A DNA stretch of 64,000 nucleotides. Source: Desulfuromonadales bacterium. GTDB lineage: Bacteria > Desulfobacterota > Desulfuromonadia > Desulfuromonadales > JACZKF01. The notes under the pieces are model-generated. The model was not told where the DNA came from, did not search any database, and saw nothing but the letters and a program-made list of their open reading frames with translations. This document shows positions 1-64,000 of this stretch, one piece after another. The translations under genes were made by a program, and so were the position numbers. Position 1 is the first letter of the stretch, and the number at the start of each line of letters is the position of its first letter. Location of the stretch: NCBI GenBank assembly GCA_050485365.1, contig JBJHBH010000009.1, positions 2,192 through 66,191 on the forward strand, read 5' to 3'.

Positions 1-406
1 CGGCGAGTTTTTCGGAGAGGTCGGCGGTAACCAGCGCCGTCAGCCAGTGGCGCTCGATCTGGAAATTGGGGCAGGCCCGCAGGTTGAAGGCGTTGGAGAG
101 GGACATGGCGACGACCAGCCCCTTGGTGGTGGAGAGGCCGAGAACGCGGATGATCGCCTCCTCGACGGTGACGATGCGGCGCCTCTGGCCGTAATAGGAG
201 GAGTTGGCGCAGCGCAGAATGCGCGCCACCAGTTCGGGGCTGCGCTCGATGACGGCGGCGACGTCGCGCAGGGCGGCCTTTTCGTCGCCGACGACCCGCA
301 GGGCCTCCTGAAGCATGCCGGGAGCGGGGGGGAGGTCCTTGAGGCGAAAGAGCTTCAGCTGCGCTTCGGCATGCAGGTCTCTGCCCGGCTCATCCGACAT
401 CGCCAT
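1..406 (-). CDS. HDOD domain protein (N-terminal part; runs off window start)
   Basis: Hand translation of the minus strand from ATG at 406: MAMSDEPG...LKDLPPAPGMLQEAL...VIERSPELVARILRCANSSYYGQRRRIVTVEEAIIRVLGL, the typical HDOD pattern (LP..P, P.L.A.IL..ANS..Y). Not in the ORF track because it is truncated. Confidence 0.8.
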   Translation of the reverse strand, partial: MAMSDEPGRDLHAEAQLKLFRLKDLPPAPGMLQEALRVVGDEKAALRDVAAVIERSPELVARILRCANSSYYGQRRRIVTVEEAIIRVLGLSTTKGLVVAMSLSNAFNLRACPNFQIERHWLTALVTADLSEKLA

Positions 407-503
407 CCCTTCTCGAAGTAGCATCGCACCCCCCGGAATTAAAAAGACACACAGAGCTTCAAAATAGACAAAGTGCGCTGATCTGTCAACGAATAGTGCG
501 GCC

Positions 504-1325
504 TCAGAGCGCTTCGTCTCCGGCGGGCTCTTCGCCGATCCGGTGTTTCAGGGGGATGGGGGTGACCCTCGGCGCCTTGGCGAGGGTGCCCTCCTCGACG
601 AGAAGCCGGCAGTGATAGATCGCCTCGAGCTGCTGCGCGGTGAGGACCTGGCGCGCCGTGCCGAGCGCGGCGACCTCTCCGTCCGACAGCAGCAGGAGGC
701 GATCGGCGTAGAGGCCGGCCATGTTGAGGTCGTGCGAGACCATGACGACCGTCACCCCCTTGCGGGCGCGCAGCTCCTCGACCAGATCGAGGATGCGGAT
801 CTGGTGGGCCGGATCGAGGGCGGCGGTCGGCTCGTCGAGAAGGAGCAGCTGCGGCGACTGGCAGATGGCCCGGGCGATGAAGACGAGCTGGCGCTCGCCG
901 CCGCTCAGCCGATCGAGGCGACGCCCGGCCAGATGGCTCACGCCGGTGAAGCGCATCGCCTCAAGCGCCGCGTCCCTGTCCGCCTGCGCTTCGGCGCCCC
1001 ACAGCCCCAGGTGCGGCGCACGCCCCATCAGCACCGTCTCCCCCACCCGGAAGGGGAAGTCCTGCGGCACCTCCTGCGAGACGACCGCCACGCGCCGCGC
1101 CAGCTCCTTTCGCGGCCACGCGCGAAGGGGCCTTCCGAGCACCTCGATCGCACCGCCGCAAAAGGGCGCCAGCCCCGCCATCGCCTTCAGCAGCGTCGTC
1201 TTGCCGCTGCCGTTGGGTCCGATGACGACGAAGAACTCCCCGGCGTACACGCTGAAGTCGACCCCGCGTAGGATCTCGCGCCTGCCCAGCGTCACCCCCA
1301 GCGCGCTCACCGTCAGCGCCGTCAT
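504..1325 (-). CDS. btuD: Cobalamin/iron-chelate ABC transporter ATP-binding protein
   Basis: C-terminal part of track ORF 504..2510; true start MTALTVS at 1325. Walker A GPNGSGKT, signature LSGGERQ, Walker B LLLDEPT. Last gene of the riboswitch-led operon. Confidence 0.85.
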   Translation of the reverse strand: MTALTVSALGVTLGRREILRGVDFSVYAGEFFVVIGPNGSGKTTLLKAMAGLAPFCGGAIEVLGRPLRAWPRKELARRVAVVSQEVPQDFPFRVGETVLMGRAPHLGLWGAEAQADRDAALEAMRFTGVSHLAGRRLDRLSGGERQLVFIARAICQSPQLLLLDEPTAALDPAHQIRILDLVEELRARKGVTVVMVSHDLNMAGLYADRLLLLSDGEVAALGTARQVLTAQQLEAIYHCRLLVEEGTLAKAPRVTPIPLKHRIGEEPAGDEAL

Positions 1326-2329
1326 CGCCGCGACCTCCAGAGCAAAAAGACGAACAGCGGCGCGCCGACCAGGGCGGTGACGATCCCCACCGGCATCTCT
1401 CCGGCGGCGGGGAGGCTTCGCGCGGCCACATCGCAGACAATGAGATAGGCCCCTCCGCCCAGAAGGCAGGCCGGAATCAGCACCCGGTGATCGGGCCCCA
1501 GAAGAAGGCGCAGGACATGGGGGATCACCAGCCCGACGAAGCCGATGAGCCCGGCCTGGCTGACGACGATGGAGACCATGAAGGAGGTGGCGACCAGCAA
1601 CGTCAGCGAGACGGCGCGCACATTGACCCCCATGGCGGCGGCGGCCTCTTCGCCCATGAGCAATAGATCCATGGAGCGGGCCAGAAGGAGGATGACGAGG
1701 GCCGCAGGGAGCACCAGCCACAGCACCGGGAGCTGATCGCGCCCCATCAGGGAGAGATCGCCCATGAGCCAAAAGAGGATGTGGCGGATCTGCGGATCCT
1801 GCGACAAGGAGATGAAGAACATGATGAGGGCGCCGCAAAAGGCGTTCATCATCACCCCCCCCAACAGCAACGAGTCGCTGCGCAGGGCCGAGCGACCGCC
1901 GGCCAGAGACAGCACCAGCGCCAGGGTGACGAGGCTGCCGGCGAAGGCGCTCAGTGAGACTCCGGGAAAAGGGGCAAGCCCCGCCAGCATCCCCACGATG
2001 GCCCCGACGGCGCTGCCGCCCGAGATCCCCAGGATGTACGGTTCGGCGAGGGGGTTGCGCAACAGGGCCTGGAAAACGAGCCCCCCCAGCGCCAGAGCCC
2101 CCCCGGCGACGGCGGCCAGAACGACCCGCGGCAGGCGGATCTGCCAGACGATGGCCGAGGCGACGGGGTCGCTCCCATGCGCGCCGGGCAACAAGTCGCG
2201 CAGCAGACCCCACGAGGCGCCGGACGACCCGACGGCGAGGCCGAGCAGGGACGCCGCCGCCAGGGCCGCACCGAGAAGGACGGCGGGCACCAGAACCCGT
2301 GCGCTCAACGGGGCGAGGGGGGCGCTCAC
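1322..2329 (-). CDS. btuC: FecCD/BtuC-family ABC permease
   Basis: IRLPRVVLA, FQALLRNPLAEPYILGISGG, GLIGFVGLVIPH and GEMPVGIVTALVGAPLF motifs. GTG start at 2329 overlaps the upstream stop. Confidence 0.85.
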   Translation of the reverse strand: MSAPLAPLSARVLVPAVLLGAALAAASLLGLAVGSSGASWGLLRDLLPGAHGSDPVASAIVWQIRLPRVVLAAVAGGALALGGLVFQALLRNPLAEPYILGISGGSAVGAIVGMLAGLAPFPGVSLSAFAGSLVTLALVLSLAGGRSALRSDSLLLGGVMMNAFCGALIMFFISLSQDPQIRHILFWLMGDLSLMGRDQLPVLWLVLPAALVILLLARSMDLLLMGEEAAAAMGVNVRAVSLTLLVATSFMVSIVVSQAGLIGFVGLVIPHVLRLLLGPDHRVLIPACLLGGGAYLIVCDVAARSLPAAGEMPVGIVTALVGAPLFVFLLWRSRR

Positions 2330-3255
2330 CGCTCCTCCGCGTAGAGCTCGGGGTGAATGCGGCGCGCCAGCAGCTCCAACCCCTCCAGCAGGCGAGGGGT
2401 GGGGCGATTGAACAGGTCGGCATCCTCCACGTGGACCCGCTCGCGCTGCACCGCCCGCAGCTGCGGCCAGCGCCTCCAGTCGCGCAGCAGCGCCTCGGGC
2501 GTCTGCCCACCGGCCATGGAGCTGATGACGACGACGTCGGGCTGCAGGCGCAGGATCTCCTCCCACCCGACGCGGGGCCAGGAGGCCTTGCCGGCGGTGA
2601 CGTTGCGCCCCCCGGCCGTCTCGATCAGCTCGTTCAGAAAATTGTCCCCCCCGACGCTGACCAGGGGGGCGGCGTCGACCTGGAAGAAGACCGAAGGGCG
2701 CGCCGCCGCGCCGGCGACGCGCTCACGCACCGCGTCGATGCGCGCGCTCATCTGCGCGACGTGCCGCTTCGCCTCCTCGCGGGCGCCGAGGATCTCGCCG
2801 AGCACGGCGATCGTCTCCATGATGTCGGCCAGCGAACGCGGATCGACGGCGAAGACCGCAATCCCCAACGCATCGAGGCGGCTGACGGCCTCGATGGGGT
2901 TTCCGTCCCGGATCGCCAGAACGAGATCGGGGCGCAGCGCGACGATCCGCTCGATGTCGGGGCGGTGGTACGAGCCGACAAGGGGAATGGCGCGCGCCTC
3001 GGGGGGATGGTCGCTGAACTGCGTCGTCCCTTTGAGAATCCCCTCGCGTCCCAGGGCGAAAACGAGCTCGGTGACGGCGGGCGAAAGGGAGATGACCCGC
3101 TGCGGCGTGGCTGGCACAACGACGCGCCGGCCGGCGAAGTCGACGAGCTCGCGCTCGGCGGCGTGAAGCGCCGGGGTGAGCAAAAGCAGGGGGAGAATAA
3201 GAAGAAATGCGGCTGTCGCGTTTCGGATCGGATGACGTGCGTGGCTCAAACTCAT
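2326..3255 (-). CDS. btuF: Cobalamin-binding periplasmic protein
   Basis: Signal peptide; RVISLSPAVTELVFALG, IERIVALRPDLV and RPTPRLLEGLE motifs of Peripla_BP_2. Confidence 0.85.
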   Translation of the reverse strand: MSLSHARHPIRNATAAFLLILPLLLLTPALHAAERELVDFAGRRVVVPATPQRVISLSPAVTELVFALGREGILKGTTQFSDHPPEARAIPLVGSYHRPDIERIVALRPDLVLAIRDGNPIEAVSRLDALGIAVFAVDPRSLADIMETIAVLGEILGAREEAKRHVAQMSARIDAVRERVAGAAARPSVFFQVDAAPLVSVGGDNFLNELIETAGGRNVTAGKASWPRVGWEEILRLQPDVVVISSMAGGQTPEALLRDWRRWPQLRAVQRERVHVEDADLFNRPTPRLLEGLELLARRIHPELYAEER

Positions 3256-3305
3256 TGCTTCCTTGCGCTGCGGCGGGCCGAAGCCCGCCGCAGTCGAACG
3301 TTCGG

Positions 3306-5252
3306 TCAGAAGGGGTGGACCAGCCTGAGGCCCGCCACGTAATTTCGCTCGGGGGCGGGATAGATATTCGCCGCCTCGGCTCTAAAGACGCCTGTTTCCG
3401 AATATCTTTCGCTCAAGACGTTATTGATCCCCGCATAGATGGTGAGGGGCCGCAATGCGTAGCTCACCATCAGATCGGTCACCGTGTAATCGCCTCCCTC
3501 CCAGTCGTCCCCGATCACGTTGTTCCAATCGCTGAGCAGATGCTTGCCTGCAATCCAGCGGGTGCGAACGTCAACGACAAGGTCCTTTATCGGGTAGGCC
3601 GTCGCCCGAAGAGCGGCCATATGGCGGGCGACGCCCGGAATCCTGTTACCGTCATACGGGCCGCCGCGCAGCTCATGATCGTTGAAAGTGTAACTGACCC
3701 CCAGACGCACCTTCTCGTGGGGGACGACCTGGGCGCTCAGCTCGACCCCTTCGCGCCGGGTCCGGCCGTAGTTGACGTTTTCACCCCGCCAGAATCCGAA
3801 ATCCTCCATGAACTCGACTTCGGGATTGAAGAAAATCTCGTCCCGGGTGTCGATACGAAAAAGCGTGATCCCGGCTTGAAAACGGTCGCCGAAATGGTGG
3901 CTGACCCCGGTCTGATAATGTCGGCTGATCTGGGGCGAGAGGATCTCGTTGAAGCCGGGCCCACCGAGCTCGTCAAGGAGAACGGTGCGGAACGCGCGAT
4001 CGAACGATGCGAAGAGCTTGCTCCCGGGCGCATAGTTCCAGGCGAGGCCGACGGTGGCAGAATCGGTGTGGAATGCATCGCTGGCGCCTCCGTCGATTTC
4101 ATAGCGGGTGCGGGTATTGCGGTAGCCGAGGCTCAAAAAGAGGTCCTCGCGCAGAGCGATCTTGTCGTAAGCGAAAACACCCGTCTCGCGCCGCCGGCGA
4201 TCCTGGCCGACCTCCTTGTAGTGCAGGTCGCTGGACTGGTAGTCGACGCCGACGACGAGCGTATGGGGGAGCGTGAACAGGGTGAGTTGCTTGGCGTATT
4301 GGGGAGAAATGCCGTAGTCGTCGAGCTCATAGGCGAAGGAGGAAAGCCACTGGACGTATTCGGTTCTCGAATCGGCTTTCCGGGCGCGCAAACCCACCGA
4401 CAGCTCTGAATCGTCGGGGAAGAGAAGGTAGGGGGTCAGCTGAACGTAGCGCTCCCGGGTTTCGGCAAAATCGCCAAGGGAGTGCGTGCTGCGACGACGC
4501 TCGCCCTGCACGATGGAGCCCGGCAGACCGTAGCTGTCGTCCTTGTAGCCCGCCGAGAGGCGCACGCCGAAGCGGTCGGCATCGTACCCGAGGCTGAGCC
4601 CCGTCGTTCGGTTGCGAAAATGGCCGTTGTCGCGATAGCCGTCCGTATCGGTGTACGAACCATCGACGTGCCACGACCATCCACCATGGCTGCCGCCAAG
4701 CCCTAGGGCCTGCTTCGCATAGCCGTAGCTCCCGATGGCCGTCTCGGCGCTCACCGTGGTTTGGGGCGCCCTCTGTCGCGTGATGATGTTGATGACGCCG
4801 CCCGTGGCGTTGTTTCCGTACAGAACGCTGCCGCCCCCGCGCACGATCTCGACCCTTTCGATGCGGTCCAAAGGGATGCTGGTCCAATCGACTCCGGACA
4901 TATCCGGGCTGTTGATCCTTCGCCCGTCGACCATCACCAGAGTGTTGGCCCCGGCCGTTTCTCCGAAACCGCGAATGTCAACCTGGGTGGTGCGACCGGT
5001 GCCGGTAAAGTCGGCCACGTCGATGCCGACGATCCCCCTTAGCAGGTCGGGAAGGGTCTGCGCCGAACCGGCGGCGATCTCCTCGGACGTGACGACGGTC
5101 ACATGCGCCGGCACCGTGACCGGATCCTCACCGATGCGGCTCGCCGTAACGATCATCGACTCGAGCTCCACCGGCGCGGCAAGGGCCGGCGCCGGTGAAA
5201 GGAGTGCGCCTGCTGCTGTACATGCCATGATCTTTCGCATTAAACATTTCAT
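3306..5252 (-). CDS. btuB: TonB-dependent outer-membrane receptor, probably for cobalamin
   Basis: Signal peptide, TonB box-like ESMIVTASR, plug motif IERVEIVRGGGSVLYG...GGVINIIT, C-terminal Phe; downstream of a cobalamin riboswitch. Confidence 0.85.
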   Translation of the reverse strand: MKCLMRKIMACTAAGALLSPAPALAAPVELESMIVTASRIGEDPVTVPAHVTVVTSEEIAAGSAQTLPDLLRGIVGIDVADFTGTGRTTQVDIRGFGETAGANTLVMVDGRRINSPDMSGVDWTSIPLDRIERVEIVRGGGSVLYGNNATGGVINIITRQRAPQTTVSAETAIGSYGYAKQALGLGGSHGGWSWHVDGSYTDTDGYRDNGHFRNRTTGLSLGYDADRFGVRLSAGYKDDSYGLPGSIVQGERRRSTHSLGDFAETRERYVQLTPYLLFPDDSELSVGLRARKADSRTEYVQWLSSFAYELDDYGISPQYAKQLTLFTLPHTLVVGVDYQSSDLHYKEVGQDRRRRETGVFAYDKIALREDLFLSLGYRNTRTRYEIDGGASDAFHTDSATVGLAWNYAPGSKLFASFDRAFRTVLLDELGGPGFNEILSPQISRHYQTGVSHHFGDRFQAGITLFRIDTRDEIFFNPEVEFMEDFGFWRGENVNYGRTRREGVELSAQVVPHEKVRLGVSYTFNDHELRGGPYDGNRIPGVARHMAALRATAYPIKDLVVDVRTRWIAGKHLLSDWNNVIGDDWEGGDYTVTDLMVSYALRPLTIYAGINNVLSERYSETGVFRAEAANIYPAPERNYVAGLRLVHPF

Positions 5253-5323
5253 CTTCGACCTTCTATCCTCCTTTTGAATAACCCCGGCAGACGGCTCGGG
5301 TGCACCAGGAGGGCGTGGGACGC

Positions 5324-5360
5324 AAAAGGCCCGCGCACCTTTTTGGGTGCGCGGGCCTTT
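5324..5360 (-). terminator. Hairpin in the riboswitch expression platform (putative terminator/attenuator)
   Basis: Inverted repeat AAAGGCCCGCGCACC / GGTGCGCGGGCCTTT between the riboswitch aptamer and the btuB start; short U-run on the minus strand. Confidence 0.6.
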
Positions 5361-5424
5361 CCGTCTTTAAAGCGCCGCATCTGTCCACCCTCCCATTCCC
5401 GGGGAGGTTGATGTGGGGAGGTCC

Positions 5425-5612
5425 GATCCGGCAGGTCTTCTGGCTCGCGATTCGTCCTCGGGGCCGCCTTCCCGATCCGTCGATCAGTGGCGTCGAGTGG
5501 CCCTTCGTCCTCGCTTACAGCGGCGGGTCCGCGGGGGATTCTCACCCCTCTTCCCTATCAAGCCCTTGCGGGCGCCGATGGACTGTCCTTCAAATTTTGG
5601 GGAACCTTAGTT
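5425..5612 (-). promoter_or_regulatory. Cobalamin (AdoCbl) riboswitch
   Basis: Minus strand reads AAGGTTCC...ATAGGGAAGAGGGGTGAGAATCCCCCGCGGACCCGCCGCTGTAAGC...GCCACTG...GGGAAGGC...GAGCCAGAAGACCTGCC, containing the canonical B12-box elements. It lies 5' of btuB. Confidence 0.93.
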
Positions 5613-5622
5613 GAAATCCCTC

Positions 5623-6975
5623 TCAATGTAAAGAATTGCCCGAAGGGGAGTCGGCCTCGGACCGAGTCCCCATGGCGATGCGTCGGGTGTCGGGAGTCTC
5701 CATCATCTGCACGTATTCGGCCACCTTCTGTTTGAAGCTTCCGCGCTGCTCCTTGGAGATGGAGGATGCGAGGGGGATATCGGCCGTCAGGGGGTTGACC
5801 GGCCGCCCCCGCACGTGGAATTCGTAATGGAGGTGCGGCCCGGTGGAGCGCCCGGTGTTGCCGGACAGGGCGATGCGCTGGCCGCGGGTCACGCTCTGGC
5901 CGGGGCGGACCAGAAAGCGGTCGAGGTGCATGTAGCGCGTCACGTAATGCGTCCCGTGCTGGATTTCGATGTACTTGCCGGCGTAGGGGTGGTTTTGGAC
6001 CCGCGTCACCACGCCGTCGCCCGGCGCGAGGATGGGGGTGCCGATGGGCATGGCGAAATCGACGCCGTTGTGCGGCGAAACGCGCCCGGTGATGGGGTGG
6101 CGGCGCGCCGGGTTGAAGGGGGAGCTCACGCGGAACTGGCGAGCCATCGGGTAGCGCTGGAAGGCGCGCATGAGGCTGTCGCCGTTGTGATCGTAATAGT
6201 TGCCGTCGTCGGCGAGAAAGGCGCTGTGAATCCTGTTGCCGCGCAGGATGCGCACCCCCTCGATGCGGCTTTGTCCCGTCGGCTCGCCGTCGACGAGCTG
6301 CTGCGAGCGCACCACCTGAAAGCGGTCGCCCGCCCTGATCTCCCGAGCGAAATTGAGCCGCTCGCCCAGCAGGGTCGACACCTGCGCGGTCTCCGCCTCG
6401 GAGAGGCCGGCATTTTTGGCCGAAAGATAGAAGCTGCCGCGGATCTCGCCCGAAAGGACCTGCTGCTCCCAGTCGCCGGGGACGATGATCTCCTCGAAGT
6501 CGAAGCTCGCCCCGTCAACGTTGCGGTAGACGACGCGGTTGCCGGCGTGGATGAAGAGCTCCATCTCCTCGAGGCTGCGCGTCTGCTCATCGAGGACGAA
6601 GGTGAGCCGATGACCGGGGCGCAGCGTCTCCAACGCCAGAGGTTCGTCGGCCCTGAGAATCTTGTACATGACGCTGTGGCCGAGATCAAAACGGTCGAAG
6701 ATCGCGCCGAGGGTGTCGCCGGGGGCGATGGTGTAAGCGATGACGTTGTCGGGCTCTTCGGGGAGCGCCTCGTCGAGAGGCTCGGCCACGAGATCGGCCG
6801 CGGGGGAGAGTGTCGCTGGAGGGGGGTAGCTCGCCTCGAGGGTGGAGAGCGTGTCGTTGCCGCCGCCTGACCAGAAGGAAACCGTCGTCACGACGGCGCC
6901 TAAAAAGACCAGTGCCAACAGGCGGTTAAGACGTTTTCTGCGTCGTCTGCGCGTTGAGTGCCTGATTGCATTCAT
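5623..6975 (-). CDS. M23 family murein DD-endopeptidase (MepM/OapA-like)
   Basis: N-terminal TM, LysM-like segment, HNGVDFAMPIG (HxxxD) and STGPHLHYE (HxH) zinc motifs. Confidence 0.9.
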   Translation of the reverse strand: MNAIRHSTRRRRRKRLNRLLALVFLGAVVTTVSFWSGGGNDTLSTLEASYPPPATLSPAADLVAEPLDEALPEEPDNVIAYTIAPGDTLGAIFDRFDLGHSVMYKILRADEPLALETLRPGHRLTFVLDEQTRSLEEMELFIHAGNRVVYRNVDGASFDFEEIIVPGDWEQQVLSGEIRGSFYLSAKNAGLSEAETAQVSTLLGERLNFAREIRAGDRFQVVRSQQLVDGEPTGQSRIEGVRILRGNRIHSAFLADDGNYYDHNGDSLMRAFQRYPMARQFRVSSPFNPARRHPITGRVSPHNGVDFAMPIGTPILAPGDGVVTRVQNHPYAGKYIEIQHGTHYVTRYMHLDRFLVRPGQSVTRGQRIALSGNTGRSTGPHLHYEFHVRGRPVNPLTADIPLASSISKEQRGSFKQKVAEYVQMMETPDTRRIAMGTRSEADSPSGNSLH

Positions 6976-7201
6976 AAGCTGGATAGCATCCGTTGCGTCC
7001 GAACGATCGGGGGCAACGACCCCTGTCGCCAGATCAAACCAAAGTCGATGTCATGAACCTCCCTGAGACCATATGGCCTTGAAACGCAAGCAGATTAACC
7101 CAAAAATGGTATGAGCTCAACCCTTCTTATCTCATTTCTTCTTAATTCCCGGTCGCCTATCGGAAAAAATGCGCCCGAAGCGCCCCCCGTGCCGCCCATT
7201 C

Positions 7202-7507
7202 TCACTCCCCTTTGCGTCCGGACGCGCGCCGGCGCTGCCCCCGCTGCGTCCAGTGGCGCCAGTACAGCAGCGCCGCGCCCGCCACGCACAGGGCGCCGAA
7301 GACGGCATTGACCAGCAGCGTCTCGCCGTAGAAGGGCTGCACCTGGGTGAAGCCGACGGCGAAGACGAGGAGCATGACGATCTTGAGCAGGGCGATCTGC
7401 CGGTCGGCCCAGCGGCGCGCCTGCTCTTTGTCGCGGCGGCGCATGCGCAGATACAGCACCACCGAGACGAAGGCGAACAGGAGGACCAGAAGGAACAGGA
7501 CGATCAC
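7202..7507 (-). CDS. Small membrane protein of unknown function (about 3 TM)
   Basis: 101 aa ORF with three hydrophobic stretches separated by basic loops; RBS-like GGAGAAAG upstream. Confidence 0.6.
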   Translation of the reverse strand: MIVLFLLVLLFAFVSVVLYLRMRRRDKEQARRWADRQIALLKIVMLLVFAVGFTQVQPFYGETLLVNAVFGALCVAGAALLYWRHWTQRGQRRRASGRKGE

Positions 7508-7847
7508 GATCTTTCTCCGGGAAGTGACGGGGACGAAAAAACGCCCGGGTTTTCAGACGGAGGTACTCAATGGGCGGAACTTTCTTGTGCTACCGATTAT
7601 GCACCGCCTCGACGAACGGAGCAAGCTCGGGTCGGTTGACACCCTGCACGGTGCCGCTAGAGTTGTGAAAGATGATGGCGCCGCAAAAATTCACCAACTG
7701 CTGCGTTGCTGCCATTGCTCTCGCTGCTTCGACGTACATACGTACGCCTCATTGCTCGACAATGGCGCGCCTTGCATTTGGCGCTTTTTTGCTTAGCCAT
7801 CCCCTGTTTCGCTTTCTTGCGAAAGCATCAAAGATGGTCTGAAATGA

Positions 7848-9182
7848 TTGAAATCCCGTTGCAGATGCGGAGCCGCCTTGTCTACGCCCCTCTCCTCCAC
7901 GCGTTCGCTCTCGGTCTTCGATGCAGTCCTTATCACGGTGGGGGTCATCGTCGGCGCCGGAATATTTCGCACCCCCTCGGTGGTGGCGGCCAATGCGGGG
8001 AGCGCCGAGGGGCTGGTTCTGCTGTGGGTCGCCGGCGGCGCGATCTCGCTCATCGGGGCGCTGTGCTACGCCGAGCTCGCCTCGAGCTATCCCGAGCGCG
8101 GCGGCGAGTACCATTTCGTGTCGCGGGCATTCGGCCCAGCCCCCGGATTCCTCTTCGCCTGGGCGCGCATGACGGTGATCCAGACCGGCTCCATCGCCAT
8201 GCTCGCCTTTTTGATCGGGGACTACGCCGCCGCCGCGCTGGGCGCCCTCCCCTTCAGCTCGGCCCACTACGCCGCCGCGACAGTGGTGGCGCTGAGCGCC
8301 GTCAACATCGCCGGCATCCGGCAGGGCAAGGGGATGCAGACCGCCCTCATCGCCCTGCTGGCGCTGGGGCTGTGCTCCATCATCGTGACCGGATCTCTTG
8401 CGAACGCAAGCGTCTCGCCCGCGCAGCAGACCTCGGACCCTTCGGTCTTCGGCCGGGCGATGATCTTCGTCCTTCTGACCTTCGGCGGCTGGAACGAGGC
8501 CGCCTACCTGTCGGCCGACGTGCAGGGTCACCGGCGCAACATCGTGCGGGTGCTGCTCTACAGCATCGCCGCCGTCACGCTTTTGTATCTGGCCGTCAAT
8601 CTGGCGCTGCTCAAGGGGCTCGGCCTCGGGGGGATGTCGGCCTCCGACGCGGTGGCTGCCGACCTGATGCGGCTGAGCTTCGGCGAGGCCGGAGCCGCCC
8701 TCGTCAGCCTCCTCATCGTTCTGGCGTGCCTGAGCACCATGAACGCCACCATCATCACCGGCGCACGCACCACCTACGCCCTCGGGCGCGACTTTCGGCT
8801 CCTTCGTTTTCTGGGTCGCTGGCGCGAAGGGCGCGAGACCCCCGTCAACGCCCTGCTGCTGCAGGGGGGGATCGCCCTGCTGCTCGTGATCGGGGGGGCC
8901 AAAGCCCGAAACGGTTTCGAGTCGATGGTCGACTACACCGCGCCGGTCTTCTGGTTCTTCTTCGCCCTGATCGGCCTGTCGCTCTTCGTCCTTCGCCGCC
9001 GCGAACCCCACACCCCGCGCCCGTTTCGGGTGCCGCTCTATCCTCTGCTGCCGCTCCTCTTCATCGCGGTGTGCCTCTACATGCTCTACTCGAGCCTGGC
9101 CTTCACCGGGATGGGCGCGCTGTTCGGCGGAGCGGTTCTGGTGGCCGGCATCCCCGTCTTTTTCCTGCTCAAGCGACGATAG
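7848..9182 (+). CDS. APC-family amino acid permease
   Basis: GVIVGAGIFRTP, CYAELASSYPERGGEYHF, FGGWNEAAY and PRPFRVPLYP motifs; about 12 TM. Start may be a few codons downstream. Confidence 0.9.
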   Translation: MKSRCRCGAALSTPLSSTRSLSVFDAVLITVGVIVGAGIFRTPSVVAANAGSAEGLVLLWVAGGAISLIGALCYAELASSYPERGGEYHFVSRAFGPAPGFLFAWARMTVIQTGSIAMLAFLIGDYAAAALGALPFSSAHYAAATVVALSAVNIAGIRQGKGMQTALIALLALGLCSIIVTGSLANASVSPAQQTSDPSVFGRAMIFVLLTFGGWNEAAYLSADVQGHRRNIVRVLLYSIAAVTLLYLAVNLALLKGLGLGGMSASDAVAADLMRLSFGEAGAALVSLLIVLACLSTMNATIITGARTTYALGRDFRLLRFLGRWREGRETPVNALLLQGGIALLLVIGGAKARNGFESMVDYTAPVFWFFFALIGLSLFVLRRREPHTPRPFRVPLYPLLPLLFIAVCLYMLYSSLAFTGMGALFGGAVLVAGIPVFFLLKRR

Positions 9183-9201
9183 CCCAAAGGAGACCCGTGC
9201 C

Positions 9202-10083
9202 ATGATGCGAAAAACCGCCCTTCTCGCCGTGTTCCTTCTGGCCTTCGCCGCGGCGACCCACGCCGCCAACTTCTGGTCCGACGGCGAGTGGATCCCCAGC
9301 GGCGGCCCCGACGTGCACTATGTGCCGACCCCGCCCGAGGTCGTCGACGAAATGCTGCGCCTGGCCGATGTCGACGACACCGACCTGGTCTACGATCTGG
9401 GGAGCGGCGACGGGCGCATCGTCATTGCCGCCGCCAAGCAGCGAGGCGCCCAGGGCGTCGGCATCGACATCGACCCGATCCGTGTCGAGCAAGGCAAGCG
9501 CAACGCCGAGCAGGCCGGCGTCTCCGACCGGGTGACGTTCCTCCAGGAGGACCTCTTCAGCGCCGACTTCAGCGACGCCACCGTCGTCACCCTCTATCTG
9601 CTTCCCAGCCTCAACCTGCGCCTTCGCCCGGCCCTCTTCGAGCAGCTCGCCCCCGGTACCCGCGTCGTCTCCCACGCCTTCCACATGGGGAGCTGGGACC
9701 CCGACGCGCAGAGCACCATCGGACGCCACAACGTCTTTTTCTGGATCGTTCCGGCCAACGTGTCGGGCGTCTGGGAATGGCGCGAAGAAAGGGCGGAGCA
9801 CGAGCGCAACCTCCGCATCGAGATCATTCAGGATTATCAGCGCATCACCGCGCTGCTTCTGGACGATTCAGGGCTTCGGCAGGCGAGCCGCGCCACGCTG
9901 CAGGGCGATCGGCTGGAGATGAGCTTCGATCAGGGGGGAGAGGGCACCAAAGCCCTCCTCTTCGAGGGGAGCGTCGCCGACGACGTCATCGAGGGGGCTA
10001 TCCATCGCAGCGGCGCCGAGCGCACGCCCTGGACAGCCACGCGCGTCCCTCAGACGAAGCGGGAGATCGACGAGGGGCGCTAG
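9202..10083 (+). CDS. Class I SAM-dependent methyltransferase with signal peptide and C-terminal extension
   Basis: VYDLGSGDGRI motif I, GIDID, EDLFSADFSDATVVTLYL; N-terminal Sec-type signal ending ATHA. Confidence 0.85.
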   Translation: MMRKTALLAVFLLAFAAATHAANFWSDGEWIPSGGPDVHYVPTPPEVVDEMLRLADVDDTDLVYDLGSGDGRIVIAAAKQRGAQGVGIDIDPIRVEQGKRNAEQAGVSDRVTFLQEDLFSADFSDATVVTLYLLPSLNLRLRPALFEQLAPGTRVVSHAFHMGSWDPDAQSTIGRHNVFFWIVPANVSGVWEWREERAEHERNLRIEIIQDYQRITALLLDDSGLRQASRATLQGDRLEMSFDQGGEGTKALLFEGSVADDVIEGAIHRSGAERTPWTATRVPQTKREIDEGR

Positions 10084-10087
10084 CGCG

Positions 10088-10453
10088 CTAGCGCCGCAGT
10101 CCGATCACGGGGAGGGTTTCGATCTCGACCAGGCGAAGCCCCACAGCGTGCCCGTTGACGACGGCGATCGCCTTCACCCGCGCCCGGATGGCCCTTCGCT
10201 CGTGGAGGGCGGGGACGGCCCCCTCGGTCAGCACCAGGATCTCTCCGCTGTCGTCGCGCAGGGTGTAGCTTCTGAGATCGACCAGCGGGAGCATGGCGAC
10301 CTGGACCACCTCCCCGTGAACCTTGATCACCTCCCCCTCAAAGCGCCCCGGGGCGCCGACGACCTCCCCGATGGACGTGTAGCCGACGGGGAGATAGTCG
10401 CACCCCGCAACGAGCGCCGCCATTAACACCGCCACCGCAGCGAGAGCTCTCAT
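10088..10453 (-). CDS. Small lipoprotein, probable OB-fold
   Basis: Start MRALAAVAV at 10453 within track ORF 10088..11110; lipobox LVAG-C; V.V.GEV...YTLRDDSGEI.V pattern. Confidence 0.65.
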   Translation of the reverse strand: MRALAAVAVLMAALVAGCDYLPVGYTSIGEVVGAPGRFEGEVIKVHGEVVQVAMLPLVDLRSYTLRDDSGEILVLTEGAVPALHERRAIRARVKAIAVVNGHAVGLRLVEIETLPVIGLRR

Positions 10454-10479
10454 CCGCGCCTTTCCGCGCCCGCTCCTGT

Positions 10480-11052
10480 TCAGGGCGCCTTGTCGAAGGT
10501 GAGGGCGGCCGAATTCAGGCAGTAGCGAAGGCCCGTCGGTCGCGGGCCGTCCTCGAAAACATGCCCCAAATGGCCGCCGCAGCGGGCGCAGACGACTTCG
10601 GTGCGCCGCATGAAGAAGCTGTTGTCGGGCCGGGTGCGGATGTTCTCGGGGGCCACCGGCTCGGTATAGCTCGGCCACCCCGTCCCCGACTCGAACTTGG
10701 CCTCCGAGCTGAACAGATCGAGGCCGCACCCCGCGCAACGGTACGTCCCCGCTTCGTGATGATTCCAGTACGCGCCGCTGAAGGCCCGCTCGGTCCCCTT
10801 CTCGCGCAAGACACGGTACCGTTCGGGAGAGAGAATCTCTCTCCATTCGACTTCGCTCCTGTCGATCTTTTCTGTCATGACGTACCTTCCCTCGTGAACC
10901 GAGTAGACGCGAAGCGCCGCCGGCTCCCCGTCCCCATGCTGCGCCTGCTCCCCGGCGGGCGGGGAGCCGACGCAGGCGCCCAGCGCCGCGCACAGCAGCA
11001 CAAGGCAGACGAAAAGCAGGCCGCTCCTTGCCATCGAACACTCCTTTTTCAT
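10480..11052 (-). CDS. msrB: Peptide-methionine (R)-S-oxide reductase, lipoprotein form
   Basis: GTERAFSG, CAGC, KFESGTGWPSY, CARC, GHLGHVFEDGP and RYCLNSAAL motifs; N-terminal lipobox-like ALGAC. Confidence 0.95.
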   Translation of the reverse strand: MKKECSMARSGLLFVCLVLLCAALGACVGSPPAGEQAQHGDGEPAALRVYSVHEGRYVMTEKIDRSEVEWREILSPERYRVLREKGTERAFSGAYWNHHEAGTYRCAGCGLDLFSSEAKFESGTGWPSYTEPVAPENIRTRPDNSFFMRRTEVVCARCGGHLGHVFEDGPRPTGLRYCLNSAALTFDKAP

Positions 11053-11143
11053 CCATTATACCCCGTTCCACGACGCGCAGACAGACGGCACACAGCCCAT
11101 TTGCGAGCAAGAATCGAATAGTTAATAAATACTAACTTTTTCA

Positions 11144-11172
11144 TTGACAAGAGGACCCCGAGGGCCTATAAA
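11144..11172 (+). promoter_or_regulatory. sigma70 promoter for the GEMM riboswitch/DGC transcript
   Basis: TTGACA (11144-11149), 17-bp spacer, TATAAA (11167-11172). Confidence 0.75.
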
Positions 11173-11192
11173 AGGGACGAAAATCAGAGCGT

Positions 11193-11282
11193 ACACCTCT
11201 CCGACAAGAGCAAACCTGGAGGAATCCGGGGACGCAAAGCCACGGGTCCGAGACGGACAGCCGAGCCGCCGAAGAGAGGGGA
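11193..11282 (+). promoter_or_regulatory. GEMM-I cyclic dinucleotide riboswitch (A20 variant)
   Basis: CGACAAGAGCAAACC-hairpin-GGGACGCAAAGCCACGGGTCC...GACAGCCGAGCCGCCGAA, closed by CCTCTC/GAGAGG pairing; matches the c-di-GMP-I consensus elements. Confidence 0.88.
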
Positions 11283-11367
11283 GACCGCCTTTGCTCCCGA
11301 AAGGTCCTGTCTGCCCGACCCCTTCGACCGGGCTCCTTCTTCGACACGACCGCCACCGGGGGTAACG

Positions 11368-12228
11368 ATGGAATCTCAAACCTGCCGACCCGCTCACCCA
11401 CGGCGCCTCGGCCGCCGACCACCCCCCTTCTCTTCGGCACCGGTCCGTTCGCCCAAAGCCCTGCTGCTGGTTTCCACTTCGTTCGTCTTGATCTTCCTGG
11501 CCGTCGCCCAGACGATGCTCATTCTCGCCGCGCTGGGCGGCCTTGCCCGACAGGCGCAGATGGCGCTGCAGGCGGCCCTGCTCGTCGCCTTTCTCTGGCC
11601 CCCCGCTTACTTCCTGCTCCTTCGCCCCCTGCATCTTCAAAAAGAGCGCCTCAAGGAAGCAGAGAAAGAAGCGCGCGCCCTCGCGTTTTACGACGCGCTC
11701 ACCTCGCTGCCCAACCGCCTGCTCCTTCGCGAGCGCGCAGAGCGCGCCTTCGCCGAAGCCCGGCGACAGGGGACGTCGGTCGCCGTAATCTTCATCGACC
11801 TGGACGACTTCAAGCAGATCAACGACGCCTTCGGCCACGCCGTCGGAGACGCCTACCTCAAAGCCGTCGCCGACACCCTCACGCAATCGGTCCGGCAAAG
11901 CGATACCGTCGCGCGCATCGGCGGCGACGAATTCGTGTGGGTCGGCCTGGTTCGGGATTACGACGAGGCTGAGACCATCGCCCGCAAGATCCTGCACAGC
12001 CTGACGCGACCTATCGAGTTCGGCGGCCGGGCGCTCAAAATCGGCGCCAGCATCGGCATCGCCGTCCACCCCCGCGACGGCGACGACCTCGACGCCCTCA
12101 TCCAGGCGGCCGACGGCGCCATGTACGCCGCCAAGCGCGGCGGAAAGAACGGATTCCACTCCTCCGTATCGCGCCACTACAACAACTCGACCGCGCGCGA
12201 ATCGGCCTATTCGTATTTTCGCGATTGA
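11368..12228 (+). CDS. Membrane-anchored diguanylate cyclase (GGDEF)
   Basis: Two N-terminal TM segments; YDALTSLPNR, IDLDDFKQINDAFGHAVGD, RxxD I-site (RQSD) and an intact GGDEF. Confidence 0.92.
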   Translation: MESQTCRPAHPRRLGRRPPPFSSAPVRSPKALLLVSTSFVLIFLAVAQTMLILAALGGLARQAQMALQAALLVAFLWPPAYFLLLRPLHLQKERLKEAEKEARALAFYDALTSLPNRLLLRERAERAFAEARRQGTSVAVIFIDLDDFKQINDAFGHAVGDAYLKAVADTLTQSVRQSDTVARIGGDEFVWVGLVRDYDEAETIARKILHSLTRPIEFGGRALKIGASIGIAVHPRDGDDLDALIQAADGAMYAAKRGGKNGFHSSVSRHYNNSTARESAYSYFRD

Positions 12229-12269
12229 CACCCTCTGGTTTGCCCATTAACCTGCTTCGAAAATCATCC

Positions 12270-12346
12270 GCGTCGCTAGCTCAGCTGGATAGAGCATCGG
12301 TCTTCGGAACCGAGGGTCGGGAGTTCGAATCTCTCGCGACGCGCCA
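12270..12346 (+). tRNA. tRNA-Arg, anticodon UCG
   Basis: Acceptor stem GCGTCGC/GCGACGC, D-arm AGCTCAGCTGGATAGAGC, anticodon arm TCGGT-CT-TCG-GA-ACCGA, T-loop GTTCGAATC, encoded CCA; preceded by TTGACA-17bp-TAACCT (12225-12253). Confidence 0.95.
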
Positions 12347-12352
12347 GTGAAC

Positions 12353-12391
12353 AAAGGCCCCAGCACCTCCCGGTGCTGGGGCCTTGTTCTT
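12353..12391. terminator. Intrinsic terminator after the tRNA (possibly bidirectional)
   Basis: AAGGCCCCAGCACC-TCCC-GGTGCTGGGGCCTT followed by GTTCTT. Confidence 0.75.
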
Positions 12392-12415
12392 ACTGCAAAT
12401 CGACGAGGCGCAGTT

Positions 12416-12442
12416 GGCTCAGGCCGCCTTGCCGAGAAGATA
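12416..12442. repeat. 27-bp direct repeat, copy 1 (orphan copy of the ATPase gene 3' end)
   Basis: GGCTCAGGCCGCCTTGCCGAGAAGATA, identical to 13504-13530. Confidence 0.9.
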
Positions 12443-12616
12443 CCCACTCGGAACCTTTTTCTCGATAGTTCGCCAGTGGGGGCTACGACGGGAAGATTTT
12501 GAGGATTAATCAACCCGCAGGGACGGCCGTCGGAGCCGCCCATTTATCCTTGATCCTCGCCGAGACATCCGCCTTCTGATACGCCTGGGCCCTTACCACC
12601 ATCGTCACTCCTGATC

Positions 12617-13264
12617 TCACCGCGGCCGCTCCTTCCCCCATACCCTGTCCAGAAACTGGTCCCGCCCCGAGTTGAACCGGTAGAACCTGTAGCGAATCGG
12701 ATTTTTCTTGTAGTAGCCCTGGTGGTATTCTTCGCCACGGTAGAACGGGCCGGCGGGGAGGATCTCGGTCACGATGGGCGCCTCGAAGCGCCCCGATGCG
12801 GCGAGGCGCTCTCTGGAGGCTTCGGCGAGGCGCTTCTGCTCTTTGTCGAGATAGAAGACGGCGCTTCGGTAATGGGGACCGCGGTCGACGAACTGCCCGC
12901 CCCGGTCGGTCGGATCGATGTTCATCCAGAAGACCTCCAGGAGCTCTTCGTAGCCGATCTGCGACGGATCGTACACGATCTCGATCGCCTCGACGTGCCC
13001 GGTGCGGCCCGAGGAGACCTCTTCGTAGGTCGGATTCGGCTCCTCCCCCCCGGTGTATCCCGACGTCACGGAAAGGACCCCGGCAAGCTTCTCGAAGGGG
13101 GGCTCCATGCACCAGAAACACCCTCCGGCAAAGACCGCCTTGGCCGGTTCCCCTCCATCGGCCATATCCCGAAAGCCGCCCGAGATGATCATTGCGATGA
13201 CCAGAGCGACCGACAAGAGGGCCGATCCCAACCGCGTACGCTTTTTAATGGATACCTTGCACAT
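12617..13264 (-). CDS. msrA: Peptide-methionine (S)-S-oxide reductase with N-terminal hydrophobic anchor/signal
   Basis: AVFAGGCFWCME, GYTGG, GHVEAIEI, GQFVDRGPHYRSAVF and EEYHQGYY motifs. Start placed at MCKVSIKK (13264); the track ORF extends to 13366. Confidence 0.93.
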   Translation of the reverse strand: MCKVSIKKRTRLGSALLSVALVIAMIISGGFRDMADGGEPAKAVFAGGCFWCMEPPFEKLAGVLSVTSGYTGGEEPNPTYEEVSSGRTGHVEAIEIVYDPSQIGYEELLEVFWMNIDPTDRGGQFVDRGPHYRSAVFYLDKEQKRLAEASRERLAASGRFEAPIVTEILPAGPFYRGEEYHQGYYKKNPIRYRFYRFNSGRDQFLDRVWGKERPR

Positions 13265-13438
13265 CGGCTTACCAACGTTCGAATGACAGACCGAATTCAT
13301 CACGCCCGAATTTGGCGGCACGCGAGGGTCTTCCAACCATGTCCACCCCGGCGCACATGGGCGCAATGAACTGCGCCCCTACATTATACCCCTCCTTCAT
13401 GCGCTCCCATAAGCCCCGGCCCGGCTGGGTTCGTCCCA

Positions 13439-13479
13439 AAAAAAGAGCGGGCCGCCACCAGACGACCCGCTCTTTTTTT
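13439..13479. terminator. Hairpin terminator downstream of the ATPase gene
   Basis: AAAAAAGAGCGGG...CCCGCTCTTTTTT with A and T tracts on both sides. Confidence 0.7.
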
Positions 13480-13503
13480 GCGACATTCCACTTTTTTTTG
13501 CGC

Positions 13504-13530
13504 GGCTCAGGCCGCCTTGCCGAGAAGATA
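13504..13530. repeat. 27-bp direct repeat, copy 2 (native ATPase gene 3' end)
   Basis: Identical to 12416-12442; encodes YLLGKAA* on the minus strand. Confidence 0.9.
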
Positions 13531-14397
13531 GCGCCCGACGTAGTTCTTGGAGAACTGGTAGGCGGTGCGTCCGCAGCGCTTGCTCTTGTCGTGGGACCAT
13601 TCGATGGCTTCGCCCTGCAGCTCTTTGGTCCAGGGGATCTCGACCTGGCGCTTGCGCGCTTCGCGCTCGACGCACAGGCGCACGGCGTCGAGATAGCGCT
13701 CCTGGGAGAAGACGTGGAAGGGAATCCACAGCCCGAAGCGGTCCGACAGGGAGACCTTCTCCTCCATCGCTTCGCTTTGCTGCAGCTCGCCCTTGACGAA
13801 CTTGCCGCCGAGGTGATCGCTGGCGTACTCGGGCAGGAGATGGCGGCGGTTGGAGGTGACGTAGATCAGCACGTTCTCGGGGGCCGAGTAGACCGAACCG
13901 TCCAGGGCGCTTTTGAGCATCTTGTAGGCGAGCTCGCCGACTTCGAAGGTCAGATCGTCGCACAGCAAAATGAAGCGGTAGGGCTGGTCTTCGACGGCGG
14001 AGAAGATCTCGGAGAGATAGATCAGATCTTCTTTTTCGACCTGGATGACGCGCAGCCCCTCGGGGGCGAAGCGGTTGAGCAACGCCTTGACGAGCGACGA
14101 CTTCCCCGTGCCGCGCGACCCCCACAGCAGGGCGTTGTTGGCGGGGTAGCCGGCGATGAACTGGCGGGTGTTGTCGATCATGATGCGCTTTTGCTCCTCG
14201 ACGCCGAGAAGCTCGTCGAGGGTGGTGTTGTCGGTCACCTTCACCGGCTCGAGGTAGCCGGAAAAAGAGTGGCGGCGCCAGTTGGCCGCGTGGCACTCGG
14301 CCCAGTCGACGGGCTTGACGGCCTTGGGGAGGAGCATTTCGACGGAGCTGAGGACCCGCTCGAGCCGGGCGACCACTTCAGGTTTCAGGTTGATCAT
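13507..14397 (-). CDS. AAA+ ATPase, DUF815 family
   Basis: Start MINLKPE at 14397; Walker A LWGSRGTGKSS, FILLCDDLTF, YVTSNRRHLLPE, EEKVSLSDRFGLWIPF. Confidence 0.85.
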   Translation of the reverse strand: MINLKPEVVARLERVLSSVEMLLPKAVKPVDWAECHAANWRRHSFSGYLEPVKVTDNTTLDELLGVEEQKRIMIDNTRQFIAGYPANNALLWGSRGTGKSSLVKALLNRFAPEGLRVIQVEKEDLIYLSEIFSAVEDQPYRFILLCDDLTFEVGELAYKMLKSALDGSVYSAPENVLIYVTSNRRHLLPEYASDHLGGKFVKGELQQSEAMEEKVSLSDRFGLWIPFHVFSQERYLDAVRLCVEREARKRQVEIPWTKELQGEAIEWSHDKSKRCGRTAYQFSKNYVGRYLLGKAA

Positions 14398-14655
14398 TCT
14401 TCTTCTCTCTACGCGTTGGGTGGGAAAGAAAACGGAAGGCCGGAGGCCCGGCGCACCTGTATACGCCAGACACCCCCGAGCTGTCAAACAGAAAAGACCT
14501 TTAGGACCGGGGGGATGGCCCGTTTTAATCTGCAAAGCCCCCCTTGCTGCGCGGCCCCGCAGGCGATTGACACCGATCACCCGGGCGATACGCTGATTAA
14601 AGGAATCCCGCACGCGCGGCGCGCCTGCGCATGCGCTCATGCCAAGGAGGTCGCC

Positions 14656-15444
14656 ATGAGGAGAATTTCAGCGTTTTTCCTGTCGCTTCTGATCTGCGCC
14701 GCCCCGGCCTGGGGTGCGGTGCAGGGGGAGGAGATCGAATACCGCGTCGGCGAGACGACGATGAAGGGATATCTCGCCTTCGACGCCGCCGCCCCAGGGA
14801 CGCGCCCCGGCATTTTGGTGGTGCACGAGTGGTGGGGGCACAACGACTACGCCCGACAGCGGGCGCGGATGCTGGCCGAGCTCGGCTACACGGCCCTGGC
14901 TCTCGACATGTACGGCGACGGGCGCACGGCGCAGCACCCCGATGAGGCGGGCCGCTTCGCCACGGCGGTGCGCACCAATCTGCCCGAGGCCAAGCAGCGC
15001 TTCGAGGCGGCCAAAACAACGCTGCAGGCCCACCCGAGCGTCGATGCGTCGAAGATCGCCGCCATCGGCTACTGCTTCGGCGGGGCGGTGGTGCTGGAGA
15101 TGGCGCGCCGCGGGGTCGATCTGGACGGCGTCGTGAGCTTCCACGGCAGCCTGGGGACGCAGAATCCGGCGCAAAGCGGCGCGGTGAAGGGGCGCGTTCT
15201 GGTGCTCAACGGCGCCGACGACCCCCTCGTCTCCGATGAGGAGATCGCCGCCTTCAAAAAAGAGATGGAGAGAGCCGGCGTCGACTATCGCTTCGTCGAC
15301 TACCCCGGCGCCGTGCACAGCTTCACCAACCCCCGGGCCGACGAATTCGGCCGGAAATTCGGTCTGCCGCTGGCCTACGACGCCGAGGCCGACGCACAGT
15401 CGTGGCGGGAGATGAAGGCGTTTTTCGACGAGATTTTCAAGTAA
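14656..15444 (+). CDS. Exported dienelactone hydrolase family protein
   Basis: RBS AAGGAGG, start MRRISAFF; VVHEWWG, nucleophile motif GYCFGG, GAVHSFTNP. Confidence 0.9.
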   Translation: MRRISAFFLSLLICAAPAWGAVQGEEIEYRVGETTMKGYLAFDAAAPGTRPGILVVHEWWGHNDYARQRARMLAELGYTALALDMYGDGRTAQHPDEAGRFATAVRTNLPEAKQRFEAAKTTLQAHPSVDASKIAAIGYCFGGAVVLEMARRGVDLDGVVSFHGSLGTQNPAQSGAVKGRVLVLNGADDPLVSDEEIAAFKKEMERAGVDYRFVDYPGAVHSFTNPRADEFGRKFGLPLAYDAEADAQSWREMKAFFDEIFK

Positions 15445-15584
15445 GGCCCGATCCAGGGGGCGGGAGGGGCCAGGGGCAAGAGAGCTCCCCCCCCTGTGTC
15501 GTTTCGCCCAACATCTTGTGAAATTCCCTCTCCCCTGCTACATTCCCCTTGCCTCGAAACGCGGCAACAGAGGGAGATATCTGC

Positions 15585-16175
15585 ATGAGCGATCTTTGTC
15601 GCTGCCCCTGGGTCGACCCGACAAAGCCGGACTACGTCGCCTATCACGACGAGGAGTGGGGGGTGCCGCTCCATGACGACCGTCTCCTGTTCGAATTCCT
15701 GATCCTCGAGGGGGCCCAGGCCGGGCTGAGCTGGTACACGGTGCTGCGAAAGAGGGAGAACTACCGGCGCCTCTTCGACGGCTTCGATCCGCACAAGGTC
15801 GCCCGCTACGACGAGGAGAAGATCGCCGCGCTGCTGCAAAATCCCGGCATCATCCGCAACCGGGCCAAGCTCGCCGCCGCCGTCGCCAACGCCCGGGCCT
15901 TTCTCGCCGTGCAGGAGGAGTTCGGCACCTTCGACGCTTATCTGTGGCGCTTCGTCGACGGCCGCCCCATCGTCGGCGAGGTGCGCACCGCCGCCGACTA
16001 CCGGGCCACCTCCCCCGAATCGGACGCCCTGAGCAAGGATCTTCGCCGGCGCGGCTTCGCCTTCGTCGGTTCCACCATCTGCTACGCCCACATGCAGGCG
16101 GTCGGCATGGTCAACGACCACACGCACGACTGTTTCCGCCGCCGCCAGATCCTGGAGAGCTACCCGACACCGTGA
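15585..16175 (+). CDS. tag: DNA-3-methyladenine glycosylase I
   Basis: RCPW...YHDEEWG, LEGAQAGLSW, IIRNRAK and QAVGMVNDH..DC motifs. Confidence 0.95.
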   Translation: MSDLCRCPWVDPTKPDYVAYHDEEWGVPLHDDRLLFEFLILEGAQAGLSWYTVLRKRENYRRLFDGFDPHKVARYDEEKIAALLQNPGIIRNRAKLAAAVANARAFLAVQEEFGTFDAYLWRFVDGRPIVGEVRTAADYRATSPESDALSKDLRRRGFAFVGSTICYAHMQAVGMVNDHTHDCFRRRQILESYPTP

Positions 16176-16906
16176 ATCCCCTGAACCATGTCGTCGTCGT
16201 ACTGGTCGAACCGCGAACCCCCGGCAACATCGGGATGGTCTGCCGCGCCATGGCCAATTTCGGCGCCCGCGAGCTGCGTCTGGTCAACCCCTGCCAGTAC
16301 CTGCACCCCGAGGCGCACAAGTTCGCCGTCTTCGCCAGCGACCTCCTCGGCGAGGCGCGCACCTTCCCCGACTTGGCCTCGGCGGTGGCCGATCTGCAGC
16401 TCAGCGTTGCCGCCACCCGGCGCCCGGGACGTCTTCGCGGGGAACTGATGAACCTCGCCGAAGCCCCGGGGCTCGCCGCCGGCCTGCCCGAGGGGGGGCG
16501 CCTCGGCCTCGTCTTCGGGCGAGAGGATTCGGGGCTCACCACCGAAGAGGTCGCGCTGTGCTCCCACGCGGCGACCATCGCCAGCGACCCTCGCCAGGGC
16601 TCTCTCAACCTGGCGCAGGCGGTGGTCGTCTTTCTCTACGAGTTCGCCCGCACCGCGGCGCCCTCCCCCGCCCAGGCTCACGACCCGCCCGCCAGAGAAG
16701 AGATGGAGGCGATGTTCGCCCAGACCGAAGAGGTGCTGGAGCGCATCGCCTTTTTGAACCCGCACTGCCCCGAGCGGGTGATGAACCCCCTTCGCCGCCT
16801 TCTCAACCGAGCCGCGCCCGACAAGGCTGAGCTGTCGCTGCTGCGCGGGATGTGGAGCCAGATCGCCTGGAGCATCCGCGACTGGAAAGGGCGCAAACGC
16901 GGATAA
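16172..16906 (+). CDS. trmJ: TrmJ/LasT-family tRNA/rRNA methyltransferase (SPOUT)
   Basis: GTG start overlapping the tag stop; VVLVEPRTPGNIGMVCRAMANFG, LVFGREDSGLT, SLNLAQAV. Confidence 0.85.
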   Translation: MNPLNHVVVVLVEPRTPGNIGMVCRAMANFGARELRLVNPCQYLHPEAHKFAVFASDLLGEARTFPDLASAVADLQLSVAATRRPGRLRGELMNLAEAPGLAAGLPEGGRLGLVFGREDSGLTTEEVALCSHAATIASDPRQGSLNLAQAVVVFLYEFARTAAPSPAQAHDPPAREEMEAMFAQTEEVLERIAFLNPHCPERVMNPLRRLLNRAAPDKAELSLLRGMWSQIAWSIRDWKGRKRG

Positions 16907-17010
16907 ACAAGGGGAGTTGCGCAGCATTAAAGGAGTTGACACGCAAGCGGACGCTGTGCTATCTAACACAGGTTTTTCTACGGGAAACTGTATGCTGTAT
17001 ACAAAATTCG

Positions 17011-17274
17011 ATGTCTGAGGAAAGACGTCAGCTCATACGGTCGGTGGGGTTTCTCTCCACCGTCGGCACCTCCATGGTGGCCTCCACCTTCATCGGGCTG
17101 GCCATGGGGTACTACCTCGACAAGTGGCTCGGCACCTCCCCCTGGCTGACCCTGCTCTTTCTGGGGTTCGGCATCGCGGCGGGCTTTCGAAACATCTTCA
17201 TCCTGACCTCCCGGGAGCTCAAGCGCCAGGAGAGGGAAAACAACAAGAAAAATGACGGCGACGGTGATGGATGA
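17011..17274 (+). CDS. atpZ: AtpZ/AtpI-family F0 accessory protein
   Basis: GTSMVASTFIGLAMGYYLDKWLGTSPWLTLLFLGFGIAAGF; first gene of the F0 operon. Confidence 0.8.
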   Translation: MSEERRQLIRSVGFLSTVGTSMVASTFIGLAMGYYLDKWLGTSPWLTLLFLGFGIAAGFRNIFILTSRELKRQERENNKKNDGDGDG

Positions 17275-17641
17275 GGAGTTGCCGGGGCAGATCGGCCGGC
17301 GCAACTGGATCATCTTCGCCGCCCTCCTCGCCCTGAGCGCCCTATGGCAATCGCTCCCCTTCACCCTCGGCGTGGCGGGGGGCGCGATGATCTCCATCAT
17401 CAGCTACCGCCGTCTTCACCGATCGCTCAGGCGCACCATCGCCGACCCCGAACGCGCGAGCGCCAAGGGCTTTCAGGTGCAATACATTCTGCGCCTCGCG
17501 GCGATCGGGTTCATCATCTACGTTCTGCTCGACCGCGTCGGCGTCGACCCTCTCGGGCTCGTCCTGGGACTCTCGGTCGTTATGATCAACATCCTCTGGA
17601 CCACCGCGGTCCGCGTCCTCAGGGGCGGAGGATCGAATTAA
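17252..17641 (+). CDS. atpI: ATP synthase subunit I
   Basis: Four-TM protein between atpZ and atpB; LRLAAIG...GLVLGLSVV pattern. Confidence 0.75.
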   Translation: MTATVMDEELPGQIGRRNWIIFAALLALSALWQSLPFTLGVAGGAMISIISYRRLHRSLRRTIADPERASAKGFQVQYILRLAAIGFIIYVLLDRVGVDPLGLVLGLSVVMINILWTTAVRVLRGGGSN

Positions 17642-17660
17642 CTAGGGAGAAATCTTTCTT

Positions 17661-18335
17661 ATGCCTCATCCGTTTCTCTACCTGGAGTGGCTGGCCGAGA
17701 CGCTCGGCATCCACGTCGGCGAGCACGTCCTCTACGCGACGCTGGCCGTCGTCGTCCTCGCCGTCATCGGCTACCTGGCGGGGCGCAACGTGCAGCTCGT
17801 TCCGCGCGGACTGCAGAATTTCATGGAGGTCGCCGTCGAGGGGATCCTCAACCTCATGGACGAGATCATGGGCCCCAAGGGGAGAAACTACTTCCCCCTG
17901 ATCGCCACGCTGGCCCTGTTCATCCTGACGTGCAACCTCTTCGGCCTCATCCCCGGCTTCTTCCCCCCGACGGCCAACTGGAACACCACGGCCGCCCTGG
18001 CGCTCACCGTCTTTTTCATCACCCACATCGTCGGGGTGAAGGAGAACGGGCTCGCCTACTTCAAGCACTTCGTCGGCCCGGTGTGGTGGCTCGCCCCCAT
18101 CATGATCCCCATCGAGATCATCGGTCACCTGGCTCGCCCCGTTTCGCTGAGCCTGCGTCTTTTCGGAAACATGTTCGGCAAGGAAGTCGTCCTCATCATC
18201 TTCATGCTGCTGGTCCCGTTCCTGCTGCCGGTTCCGATGAAGCTCCTCGGGCTCCTCATCATCCTGATCCAGACCTTCGTCTTCACCCTGCTGACCATGA
18301 TCTATATCGGCGGCGCGCTGGAAGAGGCTCACTGA
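17661..18335 (+). CDS. atpB: F0F1 ATP synthase subunit a
   Basis: [35 protein letters not shown] (essential Arg) and [14 protein letters not shown] motifs. Confidence 0.97.
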
Positions 18336-18408
18336 GATACGTCTTACGTTTCCATAGGTCCTATGTCATATAGGAACAACACAAACCGCGAAAGAAGGAG
18401 TAACAGAA

Positions 18409-18684
18409 ATGGATTTTTTCACTTGGGCACTGATCACTGCAGGTTTCGCCATGGCCGTCGGCTCCATCGGTACCGGTCTCGGTATGGGTAAAGCCATCGC
18501 CAGCGCCGTCGAGGGCGTCGCCCGCAATCCCGGCGCCAGCGGCAAGATTCTGACCACCATGATGATCGGTCTGGCGATGATCGAGTCGCTCGCCATCTAC
18601 GTCTTCGTCGTGGCGATGATCATCCTCTTCGCCAACCCCTTCACCGATCAGGTCGTTCAGGTCCTGCAGGCGATGGCCGGCTAA
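18409..18684 (+). CDS. atpE: F0F1 ATP synthase subunit c
   Basis: GTGLGMG glycine motif, ARNP loop, IESLAIY ion-binding Glu. Confidence 0.97.
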
Positions 18685-18705
18685 GAATCCCGCACCAAGC
18701 ACAGC

Positions 18706-18746
18706 AAAAAAAAAAGGGGAGCCCGCAAGGAGCTCCCCTTTTTTTT
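18706..18746. terminator. Bidirectional intrinsic terminator
   Basis: A-tract, GGGGAGC-CCGCAAGGA-GCTCCCC, T-tract, between convergent atpE and the membrane-protein gene. Confidence 0.85.
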
Positions 18747-18774
18747 GCGTCCGCCGCGAAGGCGACTTTTCCCC

Positions 18775-20604
18775 CTACCCCTTGCCCCCCGACGCCTCGC
18801 TCAGCGCCGCCCCCTCGGGCGCATCGGCGAATCCCTGACGAGGGCGGCTCTCCATCGTCTCGCCGCCCGGCCAACGGCTCAGAACGAAGGAGATCACCAG
18901 GACCGTGAGCCCGAAGGTGAAGACGCTCGCCACCAGCGGTACTCCGGTGATGTTGAGAAAATCGAGGACGACCCGCGCGCCGCCCAGAATCGTGACGAGA
19001 ACGGCGACATTGCGGATCTCCCGGTTTCTGAGGCGGCAAGCGACAAGGAGCAGCACGGCGGCCGCCAGATTGATGATGACCGTCTGCCCCCCCTGAAAGA
19101 CCGCCGCCGGCGCGGCGACATTGCCGACGATGGCGAGATAGAGCGCGGCGCGAAGCAGCACGAAGCCGCTCACCAGAGAGGCGACGAGCACCAGGGTGCC
19201 GGAGCGGTCCTTGCGGTCCCAGGCGTTGAAGACCTGCGAGACGGCGGGCGCCCGGTTCATCCGCAGCCAGTAGAAGTGCATCAGAGCGACGGCGAAGACG
19301 CATGCGGCGACGGCGGCGGCGAGCAGCGGAGCCTCGCCGGGGTGGCGCCCCAGAATCGTGACCGTCAGCACCGCACCGACGGTGAACTGAAGCAGATACG
19401 AGATGAAGCGCAGCCCCCCGTTAAACCAGGAGCGCGACAGCCACGCCAGCCCCAGGGCCAGCGCCGACAAAACCGGCAGGGCGGGCAGGAAACCGCCGGC
19501 GACGATGGGGAGCGATTTGACCAGCAGCACGATCCCGGCGACGATGAAGGCGTTCGCCCACGTCGTTTTCTCCGCGCATCGCCGCGTCAGCCAGTAGGCG
19601 ATCCCCAGGTGCACGACGGCCCCGACCATCCCCGCAAGCGCCAGAGGGAGAAAGTTGTCCCACCAGATGCGAATGACGTAGAACATGGCGCCGAAGGCCC
19701 ACAGAACGTTGACGGTCGGCAGGGCGAGGTCGAAACGAAAGACCTTCTGCACTCCCGGGCGCGTCACGGCGTAGACGGCGCTGAGCAGGTAGAAGAGGGT
19801 GAAGACGGCCACCACCGGCAGGTACCAGTTCAGCCCCAGAGCGCCGAGGGCGGCGACGTCCCCCTCCTGCGCCAGGCGCATGACGAGATTCACCCCCCAG
19901 ACCTGCACCATCCCTGCGGTGAGAAGAAAGATCATCCAGCGAAGCCACGAACAGCGCTTGATGCGCGTGGCGTAGGCGCCCAGCACGTTGGCGACGAGCA
20001 GAACCACGGCGAGATGGGGGAAATAGGGGGCCGGAAAGTTGATGGAGACGGCAGCGACTCCGAGCCCCAGCGTCCCCACCAGCACCGGCAGAGGGGTCGC
20101 GTAGAGGGAGCTGAGAGCGGCCATGGCGAGCGCGGTGACGACCAGGATCAGGTAGGCGGGCAGGGCGCTGAGCGAGCCGAAATGGGCGTTGGTCTCCACC
20201 ACGATGGTGTACATCAGCACCGCGCCGCTCAGCCCGAAGATCGGCGCTAGGGCACTGGAGCGGCTGTAGCCGAGCCAGCCCAGCCCGATGAGCGCGGCGG
20301 CATACGTCATGCCGATGATCGAGCCGAGATCCTTGTCGAGGGTGCCGCCGTCGGTCAGGGTCCGCAGCACCAGGGCGAAGACCAGAAGGAAGCACAGGGT
20401 CGAGATGCGCGGAAGTAGCGACGAGTTGCCGACCCAGCTCAGCAGCTTCTCCGGGGCGTCCTCATCGAGGGCGGCCGAGCGGACCTTCGGCGCCTTGGCG
20501 CCGCCAGCCGCAGGCCGCAGCGAAGCGACCACATTTCGGATGTCGCACAATTCACGCTCCAGGTTCTCGATGCGGGCTTCGAGCAATGCGGTCCTGTCGG
20601 CCAT
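18775..20604 (-). CDS. Large polytopic membrane protein (DUF2339-like)
   Basis: Start MADRTALLEARIENLE (coiled coil) at 20604 followed by many TM segments; family assignment from architecture only. Confidence 0.7.
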   Translation of the reverse strand: MADRTALLEARIENLERELCDIRNVVASLRPAAGGAKAPKVRSAALDEDAPEKLLSWVGNSSLLPRISTLCFLLVFALVLRTLTDGGTLDKDLGSIIGMTYAAALIGLGWLGYSRSSALAPIFGLSGAVLMYTIVVETNAHFGSLSALPAYLILVVTALAMAALSSLYATPLPVLVGTLGLGVAAVSINFPAPYFPHLAVVLLVANVLGAYATRIKRCSWLRWMIFLLTAGMVQVWGVNLVMRLAQEGDVAALGALGLNWYLPVVAVFTLFYLLSAVYAVTRPGVQKVFRFDLALPTVNVLWAFGAMFYVIRIWWDNFLPLALAGMVGAVVHLGIAYWLTRRCAEKTTWANAFIVAGIVLLVKSLPIVAGGFLPALPVLSALALGLAWLSRSWFNGGLRFISYLLQFTVGAVLTVTILGRHPGEAPLLAAAVAACVFAVALMHFYWLRMNRAPAVSQVFNAWDRKDRSGTLVLVASLVSGFVLLRAALYLAIVGNVAAPAAVFQGGQTVIINLAAAVLLLVACRLRNREIRNVAVLVTILGGARVVLDFLNITGVPLVASVFTFGLTVLVISFVLSRWPGGETMESRPRQGFADAPEGAALSEASGGKG

Positions 20605-20954
20605 GGCAGCTCTCCATCTGAAGTAGAACACTTTTTTATTTGACTCTGCATCAGCATTACACCACACTGGCACCCAATGTCAACCTGCTGATTGAGTGCG
20701 ATTTTTTTTTCGATCCATCGCATAACACATTTTGTCTCTTCGAGAGAAAGCGAGCAAAGGTGGCGGGGCGGGCCGGTGCGCGCAGGGGGGTGCCGAGGGA
20801 GACTCTTTTTCATCCCCGGCCTTGACGCAGAGCAAATAGAAAAGTATTTTATTTTATAGCCGACTCTGTCTTAATACCATCACACCGCTTCCATATCGCA
20901 AGGCTTTTCGGAATAACCGTCGTTTCAGAACGTCCGAAGAAAAGGAGTGTTATT

Positions 20955-21443
20955 TTGAAGAATCATGTCTGGCGCCCCCTCTACGTCGTTCTCGGCCTCG
21001 TAGCGGTCATTTTGACCTTCCGCTTTTTCTACGTGCCGAGCGACTTCGGCAGCGGGAAGTACGGCTTCATGTACAGTTATCATCGGGCGTCCAACGTCGA
21101 TGAATGGAAAGCGATCGAGCCGAAGTACCGCGATACGGGTCGCCAGAAACTGCACGAGCACTGCTTGGATTGCCATGGCGGCACCATCGGTATCCGCAGC
21201 GAGGACATGCACGGAATGATCTCCTGCGAGAACTGCCACGGTCCGGCTCTCGATCACCCCAACGAGCCGCAGAATCTCCTGATCGACCGCAGCCGCGATC
21301 TGTGCCTGCGCTGTCACACCCACCTCCCCTACACGACGAGCGAGCGCAAGCGCATCCCCGGGATCGACCCCCATGAGCACAACCCCGGCATGTCGTGCGT
21401 CGACTGCCACGATCCGCACAATCCGAGACTGGAGGACATGTAA
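20955..21443 (+). CDS. cbcS: Membrane-anchored tetraheme cytochrome c (CbcS-like)
   Basis: N-terminal TM and four CxxCH motifs (CLDCH, CENCH, CLRCH, CVDCH); first gene of a cytochrome c/FeS/NrfD operon like Geobacter Cbc4. Confidence 0.75.
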   Translation: MKNHVWRPLYVVLGLVAVILTFRFFYVPSDFGSGKYGFMYSYHRASNVDEWKAIEPKYRDTGRQKLHEHCLDCHGGTIGIRSEDMHGMISCENCHGPALDHPNEPQNLLIDRSRDLCLRCHTHLPYTTSERKRIPGIDPHEHNPGMSCVDCHDPHNPRLEDM

Positions 21444-22217
21444 ATGAAGAGGCGAGACTTCCTCAAGAATTCGATAATGGTGATTGCAGGCGCCTCGGTC
21501 CCCCTCTCGGCCTTGCAGTTGGTCGACCCGAAGGAGGTCCTGGCGCAGAACCCCGACATTCACTGGGCCTTTCTGGTCGACACCCACACCTGCGTCGGAT
21601 GCGGCTTCTGCGTCAAGGCATGCAAGATCGAAAACGATGTTCCTCTCGAGGCCAACGTCCACCGCACTTGGGTCGAGCGCTACGTCTACACCAAGGACGA
21701 CCGCCGCTACATCGACAGCCCCAATGGGGCCGAACACGGCTACACCGACCCTCGCATCGATCAGGGGATCGCCGGGAAGGTCGACATCGATCCGGACAAC
21801 GTCGGAAAGGCTTTTTTCGTCCCCAAGCTCTGCAACCAGTGCCTCACCCCCCCCTGCACCCAGGTCTGCCCTGTCGGCGCCACCTACAAGACGGACGACG
21901 GAGTCGTCCTCGTCGACAAGACGTGGTGCATCGGATGCGGCTACTGCGTCATGGCGTGCCCATACGCCGCGCGCTTCTTCCATCCGGTTACCCACGTCCC
22001 CGACAAGTGCACCTTCTGCTACCACCGGATCCACCGGGGTCTGGAGCCGGCATGCGTCAACGCCTGCCCCTTCGAGGCCCGCAGGCTCTGCAATATCCGC
22101 GACGTCAACGATCCGGTGACCAGGATCATCATGACCGAGCGCGTCGGAATCCTCAAAGATGAATTCGGTACCAGACCCCAGGCCTTCTATATCGGTCTTG
22201 CCACGGAGGTGCGTTGA
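21444..22217 (+). CDS. cbcT: Tat-exported 4Fe-4S protein (NrfC/DsrO/CbcT-like)
   Basis: MKRRDFLK Tat motif; CVGCGFCVKAC, CNQCLTPPCTQVCP, CIGCGYCVMACP and KCTFCYHR...PACVNACP. Confidence 0.8.
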   Translation: MKRRDFLKNSIMVIAGASVPLSALQLVDPKEVLAQNPDIHWAFLVDTHTCVGCGFCVKACKIENDVPLEANVHRTWVERYVYTKDDRRYIDSPNGAEHGYTDPRIDQGIAGKVDIDPDNVGKAFFVPKLCNQCLTPPCTQVCPVGATYKTDDGVVLVDKTWCIGCGYCVMACPYAARFFHPVTHVPDKCTFCYHRIHRGLEPACVNACPFEARRLCNIRDVNDPVTRIIMTERVGILKDEFGTRPQAFYIGLATEVR

Positions 22218-23500
22218 AGATGATGGAGCTGGCACAAGCTGTTCACGGTGAAGCCTGGACCCTCAAGGAGTTCTTCGTTCTGCCCAACGAATACGTCTAC
22301 TGGTCGATCCAGATCGTCATGTACCCCTTCATGACGGGGCTCGTTGCGGGGGCCTTCGTCCTCTCCTCGCTCTATCACGTCTTCGGCATCAAACGCCTGA
22401 AGGAGATCGCGCGCTTCTCGCTCGTCTTCTCCCTGGCCCTGCTGCCGGTGGCGATGATGCCGCTATTGCTTCATCTTACGCAACCGTTTCGCGGCTTTCA
22501 CGTCATGATGACGCCGCACTTCACTTCGGCGATCGCCGCCTTCGGCATCGTCTTCATGACCTACGGCTCCATCGTCGCCAGCGAGCTATGGTTCGTCTAC
22601 CGCAAGCACTTCGTCCTTACGGTGATGGAGCTGAAGGAAAAACGCGACCGCACCTCCCTCGAGAACCTGCGCCTCAACTTCAACAAGATCCTCACCCTCG
22701 GCGCCATGGACATCAGCGAGGAGGCTCTCGAAAAAGACCACAAGGCGACCAAGTACCTGGCGGCCGTCGGGATTCCCGTCGCCTGTTTTCTGCACGGATA
22801 CGCCGGGTTCATCTTCGGATCGGTCAAGGCCAATGCCCTGTGGATGACCCCCCTGATGCCGGTCATCTTCATCATGTCCGCCGTCGTCTCGGGGATCGCC
22901 CTGTGCATCCTGTGCTATGTGGTGACGCAGGAGATCCGCAAGTTCATGGCCAAACGAAAACTATCACGCTGGGGGAAGGACCCCAAAGCCCCGAGCATCG
23001 AGCAGCTTCAAGGAGCGGAGCAGGGGGGAGTTGCGATCGCCTCCAACTATCTTCTCTACTTCATGATCGGCGCCGTCACCCTGGAGATCCTCGACATCAT
23101 TTTCCGCGGCTACACTCAGGTAAAATCGTGGGACATCCTGGGCACTGTCATCATGGAGCGCAAGTTCGTCTCGCTCTGGATCATGCAGTTCGGCATCGGC
23201 AACATCCTCCCCTTCATCATGATGGTCATGCCGGGGCGCACCGTGAGAAGGACCGTCATCGCCTGCATCCTCGTCCTCTTCGGCGTCTTCATGATGCGCT
23301 GGAACATCGTCATCGGCGGACAGGCCTTCTCCCTGAGCTTCGCCGGTTTCATGCACTATCAGCTTCCGATCATTCCGCAAAACTGGGAGACCTTCCGGGA
23401 AGGGCTTACCGGCGCCCTGCTTGTCGCGACCACCCCCTTCATCCTTTTCTGGGGGATCAACAAGTTCATGCCGGTCTTTGTCGACGAAAAACGAGTCTGA
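22214..23500 (+). CDS. cbcU: NrfD/PsrC-family quinol-interacting membrane subunit (CbcU-like)
   Basis: YWSIQIVMYPFMTGLVAGAF, LLLHLTQPFR, HGYAGFIF, LWMTPLMP and MRWNIVIGGQ motifs. Confidence 0.8.
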   Translation: MKMMELAQAVHGEAWTLKEFFVLPNEYVYWSIQIVMYPFMTGLVAGAFVLSSLYHVFGIKRLKEIARFSLVFSLALLPVAMMPLLLHLTQPFRGFHVMMTPHFTSAIAAFGIVFMTYGSIVASELWFVYRKHFVLTVMELKEKRDRTSLENLRLNFNKILTLGAMDISEEALEKDHKATKYLAAVGIPVACFLHGYAGFIFGSVKANALWMTPLMPVIFIMSAVVSGIALCILCYVVTQEIRKFMAKRKLSRWGKDPKAPSIEQLQGAEQGGVAIASNYLLYFMIGAVTLEILDIIFRGYTQVKSWDILGTVIMERKFVSLWIMQFGIGNILPFIMMVMPGRTVRRTVIACILVLFGVFMMRWNIVIGGQAFSLSFAGFMHYQLPIIPQNWETFREGLTGALLVATTPFILFWGINKFMPVFVDEKRV

Positions 23501-23607
23501 ACGAAAAACGGGAGGGCGCCGGCCGATCTTTCGACCCGCGCCCTCCCGGGCTCTTCGCACTGCGTCTGCGCTCTTCCAAATCCCCTCATCTCGAGGGGAT
23601 TCGTCTT

Positions 23608-23883
23608 TCAGGGCCTGCTCGCAACGCCGGCTTTTCTGACGGCTCTGACCATGTGAATGCCGCTTCGGTTCCGGAAGATGCGCATCAGCATCACCCCGAG
23701 GATGGAGAGGAAGAAGCCGACGCAGAGGACGACGTAGCCGAGGCTCCTCCCTTCGCCGATGCCGGCCAGCTCCTTTCCGCCGAGTAGCCCTATCATGGCG
23801 ATGGCGACGAAGGTGACGATACCCCCCAACACATAGACGACCAACGCCGATACGCCCCAGATCATATCTTTTTGCAGTTTCAT
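23608..23883 (-). CDS. Small two-TM membrane protein downstream of cbcL
   Basis: Start MKLQKDMIWG at 23883 with RBS GGAGG; two hydrophobic helices. Confidence 0.6.
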   Translation of the reverse strand: MKLQKDMIWGVSALVVYVLGGIVTFVAIAMIGLLGGKELAGIGEGRSLGYVVLCVGFFLSILGVMLMRIFRNRSGIHMVRAVRKAGVASRP

Positions 23884-23942
23884 CTTTACCTCCGCAGGTG
23901 AAGGGTGGGGGGAGCGCGAGGCTCCCCCCGTTTTTTCCGCCA

Positions 23943-25937
23943 TCAGCCCGAGATGAAGGCGTAGAGCATCAGGAAGGCCAGCGTCAGGCCGGTGAAGACA
24001 GCGAGGAAGCCGAAGCCCTTGAAGAAGAAGTCGTAGAGGACGCCGCTCGTCTTCTTGGCCTCGAACTGATCGAGGATGCCGAGCTCTTCGTAGCGCTTCC
24101 ACTGATCGCCGCGCTCATGGATGAACTCTTCCTTGGAGATCTGCCCGTTGAAGATGACGAAGTCCATCGGGAACTTCTCGGGGCGCCCGTGGGTGTTGAA
24201 GAAGTGGACGGTGAAGATGAAGCCGGTGGCGAGCAGCGCCTCGTCCGAGTGGACGATGGTGGCGACGTTGAACGTCCACCCCGGCAGGAAGAGGGCGAAG
24301 AATTCGGGGAACCACAGCATGAGCCCCGAGCCGCCGATGGCGAACATCCCCCAGAAGACCGCGAGGAAGTCGAACTTCTCCCAATACGTCCAGCGCTCGA
24401 AGGTCGGCTTCGGCCCTTTGAAGAAGAACCACTTGACCATGGCGCTGATGTCCTTGACGTCCCGCAGGTTGGGCATGAGGGAGTCGGGGCCGAAGAGGCG
24501 CTGCAGCCAGTGGGCCTTGGTGCCGTTGCGGTTGTAGACGTTCTTGCGGATGAACAGGAAGTCGAAGCTCATGATGAGCGCGCCGAGGAAGTAGTAGAAG
24601 GTCAGAATGGCGCAGCCGCGATGGATGAGACCGGCCAGGTGCACCCCGCCGAAGAAGTTCATCATGCTCACGGCCCAGGCCTGGTCGGCGAACTTCAGGG
24701 GTAGACCGGTCAAAGAGAGGCCGAGGAAGCTGATGATCACCACCAGGTGCAGGTAGATGTGGCGCTTCTCGAAGCGGATGTACTGTTTGTTGGGCTCGGA
24801 GATGGCGTGGGCGTGCGCCCCTGCGGCTCCGCCTCCGTGCATCCCCCCGACGGGCATGGTCACGGCGACCGACGCCGACACCCCGTCGGCAACGGCTTCG
24901 GCGGTCTCCTCGTCGTGCGACACCGATTGCGACTGGGCGTCGCGCTCGGCCTGCTTCTCGCGGTTCTCGACGAAGCCTCGGAACATCCACAGCAGCGTAT
25001 GGATCCAGAAGACGGCGAAGACACCGACCAGCAGGGACGTCATGCTGATGTAGGTCCAGTACAGGATCGGGTAGTTGGCCCGGTCGGTGTGGTCGCCGTG
25101 CGGTTGAAACTGGGTGAACAGTTTGTTCGCTCTGGGGTGGCACTGGGCGCAGGTGGCCACCAGGTTGTCGGGGTGGATGCTCGAGGCGACATGATCGCGC
25201 GGCAGCACGGCGTGGGCCGTGTGGCAGTCAGAGCAGCCCGCCGTGTCTTCGGGGAAGCCGAGGCGGTAGCCCTTGCCGTGGTAGTTGTCGAGGTAGGTGC
25301 GCACCGTCAGGGCCGAGAGACCGGCGCGGCTCATCATCTGCTCATCGCCGTGGCAGCTCATGCAGGCGTCGGTATGGAAGGCCATCTTCTGCCGGTCGTC
25401 TCCGAGGGCGTCGATCTGGTGCAGGCCGTGGCAGTCGTGGCAGGCGGCCGAATCGGGGTTGCCGTCCAGGACCGAACGGCCGTGAATCGACTCGAGGTAT
25501 TCGGGGTGGTAATGGCACTGCTGGCACGACTCGACGGCCGTCACCTTGTTCCCCCGCCACGCCTGGACGGCGTGGATCTCGGTGTGGCAGTCCTTGCACC
25601 CGATGCCGCTCATCATGTGGATGCTGGCGGCGTGCTCGGCCGTCTCCTCCCGGTGGCAGCGGGAGCAGTTGACCGGCTCGATGCGCGCCGTGCCGTCCAT
25701 GTGCGCATCGATATCCGTGATCTGCGTATGGCAGCTCGTGCACGAGTTGTGGCCGTGAACCGACATCCCGAAGGCTTCGGCGTCGATGTCCCCCATGTGG
25801 CAGTCCATGCAGCTTTCGGCGGCAGGCGGCAGGGCTGCGGGTGACGACAGTGGTGCGCCCAGAATCCAGCAGAAGAGCAAAATCGGAATCAGTCTGAACC
25901 TCATCGGCTTCATCCTCCAGTTTGAGTTGAAATACAT
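23943..25937 (-). CDS. cbcL: CbcL: nonaheme cytochrome c fused to a b-type cytochrome membrane domain
   Basis: Nine CxxCH motifs counted (CMDCH, CTSCH, CSRCH, CKDCH, CQQCH, CHDCH, CMSCH, CSDCH, CAQCH), then an FdnI-like b domain (HLVVIISF, IHRGCA, YWEKFDFLAVFWG, HSDEALLA, HFFNTH). Start may be MRFRL. Confidence 0.9.
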   Translation of the reverse strand: MYFNSNWRMKPMRFRLIPILLFCWILGAPLSSPAALPPAAESCMDCHMGDIDAEAFGMSVHGHNSCTSCHTQITDIDAHMDGTARIEPVNCSRCHREETAEHAASIHMMSGIGCKDCHTEIHAVQAWRGNKVTAVESCQQCHYHPEYLESIHGRSVLDGNPDSAACHDCHGLHQIDALGDDRQKMAFHTDACMSCHGDEQMMSRAGLSALTVRTYLDNYHGKGYRLGFPEDTAGCSDCHTAHAVLPRDHVASSIHPDNLVATCAQCHPRANKLFTQFQPHGDHTDRANYPILYWTYISMTSLLVGVFAVFWIHTLLWMFRGFVENREKQAERDAQSQSVSHDEETAEAVADGVSASVAVTMPVGGMHGGGAAGAHAHAISEPNKQYIRFEKRHIYLHLVVIISFLGLSLTGLPLKFADQAWAVSMMNFFGGVHLAGLIHRGCAILTFYYFLGALIMSFDFLFIRKNVYNRNGTKAHWLQRLFGPDSLMPNLRDVKDISAMVKWFFFKGPKPTFERWTYWEKFDFLAVFWGMFAIGGSGLMLWFPEFFALFLPGWTFNVATIVHSDEALLATGFIFTVHFFNTHGRPEKFPMDFVIFNGQISKEEFIHERGDQWKRYEELGILDQFEAKKTSGVLYDFFFKGFGFLAVFTGLTLAFLMLYAFISG

Positions 25938-25946
25938 GGATCCGCC

Positions 25947-26609
25947 TCAGCTACGCAACAATACTTCCAATGCCTTGTCCTTGTCCGGGTTGTTGAATCG
26001 AAAAACCATCTCCTTGAGGTAGAGCTGAAATTCGTTGCGAAAACTCCCCCGATACCGCCTCAGGTGCTTGCGGGAGAATTCCCAGAATTCCGAAGCGACG
26101 CCTCGATCGCTTTCGGTGCTGTGGGGGAGGTGACGCTGAAGGATGCGGCTGAGAAAGTTCTCCTTCATCCCCCATTGCCCCCCCAGAACGAGGTACGAAC
26201 AACACGCCGGCGGAAGGGCCGCTGCGGAGCCGTCGGGAAAGGCGACCCACACGGTCCCTTCGCGAACGCCGATGCCGCACAGAAGATCGACGATCTTCTC
26301 CGGCCGCCCCTCATTCCCCTGCGACGCGACAGGGGGGCAGTGAACGAGGTCGTTCTGGGCGGCCATCTTCTCCCGGAGCTCGCGGTAGATGCGCTGCGCC
26401 GTCTTGCGATTGATCCCGGCCAGATCGGCGGCCTGGTAGGCCGAACCGAGATTCCAGAAAAGCTGGGCGACGAACTCGCGCTTCTCCTGCGGCAGTCGCC
26501 CCTGGCGCGGATGCGGGGTGAACTTCACGCGGCAGTGACGGCACAGACGACGGCCATCCGCCAAAAGATAGGAATCTGAACTGGAGCAGGCCGGACAATG
26601 ATCGTTCAT
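25947..26609 (-). mobile_element. IS1595-family transposase-derived protein lacking the DDE catalytic residues
   Basis: Zn ribbon CPAC...CRHC, HTH AYQAADLAGINRKTAQRIY and C-terminal FWEFSRKHLRRYRG...FQLYLKEMVFRFN match IS1595 transposases; the DExY, TD and NxIE motifs are absent; no terminal inverted repeats seen. Confidence 0.65.
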
Positions 26610-26885
26610 GCGTTGCCATCCTCCCATAGGTCCTTTTTTCTGGCCTGTTCGAAAATTCCACAAAAAAATTTGGCCAAAGTTTGATTGACCTCCTTTGCCA
26701 CTTCGACCTGTGCGGCCGCACGCTCGGGCGGCCGCTACTCTCTTTGAGGGCACAGGACCAGGGAATAGGCCATTAGATGACTCTTATGTGACACTGTCAA
26801 CCTTTTCCGCTTCATCAGCCCACCTTCTCTCCTGTTTCGTTGATGCACTTTCCGAGCCCATCGGCGAGGGTTCCGCCCGTCAACT

Positions 26886-28295
26886 TCAGGCCAACTCGTG
26901 CCGTTTCATCCAGCGCCACAGCGTGGTGCGATCGACCCCCAGAACGCCCGCCACCTCGGTGCGGTTTCCCCCGTGCCGGTTAAGCAGGTCGCTGAGCGCA
27001 TCGGCCGAGATCTCCTTGCGCCGGCTGCGTGCCGCCGGATGCGTCGGCGCGCTGCGCGGCACCAGGGCCGCCGGGAGGTGCTCCAGATCCATCTCGTCGC
27101 TGCGGCAGAAGATGACGGTCTGCTCCATGATGTTGAGCAACTCGCGCACGTTGCCGGGGTAGTCGTAATCGAGCAGGACCTGCAGCGCCCCGGAGGAGAT
27201 CCCCCGGATCTGCTTGGCGTAGGTGCGGTTGAGGCGCTCTAGGAAAAGATCGATGAGCAGCGGAACGTCTTCGGGGCGCTGGCGAAGAGGCGGAATATGC
27301 AGCGCCAGAACGTTGATCCGGAAGAAGAGGTCGCGCCGAAACGTCCCCGCGCTCACTCTGGCGCTCAGATCGCAGTTGGTGGCGGCGATGAAGCGCACAT
27401 CGATCTTCTGAGGCGCATCGCTCCCCAAGGGGAGATATTCCTGGGTCTCGATGACGCGCATCAGCTTCACCTGCTGCGACAAGGGGAGCTCGCCGATCTC
27501 GTCGAGGAAGAGCGTCCCCCCCCTGGCCAGCTCGAGCCGCCCGGGGCGATCGGCGCCGTCGCCGTCGGGGCCTCGGCGGGTGCCGAAGAGCTCGGCTTCC
27601 AGCTGCTTCTCCGGCACGGCACCGCAGTTCACGGTGACGAAGGGGCCGGCGCTGCGGTGACTGAGTTCATGAATCGCCTTGACGACCAACTCCTTGCCGG
27701 TTCCGCTTTCCCCAGAGACGAGCACCGTGGCATCGCTTCGCGCCACATCGGGCAGCGCATCGAAGAGCCGCCGCATCAGCCGGTTGCAGCTGACGAGATT
27801 GCGGAAGGTGTACGGCGCCGCGTGTTGCGGCGCCTGCTCGCAGCGCGTGCGAAACGCCTCCACGACGCCGATGGCGTGCCCCGCGGCGTCCTTCAGCACC
27901 GAGGCGTTGAGCGAGATGGGGACGCGCTTGTTGTCCTTGTTGCGGATCTCGACATCCCGGTTGACGATGGGGCGGCCGGACCTGCGGGCTTCACGCACCG
28001 GGCAGCAGCTCGAACAGAGGGTGGAGCGCATCACCTCGTGGCACGGACGTCCGAGGACCTCCTCGCGGGTGAAGCCCGTGATCTGCTCGGCGGCGCTGTT
28101 GAAGGAGGTGATGCGCATCTGCTCGTCGACGGTGAAGACGGCGTCGGCCACGCAGTTGAGGACGGCGCCGGTGAGCGCTGACGAGGCGACGGAGAGATGG
28201 GCCGACGCCCTGCCGGTGCGTGCGCTTTGCGAATTCCACGAACTGTGATGTCTGACTTGTGCATCACTCATGGCACACCTCTCGATTTCGATCAC
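26886..28295 (-). CDS. PAS-AAA+-Fis enhancer-binding-type regulator with degenerate GAFTGA loop
   Basis: PAS (FNSAAEQITGF), Walker A GESGTGKE, Walker B LFLDE, FIAATN, PGNVREL, C-terminal HTH LGVDRTTLWRWM; GAFTGA replaced by GPDGDGA. Start probably MSDAQ. Confidence 0.9.
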   Translation of the reverse strand: MIEIERCAMSDAQVRHHSSWNSQSARTGRASAHLSVASSALTGAVLNCVADAVFTVDEQMRITSFNSAAEQITGFTREEVLGRPCHEVMRSTLCSSCCPVREARRSGRPIVNRDVEIRNKDNKRVPISLNASVLKDAAGHAIGVVEAFRTRCEQAPQHAAPYTFRNLVSCNRLMRRLFDALPDVARSDATVLVSGESGTGKELVVKAIHELSHRSAGPFVTVNCGAVPEKQLEAELFGTRRGPDGDGADRPGRLELARGGTLFLDEIGELPLSQQVKLMRVIETQEYLPLGSDAPQKIDVRFIAATNCDLSARVSAGTFRRDLFFRINVLALHIPPLRQRPEDVPLLIDLFLERLNRTYAKQIRGISSGALQVLLDYDYPGNVRELLNIMEQTVIFCRSDEMDLEHLPAALVPRSAPTHPAARSRRKEISADALSDLLNRHGGNRTEVAGVLGVDRTTLWRWMKRHELA

Positions 28296-28488
28296 CCGGT
28301 TGATCCACCCGAACCGCTTCGCCTTCAGATACTCGATCTCTCCTTTTTTTCCTCCTGTGAGGGGTAAATTTACCGCCGCCGAAAGATCCGTCTTGCATTT
28401 CTCCGGTTAATCCGGTATTCTCCGAGCGTTTAAATACCCGTCCTGAATAAGTTTTTTCCCATTAACACCAACGGAAAAGGTAGACACG

Positions 28489-29646
28489 ATGTCGCTTTCA
28501 GATCTCTGGGCGTGGTGCAAAAGGCACCTTCTGCTGGTTACGTTTCTTGCCGTCGGCCTCATTTTCGTCTTCGCCGTCGTCAACGTGCAGATCCTTCACA
28601 TGACCTCGGAACCGGAGTTCTGCGCCATGTGCCACCCGAACCAGGGGTACGGTCCGCTCGCCGAGGTCGACTCGTGGGCCCACTCGACCCACGCGGCCGC
28701 CGGCGTCTCGTGTCTCGACTGCCACGGCCGCCCCGGTCTGGTCGGCTACATGAAGGCCAAGATCGGCGGCCTCTACGACGTCTACATGCAGTTCGCCCTT
28801 TCGCCGGAGGAAAAACTCGCCATCCTGGCGAACCCCTCCCCCGACCTCGTTCCGGAAGACCACTGCCTGTACTGTCACTCCGATGAGCAGAATCTCGCCA
28901 CCCGTCAGGCGACCCGCTTCATGGACATCGTGAACATGCGCATGCTCGACGGCGTCCAGAATCCGGAATTTCGCGAGCGCAAGGGGATTCCCGACATCCT
29001 GGCGGGCCCGACCCGCGAAAACTCGCGCTTCGACCACGTCTTCCACATGGACGCCTTCAACCTGTCGTGCAACGACTGTCACTTCGGCGTCGTGCACAAC
29101 CCCCAGAGCAAGACCGACCTGATGAACATGTGCATCGCCTGCCATCAGGGCTACGAAGGCTCGTCGGCTCCCCTTCTGGCCGATTGCGCCGGTTGCCACT
29201 CGGTGCAGAACGACATGTACCTGGGCCAGGGCGCCCGCAGCGTGCCGGAAGAGGAAGGACTCAAGTCCATGTTCGGCATCAGCTGCGAGATGTGCCACTC
29301 CTCGGTCTTCCAGGGCATCTACCGCCCCTCGGCGAGCACCTGCATCGATTGCCATGACGCCGGCTACAACGAGATTCTGGTCATGTGGCAGCAAGATACC
29401 AAAGAGCAGGTTGCCAAACTCGACCGCCTGCGCCTGACCGTCGAAGACGCCCTGCGCGACGGCGATGCCCGCGGCCGGGACAACACGGCGCGCTGGGAAA
29501 CTTTCCAGAAAGCGGTCTTCAATCTCAAGCTCGTGAAGAAGGACGGTGCCAAAGGGGCGCACAACGCCGACTATGCCCACTCCATCCTCACTTCGGTCGA
29601 AGAGGATTTCAATGCCATCCTCACCGACATTCGCATCACCTGGTAA
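28489..29646 (+). CDS. NapC/NirT-type membrane-anchored octaheme cytochrome c
   Basis: N-terminal TM, TSEPEFCAMCH; eight CxxCH motifs (CAMCH, CLDCH, CLYCH, CNDCH, CIACH, CAGCH, CEMCH, CIDCH); C-terminal helical KDGAKGAHN segment. Confidence 0.88.
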   Translation: MSLSDLWAWCKRHLLLVTFLAVGLIFVFAVVNVQILHMTSEPEFCAMCHPNQGYGPLAEVDSWAHSTHAAAGVSCLDCHGRPGLVGYMKAKIGGLYDVYMQFALSPEEKLAILANPSPDLVPEDHCLYCHSDEQNLATRQATRFMDIVNMRMLDGVQNPEFRERKGIPDILAGPTRENSRFDHVFHMDAFNLSCNDCHFGVVHNPQSKTDLMNMCIACHQGYEGSSAPLLADCAGCHSVQNDMYLGQGARSVPEEEGLKSMFGISCEMCHSSVFQGIYRPSASTCIDCHDAGYNEILVMWQQDTKEQVAKLDRLRLTVEDALRDGDARGRDNTARWETFQKAVFNLKLVKKDGAKGAHNADYAHSILTSVEEDFNAILTDIRITW

Positions 29647-29667
29647 CGACGCAACTCCCGTTGTCCC

Positions 29668-29698
29668 AAAAGGCGCCCTTGATGGGCGCCTTTTTTTT
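29668..29698. terminator. Bidirectional intrinsic terminator between the cytochrome gene and the peptide array
   Basis: AAAAGGCGCCC-TTGAT-GGGCGCCTTTTTTTT. Confidence 0.85.
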
Positions 29699-29741
29699 CG
29701 CCCGGAATCCGCCGCGACCTCAGCGCCTCGAAGCATCGGTC

Positions 29742-29876
29742 TCAACCGACCGTGGAGGCGAGAAAGGCAAGGGCAGGGGGGGAGATGACGACGGCCGCGA
29801 TTGCGGACATGGCCCCCGCGAGGACCAGCACTGCGATGACGAAACTCGCTTTCATTCTCCCAGGGATGGTTTCCAT
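29742..29876 (-). CDS. Small hydrophobic peptide, array copy 4 (44 aa)
   Basis: METIPGRMKASFVIAVLVLAGAMSAIAAVVISPPALAFLASTVG*; RBS GGAGGAG; paralog of copies 1-3. Confidence 0.75.
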   Translation of the reverse strand: METIPGRMKASFVIAVLVLAGAMSAIAAVVISPPALAFLASTVG

Positions 29877-29950
29877 CTTCTCCTCCGCTCCTTTATCCTT
29901 CCTTACGTCCATTGGTCATTTCGCCGAAAGCCGATGTCTTTCGCGCCGGA

Positions 29951-30094
29951 TCAGCCGATCCTCGATGCGAGGTAGGCCAGAGCCGGGTAGGAGATCAGCA
30001 CCGCCGAGACCGCCGATACGACGCCGGTCACAACCAGCACACTCGTCAGATAACTCGCCTTCACCTTTTCACGGAAGCTGACCACGTTTTCCAT
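29951..30094 (-). CDS. Small hydrophobic peptide, array copy 3 (47 aa)
   Basis: MENVVSFREKVKASYLTSVLVVTGVVSAVSAVLISYPALAYLASRIG*; RBS GGAGG. Confidence 0.8.
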   Translation of the reverse strand: MENVVSFREKVKASYLTSVLVVTGVVSAVSAVLISYPALAYLASRIG

Positions 30095-30156
30095 AATTCC
30101 CTCCATCGCGCTGTCCGGATCACCGGAGTTATTCTGGATGACGCCTGCCTGGATTC

Positions 30157-30300
30157 TCAGCCGATCCTCGATGCGAGGTAGGCCAAGGCCGGGTAGGAGA
30201 TCAGCACCGCCGAGACCGCCGACACGATACCGGTCGCAACCAGCACACTCGCCAGATAACTCGCCTTCACCTTTTCACGGAAGCTGACCACGTTTTCCAT
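30157..30300 (-). CDS. Small hydrophobic peptide, array copy 2 (47 aa)
   Basis: MENVVSFREKVKASYLASVLVATGIVSAVSAVLISYPALAYLASRIG*; RBS GGAGG; it is the tail of track ORF 30157..30675. Confidence 0.8.
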   Translation of the reverse strand: MENVVSFREKVKASYLASVLVATGIVSAVSAVLISYPALAYLASRIG

Positions 30301-30362
30301 AATTTCCTCCATTGCGCTGTCCGGATCACCGGAGCTATTGGGGATGACGTCCGCCGGGAGTC

Positions 30363-30509
30363 TCAGCCGACCTTGGAAGCGAGGAAGGCCAGGGCGGGAT
30401 AGGCGATCAGGACCGCCGTCACCATCGACATGAACCCCGTCACGACCAGCAAACCAACCAGATAACCCGATTTCGCCTTTTGTCCGATTTTGTTGATGGT
30501 TGTTTCCAT
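30363..30509 (-). CDS. Small hydrophobic peptide, array copy 1 (48 aa)
   Basis: METTINKIGQKAKSGYLVGLLVVTGFMSMVTAVLIAYPALAFLASKVG*; RBS AAGGAGGT. Confidence 0.8.
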   Translation of the reverse strand: METTINKIGQKAKSGYLVGLLVVTGFMSMVTAVLIAYPALAFLASKVG

Positions 30510-30612
30510 GGCCTACCTCCTTTGATTTGGGTCCCCCGTGGGGACCGCTGCCGGATCTATGAGGTGATGGAGTCTGTCTCCATCGATCGTCCTTGCTCTT
30601 GTCTTCGTATAT

Positions 30613-30628
30613 AGCAACGGCCGTGCCA
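30613..30628 (-). promoter_or_regulatory. sigma54 (-24/-12) promoter driving the peptide array
   Basis: Minus strand TGGCACGGCCGTTGCT is an exact match to the TGGCACG-N4-TTGCW consensus, about 100 bp upstream of the copy 1 start. Confidence 0.85.
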
Positions 30629-30779
30629 CATTTAAAACATGTTGGTTTACGGCAACTTACAGTGTCGTCTCGCACAAAGCGGCCGCTCGCAACGAAAAAT
30701 GTTCAATTCCCGGCGGGTCGAAATGGGAGCCTTCGGGCGTCTGGGAGCTCTCCTTCCGGAGCGGGACTCAATGCCGGGG

Positions 30780-30808
30780 TTTGCATCGCCTCACTCAGGC
30801 GTTGCAAA
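30780..30808. promoter_or_regulatory. Palindrome, candidate enhancer (UAS)
   Basis: TTTGCATCGCCT-CACTC-AGGCGTTGCAAA (one mismatch), about 150-180 bp upstream of the sigma54 promoter. Confidence 0.5.
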
Positions 30809-31218
30809 GGGCCGTTTTATGCCGTGGGTTGCGATCGAGGCGGGAGTGTTGCATCGTGGCGTTACGCAGAGGGCCACGCCCCGAAGGTGTTCAGAATCCG
30901 GCATCCCGGGCAAAAGACCCGTCGGCACGCCTTTGCACAAATGCTTGAATTCTCGTCATTATCTATTGTTCAAAATCCGACGCCAGCGATTCGGCGACCA
31001 TTTCAGAGCAACTGTTGCGCAGTGTTGCATGCAGCACGTCCCGTGCATCGAGCGGCGCAGCCCAAGCCATGACAACGTGGCCAAAGACAGGAGGGGTCCG
31101 AAACGGGGGGACGGCGGGGCGGGGTAAATCTTCGCTCCCTTTCAGCGGATCCCTTGCACCCCGGCGACCTTGTGGTTTAATAAGTAGTCAGTGGATACTT
31201 GAACCCAAGGAGGGCAAG

Positions 31219-31563
31219 ATGGCAAACGACAACAGAACGACTGCAGGCGCCCTTATGCTTCTGGCCGGCGGAATCATCGGCGCGGGTCTGGCTCTTATGT
31301 ACGCTCCGCAGTCCGGCGTGAAGACCCGCCGCCAGCTCTCGCGCTGCGCCCGCAGGGCGCGCAACGACGCGGAGGCGATGATCCACGAAGCGGCCGAAAC
31401 CGTTTCCGACGCGGTGGAGGATCTGGGCGAAAAGACCGCCGATTTGATCGATCGCGGAGGCGATGTGGCCGAAGACTGGCGCCATTACCTGCTGAACTCC
31501 ATCGAGCGGGGGCAAAAAGAGCTCGAGCGGCAGCGCAAAAAGCTCAATCAGCTCTGGGGATAA
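31219..31563 (+). CDS. YtxH-domain protein
   Basis: GGIIGAGLALMYAPQSGVKTRRQL motif followed by an amphipathic helix; RBS AGGAGG. Confidence 0.85.
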   Translation: MANDNRTTAGALMLLAGGIIGAGLALMYAPQSGVKTRRQLSRCARRARNDAEAMIHEAAETVSDAVEDLGEKTADLIDRGGDVAEDWRHYLLNSIERGQKELERQRKKLNQLWG

Positions 31564-31589
31564 CCCCAAGCGGCAGACGTGACGCGTTC

Positions 31590-31635
31590 GACGACGAGGC
31601 CGGCACCCTAAAAGGTGCCGGCCTCGTCGTTTTTT
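31590..31635. terminator. Intrinsic terminator
   Basis: GACGACGAGGCCGGCACC...GGTGCCGGCCTCGTCGTTTTTT. Confidence 0.8.
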
Positions 31636-31640
31636 CCCCC

Positions 31641-32360
31641 TCAGCCGAGCCTGACGGTGGCGACGATCGGCAGATGATCGGAAGCGATCATCGTCGCCCG
31701 GCTCTTGACGACGCCGATCTCGACCAGACTCTCCTTGGGCTGCACCAGGATGCGATCGAGGGAGAGCAGGGGGAAGAAGGCCGGAAAGGTGCGCGGCGCC
31801 GGGGTGCGCCCGAAGTGCCGATGGAGCCAGCGGGCGGGGCGCCCCAGCAGAAACCATTCGTTCAGATCCCCCAGGACGATGACGGAGGCCTCGAGGGGCG
31901 ACAGCTCGATGATCTTGAGCAGCTTCTGCACCTGATAGCGGCGCTCGGCGGGCTGCAGCCCGAGGTGGGTGACGATGACCCGACAGGGCCCCGCCGAGGT
32001 TTCGAGCTCGACGTCGAGGGCGCCCCGCGATTCCCGGTGGGGGTACGACAGGTCGTGCCTGCGTACGTCGAGGATGCGGCAGCGGGTCAGCAGCGCGTTG
32101 CCGTAGTAGCCGTCGTGGCGCTCGAGGGTCGGACCCCCGATGGCCCGCATTCCCGTGGCACCGCATAAAAAGTCGATCTGCATGCTCGTTCGGTCCTCGC
32201 CGTAGGGGGCGTTCACCTCCTGCAGCCCCACGATGTCGGCCTGCAGATCGCGGATGATCTCTGCGATGCGCGCTACGTCGAGCCGCCCGTCCATCCCCAC
32301 ACCCGAGTGGATGTTGTAGGAGGCGACCCGGCAGCATCCGCTCTCATTGTCCTTCGACAT
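31641..32360 (-). CDS. Endonuclease/exonuclease/phosphatase family protein
   Basis: VASYNIH, DIVGLQEV, GNALLT, THLGL, LGDLNEW, LDRI and ASDHLP motifs. Confidence 0.92.
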   Translation of the reverse strand: MSKDNESGCCRVASYNIHSGVGMDGRLDVARIAEIIRDLQADIVGLQEVNAPYGEDRTSMQIDFLCGATGMRAIGGPTLERHDGYYGNALLTRCRILDVRRHDLSYPHRESRGALDVELETSAGPCRVIVTHLGLQPAERRYQVQKLLKIIELSPLEASVIVLGDLNEWFLLGRPARWLHRHFGRTPAPRTFPAFFPLLSLDRILVQPKESLVEIGVVKSRATMIASDHLPIVATVRLG

Positions 32361-32369
32361 CCCCTCGTC

Positions 32370-34490
32370 TCACTCTCCCCCCTTTTTGTTCGCGATCCAG
32401 CGCTTCACGTACCACACGCCCCCCCCGATGGCCGCCAGAACGAGGAGCAGCGTGACGATGTTCCCGGCGCTCGGGTCGGTGAGCGCCTTTCTGAGGCGGC
32501 TCTCGAAAACGGTGATGGCCAGGATCCCCGGCCCCATGCCGAGCATCGTCCCCAGAAAGTAATCCCTGAAGCGGATATGGCTGGCGCCGGCCACCAGATT
32601 CACGATGGTGAAGGGCGCGATGGGCAACAGGCGCACCAGCAGTACGGCGATCACCCCCCTTTTCGCCAACTGCCGGCTCAAGGTGTTGAGGCGCGAGCCG
32701 GCCAACCGACGCACCGTGTCGCGGCCGAGAAAGTGCCCCCCGGCGTAGGAGAGGGCGGCGCTGGCCAGCACCCCGGCGAGGGCGTAGAAAAAGCTCTGCA
32801 GGGGAGCGAAGCTCAGGGCGGTGGCGAAGATCAGAAGCGTCACCGGGAACAGGACGATCCCCCCGGCGACGAAGAGGGCCGTGACGAAGAGCGGCGCCCA
32901 GGGGCTTCCGCGCACCGCCGCCCCCCACGTCCGCAGCAGGTCGAGATCGATCCACTCGCCAAGGGGTGTCCAGCGCCAGGCCGCCGAAAGGGCGAGCATT
33001 GCCGCGAGGACCCCGCCCAGGATCAGCCAGCGCCCCTTCCCTTCGCTCTTCTCGGGCGACTCCCGGGCGATGATCTCCTCGACGAACTCCTCGAAGGGCA
33101 TGGGGCGCTCCGGGTCGAGTACATGCGCCTCGGGGACGATCTGATCGAACCACTCGTCCTCTTTCGGATCGAGCGGAGCCAGAGAGCGCCCGGGGCCGCG
33201 CAGCGATTCGATGAGCTCGATCAGCGAACCCCCCTCGGCCGAGCGCCGATGCAACTCGTCAGAGGCTACCCCAAGGTGCTCGGCAAGCAGTCGGCAACGA
33301 AAGGCCCGGATGGCCCGGCGCGTCGCGTCCCCGTCCGCCTCGATCGCCAGATCGCACTCGGTGTCGAGCCCCATCGAGCGGTTGCTGAGGTTGGCCGATC
33401 CGATGCGCACCAGCCGATCGTCGACGATCATCACCTTGCTGTGCAGATTGACCGAGCGCTCTTCCTCCCCTTCGAGGCGAGGATAGTAGATGCGCAGCTT
33501 TCCGAAGCGGTCGGCCCCGATCAACTGCCGCATGGCGCGGGCGCGCAGCACTCCCATAGTCGACTCCTCGAGCCACCCCGAGCACTCCTTGGGGAAGACG
33601 AGCACGATCTCGGGACCCGCTTCCTCGCCGAGCCGCGCGCCGAGGGCGTCGACGACGACGGCGGAGGTGAAGAACTGGTTTTCGATATAGATGAACGAGC
33701 GGGCCGCGGCTATAGCGTCGAGATAGAGGGTCTGGACCTCGCGCACCTCGGCCTGCCCGTTGAAGGGAGGGGCGGTGCGCACGATCGCCACCGGCGCCTC
33801 CACGACGTCGGGCGCGAGCGCTGGGGGCCACGGATCGTTCGCGCCGGAGGCCGGGGGGGTGAGGACTTCACCTGTGCGGCGCTTCCAGCGGTTTCGGGCC
33901 AGATCGCCCAGCGCCGCTGCGGCGTCGCCGTCGACCATGATCTGGATGTCGTGAAAAGGGGAGTAGGTGCGCCCATAGTCGCTGCGCCGCGGATCGTCGG
34001 CGAGGTGCGCCGGGGTGTCCCACCGGCATCCAGCCAGGTCGAATCCGCCGACGAAGGCGACCTTGTCGTCGACGACGACGATCTTCTGGTGGTGCGCCCC
34101 CCCGACGGGGTGGCGATCGTCGAGGCGAAAGTGAAGGCGCCGGTGCGTGTTCCAGGCGAACTTGAAGAAGGGAAGGGGCTCACGCTCCAGGGCGTAGAGC
34201 ATGACGAAGTCCCAGTCGAGCACATAGATGTGCAGCTCCGGGCGACGCGCCGCCAGGCGGTTCAGAAACTCCCGCAGCGCAGGGAAGGGGTAGTCCTTGC
34301 GCTCGCTGCGGCGCAGCCGGATGCGGCTGTCGATATCCCACCCGAGAATGAAGATGGAGCGGGTCGCCCGCCCCATCGCCGAAGCGACGGCCGAAAAGTA
34401 GGCCTCGCCGTCGACAAGGAAGGCGGCCCGCCGGCAGGGGGCGATGCGCCAGCAGTTGCGCCCCGGCTGGAGTATCTGTTTATCCTCCAT
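32370..34490 (-). CDS. Phospholipase D family protein fused to a VTT/SNARE-associated membrane domain
   Basis: Start MEDKQILQPGRNCW at 34490; two HKD motifs (HHQKIVVVDD, LHSKVMIVDD); C-terminal VTT segment (RLLPIAPFTIVNLVAG). Confidence 0.88.
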   Translation of the reverse strand: MEDKQILQPGRNCWRIAPCRRAAFLVDGEAYFSAVASAMGRATRSIFILGWDIDSRIRLRRSERKDYPFPALREFLNRLAARRPELHIYVLDWDFVMLYALEREPLPFFKFAWNTHRRLHFRLDDRHPVGGAHHQKIVVVDDKVAFVGGFDLAGCRWDTPAHLADDPRRSDYGRTYSPFHDIQIMVDGDAAAALGDLARNRWKRRTGEVLTPPASGANDPWPPALAPDVVEAPVAIVRTAPPFNGQAEVREVQTLYLDAIAAARSFIYIENQFFTSAVVVDALGARLGEEAGPEIVLVFPKECSGWLEESTMGVLRARAMRQLIGADRFGKLRIYYPRLEGEEERSVNLHSKVMIVDDRLVRIGSANLSNRSMGLDTECDLAIEADGDATRRAIRAFRCRLLAEHLGVASDELHRRSAEGGSLIELIESLRGPGRSLAPLDPKEDEWFDQIVPEAHVLDPERPMPFEEFVEEIIARESPEKSEGKGRWLILGGVLAAMLALSAAWRWTPLGEWIDLDLLRTWGAAVRGSPWAPLFVTALFVAGGIVLFPVTLLIFATALSFAPLQSFFYALAGVLASAALSYAGGHFLGRDTVRRLAGSRLNTLSRQLAKRGVIAVLLVRLLPIAPFTIVNLVAGASHIRFRDYFLGTMLGMGPGILAITVFESRLRKALTDPSAGNIVTLLLVLAAIGGGVWYVKRWIANKKGGE

Positions 34491-34686
34491 GGCGCTCCCG
34501 ATCCTCGAGCTTTGTCCCGGAAGAAGGCATCGAATTCCGGCGCTGCGGCCCCCCTCGCCGGGGGGGCACGCTTTCCAGTATAGCAAGTCGCTTCGAAGCG
34601 GCATCGCGCCGCCGATCCGTGGCGCTGCGCCCCCGGCGGGTGTATCTTCACTAGAGGAGCCACCACATTTTCCGAGGAGGCCGCCC

Positions 34687-35280
34687 GTGTTCGAAGCGCC
34701 GTTTCTCACCTCACCGTTCTTCTCCCTCGTCGTCATCCCCTTTCTCATCTTCATCTCGCGCATCGTCGATGTGACCTTCGGCACGCTGCGCATCATCTTC
34801 GTCTCGCGGGGGCTGCCGTATCTGGCGGCGCTGGTGGGATTTTTCGAAGTGCTGATCTGGATCGTCGCCATCGGTCAGGTGATGCAGAACCTCACCAACT
34901 GGGTCACCTACGTCGCCTACGCCTTCGGCTTCTCGGCGGGCAACTTCGTCGGGGTCGTCATCGAGCGCAGGCTCGCCATGGGCAGCCTCATCGTTCGGAT
35001 CATCACCCGCAGGGAGGCCGATGAGCTGGTAAAATTTCTATGGCGCTCGGGGTACGGCGTCACGAGCGTCGATGCGCGCGGAGAGACCGGCCCGGTCAAG
35101 GTCATCTTCACCATCGTCAAGCGCAAGAAGCTCCCCGAGGTGATCGAGATCATCAAGCGCTACAACCCCAACGCCTTCTATTCCATCGAGGACGTGCGCT
35201 TCGTGAACGAGACTCTGTGGGCCGCTCCCATGGGGAGGCGCGCCCTCTTTTCCCTGCGTTCGTTGCGAAAACGCAAGTGA
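34687..35280 (+). CDS. DUF2179/UPF0316 membrane protein
   Basis: GTG start after GAGGAGG; RIVDVTFGTLRI, GFFEVLIW, YAFGFSAGNFVG and YNPNAFYSIEDVR motifs. Confidence 0.85.
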   Translation: MFEAPFLTSPFFSLVVIPFLIFISRIVDVTFGTLRIIFVSRGLPYLAALVGFFEVLIWIVAIGQVMQNLTNWVTYVAYAFGFSAGNFVGVVIERRLAMGSLIVRIITRREADELVKFLWRSGYGVTSVDARGETGPVKVIFTIVKRKKLPEVIEIIKRYNPNAFYSIEDVRFVNETLWAAPMGRRALFSLRSLRKRK

Positions 35281-35291
35281 GCCGAAGAGCC

Positions 35292-36203
35292 GTGGACGAG
35301 GTCATCATCGCCGACAACCTGCGAAAGGAGTACGGCTCCTTTGCCGCCGTGGACGGCATCTCGTTTCGCGTTCGCCGCGGCGAGTGCTTCGGGCTGCTCG
35401 GCCCCAACGGGGCGGGCAAGACCACCACCATCCGCATGCTCTACGGCTTCACCCCCAAGAGCGCGGGCACCCTCACCGTTCTGGGGCGCGATCTCGACAC
35501 GGAACTGCGGGCGATCAAGGGGCGCCTCGGCGTCTGCCAGCAGGAGAACACCCTCGACCCTGACCTCTCCATCGAGCAGAATCTGGAGGTCTTCGCCCGC
35601 TACTTCGACCTGCCGAAGAAACAGACGCGACGCAAGGTAGACGAGCTCCTCGTCTTCATCGCCCTGGAGCACCGGCGCACCGCCAAGGTCCCCGAGCTCT
35701 CGGGGGGGATGATGCGCCGCCTCATGCTCGCCCGCGCCCTCATCAACGACCCCGAGATCGTCATCCTCGACGAGCCGACCACCGGCCTCGACCCCCAGTC
35801 GCGCCACCAGGTGTGGGAGCGACTGGAAGATCTGAAGAGCCGGGGGCTCTCCATTTTGCTGACGACGCACTACATGGACGAGGCCGCCCGGCTGTGCGAT
35901 CGGCTCGTCATCATCGACCAGGGGCGCATCCTCGTCGAGGGGGAGCCCCGCGACCTCATCCGCCGCCATGTCGGCGAACACCTCATCGAGATCGCCGCTC
36001 CCGGCGAGGCGCTGTGCGCCTTCGTGCGGGAGCAGGGACTGGAGCACGAGAACCTCGGCTATCGCCTCATCGTCTATGCGGGGGAAAATGGGGATGGGCT
36101 CTTCGCGAAAATCCGCGGCTTCGAGGCGCAGGGGTGCTCGCTGCGTCAGGCGACGCTGGAGGATGTCTTTTTGCGACTGACGGGGAGGGAGCTTCGGGAA
36201 TGA
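35292..36203 (+). CDS. ABC-2 exporter ATP-binding protein (NodI-like)
   Basis: GPNGAGKTT, LSGGMMRR, LDEPTTGLDPQSR, TTHYMDEA. Confidence 0.9.
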   Translation: MDEVIIADNLRKEYGSFAAVDGISFRVRRGECFGLLGPNGAGKTTTIRMLYGFTPKSAGTLTVLGRDLDTELRAIKGRLGVCQQENTLDPDLSIEQNLEVFARYFDLPKKQTRRKVDELLVFIALEHRRTAKVPELSGGMMRRLMLARALINDPEIVILDEPTTGLDPQSRHQVWERLEDLKSRGLSILLTTHYMDEAARLCDRLVIIDQGRILVEGEPRDLIRRHVGEHLIEIAAPGEALCAFVREQGLEHENLGYRLIVYAGENGDGLFAKIRGFEAQGCSLRQATLEDVFLRLTGRELRE

Positions 36204-36964
36204 AGGGGTCGTCAAGGGTGTGGCAGCGCAACTGGACGGTTTACCGGCAGACGTGGAAGATCAGCTTCGTCCCCCCGCTGCTCGAGCCGTTCTTCTATCT
36301 CCTCGCCTTCGGCGTCGGGCTGAGCGCCCTGGTCGGCGACATCGACTATCGGGGGGGAACGATCTCGTACGTGGCCTTCATCGCGCCGGCGCTGATCGCC
36401 ATCAACATCATGCAGAGCGCCTTTTTCGAGAACACCTACGCCTCCTTCGTGCGCATGTACTACCAGAAGACCTTCAACGCCATGCTCGCCACCCCCCTGT
36501 CGCTGAAGGAGATCATCACCGGCGAGATCGTCTGGGGGGCGACCAAGAGCCTTATCGGCACCGCCATCATGATGACGGTGATCAGCGCCTTCGGCCTCAT
36601 CCGCTTCCCCGAGGGGCTGTTGTTGCTCCCCCTGGCTCTGCTGGGCGGTCTCGCCTTCGGCGCGACGGCGATGCTCTTTACGGCCGTCGTCCCCAACATT
36701 GAGACGTTCAACTTGCCGATCTTCCTCTTCATCACCCCCATGTTCTTGTTCAGCGGCACCTTCTTCCCCCTCGACGCCCTCCCCGACTGGGCGGGTTCGG
36801 TGGCCCGATTTCTCCCCCTGACGCACCTGGTACATCTGGTGCGGGAGGTGAGCTTCGGACACGTCGGAGCGCACCTCATCGGATCGCTGGCCTACCTCGC
36901 CCTCTTCACCCTCGTCGCCTATCTGGCGGCGCTACGGGGGATGGCGCGGCGGCTGATCAAGTAG
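36200..36964 (+). CDS. ABC-2 exporter permease (NodJ-like)
   Basis: Start MKGSSRVWQRN overlapping the ATPase stop; ITPMFLFSGTFFP and LPLTH motifs; 6 TM. Confidence 0.88.
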   Translation: MKGSSRVWQRNWTVYRQTWKISFVPPLLEPFFYLLAFGVGLSALVGDIDYRGGTISYVAFIAPALIAINIMQSAFFENTYASFVRMYYQKTFNAMLATPLSLKEIITGEIVWGATKSLIGTAIMMTVISAFGLIRFPEGLLLLPLALLGGLAFGATAMLFTAVVPNIETFNLPIFLFITPMFLFSGTFFPLDALPDWAGSVARFLPLTHLVHLVREVSFGHVGAHLIGSLAYLALFTLVAYLAALRGMARRLIK

Positions 36965-37000
36965 ATCGGGGACGGTTCTGGAGAAAAGGGGATGTGTTCT

Positions 37001-37351
37001 TCAGTCCTGGAGACGAAAGACGCCGAAGGGGTCCTGAGCCATGTGGCGCAGCAGCTTGCCGATCTCGAGGGAGGGGCCGGCGTTCAGGTAGAAACGCCAG
37101 CGCCCCGCGCCGTCGGGGTAGTGGAGGGTCCATTGGCCGAGCTCGGAATGAAAGACGAGGCGTGCCACGGAGCGCCGCCCCCGCCAGGTCTGCGACATGG
37201 GGGAGCGACGCTCGCAGAAGAGGGTCGCCGCCTCTTCGTCGAGCACAAAGGAGAAGCGCAGCTCTTCGCCCGAAGCGCACAGACGCTCGGCGCGGCAGAA
37301 CTCGTCCAGGTGTCTTTCGGCGGTGCGCCGAACGATCTCGGGGAGCGGCAT
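37001..37351 (-). CDS. DUF3024-like protein
   Basis: Start MPLPEIVRR at 37351; ARLVF....QWTLHY.D...RWRFY pattern. Confidence 0.6.
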   Translation of the reverse strand: MPLPEIVRRTAERHLDEFCRAERLCASGEELRFSFVLDEEAATLFCERRSPMSQTWRGRRSVARLVFHSELGQWTLHYPDGAGRWRFYLNAGPSLEIGKLLRHMAQDPFGVFRLQD

Positions 37352-37355
37352 CGTT

Positions 37356-39203
37356 TCAGAGGATCCCGTGCAAAGGGGCGCCCGGCGCGCCGAGCTCGTC
37401 GACACGCTTCTCGGCGGCGGGGTTGACCTCCAGCGGGGGGGCGTGGTGCGGCTTGCGGCGCGCGTCGATCACCAGCGCGCCGGCGCACCCCCAGTGCTTG
37501 GCGACGATCGACTCCCCCACGCCGTAGATGTCGGCGGCGGGGTCCGAGCGGGTGAAGGTCACCCAGACGAAGTTGTCGACGTTTCGGGCGGTGAAGTCGC
37601 TGTCGTCGGTCACCACCACCAGCGGGAAGGCGTTGATGGGGTCGTTTGCGCTGAAAAAGGCGCAGAAATCGGCCATAACCGGATCGTTCGCCCCGCGCGG
37701 CGCAGCGGCCGCAGGCCCCTGCACCGCCAGGATCCCCGGCATGACGACATGCGGGGAGGCAAAACCTGCGGGCAGGCGCAGATCGCCCGGAATCTGCGTC
37801 GGCAGCGCGCGGCGCTTCTCGCCGACGGCGGCGGCGACGACCTTGGACCCCTCGTTGAGCCCCGTCCCGCTGTAGTCGAGGGTGTCGACGGTGGTGCGGG
37901 TCTGGAAGTGCAGGTCGCGCCGCCAGTCGACGCGCTCCAGCACGTGGCGGAAAAATCCTTCGATGTCGTGGATGTCGAGGGCGGGGGCGTCGTCGCGGGC
38001 GGCGATGAAGAGGAATTTGGCCAACGAGAGCTGCCCCTGCCCCAAAATGGCGTTGGCCTGGGTGAGGAGCTCACGGGGCTGACGCCGGGGCTCGTAGGGG
38101 ACGTAGCGCTCGCTCCCCAGCGCCAGCAAAAGCGGGTGGACCCCGGCGGCGTCGACGGCGTGCACGGCGTGTACCCCGGGGAGGACCGAGGGGATCAGAT
38201 CGCCGGTGAGCTCGTGGATGAAGGCGCCGAAGGAGGTGTCTTCCTGCGGCGGGCGCCCCACGGTGGTGAAGGGCCAGATCGCGCCGGGGCGATGGGTGAC
38301 CCGGTCGACCTTGAGCACGGGGAAGTCATGGGCGAGGCTGTAGTAGCCGAGGTGGTCGCCGAAGGGACCTTCGGGCAGGGTGCGCGTCGGGTCGACGGTG
38401 CCGCTGATGCAGAAGTCGGCCTCGGCGACGATGGCCGGCGCTCCGGCCCGCTCGATGAGGGTGAGGCGGTGGCCGCCGAGAAGTCCGGCAAAGGCGAGCT
38501 CGGGCATCCCCTCGGGCAGCGGCATGACGGCGGCGACGGTCAGGCTGGGAGGGCCGCCGACGAAGACGTTGACGCGAAAGGGGACCCCGCGCCGCAGGGC
38601 CTCGGCGTGGTGGACCCCGATGCCGCGGTGGATCTGGTAGTGCAGGCCGACCTCGCGGTCGGGCTCGTAGCGGTTGCCGCCGAGCTGCACGCGGTACATC
38701 CCGAGATTGGAGGCGCGCCACCCCGGGCGCTCGGCGCTCTCGGAGTAGACGGCCGGCAGGGTGACGAAGGCGCCGCCGTCCATCGGCCAGCTCTTGATCT
38801 GCGGCAGCTTCCCGACGGTCGTCTCGTGGGCGAGGGCCGGTCCGCTGCTCACCTTGCGCGGCAAAAAGGAGAGCCCGCCTCGAGCCGCGTCGAAGACCCC
38901 CAGCGGATTGCGCAGCAGCGAGGACGGGTCGTTTTTGACCTCGACCATGCGGTGGATGCGCTCCAGGGTGTCGCGAAAGAGATAGCGGGTGCGCTCCAGG
39001 GTGCCGAAGAGGTTGCCCAGCAGCGGAAAGGCGCAGCCGCGCACGTTAGTGAACAAAAGTGCCGGCCCACCCGCCTGGTAGACGCGGCGCTGAATGATGC
39101 CGACTTCAAGATCCGCGTCGACCTCGCACCCGATGCGCACGAGTTGCCCCGTCTTCTCCAGATCACGGACGGCGGACTCCAGATTCCTGTACCCCATGGG
39201 CAA
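37356..39203 (-). CDS. UbiD-family (prFMN) decarboxylase
   Basis: NLGMYRVQL, EGPFGDHLGYYS, GRPPQED and DTLDYSG...GSK motifs. Confidence 0.9.
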   Translation of the reverse strand: MPMGYRNLESAVRDLEKTGQLVRIGCEVDADLEVGIIQRRVYQAGGPALLFTNVRGCAFPLLGNLFGTLERTRYLFRDTLERIHRMVEVKNDPSSLLRNPLGVFDAARGGLSFLPRKVSSGPALAHETTVGKLPQIKSWPMDGGAFVTLPAVYSESAERPGWRASNLGMYRVQLGGNRYEPDREVGLHYQIHRGIGVHHAEALRRGVPFRVNVFVGGPPSLTVAAVMPLPEGMPELAFAGLLGGHRLTLIERAGAPAIVAEADFCISGTVDPTRTLPEGPFGDHLGYYSLAHDFPVLKVDRVTHRPGAIWPFTTVGRPPQEDTSFGAFIHELTGDLIPSVLPGVHAVHAVDAAGVHPLLLALGSERYVPYEPRRQPRELLTQANAILGQGQLSLAKFLFIAARDDAPALDIHDIEGFFRHVLERVDWRRDLHFQTRTTVDTLDYSGTGLNEGSKVVAAAVGEKRRALPTQIPGDLRLPAGFASPHVVMPGILAVQGPAAAAPRGANDPVMADFCAFFSANDPINAFPLVVVTDDSDFTARNVDNFVWVTFTRSDPAADIYGVGESIVAKHWGCAGALVIDARRKPHHAPPLEVNPAAEKRVDELGAPGAPLHGIL

Positions 39204-39290
39204 CTCCCTTTACCGAAGATTTATGCTGTGGCATATTACCGAAGTGTGCTGATCGAGACAACGAAAGAGCGACGCGGCAGGGGGGGAAAG

Positions 39291-39953
39291 ATGATTCGCA
39301 GGATGAACGAAAAATCGATCGATGTCATCTTCGTGGACGATCACGAGATCTTTCACGACTGCATCCGCCACCTCTTCGATCTGCAGGACGACATGAACAT
39401 GGTGGCGGTGGCCAACAACGGCCGCAGCGCCGTGAAGCTCGCCCGGGAGCTCGCCCCCGACGTGATGGTGATGGACATCTCGATGCCGGGGCTCAACGGC
39501 ATCGACGCCACCCGCAAGATCCTCTCCGAGCTGCCGAACATCCGCATCATTGCCCTCTCCATGCACTCCGAGCGCAACATCATCCTGCAGATCCTGCGGG
39601 CGGGGGCGCGCGGTTACGTCCTCAAGGACAGCGCCTTCGACGAGTTGATCACCGCCATCCGCACCGTCATGAAGGACAACATCTACCTCAGCCCGAAGAT
39701 CACCGGGCTGGTTCTGAAGGACTTGCTCAAGGAGGAGCCCACCGAGGCGGTGGCGGTGGCGCTGAGCGTGCGCGAGCGTGAAGTGCTGCAGCTCATCGCC
39801 GAAGGGAAGACCACCCGCGAGATCGCCGAGGAGCTCTCCCTCAGCGTCAAGACGGTCGAGACGCACCGCGCGCAGCTCATGCGCAAGCTCAAGCTCGGCA
39901 ACCTGGCCGATCTCGTCAAGTACGCCGTGCGCGAAGGGCTCACCTCCCTGTGA
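39291..39953 (+). CDS. NarL/LuxR-family response regulator
   Basis: REC (VDDH, MDISMPG, GYVLK) plus LuxR HTH (LSVREREVLQLIAEG...SVKTVETHR); only the last 220 aa of track ORF 37197..39953. Confidence 0.92.
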   Translation: MIRRMNEKSIDVIFVDDHEIFHDCIRHLFDLQDDMNMVAVANNGRSAVKLARELAPDVMVMDISMPGLNGIDATRKILSELPNIRIIALSMHSERNIILQILRAGARGYVLKDSAFDELITAIRTVMKDNIYLSPKITGLVLKDLLKEEPTEAVAVALSVREREVLQLIAEGKTTREIAEELSLSVKTVETHRAQLMRKLKLGNLADLVKYAVREGLTSL

Positions 39954-40256
39954 GCGATTTTCGCTCCTGAAAATCCCACCAGCCGGGGGCACGAAGCGCC
40001 CCCGATGACCAATCGCTCCCCCTCCTCTTCCCCTTTTTTGCGGTTTCAGGGTTTTTCCGGGCCAAAATCAGGGATTCCCCGATGTTCATCCCGCCCCGTC
40101 TCTGCTATTACTATCACCACAAAAACGGCACATTCCATTTTCCTCTGCAAGAGACGCATTTAATTTCGGCTATGCCGAACTTCAAAGAGCGACCGGGGAG
40201 GGGCGAGAAACGCCCGTCTCTTCCAGAGGAAAATCCGGAGTGTGCCGTCTTTTTTT

Positions 40257-41681
40257 TCACTCCCCCGTGTGCCAAGTGGTCAGGGACGCCTCTTCACCGT
40301 GCTCCCGGGCGAGGCACTGCAGGGCGGCCAGACGCAGCCCGTCGCTGATGCTCGGATAGACGTGGACGGTGCTCGCCAGATCGTGCACGCTCAGGCCGAA
40401 GCGCACGGCAAGAGCCGCCTCGTGGATGATGTCGGCCGCCCGGGGCGCCAGCATCTCCACCCCCACAATCCGCCCCGATCCCCGCTCGCTGACCAGCACG
40501 ATCCCCCCTTTGCGATGCCCCAGGACATGGGTCTTGGCCACCTTGTGCAGATCAAGCCACGTCTCGACGACCTCCTTCCCCTCTATGCGGGCACGCTCCG
40601 CGCTGAGCCCCACGTTGGCGAACTCCGGATCGGTGAAGACCGCCATGGGGGTGTTGCGGTGGTCGATGCGCCGATGGGCCTCGGGATCGAGCAGGTTCTC
40701 GGCGGCGACCTCCCCCTCGCGCACCCCCGCCGGAGCGATGAGGGGTGGGCCGGCGCAGTCCCCCGCGGCCCAGATGTTGGGTGCGGTGGTGCGCATCTCT
40801 TCGTCGGTGGAGATGAAGCCGGCTTCGTCGGTCGCCACACCCGCCTCGTCCAGCCCGATGTCGCGGGTAGCCGGAACGGTCCCCACCGCCAGCATGATCC
40901 GCTCGGCGCGCACCTCGACCTCCTCGTCCCCGCGCCGGGTGACGAGACAGACGTCGTCGCCGTCGCGGTAGACGCGCTGCGCCTCCAGCCCGTAGTGCAG
41001 CGTCATCCCTTCCTCGCGCAGGATCTCCTCGAACAGGGCGGTGAGTCGCGGATCGAAATCCTTCAGCACGCGGTCGCCGCGCTCGATGAGGGTCACCTGC
41101 GTGCCGAAGCGGCTGAACATCTGCCCCATCTCCAGCGCGACGACCCCGCCGCCGATGATGATCAGCGAGCGGGGGAAGCACTTGAGCCGCAGGGCCGAGT
41201 AGCTGGTGAGGTAGTCGACGTCGGCGAGCCCGGGGATGCGCAGCGTTCTGGGCACGCCGCCGCACGCCACGATGAAGCGGTCGCACACCAGGACCTCTGC
41301 CCCCACCTGCAGCTCCCGCGCGGAGAGAAACCGCCCGTGCCCCCGCATGACGTCGATGCGGGGGTTGGCTTCGAGCACCTTCTGGTAGCTCTCGTTGCGC
41401 ACGAGGTCGACGGCGGCCTCCTTCGCCTCCATCAGGCGCAGACAGTCGAGAGGCCCCTCCTGCAGGTTCACCCCGAACGACGCGCCGCGTCGCGCCTCGA
41501 AGCGCATCTCGGCCTTGGCGATGAGGGTCTTGCTCGGGATGCACCCCCAGTTGACGCACGTTCCGCCCAAACGGCTCTGCTCCACCATCAGGACCCTGGC
41601 CCCCATCTCGGCCCCCTTGAGCGCGGCGGCAAAGGCCGTCGTCCCCGAGCCGAGGACGACGAAATCGTACGGCACGCTCAT
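40257..41681 (-). CDS. Mercuric-reductase-like flavoprotein disulfide reductase
   Basis: GSGTTAFAAA, redox pair GGTCVNWGCIPSK, GGGVVALE, WAAGDC, VFTDPE; lacks the N-terminal HMA domain and the C-terminal CC pair. Confidence 0.8.
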   Translation of the reverse strand: MSVPYDFVVLGSGTTAFAAALKGAEMGARVLMVEQSRLGGTCVNWGCIPSKTLIAKAEMRFEARRGASFGVNLQEGPLDCLRLMEAKEAAVDLVRNESYQKVLEANPRIDVMRGHGRFLSARELQVGAEVLVCDRFIVACGGVPRTLRIPGLADVDYLTSYSALRLKCFPRSLIIIGGGVVALEMGQMFSRFGTQVTLIERGDRVLKDFDPRLTALFEEILREEGMTLHYGLEAQRVYRDGDDVCLVTRRGDEEVEVRAERIMLAVGTVPATRDIGLDEAGVATDEAGFISTDEEMRTTAPNIWAAGDCAGPPLIAPAGVREGEVAAENLLDPEAHRRIDHRNTPMAVFTDPEFANVGLSAERARIEGKEVVETWLDLHKVAKTHVLGHRKGGIVLVSERGSGRIVGVEMLAPRAADIIHEAALAVRFGLSVHDLASTVHVYPSISDGLRLAALQCLAREHGEEASLTTWHTGE

Positions 41682-43531
41682 TTCTGCGCCTCCTCCTGAC
41701 GCCAGGTGCTCACGATGTTCTCCTCCAGCCAGGGGTACGCTCCGTCCAGAACCCGGCGGGCGCTGCGGTAGACGAAGGCGTCGTCGTTGCCGTAGACGGC
41801 GCGGTGCAGCTCATCGATGCGGCGTTTGGCGCCGCGGCAGAACAGATCGGCCAGCCTCTCCGACCCCGGAGGAGCCTGGGGGGAGGAGGCGCGGGAGAGG
41901 ACCGCCCCCATGGCGAAGAGCTCGGCGCCGATGTCGACCAAGCGACCGAGCAGAAGCTGCTTTTTCTGCAGCCCCTCGCGGTAGCGCACGATCATGTGGA
42001 AGAGGTCGCGCCCGAGGCGGCGCGCGGCGCGCTCGACGTAGCGCATGTGCCCCTCAAGGGAGGGGTGCAGACGGATCTCGCCCTTGCCGCGCCCCGGAAC
42101 CCACAACGGGGGGTACCAGGCGGCGTAGAATTTCGCCGCATCCTTATAGTGGACCTTCCCTTCGGAGACGTTGACGCCGGCTTTACGCAGGTGGGGATCG
42201 AGGGCCTCGCGGGCAATGAACAGGCGCATGATCTCGCTCGTCCCCTCGATGATGAGGTTGATGCGCGCGTCGCGCAGCATCCGCTCCATCGGCATCGGAA
42301 TCTCGCCGCGTCCCCGCAGCGAATCGGCCGTCTCGTACCCGCGTCCGCCGCGCACCTGCACCCCGGCGTCGGCGGCGCGCCACAGCGCCTCGCTGCAGAA
42401 GAGCTTGGCCATGGCGGCCTCCAGGCGAATGTCGGCCTCCTCCCTGTCGGCCATGGCGGAGGTGAGCCAGGTGAGGCTCTCCACCGCGAAGAGGTCTGCG
42501 GCCATCATGCCGATCTTGGCCGCCACCGCCTCGTGCTTCCCCACCGGCGCCCCCCACTGGCTGCGCTCGTTGGCCCAGGCGCGGCTCATGGCCAGAATCT
42601 GCTTCATCGCCCCGGCGCTCGCCGCGGGGAGGGTGAGGCGACCGGTGTTGAGGGTGACGAGCGCGATGCGCAGCCCCTCGCCGCGCCCGCCCAGCATGTT
42701 CTCGGCGGGGACGCGCACCTTGTCGAAGCGTAGCAGCCCGTTCCGGATCCCCTTGAGCCCCATAAAATCGCAGCGGTGTACGGTGGAGAGGCCGGGGCTG
42801 TCCCCTTCGACGATGAAGGCGGTGATCTCCGGGCGCTCGTGCCGCGGGTCGTTGGTGCGGGCCATCACGATCATCAGCTCCGCCTCGGGGCCGTTGCTGA
42901 TCCAGAGCTTCTCTCCGCTGATGAGCCACGCCGCCCCGTCCTCGACCGGCACCGCCTCGGTCGTCATCTTGGAGGGGTCCGAGCCGACCCCCGGCTCGGT
43001 CAGGGCGAAGGCGCTCATGGCGCCGCCGGCGAGACGCGGCAGGTATTTCTCCTTCTGCTCTTTGGTTCCGAAGAGCTTGAGCGGCTGGGGAACCCCGATG
43101 CTCTGGTGGGCCGAGAGCATGACCGTGGTGGAAGCGCAGTGGCTCCCCACCAACTCGATGATGCGATTGTAGTTCACCTGGGACATCCCCAACCCGCCGT
43201 TCTCCTTGGCGATCTTGATGCCGAAGAGCCCCATTTCGCGCAGGGCGTCGATCACCTCGGCGGGGATCTCCTTTTGCTCATCGATGCGGTCGGCGTCGAC
43301 CTTCTCGGCGAGAAAGGGCTTGAGCTTCGCCAGCACCGCATCCCCTTGCTGCCGGTCGGCGGGATCCTGCTCGGGGAAGGGGAAGATCAGCTCCGAATGA
43401 ACCCTCCCCATGAAAAGTCCGCCGACGAAGCTCGGCCGCCTCCATTCGGTCTCCCGCGCCGATTCGGCGACTTCCAGAGAGCGCGCTTCTTCCATAGATT
43501 TAGGGCGAGTCATGAGAGGCCTCCTGTTCAA
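41678..43531 (-). CDS. Acyl-CoA dehydrogenase (long, ACAD9/VLCAD-like)
   Basis: SAHQSIG, FALTEPGVGSD, GEKLWISNG, LNTGRL, RSQWG and MERMLRDARINLIIEGTSE motifs. Confidence 0.92.
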   Translation of the reverse strand: MNRRPLMTRPKSMEEARSLEVAESARETEWRRPSFVGGLFMGRVHSELIFPFPEQDPADRQQGDAVLAKLKPFLAEKVDADRIDEQKEIPAEVIDALREMGLFGIKIAKENGGLGMSQVNYNRIIELVGSHCASTTVMLSAHQSIGVPQPLKLFGTKEQKEKYLPRLAGGAMSAFALTEPGVGSDPSKMTTEAVPVEDGAAWLISGEKLWISNGPEAELMIVMARTNDPRHERPEITAFIVEGDSPGLSTVHRCDFMGLKGIRNGLLRFDKVRVPAENMLGGRGEGLRIALVTLNTGRLTLPAASAGAMKQILAMSRAWANERSQWGAPVGKHEAVAAKIGMMAADLFAVESLTWLTSAMADREEADIRLEAAMAKLFCSEALWRAADAGVQVRGGRGYETADSLRGRGEIPMPMERMLRDARINLIIEGTSEIMRLFIAREALDPHLRKAGVNVSEGKVHYKDAAKFYAAWYPPLWVPGRGKGEIRLHPSLEGHMRYVERAARRLGRDLFHMIVRYREGLQKKQLLLGRLVDIGAELFAMGAVLSRASSPQAPPGSERLADLFCRGAKRRIDELHRAVYGNDDAFVYRSARRVLDGAYPWLEENIVSTWRQEEAQK

Positions 43532-43700
43532 TGCAGACGATTACATTAATGATATCGGGTTTTTGGCGGAGCGCACTTCCCAAATCGACGAGGCCGCTTC
43601 GGCGGGGGATTAAAAGAGGCAGAAAACTGATTTACTTTGTCGTGCGCATTCACGATAATGAGAGCTTCTCAATTGCGGATTAAACATCAGGGAGGGTTTC

Positions 43701-44402
43701 ATGAAGCGCATCATCGTCCTGGCCATCGCGGCACTCCATCTCGGCGCAGGGCTCGCCCTGGCCGCCCCCTTCGGCCCCGCCGAGCCCCAGACCAGACCCG
43801 GGCAGGTTTCGCTGGGGGTGGGGGTCTTCGAATTTGCCGACCGGTGGGATTTTCGTATCGACAACCTCGGCACGGAGGAAGCCGATGTGCGGCAGACTCA
43901 TTCCTTCGCCCAACTGAGCGTCGGACTCTTTCCGCAGATCGAGGGTTATGCGCGGCTGGGAATGGCCAATCTGAGGGGGGATCTGCGCGACACCGGCTTC
44001 GCCCCCTACGGCACCCTCGGCCTCAAGGGGATCGGATATCGGGGGAAGTACCTCGATGTCGGCGGCTTCGTCGAAGGGAGCTACTTCAGCGATTATACCG
44101 CCGAGGAAGATGGATTGCGCATCGAGATCGACAATTCGTATACCATCAATGCGGGCGTGGCGTTTCAAAGGGAGGTAGAGGGTGCCCTTCTCTACGCCGG
44201 ACCTTTCTGGCACTATAGAAACGGGGATTTCACCTCGAACGATCCGGATCTCTCCGGCTCCTATCGGGCGGGGAAGAATTTCGGCGGGTTCGCCGGCATC
44301 CGCTGGACGCCGGTCTACGACATCCTGATCGAGGCAGAGATCCAGTACCGGGACAAACTCGCGGGCGGGGTGACGATTTCGTTCCTCTTCGGCCGGCATT
44401 AA
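43701..44402 (+). CDS. Outer-membrane beta-barrel protein of unknown function
   Basis: Signal peptide ending ALA; alternating aromatic/Gly beta-strands; near-terminal GVTISFLF strand; RBS GGAGG. Confidence 0.7.
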   Translation: MKRIIVLAIAALHLGAGLALAAPFGPAEPQTRPGQVSLGVGVFEFADRWDFRIDNLGTEEADVRQTHSFAQLSVGLFPQIEGYARLGMANLRGDLRDTGFAPYGTLGLKGIGYRGKYLDVGGFVEGSYFSDYTAEEDGLRIEIDNSYTINAGVAFQREVEGALLYAGPFWHYRNGDFTSNDPDLSGSYRAGKNFGGFAGIRWTPVYDILIEAEIQYRDKLAGGVTISFLFGRH

Positions 44403-44415
44403 GCTCTTCTTCTCC

Positions 44416-44441
44416 GAAGGCCGGAACTTTCTCCGGCCTTC
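44416..44441. terminator. Hairpin between convergent genes
   Basis: GAAGGCCGGA-ACTTTC-TCCGGCCTTC. Confidence 0.55.
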
Positions 44442-44448
44442 GTCCCCC

Positions 44449-46446
44449 TCACCCCACCCTCAGCTCCCTCTTCTCCAGCTCCAGCATCCGGTCGCGCAGC
44501 TCGGCCGCCTTTTCGAATTCGAGGGCGGCGGCGGCGGCGAGCATTTCTTCTTTCAGCCGGGCGATCTCTTTTCGCAGCTGCGCCGTCGTACGGTATTCGG
44601 CCGTCTCCTCAGCGGCGAGGGGGAGCTCGACGTAGTCCCCCTTCTCGGCGATGTCCTCGAGGATGGAGCGGATCGATTTTTTCACCGTCTCGGGGGTGAT
44701 GCCGTGCGCCTCGTTGTATTCGAGCTGGGCGGCGCGGCGCCGCCCGGTCTCGTCGATGCACGCCTGCATGGAGCGGGTGATGCGGTCGGCGTACATGATG
44801 ACGCGCCCGGCGACGTTGCGCGCGGCGCGCCCGCACGTCTGGATGAGGGAGCGCTCGGAGCGCAGAAACCCCTCCTTGTCGGCGTCGAGAATCGCCACCA
44901 GGGCGACCTCGGGGATGTCGAGCCCCTCGCGCAGCAGGTTGATCCCGACCAAAACGTCGAACTTGCCCTGGCGCAGATCGCGGATGATCTCGACACGCTG
45001 CACGGTGTCGATGTCCGAGTGCAGGTAGCGCACCTTGATCCCGAGCTCGTCGAGGTAGCCGGTGAGGTCTTCGGCCATGCGTTTGGTGAGGGTCGTCACC
45101 AGGACGCGAGAACCCTCTTTGACCGTCTCGCGGATCTCGTGGATGAGGTCGTCGACCTGCTCGCGGGCGGGGCGCACCTCGATGGGAGGGTCGACGAGGC
45201 CGGTGGGGCGCACGATCTGCTCGACGACGACGCCTCCGGCCTTCTTCAGCTCGTAGTCGGCGGGGGTCGCCGAGACGTAGACGGTCTGGAGCCTCTTCGC
45301 CTCGAACTCCTCGAAGGTCAGCGGGCGGTTGTCGAGGGCCGAGGGGATGCGAAAGCCGTAGTTGACGAGCGTCTCCTTGCGCGAGCGGTCGCCGCGGAAC
45401 ATGGCGCCGATCTGCGAGACGGTGACGTGGCTCTCGTCGATGAAGAGGAGGGCGTCCTTCGGGAAATAGTCGAAGAGGGTGGCGGGGGGCTCGCCGACGC
45501 GGCGCCCGTCTAAAAAGCGCGAGTAGTTCTCGATCCCCTGGCAGTACCCCATCTCCTCCATCATCTCGATATCGAAGAGGGTGCGCTGCTCGAGGCGCTG
45601 CGCCTCCACCAGCATGTTGCGGCTGCGAAAGTACTGCAGACGCTCGCGCAGCTCGTCCTGAATCTCACGGATCGCCCGGTCGAGGGTGGGGCGGGTGGCG
45701 ACGTAGTGGCTCGCCGGGAAGATGGCGGTGCGGGGGAGGCGGTCGATGACGGCGCCGCGCACCGGGTCGATCTCGCTGATCGCCTCGATCTCGTCGCCGA
45801 AGAATTCGAGGCGGATCGCCCGCTTGTCCTCGTAGGGGGGGAAGATCTCGACGGTGTCGCCGCGCACCCGGAAGGAGCCGCGGTGAAAGTCGACGTCGTT
45901 GCGCTCGTACTGGATCTCCACCAGATGGCGCAGCAGGGCGTCGCGCTCGATCTCCATCCCCTCCTCGACGCGGGCGAGCATGCCGTAGTACGCCTCGGGG
46001 GAGCCGATGCCGTAGATGCACGAGACCGAGGCGACAATGAGGACGTCGCGGCGCGACAGGAGCGATCGGGTGGCGCTGTGGCGCAGTTTGTCGATCTCCT
46101 CGTTGATGGAGGAGTCCTTCTCGATGAAGGTGTCGGTGACGGGGACGTAGGCCTCGGGCTGATAGTAGTCGTAGTATGAGACGAAGTACTCCACGGCGTT
46201 GTCGGGGAAGAGCTCCTTGAACTCGCCGTAGAGCTGGGCGGCCAGCGTCTTGTTGTGGGCCAGCACCAGGGCGGGGCGCTGCACCTCGGCCACCACGTTG
46301 GCCATGGTGAAGGTCTTCCCCGAGCCGGTGACGCCGAGCAGGACCTGGGCCTCGTCGCCGCGGCGAATCCCCTCCACCAGTTCGCGGATGGCGGCGGGCT
46401 GGTCGCCCCGGGGGGTGTAGGACGATCGGATTTCGAATCGGGCCAT
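44449..46446 (-). CDS. uvrB: Excinuclease ABC subunit B
   Basis: [51 protein letters not shown]-terminal UVR domain. Confidence 0.98.
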
Positions 46447-46530
46447 CTTCTTCCTTTGAAAAGCGAGAGGGGCGCAATCTCCCGGACGCGCCCCCCCATT
46501 ATACAGCGATGATGATTTTCCCCGTTCTGC

Positions 46531-47982
<1,452 letters not shown>

Positions 47983-48022
47983 GGGGGGAGTCTCCTTTTT
48001 CACGGACGTTTTCGTGCCGTCT

Positions 48023-49078
48023 TCATAGCACAGGACGAGGCGGCGGTGAAGCCTTCCGGTCTTTTTTCTCCAAAAGAGCGTCCACCGCCTCGGGGATCTG
48101 CTCCAGCGGCAGGATGCGGTGGGCGGCGCCGAGGGCGACGGCGGCCGCCGGCATGCCGTAGATGGTGCTCGTCGCCTCGTCCTGCACCATGGTGAAGGCC
48201 CCCGCCTCCTTGAGGCGAAGGAGCCCCGCCGCGCCGTCGCGCCCCATGCCGGTCAAGAGCAGGGCGACGACGCTCGGAGCGACCGGTGCCAAGGAGGCGA
48301 ACAGGACGTCGATGGACGGGCGGCAGCTGTTCACCGCGGGGGCGTCGGTCAGCCGGACGCGTCCGTCGCGCACCTCCAGGTGAGCCCCCTCCGGGGCGAT
48401 GAGGGCGACCCCTTCCTCGAGGGGATCGCCCTCGCGGGCGACGCGGACGCGAAAAGGGCACTCCTCCCCCAGCCAGCGGGCGAAGCCGGCGGCAAAGCCG
48501 GGGGCGATATGCTGCACGATCACGATCCTGGGACGGCTTTGCGGCGGGATGTTTCTTAGCAGGTACTGGATCGCCTTGGGACCGCCGGTGGAGGCGCCGA
48601 CGGCGAGAACCCGTCTGGCGCCGTCGGCGGGGGGGGGCTCTTTCCGGGCCGCGCGGCGCCCCCCGCGAAAGTGGTGCAGGACCCGGATCCCCGCGAGAAA
48701 CTTCACCTTCTCGATGAGCTGCGTCGAGAAGCGCTCCTCGCAGACCGTCTCCGCCTTCACCATCACGTCGAGGGCGCCCAGCGAGATCGCCTTGAAGGCG
48801 CAACGGCTGTCCTCCGGATCGACGTGCCCCGACAAGACGAGGATGGGGGTCGGCCGCCGCGCCATGATCTCCTCGATCGCCTGGAGCCCGTCCAGCACCG
48901 GCATCATGATGTCGAGGACGAGCAGGTCGGGACACAGCCGCAGCGTCAGATCGACGGCCTCCCTCCCGTTGGCGGCCTCGGCCACGACCTCGATGCCGGC
49001 GTCGCGCTCGAGGATCTCGCGCACCATCATTCGAACGACTCTGGAATCGTCGGCGATCAGCACCCGAATCGCTTCCAT
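48023..49078 (-). CDS. cheB: Chemotaxis response regulator protein-glutamate methylesterase
   Basis: REC plus methylesterase: [30 protein letters not shown]. Confidence 0.95.
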
Positions 49079-49091
49079 TGCACTCCCTTAT

Positions 49092-51197
49092 TCAGCCGAT
49101 AAGCGTTTCCACCGTCGCCAGAAGCTTGCCCTGATCGAAGCTCCCCTTGACGATGTAGGCCTGCGCGCCGACCTCGATCCCCTTGCGCCGGTCGTCGTCC
49201 GAGGCACGCGAAGAGACGATGGCGACCGGAATCTCGGCCGTCTCCTTGCGTCGACGCAGCTGCCGCGTCAGCTCGAACCCGTCCATCTCGGGCATCTCGA
49301 TGTCGGTCACCACCAGATCGAAGCGCCCCCCCTGCGCCTTCGAAAGCGCCTCCGCGCCGTTGATCGCCACCTGCACCTCGTAGCCGTGCGCCTCCAGAAT
49401 GTTCTTCTCCAGGGTGCGGGTGATGATCGAGTCGTCGACCACCAGCACCCGCCCCCGGGCGCTGCGCTCTCGCTTTTCGGCCAGCGCGCGGCGCAGCCCG
49501 CTCCCCCGGCTCTCGAAGCGGGCGTCGAACAGATCGGCCACGGAGAGGATCAAAGCGGGCGTGCCCCCGCTCAGGGGGGTCGCCCCGGCGAAAAATCGCA
49601 TTCGCTTCAGCTGCGATCCGGTCCCCTTGACGAGGAGCTCGCGGGCGCCCAGAGAGGCGGTGACGGTGCAGGCGAGGCTCTGCCCACGGAAGTGGAGCAA
49701 CAGGGCGGTGAGCTTCTCCGGCAGCGACGCGTGCCGTCGCGGCGCGATGTTCAGGATGTCGCGCAGCGCCACCAGGGGGACGAGCTTTGCGCCGTGCCGG
49801 ATGACCTCGCGTCCGCCTTCGGTGAGAAGATCGGCCTCGCTGAGGCGCACCACCTCGGCGACGTAGTGCAGGGGAATGGCGAAGATCTCCCCCTCGCAGT
49901 CGATGAGAAGCCCCGGCACCACGGCCAGGGTGAGGGGGAGATGCAGGACGATCTCGGTCCCCTGGCCCGCGGACGAGTGCACGATCAGATTCCCTTTGAT
50001 CCGCTCCAGGCTGTTCTTGACCACATCCATCCCGACGCCGCGCCCCGAGACGTCGGTGACGATCTCGCGGGTGGTGAAGCCGGGGCGCAAAATCAGGTAG
50101 AGGGACTCCTCGTCGCCGAGGGTGCGGGCCTCCTCCTCGGTGATCACCCCCTGGCGCAGCGCCCGGCGGCGCACCTCGGCGGGGTCGATCCCCCGGCCGT
50201 CGTCCTTCATCGAAACAAGGACCATCCCCCCTTCGTAGCGCGCCTCGATGGCGACGCGTCCCGAGGGGGGCTTGCCGAGGGCGGCGCGCTCGGACGGAGG
50301 CTCGATGCCGTGATCGACGGCGTTTCGCAGCATGTGGATGAGCATCGGCCGAAGGACTTCGAGCACGCTGCGGTCGAGCTCGACCTCCTCTCCGTCGATG
50401 TGCAGCTCCACCTCCTTGCCCTGCTCACGGCACAGGTCGCGGGTCAGCAGCGGCAGGTCGCCGGTGATCGACTCCAGGGGGAGCATCCGAAGCTCCATCG
50501 CCCCGGCATGAACCGCCTGCGTCTGGCGGTGCTGGTGATCGAGATCGTCATCGATCTGGGCGGCGAGGCGCTGCAGCTCCTCGCCAAGGAGCTTCGCCTC
50601 GCGGTGCGCATCCAGGCCGCGCAGGGTGCTCACGAAGGCGTCGAATCGCGCGGTGAGACGCCCCAGATCGTTTCGGTGCAGGCGCATCGCGTCGCCGGCG
50701 CTCAGCAGCTCGCCGAGGCTGTTGACGAGGGCGTCGAGGCGATCGACCCGGGCGCGCACCGTCTCGCGCCCCTCTTCGCCCCCTCCACCGGACTGCGCAG
50801 CCGCCCCCCGCGGCGGCTCGTGGGGGCGGTACGCGTCGATCTCGTGGAAGATCCCTTCGAGATTGCGCACGATCTCGCCCGAGGCGTCCGCCTCGGCGAT
50901 ACGCGCCTCCAGATCCCTGGCCGACTGCAGCAGCAGGTCGATCGTTTCGGGGGAGACCTTCTCCTCCCCTTCGCTCAGGGCCGTCAGCAGATCTTCGAGG
51001 GCGTGGGCCTCGAGGCCGACCGACTGCAGGCCGAGAACGGATGCCGAGCCCTTGAGGGTGTGCGCGCGCCGCAGCAGATCGCGGACCGTCTCGAGGTCGT
51101 ACCCCCCCTTCTCCAGCGCCAGCGCCCCGCGGCGGATGCGGCTCAGGTGCTCCGAGGCGTCGCGCACGAAGGTCTCGGCGAACTCCTTGGGCTGCAC
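49092..51197 (-). CDS. cheA: CheA histidine kinase with C-terminal receiver (hybrid)
   Basis: HPt RAHTLKGSA, HMLRNAVDHGIE, DDGRGID, SGRGVGMDVV, CheW domain, C-terminal REC. Confidence 0.95.
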   Translation of the reverse strand: MQPKEFAETFVRDASEHLSRIRRGALALEKGGYDLETVRDLLRRAHTLKGSASVLGLQSVGLEAHALEDLLTALSEGEEKVSPETIDLLLQSARDLEARIAEADASGEIVRNLEGIFHEIDAYRPHEPPRGAAAQSGGGGEEGRETVRARVDRLDALVNSLGELLSAGDAMRLHRNDLGRLTARFDAFVSTLRGLDAHREAKLLGEELQRLAAQIDDDLDHQHRQTQAVHAGAMELRMLPLESITGDLPLLTRDLCREQGKEVELHIDGEEVELDRSVLEVLRPMLIHMLRNAVDHGIEPPSERAALGKPPSGRVAIEARYEGGMVLVSMKDDGRGIDPAEVRRRALRQGVITEEEARTLGDEESLYLILRPGFTTREIVTDVSGRGVGMDVVKNSLERIKGNLIVHSSAGQGTEIVLHLPLTLAVVPGLLIDCEGEIFAIPLHYVAEVVRLSEADLLTEGGREVIRHGAKLVPLVALRDILNIAPRRHASLPEKLTALLLHFRGQSLACTVTASLGARELLVKGTGSQLKRMRFFAGATPLSGGTPALILSVADLFDARFESRGSGLRRALAEKRERSARGRVLVVDDSIITRTLEKNILEAHGYEVQVAINGAEALSKAQGGRFDLVVTDIEMPEMDGFELTRQLRRRKETAEIPVAIVSSRASDDDRRKGIEVGAQAYIVKGSFDQGKLLATVETLIG

Positions 51198-52984
51198 TAC
51201 TCCCCTTCCTCCACCAGGGCGCGCAGCCGCTCGGCCATCTCGTTGAGCTCGGCGATGGCCTGAGCCGTCTCCCCGGCCGAAGAGGCGACCTGGGTGGCGA
51301 CGTCGCGGATCTCGGCGATCGTTTCGGCCATCTGCTCGCTCGCCGAGGTCTGCTGCTGGGTGGAGACCTTGATCTCGCGCGCCGAGCGGCTCGTCTCGCC
51401 GGTCAGCTCGATGATGCGCTGCAGCCCCTCTGAGATGCGCGCAACGAGGCGGCTCGCCTGATCGACCCCCTTGGTCCCCTCTTCGGTGACCATGATCGTC
51501 GAGTGGGTCGCCTTCTGGATCTCGTCGATGAGCTCGCGGATCTGACGGGTGGCGTGCACGGTGCGCTCGGCCAGGCGCTGCACCTCCCTGGCGACGACGG
51601 AGAAACGCCTCCCGGCTTCGCCGGCCCCGGCCGCCTCGATGGCGGCGTTGAGGGCGAGGAGGTTGGTCTGGTCGGAGATCTCCTCGATGATCTCGATGAT
51701 CCCGCCGATCTCGCGGGAATTCTCCCCGAGCTCCAGCATCGCCGCGGAGATGGAGCCGACCTTCTCCTTGAGCTCGCCCATCCCCTCCACCGCCTCGTCG
51801 ACGGCGGTCATCCCCTCCAGGCTCGCCCTGCTCGCCTTCTCCGCCAGCACGCCGACGCTTCCGGCGTTTTCGGCGACCTGCCGCGCGGTGACGGCAATCT
51901 CCTCCGAGGTCGTCGTCGCCTCCTGCACGGCCGAGGCCTGCTGGTTGGCGCCGGAGGACTGCTGGACCGAGATGGCCATGATCTCGTTGGTGCTGGTGGA
52001 GAGCTGGTGCATCTCGTCCTTGATGCTGCGGATGAGATGGTTGCTCTTGTCGATCTCTCCCCGCAGCGAATGCACGATCACCTGCGTCATGGTGTTGAAG
52101 GCCTGCCCCAACCGCCCGATCTCGTCGTCGCTACGCACATCGATGGTCTGGTCGAGCTCGCCGCCGGCGATGCGGTTGGCGGTCTCGGTCACCCTCTGCA
52201 GGGGGCGGATGACCCGTAGCACGACGAGATAGATCGTGAGCGACGCCGCCGCAAGCATCCCGAGCATCGACAGCACGATGCTGTTTCGAAGCTCCGTCAG
52301 CGACTTCTGCACCTCCTCCAGCGAGATCCCCATGCGGAAGCTCCCCCAGTGCTCGCCGTTCACATAGATCGGCGCGGCCAGATCCCACAGGATCTCCCCC
52401 GTGTCGCGCTGGTAGATCTGCCGCAGGATGCGCTCGCCGCTGCTGCCGTCGAAGCGCGCGGCCGCCAGCCCCACCGGGTCGTTGAAGATGCGCTTGGTGC
52501 GGTTGGCGACGATGTCGCGGGCCGGGTCGCCCGTCAGCGGCTGGGAGTAGCGCGAGTTGTGGGTCGGAACATACCCCTTGCGGTCGGTCACCACGGCGAA
52601 CTGCACCATGCCGTCCTGCTCCAGGTAGGTGTCGAGGAGCGACTGGATCTTCTCGTCGAAAAATCCGTCGTAGGCCGTGTGGTATTTGGGGATCGACGCC
52701 CCCGCCAGCGGCCCTTCGGTGATGCGGCGATAGTCGGTATCGAAGATCTCCTGCAGGGTGAAGATCCCCCCGTCGAGGGCCACCTCCAGGATCGTCTCGA
52801 CGCCGCGGGCCCCGGCCAGCGCCAGATCGTTCGCCTTGAGGTGGACCGTCTCGCGCAGCACCTCGCTGCGCTGATGGATGAAGTAGACCGAGAAGATCGC
52901 CATCAACACGGCGAGCACGGCGATCAGGGGGAGGGCGATCTTGAGCGTGATGCTCTCTTTATACCAGCGCATGGTCATCCTCAA
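51197..52984 (-). CDS. Methyl-accepting chemotaxis protein (periplasmic sensor, HAMP, signalling domain)
   Basis: Two TM; sensor YHTAYD...NRTKRIFND; [15 protein letters not shown]; [27 protein letters not shown]. Confidence 0.95.
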
Positions 52985-53018
52985 TGGGCGATCGGGTTTC
53001 GATCCCGCCGGCGGCGGG

Positions 53019-53576
53019 TCAGTCGTTGTCCATGTCGATGAGAAACTCGGGCTGCTGCAGGATATGGTCGAGGCGCAGCAGCACCGCGACCTCTTCGTCC
53101 GTCTCGAACTGCCCCTGCGCCGCCTCGCGGGGGAAGCCCGCGAGCCCTTCGGTCAGCGGAGCGATCTCCTGGACGGCGATGGTGCGCAGCCCTTCGACTT
53201 TCTCGACCAGAAGGGCCGTCGTCACCGCGCCGGCGTGCGCGACGATGAGCCGCTCCTCGGCGGTGCGCTCGACCACGGGGAGCCCCAGAAAAGGGCGCAG
53301 ATCGCTCACCGCGACGATCTCTCCGCGCAGGTTGATGATCCCGCGGATCGTCTGCGGAAGGGCCGGGACCGGGACGATGCGCGGCAGGCGCAAAACCTCC
53401 CGTGCGTGACGGGCGGGGACGGCGTAGCGCTCCCCCCCGAGCCGAAAGACGAGGACGCTCTCGGTGCGTTCGGGGAGCTCCTCGGCGGCCTCTTCGATGC
53501 CGCGCCGGTATTCCTCCTGAAGGGTGCGCAGCGTCTGCTGCATGTCGGCCGAGCTGCGCCTGTCGCGGACACTCAC
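53019..53576 (-). CDS. cheW: CheW coupling protein
   Basis: [36 protein letters not shown]. Confidence 0.92.
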
Positions 53577-55447
53577 TTCTTCATCTCCTGCGTCTCAAGC
53601 CCTTCTCGGCAGATCTCGATGAAGAGCTCGCGCGAAAGCCCCCCCGAGTGGGGGACGAGGGTTTGCGAAGGCGCCTTTTCGAGCAGCCGCAGGGCGTTGT
53701 TCAGCTCACGCCGGGCGTCCTCGGCCTTTGCGAGGCGCCGATAGAGGCGGCTCAGGGCGTAGCGCGCCATAATGAAATCGCTTCGCAGCAGCAGGGCGCG
53801 CTGCAGGTCGCGCACCGCCTCGTCGGCGTGCCCCGTCGCCTCGTAGACGATCCCCTGCAGGAAATAGGCGTCGACCAGAAGATCGTCGATCTCGAGGGCG
53901 CGCCGGCAGCAGCGCAGGGCCTGCGGATAGTCCCCCCGGTTGGCCAGGACGAACCCCCGCCCCGTCAGGGCGCCGGCGTGCCGGGGGTCGATATCGAGGA
54001 TCCGCTCGTAGAGCTCGGCGGCGCGCGAAAACTCTTCGGCCTCGAAGGCCGCCTTCGCCTGCGCATAGAGCGCCTCGATCCGCGGCTCGGCCGGAGCGGG
54101 GAGGGCGGTGCGGCGCGGCGGCGCCGGCAGCAGCGCCCCTTCGACCCGAGGCGCGGCCGGGGGGAGCCTTGGAGCGGGCGGCGCCTGCGGAAGGGGCGGG
54201 GCGTCGCTTCGCCCCTCGCCCTCCTCCTGCGCCCGCTTCAGCCGGTAGCAGAACCCCTCGCCCTTGGACTCGCGCACGAAACTCTCGGAAACCTGCGCGA
54301 GGGTCTCGGCGTGCCCCAGAAAGAGAAAGCCGCCGGGGGCGAGGGCGCGCGAGAACTTCTCGACGATGCGCCGCACCGTCTCGGCCCGAAAGTAGATCAT
54401 GACGTTGCGGCAAAAGAGCAGGTCGATCCCCTCGGTCCCCGTCTCCTGCGACGGGTAGTCCCCCGTCTGCAGATTGAGGTGCGCAAAGCGCACCATGGCG
54501 CGGATCGTGTCGTCGACCCGGTATGCCCCCCCCACGGGATGAAAATAGCGGTCCTTGTACAGCGGGTCGGTGACCCGAAGCGACCGCGGCCGATAGATCC
54601 CCCGGCGCGCCGCCTCCAGCGATGCGGCGTTGATGTCGGTCCCCAGGATCTCGATCTCCCACCCCTGCAGCTGCGGGAAGTGCTCGGCGAGCAGCATCGC
54701 CAGGGAGTAGGGCTCCTCCCCCGTGGAGCACCCCGCCGACCAGATGCGCAGCGAGCGGCTCGCCCCCTTCTCCTTCACGAGGCGCGGCACGATCGATCGG
54801 CGCAGCGCCTCGAAGTGGGGCAGATACCGGAAGAAGTAGGTCTCGCCCACCGTCAGCAGCCCCAGCAGCTTGATCAGCTCGCGGCGACTCTCGGCGTAGG
54901 TGCGCAAGTACACATGATAATCGCTGTAGTTGTCGAGATTCAAGGCCCTCATGCGCCGGGCGAGACCGCGCTCGAGGATCTTGACGTTCCCGCGGTCGAA
55001 ATGCAGGCCGCTGTGGCGCTGAAGATAGTCCCGGAAGAGGGCGAGCTCCTCGGGCGAGAGGGCCGACGGTCCGCCGCGCTCCCCGCGGGCGCGCGCCCTG
55101 GCGTGCGCCACCCCCTCCAGCAGGCGCGCCGCGTCGAGGGGCTTGGGAAGGAAGTCCAGAACGTCGACGAGCTCGAATTCGAGGGCCGACTCGGCGGAGA
55201 TGACGATGACGGGGATGTCGCGGGTGGCGCCGTGGAGCTTGAGGCGGTGGAGCGTCTCCAGGCCGCTGCCGGGGACCGAGACGTCGAGGACGAGCAGGTC
55301 GGGTCGGACGCGGCGAACGGCCAGATGCGGCTTTTCTTCGCCGCTCAGGCACTCCACCCTGTACCCCTGCTCGGCAAGAAGCGCCCCGAGTTGGCGGCAC
55401 AGGGCGCGGTCGTCGTCGACGATCAGGACGGAAAAATCGCTCTTCAT
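53573..55447 (-). CDS. cheR: REC-CheR-TPR fusion protein-glutamate methyltransferase
   Basis: N-terminal REC (IVDDD, VLDVS, LPKP); CheR core (TVGETYFFR, IWSAGCSTGEEPYSLA, FCRNVMIYF, GHAE); Pro-rich linker; TPRs. Confidence 0.92.
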   Translation of the reverse strand: MKSDFSVLIVDDDRALCRQLGALLAEQGYRVECLSGEEKPHLAVRRVRPDLLVLDVSVPGSGLETLHRLKLHGATRDIPVIVISAESALEFELVDVLDFLPKPLDAARLLEGVAHARARARGERGGPSALSPEELALFRDYLQRHSGLHFDRGNVKILERGLARRMRALNLDNYSDYHVYLRTYAESRRELIKLLGLLTVGETYFFRYLPHFEALRRSIVPRLVKEKGASRSLRIWSAGCSTGEEPYSLAMLLAEHFPQLQGWEIEILGTDINAASLEAARRGIYRPRSLRVTDPLYKDRYFHPVGGAYRVDDTIRAMVRFAHLNLQTGDYPSQETGTEGIDLLFCRNVMIYFRAETVRRIVEKFSRALAPGGFLFLGHAETLAQVSESFVRESKGEGFCYRLKRAQEEGEGRSDAPPLPQAPPAPRLPPAAPRVEGALLPAPPRRTALPAPAEPRIEALYAQAKAAFEAEEFSRAAELYERILDIDPRHAGALTGRGFVLANRGDYPQALRCCRRALEIDDLLVDAYFLQGIVYEATGHADEAVRDLQRALLLRSDFIMARYALSRLYRRLAKAEDARRELNNALRLLEKAPSQTLVPHSGGLSRELFIEICREGLETQEMKK

Positions 55448-55496
55448 CCCCCCTGAGCCCTCCGACGACGCCGGAGGTCAACGCCCGCCAAAGGGG

Positions 55497-57179
<1,683 letters not shown>

Positions 57180-57250
57180 CGGTGTCGTCTCTTTCGCTTG
57201 CGCTTTCGCTTCGATTGAATGTCGTATGTCGGGGAAGACGGGGAGCCCGC

Positions 57251-57736
57251 TCACCCGGTCGTGATTGTCTCCAGAAGGACGACGGCGTGGGCGGAGATCC
57301 CCTCGCCGCGCCCCTCGAACCCGAGGGTCTCGGTGGTAGTCGCCTTCACATTCACATTTTCGAGGCGTGTTTCGCACGCCTCGGCGATGTGGGCCGCCAT
57401 CTCGGCGATGTAAGGGGCGAGCTTGGGGCGCTGCGCGACGATGGTGGCGTCGAGGTTGCCGATCCGATACCCCTTGCGGTGTGCCAGTGCGATGACGTGG
57501 CGCAGCAGCCTGAGGCTCGAGATCCCCTTGTAGGCCGGATCGCTGTCGGGAAAGTGGCGCCCGATATCCCCTTCGGCCAGCGCCCCGAGGACGGCGTCGC
57601 AGATGGCGTGCAGGAGCACATCGGCGTCGGAGTGCCCGAGCAGACCGACGGCATGGGGGATACGGACCCCTCCGAGGATGAGATCGCGCCCTTCGACGAG
57701 GCGGTGGACGTCGTAGCCGTGACCGATGCGCATCAT
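57251..57736 (-). CDS. ispF: 2-C-methyl-D-erythritol 2,4-cyclodiphosphate synthase
   Basis: [35 protein letters not shown]. Confidence 0.97.
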
Positions 57737-58425
57737 GACCTCTGCTGTGCGCTTAAAAGCGCGTTGGCGATGACGAGATCTTCCGGGGTAGTGATCTTGA
57801 TGTTGCGGTAGCTCCCCGGGATCACCGTTACCGGGTGGCCGAGGCGCTCCACCAGGGCCGCGTCGTCCGTGGCGCGAACCCCCTCTTCGAAGGCCCGCTC
57901 ATGGGCGGCCCGCACGACGGCGAAGGGGAAGGCCTGCGGGGTCTGGGCCTGCCAGAGCGATCCGCGCTCGGGGGTGGCGACGATGCGCCCGTCGCGCACC
58001 TCCTTGATGGTGTCCTTGGCGGGGACCGCGGCGATGCACCCTCCCCCGTGCGCCGCGCGGACCAGAGGCTCCACAAGAGCCGCCTCCAGAAAAGGGCGCA
58101 CGCCGTCGTGGATCAACACGATGTCCTTCGCCTCGGCCGTCAGGGCCCTCAGGCCGTTGCGGACCGAATCCTGGCGCTCCGCCCCCCCCTCGACGACGGC
58201 GCGCACCTTGGCGAAACCGTAGCGCTCCACCACTTCGGCGCGGCAGAAATCGATCTCGTCGCGGGGGGAGATCACGAAGATGTCGTCGATGAGGGGATGA
58301 TCCTGAAAAATCGAGAGGGTGTGGGCCAGGATCGGGCGCTGCGCGAGGCTCAGGTACTGTTTGTTGACGCCGGCCCCCATCCTGCTGCCGGTCCCTGCGG
58401 CGGGGATCAATGCGATGACGGCCAT
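57733..58425 (-). CDS. ispD: 2-C-methyl-D-erythritol 4-phosphate cytidylyltransferase
   Basis: [42 protein letters not shown]; start at 58425. Confidence 0.96.
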
Positions 58426-58529
58426 CTGCCTGCGGACTCTTTCGTGAAAAAGGGCCGCAGAACGGCCCGGCACATTACAGTGGATTGTGTGGCGGCCGAC
58501 GATGCGCCGGCGGGGCCGAACGGAAAGGC

Positions 58530-59012
58530 TCAGTGCAGAAAGATCTTTTCGACCCGCTCGGCGATCTGCTCCTCGTCCATCCCCTCGGCCGCGGCGATCT
58601 CCTTCACCAGAAGCTTTCGGGCGAGGTCGAGCACCTTCTTCTCGCCGTAGGAGAGCTCCTTGTCCTCGCGGATCTGGTAGAGCTCGCGCAGAACGGCCGC
58701 GACCTCGCACAGATCGCCGGTCTTGATCTTCTCGTTGTACTCGCGCTGACGGCGGCTCCACGAGGCGACCGCACCGCCGTTCTGCTTCTCTTCGAGAATG
58801 TTGTAGATGGAGGGGATGTTCGCCTTGTCGATCAGGCTGCGCATGCCGACCAGATCGGCATTGCCGACGGGAACCATGATGGTCATGTCGCTGTCGACGA
58901 TGCGAAGAATATAGAATTCCTGCCTGCCACCCCCCATTTCCCTGGCTTCAATCGCCTCAACCACTCCCACCCCCTGGGTGGGATAGACCGCAAGATCGCC
59001 GATTTTGAACAT
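58530..59012 (-). CDS. carD: CarD-family transcription factor
   Basis: [32 protein letters not shown] motifs. Confidence 0.95.
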
Positions 59013-59136
59013 GGTTTTCTCCTTTGCCTAACCTGATAAAACTACCACAAAAAAACCGGCAAGTCAAGCCAAGAGTCCAGTTTTCAGGGACTTAGGCACA
59101 GGCGGCGTCCGCGAAAGGGGCGTCGCGGCGGGGGAT

Positions 59137-60984
59137 TCAGTTGATCTGCTCGATGGCGCCGTTGCGAATCTGCAGCAGAAAGAGGGTTCTGCGCGCCTCG
59201 CCGCGCTCGTCGAAGGAGGTCGGTCCGCCCAGGTTCGGGAAGTCGCGCAGGCGGGCGAGGGCCTCGCGCACGTCGTCGCGGGTTCGCACGGTCGGGTCCG
59301 ACAGCAGGGTGAGAAGAATGTTGGCCGCGTCGAACCCTTGCGATTCGAGCACCGTCGGATCTTCGCCGTGCTTTTGGCGATAGAGCTCGACGAACTCGCG
59401 CACCACCGGGTTGCGGCTCTGGGTGAAGAAGCCGTCGACGAAGAGCGCCCCCTCGACGAAGGCGCCTGCCATGCGGGGAAGATCGGGGGAGTTCCAGCCG
59501 TTGATGCCGAGAAGCTGCACCTGCGAGATGCCGTAGAAGGCGACCTGGGGCGCGATCAGGGCGATGCGGTCGGCGAAGTCGGGGATGAAGAGCGCCTCGA
59601 AAGGGGGGGGCTGGCGCTCCTCGATGGGGGGTTCGCGCTCGTCGGGCCCGCGCCCGGCGAGAGCGCGAACCTGCACCCGAAAGTCCGTGGCGCTCTCGGG
59701 ATAGCTCTGGCGGGCGACGACCGTGGCGCCAAGCCTGCGGACCTCCTGGCTGAACAGGTCAGCCATCTCCTGGCCGAGGCGGTTCTCGGGGACGAGGATC
59801 GCGAAGGTGACGATCCCCTTCTCGAGGACGGCGTGGCGAGCCAGAGTGCGGATCTGCTCGGCGGGGGTGAGCGAGTAGCGAAAGACGTAGTCGCCCGTCT
59901 CGGGGATGCCGCTTCGCTGGGCGAGACTGAGCAGGGGAATCCCCTCGCTCTGGGCGCGGGCGGCCGCAGAGGCGCCGGCGCCCCCGGTGAGGGGACCGAG
60001 CAGCGCGACGACGGACGGATTCGCCCTGGCCTCGGAGACGGCCTTGGCGCTCATCTCGGCGTCGCCGTCGATATCGATGTACTCGAAACGCACCGCGGCG
60101 TCACTGTGCAGCTGCATGGCGAGGTCCATGCCGCGGCGCACCAGGGTCCCGAAGGTGCCGTATCGTCCGGTGAGGGGGAGCATGACCGAGACGGTCCGCT
60201 CGTGGACCCCTTCGCCCGTCAGGCGCTCGAACAGATGGAGGGCGTCGCGGCGGTAGGGGAAGGGGACGGGGCTCTGGATGACCCGCTGCGCCAGGACCTG
60301 CGCCTGGCGGCGCTCTCCGCGGGCGAAGGCCCGAAGGGCCTGCTGCAAAAGGGCGTCCTGCCCCAGAGCGGTGCCGGCGAACATGAAGGCCGCCTCGCCG
60401 AGATCACCGTCCTCGAGGCGGTCGCGCATCAAAACGTGGGCGCGCTGCAGCAGCTCTTCGGTGTCGGACGGCGCCGACACGCTCAGAGCGCGGTGTATGA
60501 AGAAGAGGGCCGGCAGATAACGCTCCATCCGGACGTTCGCATCGGCCATGGCGACAAAGCGCAGGCGCCGGTCGGCCCGGCTCAGATCGGCGTTTTCGAG
60601 CCCCTGGAGGATCTCCACGCCACGGCGCACCTCGCCGGCGCCGACGAGGGAAGCTCCTTCGACGAGGCGGGCCTCGTTCCCCTTGCGCTCGGCCGGAATG
60701 CGCTCGATGTAGAGGAGGGCCTCGTGATACTGCCCCGCGTCGCGAAAGAGGCGCGCCAGATAGAGGTACGCCTCGGGGAGGAGGGGCGACGCCGAGTGGC
60801 GCACCACGAAGCCCCGAAACCGCGACAGAGCCTCCTCGCGCTGTCCGGCGTCGTAGAGGTCCACGGCCCGGCGCAGATCCTGAGCCGACGAGTGCCCCTC
60901 GGCGCCTGGGGGTGCGGCCAGGGCCGCGGGGGCCGTCATGAGCGCCAGAACGAGGAGCGCGGCGATGAGTGCAAAAGGGCGCAT
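59137..60984 (-). CDS. LppC/LpoA-like penicillin-binding-protein activator (TPR plus periplasmic-binding fold)
   Basis: Signal peptide, TPR repeats, VMLPLTG...G, LLGPL, ALFIPD..D.I.LIAPQ, LLGINGWN. Confidence 0.8.
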   Translation of the reverse strand: MRPFALIAALLVLALMTAPAALAAPPGAEGHSSAQDLRRAVDLYDAGQREEALSRFRGFVVRHSASPLLPEAYLYLARLFRDAGQYHEALLYIERIPAERKGNEARLVEGASLVGAGEVRRGVEILQGLENADLSRADRRLRFVAMADANVRMERYLPALFFIHRALSVSAPSDTEELLQRAHVLMRDRLEDGDLGEAAFMFAGTALGQDALLQQALRAFARGERRQAQVLAQRVIQSPVPFPYRRDALHLFERLTGEGVHERTVSVMLPLTGRYGTFGTLVRRGMDLAMQLHSDAAVRFEYIDIDGDAEMSAKAVSEARANPSVVALLGPLTGGAGASAAARAQSEGIPLLSLAQRSGIPETGDYVFRYSLTPAEQIRTLARHAVLEKGIVTFAILVPENRLGQEMADLFSQEVRRLGATVVARQSYPESATDFRVQVRALAGRGPDEREPPIEERQPPPFEALFIPDFADRIALIAPQVAFYGISQVQLLGINGWNSPDLPRMAGAFVEGALFVDGFFTQSRNPVVREFVELYRQKHGEDPTVLESQGFDAANILLTLLSDPTVRTRDDVREALARLRDFPNLGGPTSFDERGEARRTLFLLQIRNGAIEQIN

Positions 60985-61004
60985 CCGTCTTCTCCAGAAG
61001 GGCT

Positions 61005-62120
61005 TCAGCCGAAAATCTCCTTCACCTTGTCGAAAAAGCTCTTCCCCTGGGGGTGTCCGTCCTCGCCGCTTTCGCGGGCGAACTCTTCGAGGAGCTCCTT
61101 CTGGCGGGCCGTCAGCTGCGTCGGCGTCTCGACCCGCAGCACCACGTGCTGGTCACCGCGGCCGTACCCCTGCAGCACCGGAATCCCCTTCCCCGAGAGC
61201 TGGAGAATCTTGCCGGACTGGGTTCCGGCGGGAACCTTGAGCCTGACCTTCCCGTCGAGGGTCGGCACTTCGAGCTCGCACCCCAGCGCGGCCTGCGGAA
61301 AGGAGATGGGGATCTCGCAGATGACGTTCTGCCCCTCGCGCCGGAAGATCGGGTGATCCTTGACGGTGATGACGACGTAGAGATCGCCCGGTGCCCCCCC
61401 CTGCAGGCCCGGCTCCCCTTCGGCGTGGAGCTTGAGGCGGCTCCCCGTCTCGACCCCGGCGGGAATCTTCAGCGAGAGGTTCTTCTTTCCACGAATGCGC
61501 CCGGTCCCCCGACAGTCGGAGCACGGCGACTCGATGACCTTGCCCGCGCCGCCGCAGTCGGGGCACGGACGGGTCAGGGAGAAGAACCCCTGCTGGTAGC
61601 GGACCTGGCCGGCGCCGCGGCACGTCGAGCAGGTGGTGGGCGCGGTGCCGGGACGGGCGCCCGACCCCTCGCACGTTTCGCACGGCTGATGGCGGGGGAT
61701 CTGGATTGTCGTCTCCACCCCGAAGGCGGCCTCTTCGAAGGCGATGGAGAGGTTGTAGCGCAGATCGTCGCCGCGGCGGCCGCGCCCTCCCCTTCGCCCC
61801 CCGGTGTTGCCGAAGATGTCGCCGAAGATATCGCCGAAGATGTCGTCGAAGGGGCTCCCCCCTCCGAATCCTCCCCCCGAGGAGAAGCCCCCCCCCTCGA
61901 GCCCGGCGTGGCCGAACTGGTCGTAGGTCGCACGCTTCTGTGGGTCGGAGAGCACCGCGTACGCTTCTGTGACCTCCTTGAAGACCTCCTCGGCCTGCTT
62001 GTCGCCGGCGTTCTTGTCGGGGTGATATTTCAGAGCCAGGCGCCGGTAGGCCTTCTTGATCTCGGTTTCGCTGGCGTTCCGGTTGACTTCCAGGGTTTCG
62101 TAATAATCGCGCTTGGCCAA
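61005..62120 (-). CDS. dnaJ: Chaperone DnaJ
   Basis: J-domain with HPD, G/F-rich region, four CxxCxGxG repeats; TTG start placed at 62120. Confidence 0.97.
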
Positions 62121-62198
62121 AACGGTTTTTCCTCGATTCGCAGAAAACGGCACCGGGCTATCTTACATGGAAGCCCGCAGATCTGAAAGACTTTTCAA

Positions 62199-62238
62199 CG
62201 GCAACAGGAGCCGGGAAGACTCCCGGCTCCTGTTGCCG
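62199..62238. terminator. Perfect 18-bp hairpin between dnaK and dnaJ
   Basis: CGGCAACAGGAGCCGGGA-AGAC-TCCCGGCTCCTGTTGCCG; no U-tract on the transcribed strand. Confidence 0.55.
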
Positions 62239-62270
62239 ATCACATGCACACGGGGGCGATCGCCGAGCGA

Positions 62271-64000
<1,730 letters not shown>

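Follow-up and report, generated by a model that had tools for sequence, protein, structure and literature searches.

Does a riboswitch that carries the A20 found in Geobacter cGAMP riboswitches place a c-di-GMP synthase under the control of a second dinucleotide, or does it read the product of the enzyme that it precedes? The question is raised by the leader of a GGDEF gene in a 64,000-nucleotide stretch of DNA (the window) from an uncultured Desulfuromonadales bacterium, whose UvrB is 87% identical to that of Desulfuromonas versatilis and has its best matches in Desulfuromonadales. GEMM motifs ahead of GGDEF genes have been known since 2007 (PMC1950547). An initial annotation of this leader had gone further and proposed a cGAMP-sensing GEMM riboswitch upstream of a canonical c-di-GMP synthase, and hence cross-talk from one signal to the synthesis of the other.

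Using Rfam covariance models, we detected a c-di-GMP-I (GEMM-I) aptamer at 11199-11273 on the forward strand, matching RF01051 over its full length (model positions 1-87) with 58.3 bits, against a gathering score of 35 (E 8e-9, with all 64 kb of the window searched against 4227 families). The annotated aptamer was therefore recovered, as was its unusual base: in the RF01051 alignment, model position 11, a conserved G that corresponds to G20 of the Vibrio Vc2 riboswitch, is occupied by A11209. A11209 lies within the CGACAAG-A-GC-AAACC string (11202-11216), is unpaired, and sits directly 5' of the G-C and C-G pairs ahead of AAACC. The three-helix junction of the class is present, and the same alignment retained the equivalents of A47 (11236) and C92 (11269, in GCCGAA), while P3 is very short and lacks an obvious tetraloop receptor. 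The aptamer occupies a 5' regulatory position: a promoter lies 50 nt ahead of the Rfam match and the ATG 95 nt beyond it (Table 1). By fold and alignment it is a member of the GEMM-I class and is predicted to bind a cyclic dinucleotide.

Table 1. Features of the riboswitch-cyclase locus, in window coordinates.
Feature	Position	Strand	Basis and details
Putative sigma-70 promoter	11144-11172	+	TTGACA 11144-11149, 17-nt spacer, TATAAA 11167-11172; predicted start ~11179-11180
GEMM-I aptamer including P1	11196-11279	+	RF01051 match; all listed P1, P2 and P3 pairs canonical
P1	11196-11203 with 11270-11279	+	Pairs canonical; AA bulge 11272-11273
A at Vc2 G20 position	11209	+	Covariance-model alignment; position contacts the ligand alpha nucleobase
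G21-C22 equivalents	11210-11211	+	Paired with G11234-C11235 (Vc2 G21-C46, C22-G45); alignment and pairing
P2	11210-11235	+	Pairs canonical; GGAA loop 11221-11224 (GNRA-type)
P3	11238-11267	+	Listed pairs canonical; two outer pairs mismatched
J3/1	G11268, C11269	+
P1 3' strand CGAAGAGAGGGG, switching strand	11270-11281	+	Unconstrained MFE versus aptamer-enforced folds
Candidate anti-Shine-Dalgarno UUGCUCCCG	11291-11299	+	Pairs with 11357-11365, covering the Shine-Dalgarno, in the aptamer-enforced fold; thermodynamic prediction
Candidate weak terminator	11313-11343	+	GCCCG 11313-11317 with CGGGC 11329-11333, 11-nt loop; tail UCCUUCUUCG 11334-11343
Shine-Dalgarno and start codon	11358-11370	+	GGGGG 11358-11362, ATG 11368-11370; sequence; start conserved with ortholog P0002
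Diguanylate cyclase ORF, 286 aa	11368-12228	+	Pfam PF00990 GGDEF 1.8e-47, residues 106-261 (nt 11683-12150)
tRNA-Arg(TCG) and terminator hairpin	12270-12385	+	tRNA 12270-12346, 42 nt past cyclase stop; 14-bp hairpin 12354-12385

A 1402-nt contig from another community (X2), ~95% identical to the window, showed 0 differences across 11193-11305, so A20 is not an assembly error. Nine changes fell in the next 49 nt of this relative, compared to none in the 113 nt spanning the aptamer (Fisher p = 1.2e-5). By this comparison A20 is fixed in the window lineage, within an aptamer conserved in a diverged relative; in an order with cGAMP riboswitches, such conservation fits selection for a new ligand equally well as tuning of affinity. 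The relative also carries changes inside the weak terminator hairpin of the window. X2 is an RNA-seq assembly whose contig spans the divergent promoter region, and it therefore provides no evidence of transcription or termination.

The downstream gene encodes two N-terminal hydrophobic segments (residues ~30-58 and 66-88), a short linker, and a GGDEF domain whose closest matches in the PDB are diguanylate cyclases (5m3c, 2.7e-41; PleD, 7e-22). Its INDAFGHAVGD segment places Asn152 and Asp161 (nt 11848-11850) at the guanine-specifying positions (N335 and D344 in PleD; position 348 in GacA). The cross-dimer residue is Arg117 (nt 11716-11718, in LTSLPNR), 44 residues before Asp161, a spacing shared with Arg537-D581 and Tyr304-Ser348; arginine occurs here in 94% of diguanylate cyclases (PMC6456294). 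The GGDEF motif is intact (residues 185-189, nt 11920-11934), and five residues ahead of it lies the I-site RQSD (residues 176-179, nt 11893-11904), which reads RETD in the ortholog P0002. Hypr GGDEF cGAMP synthases (GacA, GSU1937, Bd0367) have the GGDEF fold, the GGDEF motif and the RxxD I-site in common with this protein, but carry Ser or Thr where it has Asp161 and Tyr (Tyr304 in GacA), Ser, Ala or Gln where it has Arg117. It thus lacks both Hypr signatures (Ser/Thr at GacA position 348 alongside GGDEF, and a cross-dimer residue other than Arg) and sides with canonical cyclases such as PleD and WspR. The pattern search does discriminate, as it recovered four Ser + Ala + GGDEF proteins in Acidobacteriota loci. 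On these signatures the protein is a small, canonical diguanylate cyclase, predicted to be membrane-anchored and to make c-di-GMP, in agreement with the annotation, which had rested on the retained Asp, GGDEF and RxxD.

Among 5.8 billion proteins, the only full-length relative of the cyclase was P0002, at 61% identity. Its contigs (L081-L087) are syntenic with the window, sharing msrB, tRNA-Arg and DUF815 (94%), and their leader has the same promoter, aptamer and P1 ahead of a gene of equal length and motifs. The aptamer, 82% identical to that of the window in L081, reads AAAUG-GC-AAACC and so has G20. L081 further differs in an A-U pair that corresponds to an A.C mismatch of the window, in a strong terminator, and in an upstream DUF2795 gene that the window lacks. 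Another G20 aptamer precedes a PAS-GGDEF gene in L070. A scan of the genome collection with the cyclase protein returned no ortholog, only GGDEF-domain paralogs at ≤54% identity, and an exact-protein look-up returned no record; the contig of P0014 carries no sequence upstream of the gene. In a metagenome scan with the neighboring DUF815, the cyclase adjoined DUF815 in none of 80 Desulfuromonadales loci (82-90% identity); these contributed no further orthologous riboswitch but yielded three GEMM-Ib-like aptamers for comparison (L101, L112 and L125).

The promoter, Shine-Dalgarno and start codon are all conserved in the alignment with the ortholog. TTGACA and a -10-like hexamer are kept at equal spacing in L081, and TATAAA is kept in X2; a promoter scanner returned nothing for the leader, but it demands T as the last -10 base and the hexamer ends in A. 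In MFE folds of the window, CGAAGAGAGGGG pairs either with the 5' strand of P1 or with CCC (11314-11316) and CUUCG (11322-11326). The terminator hairpin appears only when the aptamer is enforced, and is modest (5 bp, -8.5 kcal/mol, interrupted U tract). The hairpin aligned to it in L081, GCCCAUUUUCUUCGGAAGAUGGGC followed by UUUUCUUUUC, reaches -16.1 kcal/mol. The free MFE fold of L081 pairs CCGAAGAGAGUGGG with CCCAUUUUCUUCGG as an antiterminator, while the aptamer-enforced fold forms the -16.1 kcal terminator plus UUUUCUUUUC. In these models L081 behaves as an OFF switch with a clean intrinsic terminator and a logic much clearer than in the window, whose platform folds as a weaker homologue of the same arrangement plus Shine-Dalgarno pairing. 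The window platform likewise looks like an OFF switch, a direction that we infer mainly by carrying it over from L081 and from MFE predictions. A GGGAG/CUCCC hairpin (11279-11283 with 11294-11298) has a covarying GGGAA/UUCCC counterpart in L081; we set it aside as a platform element, as it is absent from the predicted folds of the window and two sequences are too few.

A characterized parallel for this arrangement is Cd1, a c-di-GMP-I OFF switch of Clostridioides difficile with the same P/A/T/H arrangement as L081 (PMC9262584). In Cd1-type logic the 3' strand of P1 swaps between P1 and an antiterminator formed with the 5' half of the terminator, a design that appears weaker in the window. Cd1 carries G20 and regulates flagellar genes, whereas the window has A20, a weak terminator and possible Shine-Dalgarno sequestration.

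We then weighed what A20 implies for ligand choice. Beneath the alpha base the window aptamer has G21-C46, as does Vc2, compared to C-G in Gs1761, pilM and the GEMM-Ib-like L101, L112 and L125, which all have A at position 20 and read A-C(C/U)...GG. In P2 of Gs1761 this pair is C15-G40, whose G40 stacks against the alpha base (PMC6274999), and U15-G38 and G39 are described for pilM (PMC9262584); as a mark of GEMM-Ib, the C-G pair next to A20 is a correlate drawn from five sequences and not a curated criterion. The window aptamer is 56-65% identical to L125, L101 and L112. It therefore has the A20 of GEMM-Ib (A11209) but neither the C-G correlate nor the sequence kinship, and in its sequence is otherwise unlike the Geobacter aptamers. 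A G-C pair at 21-46 is nonetheless compatible with cGAMP selectivity, because the P1 stem and ionic conditions also shape selectivity, whose determinants are incompletely known (PMC6140456).

Published A20 RNAs show that this base by itself does not secure cGAMP selectivity. The Vc2 G20A mutant binds c-di-GMP at 53 nM and cGAMP at 120 nM, and Cbe 1-2, a natural A20 aptamer, binds them at 30 nM and 463 nM; bispecificity of GEMM-I aptamers has been called widespread (PMC6140456). In Geobacter, the omcST riboswitch responds to both ligands (PMC6456294). Like the window aptamer, Vc2 G20A and Cbe 1-2 (Clostridium beijerinckii) set A20 on a c-di-GMP-type pocket (G21-C46, A47, C92), although they differ in host and regulated gene, and the window aptamer has a very short P3. 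The window and its orthologous G20 aptamer form a natural counterpart of the laboratory Vc2 G20A mutation. The Geobacter GEMM-Ib aptamers (Gs1761 before pgcA, Gm0970 before pilM) share the fold family and A20 with the window aptamer, whose host comes from a related, metal-respiring order, but act as ON switches with a terminator that overlaps the aptamer, as in L101. Their known regulons comprise cytochromes, pili and lipoproteins and no cyclase (PMC6456294), whereas the window aptamer precedes one. The cross-talk proposed in the initial annotation thus keeps its aptamer, its A20 and its canonical enzyme; the step from A20 to cGAMP selectivity is not supported, given the bispecific A20 RNAs, the retained G21-C46 and the OFF-like platform.

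Since the sole orthologous locus combines G20 with an OFF terminator, the ancestral circuit was most likely c-di-GMP negative feedback on the cyclase, with G20A arising in the window lineage. We favor, at a probability of roughly 55%, a GEMM-I leader that began as such feedback and became, through a natural G20A change, a bispecific OFF switch. Transcription would start ~15 nt upstream of P1. A bound cyclic dinucleotide would keep P1 closed, barring its 3' strand from the downstream CCC and CUUCG segments; the freed segments would allow the 11313-11333 hairpin with its U-rich tail to form, and the anti-Shine-Dalgarno strand could pair with the Shine-Dalgarno. With the terminator formed and the Shine-Dalgarno paired, ligand would lower expression of the cyclase. 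The ancestral form, with G20 and a strong intrinsic terminator, would survive in the only ortholog, while the window lineage would have fixed G20A on an otherwise Vc2-like pocket. Judging by Vc2 G20A and Cbe 1-2, the altered aptamer would still bind c-di-GMP, though with much lower affinity than one with G20, giving a higher feedback set-point, and its affinity for 3',3'-cGAMP would be comparable. In a cell that makes cGAMP, this ligand too would repress the cyclase. We infer both the bispecificity and any presence of cGAMP in the organism. Feedback by c-di-GMP, simple or retuned and optionally cross-reading cGAMP, is more likely than cGAMP input into c-di-GMP synthesis, which is possible.

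That the aptamer is cGAMP-selective, so that cGAMP and not c-di-GMP controls the synthase (repressing it, given the OFF architecture), appears unlikely to us. In Gs1761 the cGAMP adenine pairs with A20 (PMC6140456), and cGAMP signaling is plausible in the order because the host belongs to Desulfuromonadales and Ib-like aptamers lie on related contigs (L101, L112, L125). The two ligands have opposing effects in G. sulfurreducens (PMC6456294), which would make such wiring biologically sensible, and the fixation of A20 in a conserved aptamer also fits. However, A20 alone gave bispecific RNAs in Vc2 G20A and Cbe 1-2, G21-C46 is retained in the pocket, and the nearest relative of the aptamer is the G20 ortholog; the kind of platform and the gene under its control differ from those of known GEMM-Ib members, and a Pfam search found no cGAMP synthase (Hypr GGDEF or CD-NTase) within the 64-kb window. 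In another version the circuit is pure c-di-GMP feedback without relevant cGAMP, and G20A would have been fixed as a weakener of c-di-GMP binding by orders of magnitude, so that the cyclase would shut off only once c-di-GMP is more abundant. The G20 ortholog, pointing to ancestral c-di-GMP feedback, speaks for it. The shift from picomolar c-di-GMP binding in wild-type Vc2 to 53 nM in G20A (PMC6140456) accords with such retuning, as does the RxxD I-site of the enzyme with layered product feedback. We consider this version improbable, since GEMM-Ib-like aptamers in relatives argue for cGAMP in the order; it parts from the bispecific switch only on whether cGAMP is made.

Decay of the riboswitch is a further alternative, and a very improbable one. 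The riboswitch-cyclase cassette would then be dispensable, its terminator eroded, and A20 neutral or mildly damaging. An MsrB-based walk recovered the syntenic locus without the cassette in L168 and L169, along with two short, uninformative contigs, the window hairpin is far weaker than that of L081, and two P3 pairs are mismatched. A decaying leader would, however, sit poorly with the absence of change across the aptamer beside nine changes in the flanking 49 nt, with a covariance score well over the gathering threshold, with an intact ORF bearing every catalytic motif, and with the conserved promoter, Shine-Dalgarno and start codon.

The cGAMP synthase GacA is inhibited by c-di-GMP at its I-site. 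If the A20 aptamer were cGAMP-responsive in vivo as an OFF switch, cGAMP would shut down a dedicated c-di-GMP synthase, and a cGAMP-repressed cyclase combined with GacA inhibition would make a double-negative toggle, created by a single G-to-A change. We regard this as quite unlikely; if true, the toggle would have arisen in a pre-existing c-di-GMP feedback riboswitch whose ancestral G20 persists in a sister lineage. A cGAMP-responsive A20 leader would for the first time connect cGAMP to c-di-GMP synthesis at the RNA level, and would exemplify a natural change or broadening of ligand by one substitution with the regulated gene kept. Should the leader instead prove bispecific or respond to c-di-GMP only, it would represent ordinary product feedback, and a caution against calling cGAMP riboswitches by position 20 alone. 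The L081 (G20) and window (A20) pair offers a native-scaffold system for the effects of G20A on affinity, selectivity and feedback set-point.

The window also encodes multihaem c7-type cytochromes. Downstream of the cyclase, the tRNA-Arg may be co-transcribed with it; the tRNA and its terminator are also present in the relatives L081 and L168.

We scanned the 64-kb window with Rfam covariance models and found exactly one GEMM-I match, a full-length RF01051 hit at 11199-11273 (+) with a score of 58.3 bits (E 8e-9; gathering score, 35). The Rfam consensus ...AAaGGCAAAcc aligned to ...CAAGAGCAAACC, with A11209 at the conserved unpaired G directly 5' of the G-C/C-G pairs. In Vc2 numbering this is G20, followed by G21-C46 and C22-G45, while the other ligand contacts are A47 and C92 (PMC6140456); the equivalents of both, A11236 and C11269, are kept. 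The A20 coordinate and motif in the initial annotation were thus correct. A 117-nt contig from X1, a run of the source metagenome, overlaps window 11209-11251 and shows that this metagenome contains at least one further GEMM-I aptamer (...AAAA-A-GC-AAACC..., A20 with G21-C22). Since its depth is ~2x that of the window contig, another organism or locus is its probable source.

The downstream ORF (11368-12228) encodes a 286-aa protein with a GGDEF domain (Pfam PF00990, 1.8e-47), and its closest solved structures are diguanylate cyclases. Hypr cGAMP synthases have Ser348 where canonical cyclases have Asp (Ser/Thr only alongside GGDEF), and Tyr304 or another non-Arg residue at a cross-dimer position that is Arg in 94% of cyclases (PMC6456294). 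In the window cyclase, Asp161 lies within INDAFGHAVGD and is preceded at a distance of exactly 44 residues by Arg117 (LTSLPNR); the protein also has Asn152, GGDEF at 185-189, and RQSD at 176-179, five residues ahead of GGDEF, matching the canonical signatures (Asp, intact GGDEF, RxxD) previously ascribed to it. Our Hypr pattern search was able to detect Hypr-like proteins, since it picked out four Acidobacteriota paralogs that combine GGDEF with Ala and Ser at the two signature positions. In these Acidobacteriota/Pyrinomonadaceae proteins (L055:2465, L061:6163, L067:6163, and L076:3541), Ser replaces the Asp (HLVGS) and Ala replaces the cross-dimer Arg (LHNARY) alongside GGDEF, and we regard them as candidate Hypr cGAMP synthases. 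The N-terminal 100 residues of the window cyclase contain two hydrophobic segments but no recognisable sensor domain, so expression control and the I-site may be its main regulatory inputs.

The initial annotation had read A20 as a mark of cGAMP selectivity. Wild-type Vc2 has picomolar affinity for c-di-GMP and binds cGAMP at 10 uM, compared to 53 nM and 120 nM for Vc2 G20A, and 30 nM and 463 nM for Cbe 1-2, a natural A20 aptamer (PMC6140456). Protonated A20 mediates c-di-GMP binding, and the same authors call bispecificity widespread in the class and suggest that selectivity depends in part on the P1 stem (PMC6140456). The omcST riboswitch of Geobacter sulfurreducens is responsive to both ligands, while that of pgcA is ~1200-fold selective (PMC6456294). 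Taken together, these data show that cGAMP selectivity requires A20 but is not guaranteed by it, and that A20 also greatly weakens c-di-GMP binding. A20 is therefore present as proposed, but selectivity does not follow from it, since Vc2 G20A and Cbe 1-2 bind both ligands and the window aptamer is best described as Ia-type.

That assignment uses the C-G pair next to A20 as a correlate of GEMM-Ib, the cGAMP-selective Geobacter subclass, rather than as a curated criterion. Three related loci (L101, L112, and L125) read AAUA-C(C/U)-NAACC...G(G/A)CGG-AAAGC, with A20 and the adjoining C-G pair that the literature places in the validated cGAMP riboswitches Gs1761 and pilM (PMC6274999, PMC9262584). 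In Gs1761, P2 runs C15-G40, with G40 stacking on the alpha base (PMC6274999), and pilM has U15-G38 and G39 (PMC9262584). The window aptamer instead reads A-GC-AAACC...GACGC-AAAGCC, and the aptamer of L070 has G20 (AAUG-GC-AAACC...GACGC-AAAGCC). The core of the window aptamer is 82% identical to that of the orthologous locus L081, 76% to L070, and 56-65% to the three Ib-like aptamers. On sequence, it is best regarded as an Ia-type aptamer in which G20A occurs naturally, rather than as part of the Geobacter Ib lineage. The L070 aptamer (4815-4891, +), from a Desulfuromonadales MAG, precedes a long PAS-GGDEF ORF by ~120 nt and gives this order a second example of a c-di-GMP-type riboswitch ahead of a cyclase. 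Among the Ib-like aptamers, L101:2167-2243 (-) and L112:2067-2143 (-) have A20 with C-U...G-G ahead of a 54-aa ORF, directly downstream of DUF815, the chromosomal spot of the window cassette. L125:1503-1583 (+), on a Desulfuromonadales-like metagenome contig, has A-CC-AAACC...GACGG-AAAGCC ahead of a 317-aa ORF.

Among 5.8 billion proteins, the sole full-length cyclase ortholog was P0002, also 286 aa and 61% identical. Despite this divergence, the two share a conserved C-terminal tail after the GGDEF domain (residues 260-286, window 12145-12228; SRHY..S..RES.YSYFR). The P0002 contigs, L081-L087, are syntenic with the window, with msrB divergent upstream and tRNA-Arg and DUF815 downstream (DUF815 94% and MsrB 75% identical). 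At the matching place they carry an Rfam-detected aptamer, CUCAGAAAUGGCAAACC...CGCAAAGCC, with G20, A47, and C92, and the window and L081 leaders align at the promoter TTGACA, aptamer, P1 strands, Shine-Dalgarno sequence, and start codon. The L081 aptamer (2280-2354) scores best against RF03167 (c-di-GMP-I-GGC; 66.6 bits, gathering score 59), but has CGCAAAGCC where that consensus has CGCGAAGCC, i.e. A at the A47 position; the assignment seems driven by its short P3 and P1 shape, not the variant base.

A closer relative, X2, is a 1402-nt contig from a sludge RNA-seq assembly, ~95% identical to the window. The two do not differ within 11193-11305 (0/113), compared to 9/49 positions in 11306-11354 (Fisher p = 1.2e-5) and ~4% divergence in the coding part, showing that purifying selection acts on the aptamer, A20 included. 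L168 (MAG GCA_030604755.1) and L169, a Logan contig, have the matching neighbourhood with only ~55 nt from tRNA-Arg to DUF2795, and the riboswitch-cyclase cassette is absent from this locus in both. Close relatives therefore differ by insertion or deletion of the cassette (window 11053-12270 versus L168:6300-6700 and L169). The cyclase was absent from this position in all 80 further Desulfuromonadales loci collected via DUF815. The DUF2795 gene of L081, L168, and X2 is missing from the window, where msrA separates the tRNA from DUF815.

In the free minimum-energy fold of the L081 leader, the P1 3' strand CCGAAGAGAGUGGG pairs with CCCAUUUUCUUCGG, the 5' arm of a hairpin. Enforcing the aptamer lets this hairpin, GCCCAUUUUCUUCGGAAGAUGGGC, form (-16.1 kcal), and it is followed by UUUUCUUUUC; thus, ligand binding would favour termination. 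This is the architecture of the Cd1 OFF switch (PMC9262584), in contrast to the Geobacter ON design of Ib-like L101, where the terminator overlaps the aptamer 3' half (GCCGGGUUGCC...GGCAGCCCGGCUUUUUUU in L101/L112). A weaker form of the L081 design is retained in the window, where the free fold pairs CGAAG...GGG with CCC...CUUCG, while enforcing the aptamer gives a 5-bp hairpin at 11313-11333 (-8.5 kcal, tail UCCUUCUUCG) and pairs UUGCUCCCG (11291-11299) across the Shine-Dalgarno sequence (11357-11365). These states differ little in predicted energy (-64.6 versus -63.8 kcal). With moderate confidence, borrowed mainly from the ortholog, we infer that the window leader is an OFF switch that works through attenuation, through translation, or through both.

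The locus is a GEMM-I A20 variant ahead of a canonical cyclase, and GEMM motifs ahead of GGDEF genes have been on record from the motif's first description onward (PMC1950547). On the most economical reading, the cyclase was ancestrally under c-di-GMP product feedback, a circuit still visible in L081, and G20A was fixed in the window's lineage, where it should weaken c-di-GMP sensing, raise the set-point, and open the pocket to cGAMP. The initial annotation had instead proposed a cGAMP-selective cross-talk node. Its observations (aptamer, A20, canonical cyclase signatures) were confirmed; its interpretation is partly supported, and the selective node is a minority but live possibility. Any role for cGAMP depends on the organism making it, which is plausible because GEMM-Ib-like aptamers occur in related contigs. 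If the selective model holds, with OFF logic, cGAMP would repress c-di-GMP synthesis, complementing the inhibition that c-di-GMP is known to exert on GacA (PMC6456294; PMC8835794). The locus is of value mainly because G20 and A20 occur here naturally in an orthologous pair.

The contig originates from a metagenome of mine tailings. Its UvrB is 87% identical to that of Desulfuromonas versatilis, and the best named matches are all Desulfuromonadales. Pfam searches found no other cyclic-dinucleotide gene in the 64-kb window, which also encodes several c7-type multihaem cytochromes, an NrfD/FeS complex, and a chemotaxis-like cluster. No GEMM aptamer precedes the respiratory-cluster genes.

Other features of the window
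Feature	Position	Strand	Context
Cobalamin riboswitch	5413-5596	-	RF00174, 101.5 bits
Small multihaem cytochrome, 4Fe-4S protein, and NrfD-type membrane subunit	20955-23500		Respiratory cluster 20955-29646
664-aa c7-type multihaem cytochrome	23943-25937	-	Respiratory cluster 20955-29646
PAS sigma-54 activator	26886-28295	-	Respiratory cluster 20955-29646
NapC/NirT-c7 fusion cytochrome	28489-29646		Respiratory cluster 20955-29646
833-aa protein, two phospholipase D motifs fused to a C-terminal VTT (DedA-like) membrane domain	32370-34871	-	
Chemotaxis-like cluster: CheB, CheA-CheW-REC hybrid, MCP, CheW, REC-CheR-TPR fusion	48023-57377	-	Adjoins glnS, cysS

The cobalamin riboswitch lies directly upstream of genes for a TonB-dependent receptor and a periplasmic binding protein (3306-5252 and 2326-3255, both -), an ordinary B12-uptake operon. 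Downstream of the cyclase, tRNA-Arg(TCG) (12270-12385 region) starts 42 nt past the stop codon. The sole strong terminator found lies 3' of this tRNA, so its transcription could be augmented by read-through from the promoter under riboswitch control.

Follow-up and report, generated by a model that had tools for sequence, protein, structure and literature searches.

Annotation routinely overlooks small membrane proteins, which often control large complexes. In Geobacter-like metal and electrode respiration, the quinol oxidases ImcH, CbcL and the Cbc type determine respiration at different potentials. Short subunits of 30–60 aa with a single transmembrane (TM) helix occur in cytochrome bd (CydX), cbb3 oxidase (CcoQ) and b6f (PetG/L/M/N), and the enterobacterial proteins MgrB, AcrZ, MgtS and YohP are single-pass polypeptides of about 30–50 aa that are often stress-induced and bind a larger membrane protein. 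In Geobacter sulfurreducens, the cbcBA operon (GSU0597, GSU3489, GSU0596, cbcB and cbcA; activator BccR) is sigma-54-dependent, and its order is a sigma-54 promoter, two small hypothetical open reading frames (ORFs), a regulator gene and a bc-type inner-membrane cytochrome (10.1101/2021.04.15.440034). The literature on GSU0597 and GSU3489 describes each as a 'hypothetical protein' only.

Here we analyse a 64-kb stretch of DNA (the window) from a Desulfuromonadales bacterium, containing four tandem small ORFs (sORFs) that resemble each of these systems in part. Like the CydX-, CcoQ- and PetG-type subunits, the encoded peptides are short, are predicted to have one TM helix, lie among genes for quinol-oxidising complexes and have conserved residues that suit helix–helix packing. 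However, they share no sequence similarity with those subunits, belong to a separate and separately regulated operon that is not co-transcribed with a complex, occur as tandem paralogues and have many relatives away from respiratory genes. They match MgrB, AcrZ, MgtS and YohP in size and single-pass design, but those proteins are single-copy and not sigma-54-dependent, and the sole resemblance in sequence is a sub-threshold match between the first sORF and YohP. The gene order of cbcBA recurs in L001, a related MAG, in which array A consists of a promoter, two peptide genes, an activator gene, the gene for a 221-aa protein and a CbcL-like cytochrome gene; the parallel drawn here between the peptides and GSU0597 and GSU3489 is one of gene order. 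The systems differ in that GSU0596 is a receiver protein and BccR a receiver-type activator, whereas the activator here has a PAS domain, and in that, in the window, the array and the activator gene have a convergent cytochrome gene between them.

A tandem array of small coding genes

The array spans positions 29742–30509 and consists of the following genes:

30363–30509, minus strand: sORF c1, 48 aa, type 1 (METTINKIGQKAKSGYLVGLLVVTGFMSMVTAVLIAYPALAFLASKVG)
30157–30300, minus strand: sORF c2, 47 aa, type 2
29951–30094, minus strand: sORF c3, 47 aa, type 2
29742–29876, minus strand: sORF c4, 44 aa, type 3, the most divergent copy

The first-pass annotation of this DNA had described four minus-strand sORFs of 44–48 aa with GGAGG-type ribosome-binding sites, stop-to-stop distances of 206, 206 and 209 bp, and three conservative substitutions plus synonymous changes between copies 2 and 3. 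All of this was reproduced: we counted three non-synonymous and four synonymous changes between c2 and c3 (94% identity; dS 0.11, dN 0.03), and c3 is a recent duplicate or gene-conversion partner of c2. All four copies have strong GGAGG-type Shine–Dalgarno sites, that of c1 being AGGAGG about 7 nt 5′ of the ATG. The start of c4 was set at the ATG at 29876 because a GGAGG lies 7 nt upstream and the position matches the start of its orthologue.

Selection on the peptide, which had also been proposed, is borne out by dN/dS values of 0.06–0.26 across orthologous copies, with substitutions concentrated at third codon positions. Compared with the copies in L001, c1 is 88% identical to A1 (dN/dS 0.09) and 81% identical to B1 (0.22), and the orthologues of c2 are B2 (77% identity) and B3 (72%), with dN/dS of about 0.2. 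In c4, P replaces Y/W before PALA and T replaces K/R near the C-terminus; its nearest relative, A2, is 55% identical, and a dN/dS of 0.24 indicates that purifying selection persists despite this divergence. By these measures, the four sORFs are real coding genes under purifying selection. They sort into three paralogue types, namely c1, c2 with c3, and c4. Each type has an orthologue of its own in L001, and the window array is therefore not a simple amplification.

An undescribed family of tandem peptides

A profile search with the peptides returned hundreds of homologous sORFs of equal length, nearly all of 40–70 aa. These homologues, mainly from sediment metagenomes, number 56 clusters when grouped at 50% identity and 419 when grouped at 90%, and are named 'hypothetical' apart from a few evident misannotations. 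Scans of the peptides against Pfam, NCBIfam and PHROGs gave only sub-threshold matches of hydrophobic composition, in keeping with the initial failure to recognise the family. Among these was that of c1 to YohP over 13–15 hydrophobic residues (PF25659, 16.9 bits against a cutoff of 27; NF011345, 13.5 against 58), to which the other copies gave no match. In a profile search of PDB sequences, no related chain was found in solved complexes, and the best match (an ATP synthase c fragment, E = 0.15) reflects mere hydrophobic composition. A full-text literature search for WPALAYL, YPALAFL and YPALAYL found no paper. Judged by these searches, the family is undescribed, with no name, domain model or structure.

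Tandem organisation is a stable and unusual trait of the family: exactly two tandem copies are present in 75 of 101 loci, and the order alpha then beta is fixed in all 40 of the sediment-clade pairs listed, of 66 that qualify. Genomes carry up to five copies. Simple copy-number amplification, as first suggested, is thus contradicted both by the three paralogue types with their orthologues and by the fixed alpha/beta pairs that are the norm elsewhere. A scan of GTDB representative genomes with a narrow motif found one MAG only. Scans of IMG/VR found no viral homologues, and one homologue is located on a phage-like contig. Desulfuromonas sp. TF, a cultured carrier, has a single copy.

A sigma-54-type transcription unit and its likely activator

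The following elements surround the array:

29668–29694, both strands: bidirectional intrinsic terminator that also serves the cytochrome gene convergent with the array
30510–30612, minus strand: 5′ untranslated leader of about 90–100 nt, with a GC-rich hairpin (GGUCCCC-ACG-GGGGACC, from folding) about 10 nt before the Shine–Dalgarno site
30613–30628, minus strand: sigma-54 −24/−12 promoter (TGGCACGGCCGTTGCT)
30700–31018, minus strand: conserved upstream region with candidate activator-binding sites
30700–30712: candidate activator site CGGGAATTGAACA
30888–30900: candidate activator site CGGATTCTGAACA
30967–30979: candidate activator site CGGATTTTGAACA
31008–31018: palindrome GCAACAGTTGC
26886–28295, minus strand: PAS-domain sigma-54 enhancer-binding protein, with PAS, AAA+ and Fis-type HTH domains (Pfam)

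A perfect −24/−12 promoter, a bidirectional terminator and a complete transcription unit had been claimed at the outset, and our analysis agrees on each. The promoter is the sole exact match to TGGCAC-N5-TTGCW in the window, and its position is kept in orthologous loci. The terminator is strong, with an 11-bp stem (dG −24.6 kcal/mol, z = −3.0) and A8 and U4 flanks, and an equivalent hairpin lies 3′ of array B in L001. Promoter and terminator bracket the array, which supports a single transcription unit; the array is predicted to be transcribed on its own, with no cytochrome gene in the same transcript.

The −24/−12 element is exact and about 100–120 nt upstream of the first copy in the window, L001 (arrays A and B), L007 and L011, and has one mismatch (TGGCACA) at the same distance in L006; measured to the first ATG, the distance is 101–119 nt across these loci. 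It is absent upstream of the distant members L012, L013 and L015, and relatives outside the window's subclade have sigma-70-like promoters; the sigma-54 control originally asserted is predicted within the subclade and not elsewhere. The leader hairpin occupies the same position in every sigma-54-clade locus, with a different sequence in each.

Upstream, the repeats and palindrome lie at 75–400 bp. These blocks are invariant in a three-way alignment of the window with both L001 arrays, in which about 480 bp of upstream blocks are conserved. Within the window, exact copies of the motif (two) and of the palindrome occur nowhere but in 30700–31018. We infer that these blocks are binding sites of the neighbouring activator. 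The PAS-domain enhancer-binding protein is likely to be the cognate activator of the array: among sigma-54-clade loci with enough flanking sequence, its orthologue adjoins the array in all (L001, L007 and L008) but L006, and at E ≤ 1e-10 it was found neither there nor in the loci whose promoter is of the sigma-70 type. Within the family, the window's subclade is alone in combining the sigma-54 promoter, the approximately 480 bp of upstream blocks and the activator gene; in this one lineage, a full regulatory module (sensor-activator, enhancer region, −24/−12 promoter and terminator) is recognisable. The PAS domain of the activator has three invariant cysteines.

From sequence and synteny, we propose that the operon would be silent until the neighbouring activator fires, probably on sensing a redox or metal signal through its three conserved cysteines. 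The activator would bind the conserved upstream repeats, and one transcript would then run from the −24/−12 promoter through four strongly translated cistrons to the shared terminator.

Predicted architecture of the peptides

Across 65 sequences, entropy is lowest over residues 24–46. G25, A32 and P38–A41 are invariant and K13 and Y16 nearly so, such that conservation peaks over the C-terminal half of the helix and WPALAY and not over the tail alone. The low-entropy positions 24/25, 27/28 and 31/32 follow a helical periodicity. A hydrophobic run covers approximately residues 17–36, with a core of about 20–22 residues, and the aromatic residues Y16 and Y/W37 are 21 positions apart. AlphaFold (65 sequences) predicts a helix at 2–35, a break, and a second helix at 37–47, with a mean pLDDT of 80. 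The conservation, the aromatic spacing and the predicted helix–kink–helix fit an uncleaved single-pass membrane protein better than they do a signal peptide.

The short basic N-terminus would be cytoplasmic. A TM helix of about 21 residues, with Y16 and Y/W37 at its ends, would follow, then a proline kink and, at the periplasmic membrane surface, an 11-residue helix, PALA(F/Y)LAS(K/R)xG; the peptides probably remain uncleaved. A ridge of small residues (G25, S/A28, A32 and A/S36) probably mediates their packing, whether with one another or with the helices of partners. Mixed oligomers of the paralogue types are also probable, given the tandem pairs, the fixed alpha–beta order and the three types common to the window and L001.

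Neighbouring cytochrome genes and proposed role

Besides the activator gene, the following genes flank the array:

20955–23500, plus strand: Cbc-type quinone-interacting complex, comprising a small multihaem cytochrome, an NrfC-like 4Fe-4S protein and an NrfD-like membrane subunit
23943–25937, minus strand: CbcL-like cytochrome, with nine CXXCH motifs and a C-terminal FdnI/HydC-like membrane domain
28489–29646, plus strand: octahaem cytochrome c of the NapC/NirT family, which has a single N-terminal TM helix and is encoded convergently to the array
31219–31563, plus strand: YtxH gene
31641–32360, minus strand: Exo_endo_phos gene

A close orthologue of the octahaem cytochrome (84–90% identity) is immediately convergent with the array in L001, L007, L008 and L009, and more distant homologues are found at about 5 kb in other loci, which brings the gene cluster to 11 loci in total. 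The CbcL-like gene lies downstream of the activator gene and of a gene for a 221-aa Zn-ribbon protein; its product matches the architecture of CbcL in PMC6295460, and its orthologues are found in eight distinct peptide loci. Orthologues of the octahaem (NapC-385) and CbcL-like cytochromes thus recur near peptide loci, and about 30 loci have an orthologous NrfD gene beside the peptide genes. Upstream of the peptides, 15 of 36 loci carry an ImcH-like gene, and downstream, 21 of 52 carry an NrfD/Fe-S operon, although most metagenome loci come from one clade and the shared synteny may therefore reflect ancestry and not function. The connection to multihaem cytochromes that was drawn initially accordingly holds for about 40% of loci, in which the peptide genes stand among ImcH-like, NrfD-type and CbcL-like quinol-oxidising cytochrome genes, and fails for the remaining 60% or so, which are not beside these genes. 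Other contexts include rubrerythrin/PilZ/HD genes, OmpA with acyl-CoA genes, PagL/AsmA and an RND pump, and the copy in Desulfuromonas sp. TF is in a housekeeping region with a YvlD/holin-4-like gene adjacent.

We tentatively propose, as a plausible reading of sequence and structure predictions, that the peptides form an undescribed family of single-pass inner-membrane proteins of about 48 residues that would be sigma-54-activated in this lineage and would partner cytochrome complexes. A single-TM subunit related to multihaem cytochromes, one half of a model offered at first pass, is the best-fitting description. The weakest step is the role: the peptides would be accessory or modulating membrane partners of the NapC/NirT octahaem, CbcL-like, NrfD-type and ImcH-like quinol-oxidising complexes. 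A role with the neighbouring cytochrome complexes is the leading but unproven model. In a more specific and unlikely version, the peptides would be a new class of inducible hetero-oligomeric small subunits, bound at the membrane-embedded quinol sites of extracellular-electron-transfer oxidases of the ImcH, CbcL, NapC and NrfD types and switching or tuning the active oxidase with redox potential under a cysteine-rich PAS sensor acting via sigma-54; such subunits would add a post-translational layer to the redox-potential-dependent branching of the Geobacter-type respiratory chain. The peptides are frequently encoded within a gene island for homologues of ImcH, CbcL and Cbc-type oxidases; should they be partners of these oxidases, models of potential-dependent electron-transfer branching would have lacked a component. 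Otherwise, they would still be abundant and regulated in the membranes of metal- and sulfur-cycling bacteria that dominate their environments.

The peptides could instead be general membrane-homeostasis or envelope-stress proteins, abundant and single-pass, that stabilise or tune the inner membrane (lipid packing, proton leak or protein insertion) without ties to a given cytochrome complex, with the cytochrome neighbourhood being inherited synteny. This we consider somewhat unlikely. It would account for the varied genomic contexts, for the copy on a phage-like contig and for the envelope and stress genes nearby, namely YtxH and a PLD-DedA(VTT) fusion upstream of the array in both the window and L001, PagL, AsmA and OmpA near peptides in L013, L015 and L017, and the YvlD/holin-4-like gene; PMC4551910 also describes sigma-54 regulons as frequently envelope-related. 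However, conservation is near-complete over 22 consecutive residues, which points more to a specific partner than to a bulk effect on the membrane, and the recurrent placement of the peptide genes between ImcH-like and NrfD operons spans deep branches of the family. Nor does the locus belong to the Psp response: the window neighbourhood contains no PspA- or PspF-type components, and the activator scores 213 bits against the PspF model (cutoff 444) and has a PAS domain.

Unlikely alternatives: secreted, membrane-permeabilising or filamentous products

The first-pass annotation had also offered a Sec signal with an A-L-A cleavage site that releases conserved heptapeptides (FLASKVG, YLASRIG or FLASTVG); cleavage after P-A-L-A would free a signalling peptide of 7–9 residues. 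Like Phr and enterococcal pro-peptides, the sORF products start with a basic region, continue into a hydrophobic stretch and end in a short conserved tail, with an AxA motif. Their layout would suit a Sec substrate in that a basic n-region precedes the hydrophobic core, a helix-breaking Pro stands at −4 and the residues at −3 and −1 are small; A39-L40-A41 is invariant in the 65 sequences, and remote members have A or S at −1 with few exceptions. Typical signal peptides have an h-region of 7–15 residues and a total length of about 25 (20–30). Here, a cut after ALA would leave a signal peptide of 41 residues with a core of about 20–22, which makes for a poor fit. Moreover, G25, A32 and most of residues 24–37 are conserved as strongly as the tail, which is unusual for a signal peptide, and in the 65 sequences the low-entropy stretch of residues 24–46 takes in the end of the signal part along with the putative mature part. 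The tail is hydrophobic, and AlphaFold predicts helix through the 'cleavage site'. Unlike the Phr and enterococcal precursors, the sORFs have a highly conserved hydrophobic stretch of TM length, a Gram-negative host and no cognate receptor or exporter seen nearby; no exporter, peptidase, receptor kinase or Rap-like gene is recurrent among the neighbour clusters. We therefore regard a processed signal as highly improbable and retain the uncleaved single-pass protein as the more probable reading.

Membrane-permeabilising peptides (a type I toxin, holin or two-peptide bacteriocin), which would depolarise the membrane of the producer or a competitor on induction, are very doubtful. The ldr and ibs toxins are likewise small, hydrophobic and tandemly repeated, and class IIb two-peptide bacteriocins come, as the pairs here do, with a small-xxx-small motif. 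A homologue on a phage-like contig, the holin-family gene adjoining the Desulfuromonas sp. TF copy and weak antisense promoter-like sites over the 5′ ends of c2 and c3 point the same way. Yet strong Shine–Dalgarno sites, a probable activator of its own and as many as five copies in one genome suggest deliberate high expression, which speaks against a toxin. In the window and among recurrent neighbours, we saw neither a conserved antisense RNA nor an immunity gene, nor a double-glycine leader or C39-peptidase ABC exporter. IMG/VR yielded no further homologues, and the antisense sites match at 9 of 12 positions and are restricted to c2 and c3, which are nearly identical.

Polymerisation outside the membrane as pilin, coat or filament subunits, the other half of the same first-pass model, can be set aside as extremely unlikely: the peptides are small, hydrophobic, multicopy and under predicted sigma-54 control, a control known for Geobacter pilA, but no copy has a prepilin-peptidase motif (G↓(F/M)xxxE; G↓F...E5) or Flp motif (G↓xxxxEY), Pfam and NCBIfam gave no pilin match and PDB sequences a sole pilin-related one at E = 7, no pilus assembly or secretion genes (prepilin peptidase, ATPase or secretin) occur in the window neighbourhood or in recurrent clusters, and the approximately 11 residues after the helix are too few for a pilin head domain.

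Other candidate features in the window

Several long plus-strand ORFs, and minus-strand ones of 172 aa and 56 aa, overlap the array; these are artefacts of read-through at high GC content. An Rfam search of the array region gave no matches, and intercistronic hairpins (TCCGG-N4-CCGGA) were dropped as structured elements because they are indistinguishable from shuffled sequence (z = −0.5 to −1.8). The sigma-70-like antisense sites at c2 and c3, together with a short plus-strand 'terminator', are by-products of ATG and ribosome-binding sequence in near-identical copies. The one sigma-54-like site with a single mismatch, at 47355, was rejected as a chance occurrence, since it lies inside the coding sequence (GWHIEC) of cysS, which encodes Cys-tRNA synthetase. 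A 386-aa ORF at 31177–32337 is spurious, the real genes there being those for YtxH and Exo_endo_phos.

The array encodes four conserved small, predicted membrane proteins

The array consists of four tandem minus-strand small open reading frames (sORFs), each with a GGAGG-type ribosome-binding site ahead of it and with stop codons spaced 206, 206 and 209 bp apart. Strand reading, ORF listing, motif scanning and folding reproduced every checkable detail that the first-pass annotation had given of the sORFs, their ribosome-binding sites and spacing, the promoter and the terminator.

Genes of the array, from a minus-strand reading of 29500-30900 and the ORF listing
30363-30509, minus strand: c1, 48 aa
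30157-30300, minus strand: c2, 47 aa
29951-30094, minus strand: c3, 47 aa
29742-29876, minus strand: c4, 44 aa

The four sORFs are real, conserved coding genes. We compared them with orthologous copies in L001, a locus of a related Desulfuromonadales MAG (GCA_029289095.1), and in the JGI metagenome contigs L006 and L007. The orthologous pairs gave dN/dS values of 0.06-0.26 (Nei-Gojobori) at a synonymous divergence of 0.5-1.7, with 15-25 differences per pair at third codon positions, in support of the earlier proposal that selection acts on the peptides. Copy c4 is divergent, yet has a dN/dS of 0.24 against its orthologue; four synonymous and three non-synonymous changes separate c2 from c3. 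Rfam detected no RNA family at the array, and the 64-kb window holds no extra family copies elsewhere.

The peptides had no match above threshold in Pfam, NCBIfam, PHROGs or PDB sequences. A profile of the four retrieved only 14 proteins among 5.8 billion, an exhaustive HMMER search yielded 56 representative clusters at 50% identity, and a broader profile yielded 419 clusters at 90% identity. Nearly all members are 40-70 aa long and are named 'hypothetical protein' in databases, with a few evident misannotations; the named hosts are Desulfuromonas sp. TF and MAGs labelled Desulfuromonadales or 'Deltaproteobacteria'. The family consensus is MKTxxxxxxxVKSSYxVxVxAVLGVFAFISAVLIAWPALAYLGSKLF(N), and the subclade of the window has TG at 24-25, S28 and (S/A)YPALA(F/Y)LAS(K/R)(V/I)G. 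Small single-pass bacterial membrane proteins are a known kind and are sometimes accessory to respiratory complexes. We found no paper containing the signature motifs of this family, which appears to be undescribed. The same applies to the stable arrangement of its genes as alpha/beta or multi-type tandem arrays, to the module of sigma-54 promoter and PAS activator, and to the location within an island of ImcH/CbcL/Cbc-type genes.

Some family proteins depart from this pattern. Six members of one subclade (P0014, P0034, P0039, P0045, P0049 and P0064) have a His/Trp-rich N-terminal extension of 20-40 residues (for example, HWLQEHHW, SHWFHEHH or GSHWFHEYHW), the composition of which points to a cytoplasmic tail that may bind metal or haem; JGI wrongly labels some of these proteins 'phosphosulfolactate phosphohydrolase-like'. 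P0022 (64 aa) is seemingly a chimaera, with an alpha N-terminus fused to a full beta, and may be due to tandem copies having recombined or been mis-assembled. In P0028 (267 aa), a fragment (FSHVKDGYVVDVMIITGSHS) is repeated five times; the fragment aligns with the N-terminal half of the profile alone, and the protein is probably an unrelated repeat protein.

Tandem paralogues are a family trait

Exactly two adjacent copies occur in 75 of 101 sequences (100 loci plus the window). This count includes a few loci that represent one contig twice, and contig ends truncate many of the 'single' cases. The large sediment clade has two distinct conserved paralogues, alpha (MKTQSRFMDTVKSSYLVLVIA...IGSKLFN) and beta (MKTAANIVNNVKASYTVAIMG...LGAKMFN), in the order alpha then beta in all 40 pairs listed of the 66 that qualified. 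In the window, c1 groups with the first copies of both L001 arrays (A1 and B1), c2 and c3 with B2 and B3, and c4 with A2, so the array has the order type 1, 2, 2, 3. The amplification of copy number proposed initially is thus not a simple one: the array holds three paralogue types, each with a counterpart in L001, and the sediment clade has its alpha/beta pairs. Within each genome, the c2/c3-type copies resemble each other more closely than they resemble those of the other genome, indicating either recent duplication or gene conversion. That distinct types have been kept over long divergence suggests that the paralogues act together or have specialised.

The interval 29742-31563 is rearranged relative to L001:6649-17745. 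The types merged into a single array (1, 2, 2, 3) in the window are divided in L001 between array A, types 1 and 3, followed by the activator gene, and array B, types 1, 2 and 2, followed by the NapC/NirT cytochrome gene NapC-385. Upstream of array A, L001 also has genes for an ImcH-like 487-aa cytochrome and a MerR protein, counterparts of which were not detected in the window.

The proteins are predicted to span the membrane once

Column entropies over 65 family sequences revealed a variable N-terminus followed by K13 and Y16, both nearly invariant. The hydrophobic stretch varies in its first half (residues 17-23) and leads into a very conserved segment at residues 24-46, in which G25, A32 and P38-A41 are invariant and position 37 is Y or W. 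Small residues at 25, 28, 32 and 36 lie on one helix face. AlphaFold, run with the 65-sequence alignment, placed helices at 2-35 and 37-47 with a break between them (mean pLDDT 80). The aromatic positions 16 and 37 are 21 residues apart, which corresponds to a bilayer span, and the N-terminus has a net positive charge. We infer an N-in/C-out single-pass protein whose conserved half would occupy the periplasmic leaflet and the surface of that leaflet; such proteins probably pack helix to helix or form hetero-oligomers. The first-pass annotation had also put forward a Sec signal peptide, a possible reading with which the AxA motif alone agrees: the hydrophobic core is of transmembrane length, the 'signal peptide' would run to 41 residues, the helix itself is conserved and there are no recurrent exporter or receptor genes nearby. 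The array proteins are thus probably uncleaved single-pass proteins.

A sigma-54 promoter co-occurs with one activator gene

The -24/-12 element of the array, TGGCACGGCCGTTGCT at 30613-30628 on the minus strand, is the sole exact sigma-54 consensus match within the 64-kb window. The window has a single one-mismatch site, which lies inside the GWHIEC motif of the Cys-tRNA synthetase gene and was attributed to chance. In the window, both L001 arrays and the family loci L007 and L011, an exact element precedes the first ATG by 110-119 nt, and L006 has one with one mismatch at 101 nt. About 480 bp upstream of the element can be aligned between the window and both L001 arrays, with invariant blocks, namely three copies of a CGGAWTYTGAACA-like sequence (30700-12, 30888-900 and 30967-79) and the palindrome GCAACAGTTGC (31008-18). 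Downstream of the array, a terminator hairpin at 29668-29694 (11-bp stem, dG -24.6 kcal/mol, z = -3.0) is bordered by A8 and U4 and can therefore end transcription of the array and of the convergent cytochrome gene alike.

In each 5' UTR, a GC-rich hairpin that differs in sequence from locus to locus lies immediately ahead of the Shine-Dalgarno sequence. In the predicted fold of the window (30510-30600, minus strand), CACCUC about 50 nt upstream pairs with the c1 Shine-Dalgarno GGAGG (z = -1.9, not statistically strong), and the conserved hairpin of L001 is itself CCUCC...GGAGG. This predicted pairing may constitute an anti-Shine-Dalgarno element for translational control.

The promoter is conserved and co-occurs with one gene for a sigma-54 activator with PAS, AAA+ and Fis-HTH domains (26886-28295, minus strand). 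This gene lies directly 3' of array A in L001, and a convergent cytochrome gene lies between it and the array in the window and in L007/L008. Its N-terminal PAS domain (27786-28271, minus strand) has three cysteines, C77, C86 and C90, that are invariant among the window, L001 and L007 orthologues, in the motif C(H/Y)E..RS..C...CPVREA. These may form a redox- or metal-sensing site, and it would be reasonable to guess that the protein responds to redox state or to a metal; the adjacent activator would switch the array operon on. Distant members (L012, L013, L015 and L101) have TTGACA/TATAAT-like promoters instead of the -24/-12 element, and no activator orthologue was detected in loci of the sigma-70-type clades (E<=1e-10); sigma-54 control with this activator is therefore derived in the subclade of the window.

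Cytochrome genes are frequent neighbours

Gene order around the array, from L001 genes mapped onto the window and family scans
20955-23500, plus strand: small multihaem cytochrome, NrfC-like Fe-S protein and NrfD-like subunit
23608-23886, minus strand: 91-aa two-TM protein
23943-25937, minus strand: CbcL-like cytochrome, nine haems and FdnI-like membrane domain
25947-26612, minus strand: 221-aa Zn-ribbon protein
26886-28295, minus strand: activator
28489-29646, plus strand: NapC/NirT octahaem cytochrome (NapC-385)
29742-30509, minus strand: the array
30510-31020, minus strand: 5' UTR, sigma-54 promoter and conserved upstream region
31219-31563, plus strand: YtxH
31641-32360, minus strand: Exo_endo_phos
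32370-34871, minus strand: PLD-VTT fusion

Across the loci of the family, cytochrome-island neighbours are frequent, not universal. A 486-aa cytochrome is encoded divergently upstream in 15 of the 36 loci with enough flank; the representative combines three TM helices at its N-terminus with one CX3CH and five CX2CH motifs, the layout described for ImcH (PMC6295460). In 21 of 52 loci, the downstream neighbour is a convergent NrfD/Fe-S/cytochrome operon, and orthologues of NapC-385 and of the CbcL-like cytochrome are encoded repeatedly within 5-7 kb of the peptide genes. Besides the clade of the window, a three-copy clade (L019) and two sediment-clade sub-lineages show this context. Family genes elsewhere adjoin rubrerythrin/PilZ/HD genes (11 loci), OmpA and acyl-CoA genes, PagL/AsmA or an RND pump.

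The array proteins might be functionally linked to quinol-oxidising cytochromes. We regard this link, which is only partial, as the weakest step of our interpretation, and a more general membrane-homeostasis role competes with it. A published parallel in gene order is the sigma-54-dependent cbcBA operon of G. sulfurreducens, where two hypothetical ORFs (GSU0597 and GSU3489) come first, then a regulator and then a bc-cytochrome (10.1101/2021.04.15.440034). The array is relevant to the active question of how Geobacter-like bacteria switch inner-membrane electron-transfer routes.

The cultured isolate Desulfuromonas sp. TF has a single family member (WP_155890808.1, 53 aa; L101:8656-9162, KI421421.1) and is therefore convenient for genetics. 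Its gene has a sigma-70-like promoter (TTGCAG-N17-TATAAT) and directly follows a PF04020 (holin-4/YvlD-like) membrane protein gene in a housekeeping region (ispE, prs, rplY and pth). Another member, P0012 (43 aa, ...ISYPALAFLASKLH), is encoded on a phage-like contig of 41% GC (L003:10001-10132, also L004:585-716) together with PhoH, RNA ligase, gyrase/topo IV-like, GIY-YIG and Phage_VG64 genes. The gene for P0012 comes with an AT-rich promoter region of its own and a strong ribosome-binding site; no further viral homologues were found in IMG/VR. In two loci with otherwise different contexts, a pair of genes for encapsulin (Linocin_M18) and hemerythrin is located at a distance of 3-7 kb from the family genes (L013:4174-5546 and L015:13710-15088).

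Within the window, the 221-aa protein encoded between the activator and CbcL-like genes has an N-terminal Zn-ribbon (CPAC...CRHC), weakly matches the C-terminal part of IS1595 transposases and occupies the same position in L001, with 68% identity. Farther away, a c-di-GMP-I riboswitch (11199-11273, plus strand) immediately precedes a gene for a GGDEF diguanylate cyclase (11368-12228), and a cobalamin riboswitch (5413-5596, minus strand) is located upstream of a TonB-dependent receptor gene (3306-5252, minus strand); both arrangements look ordinary.
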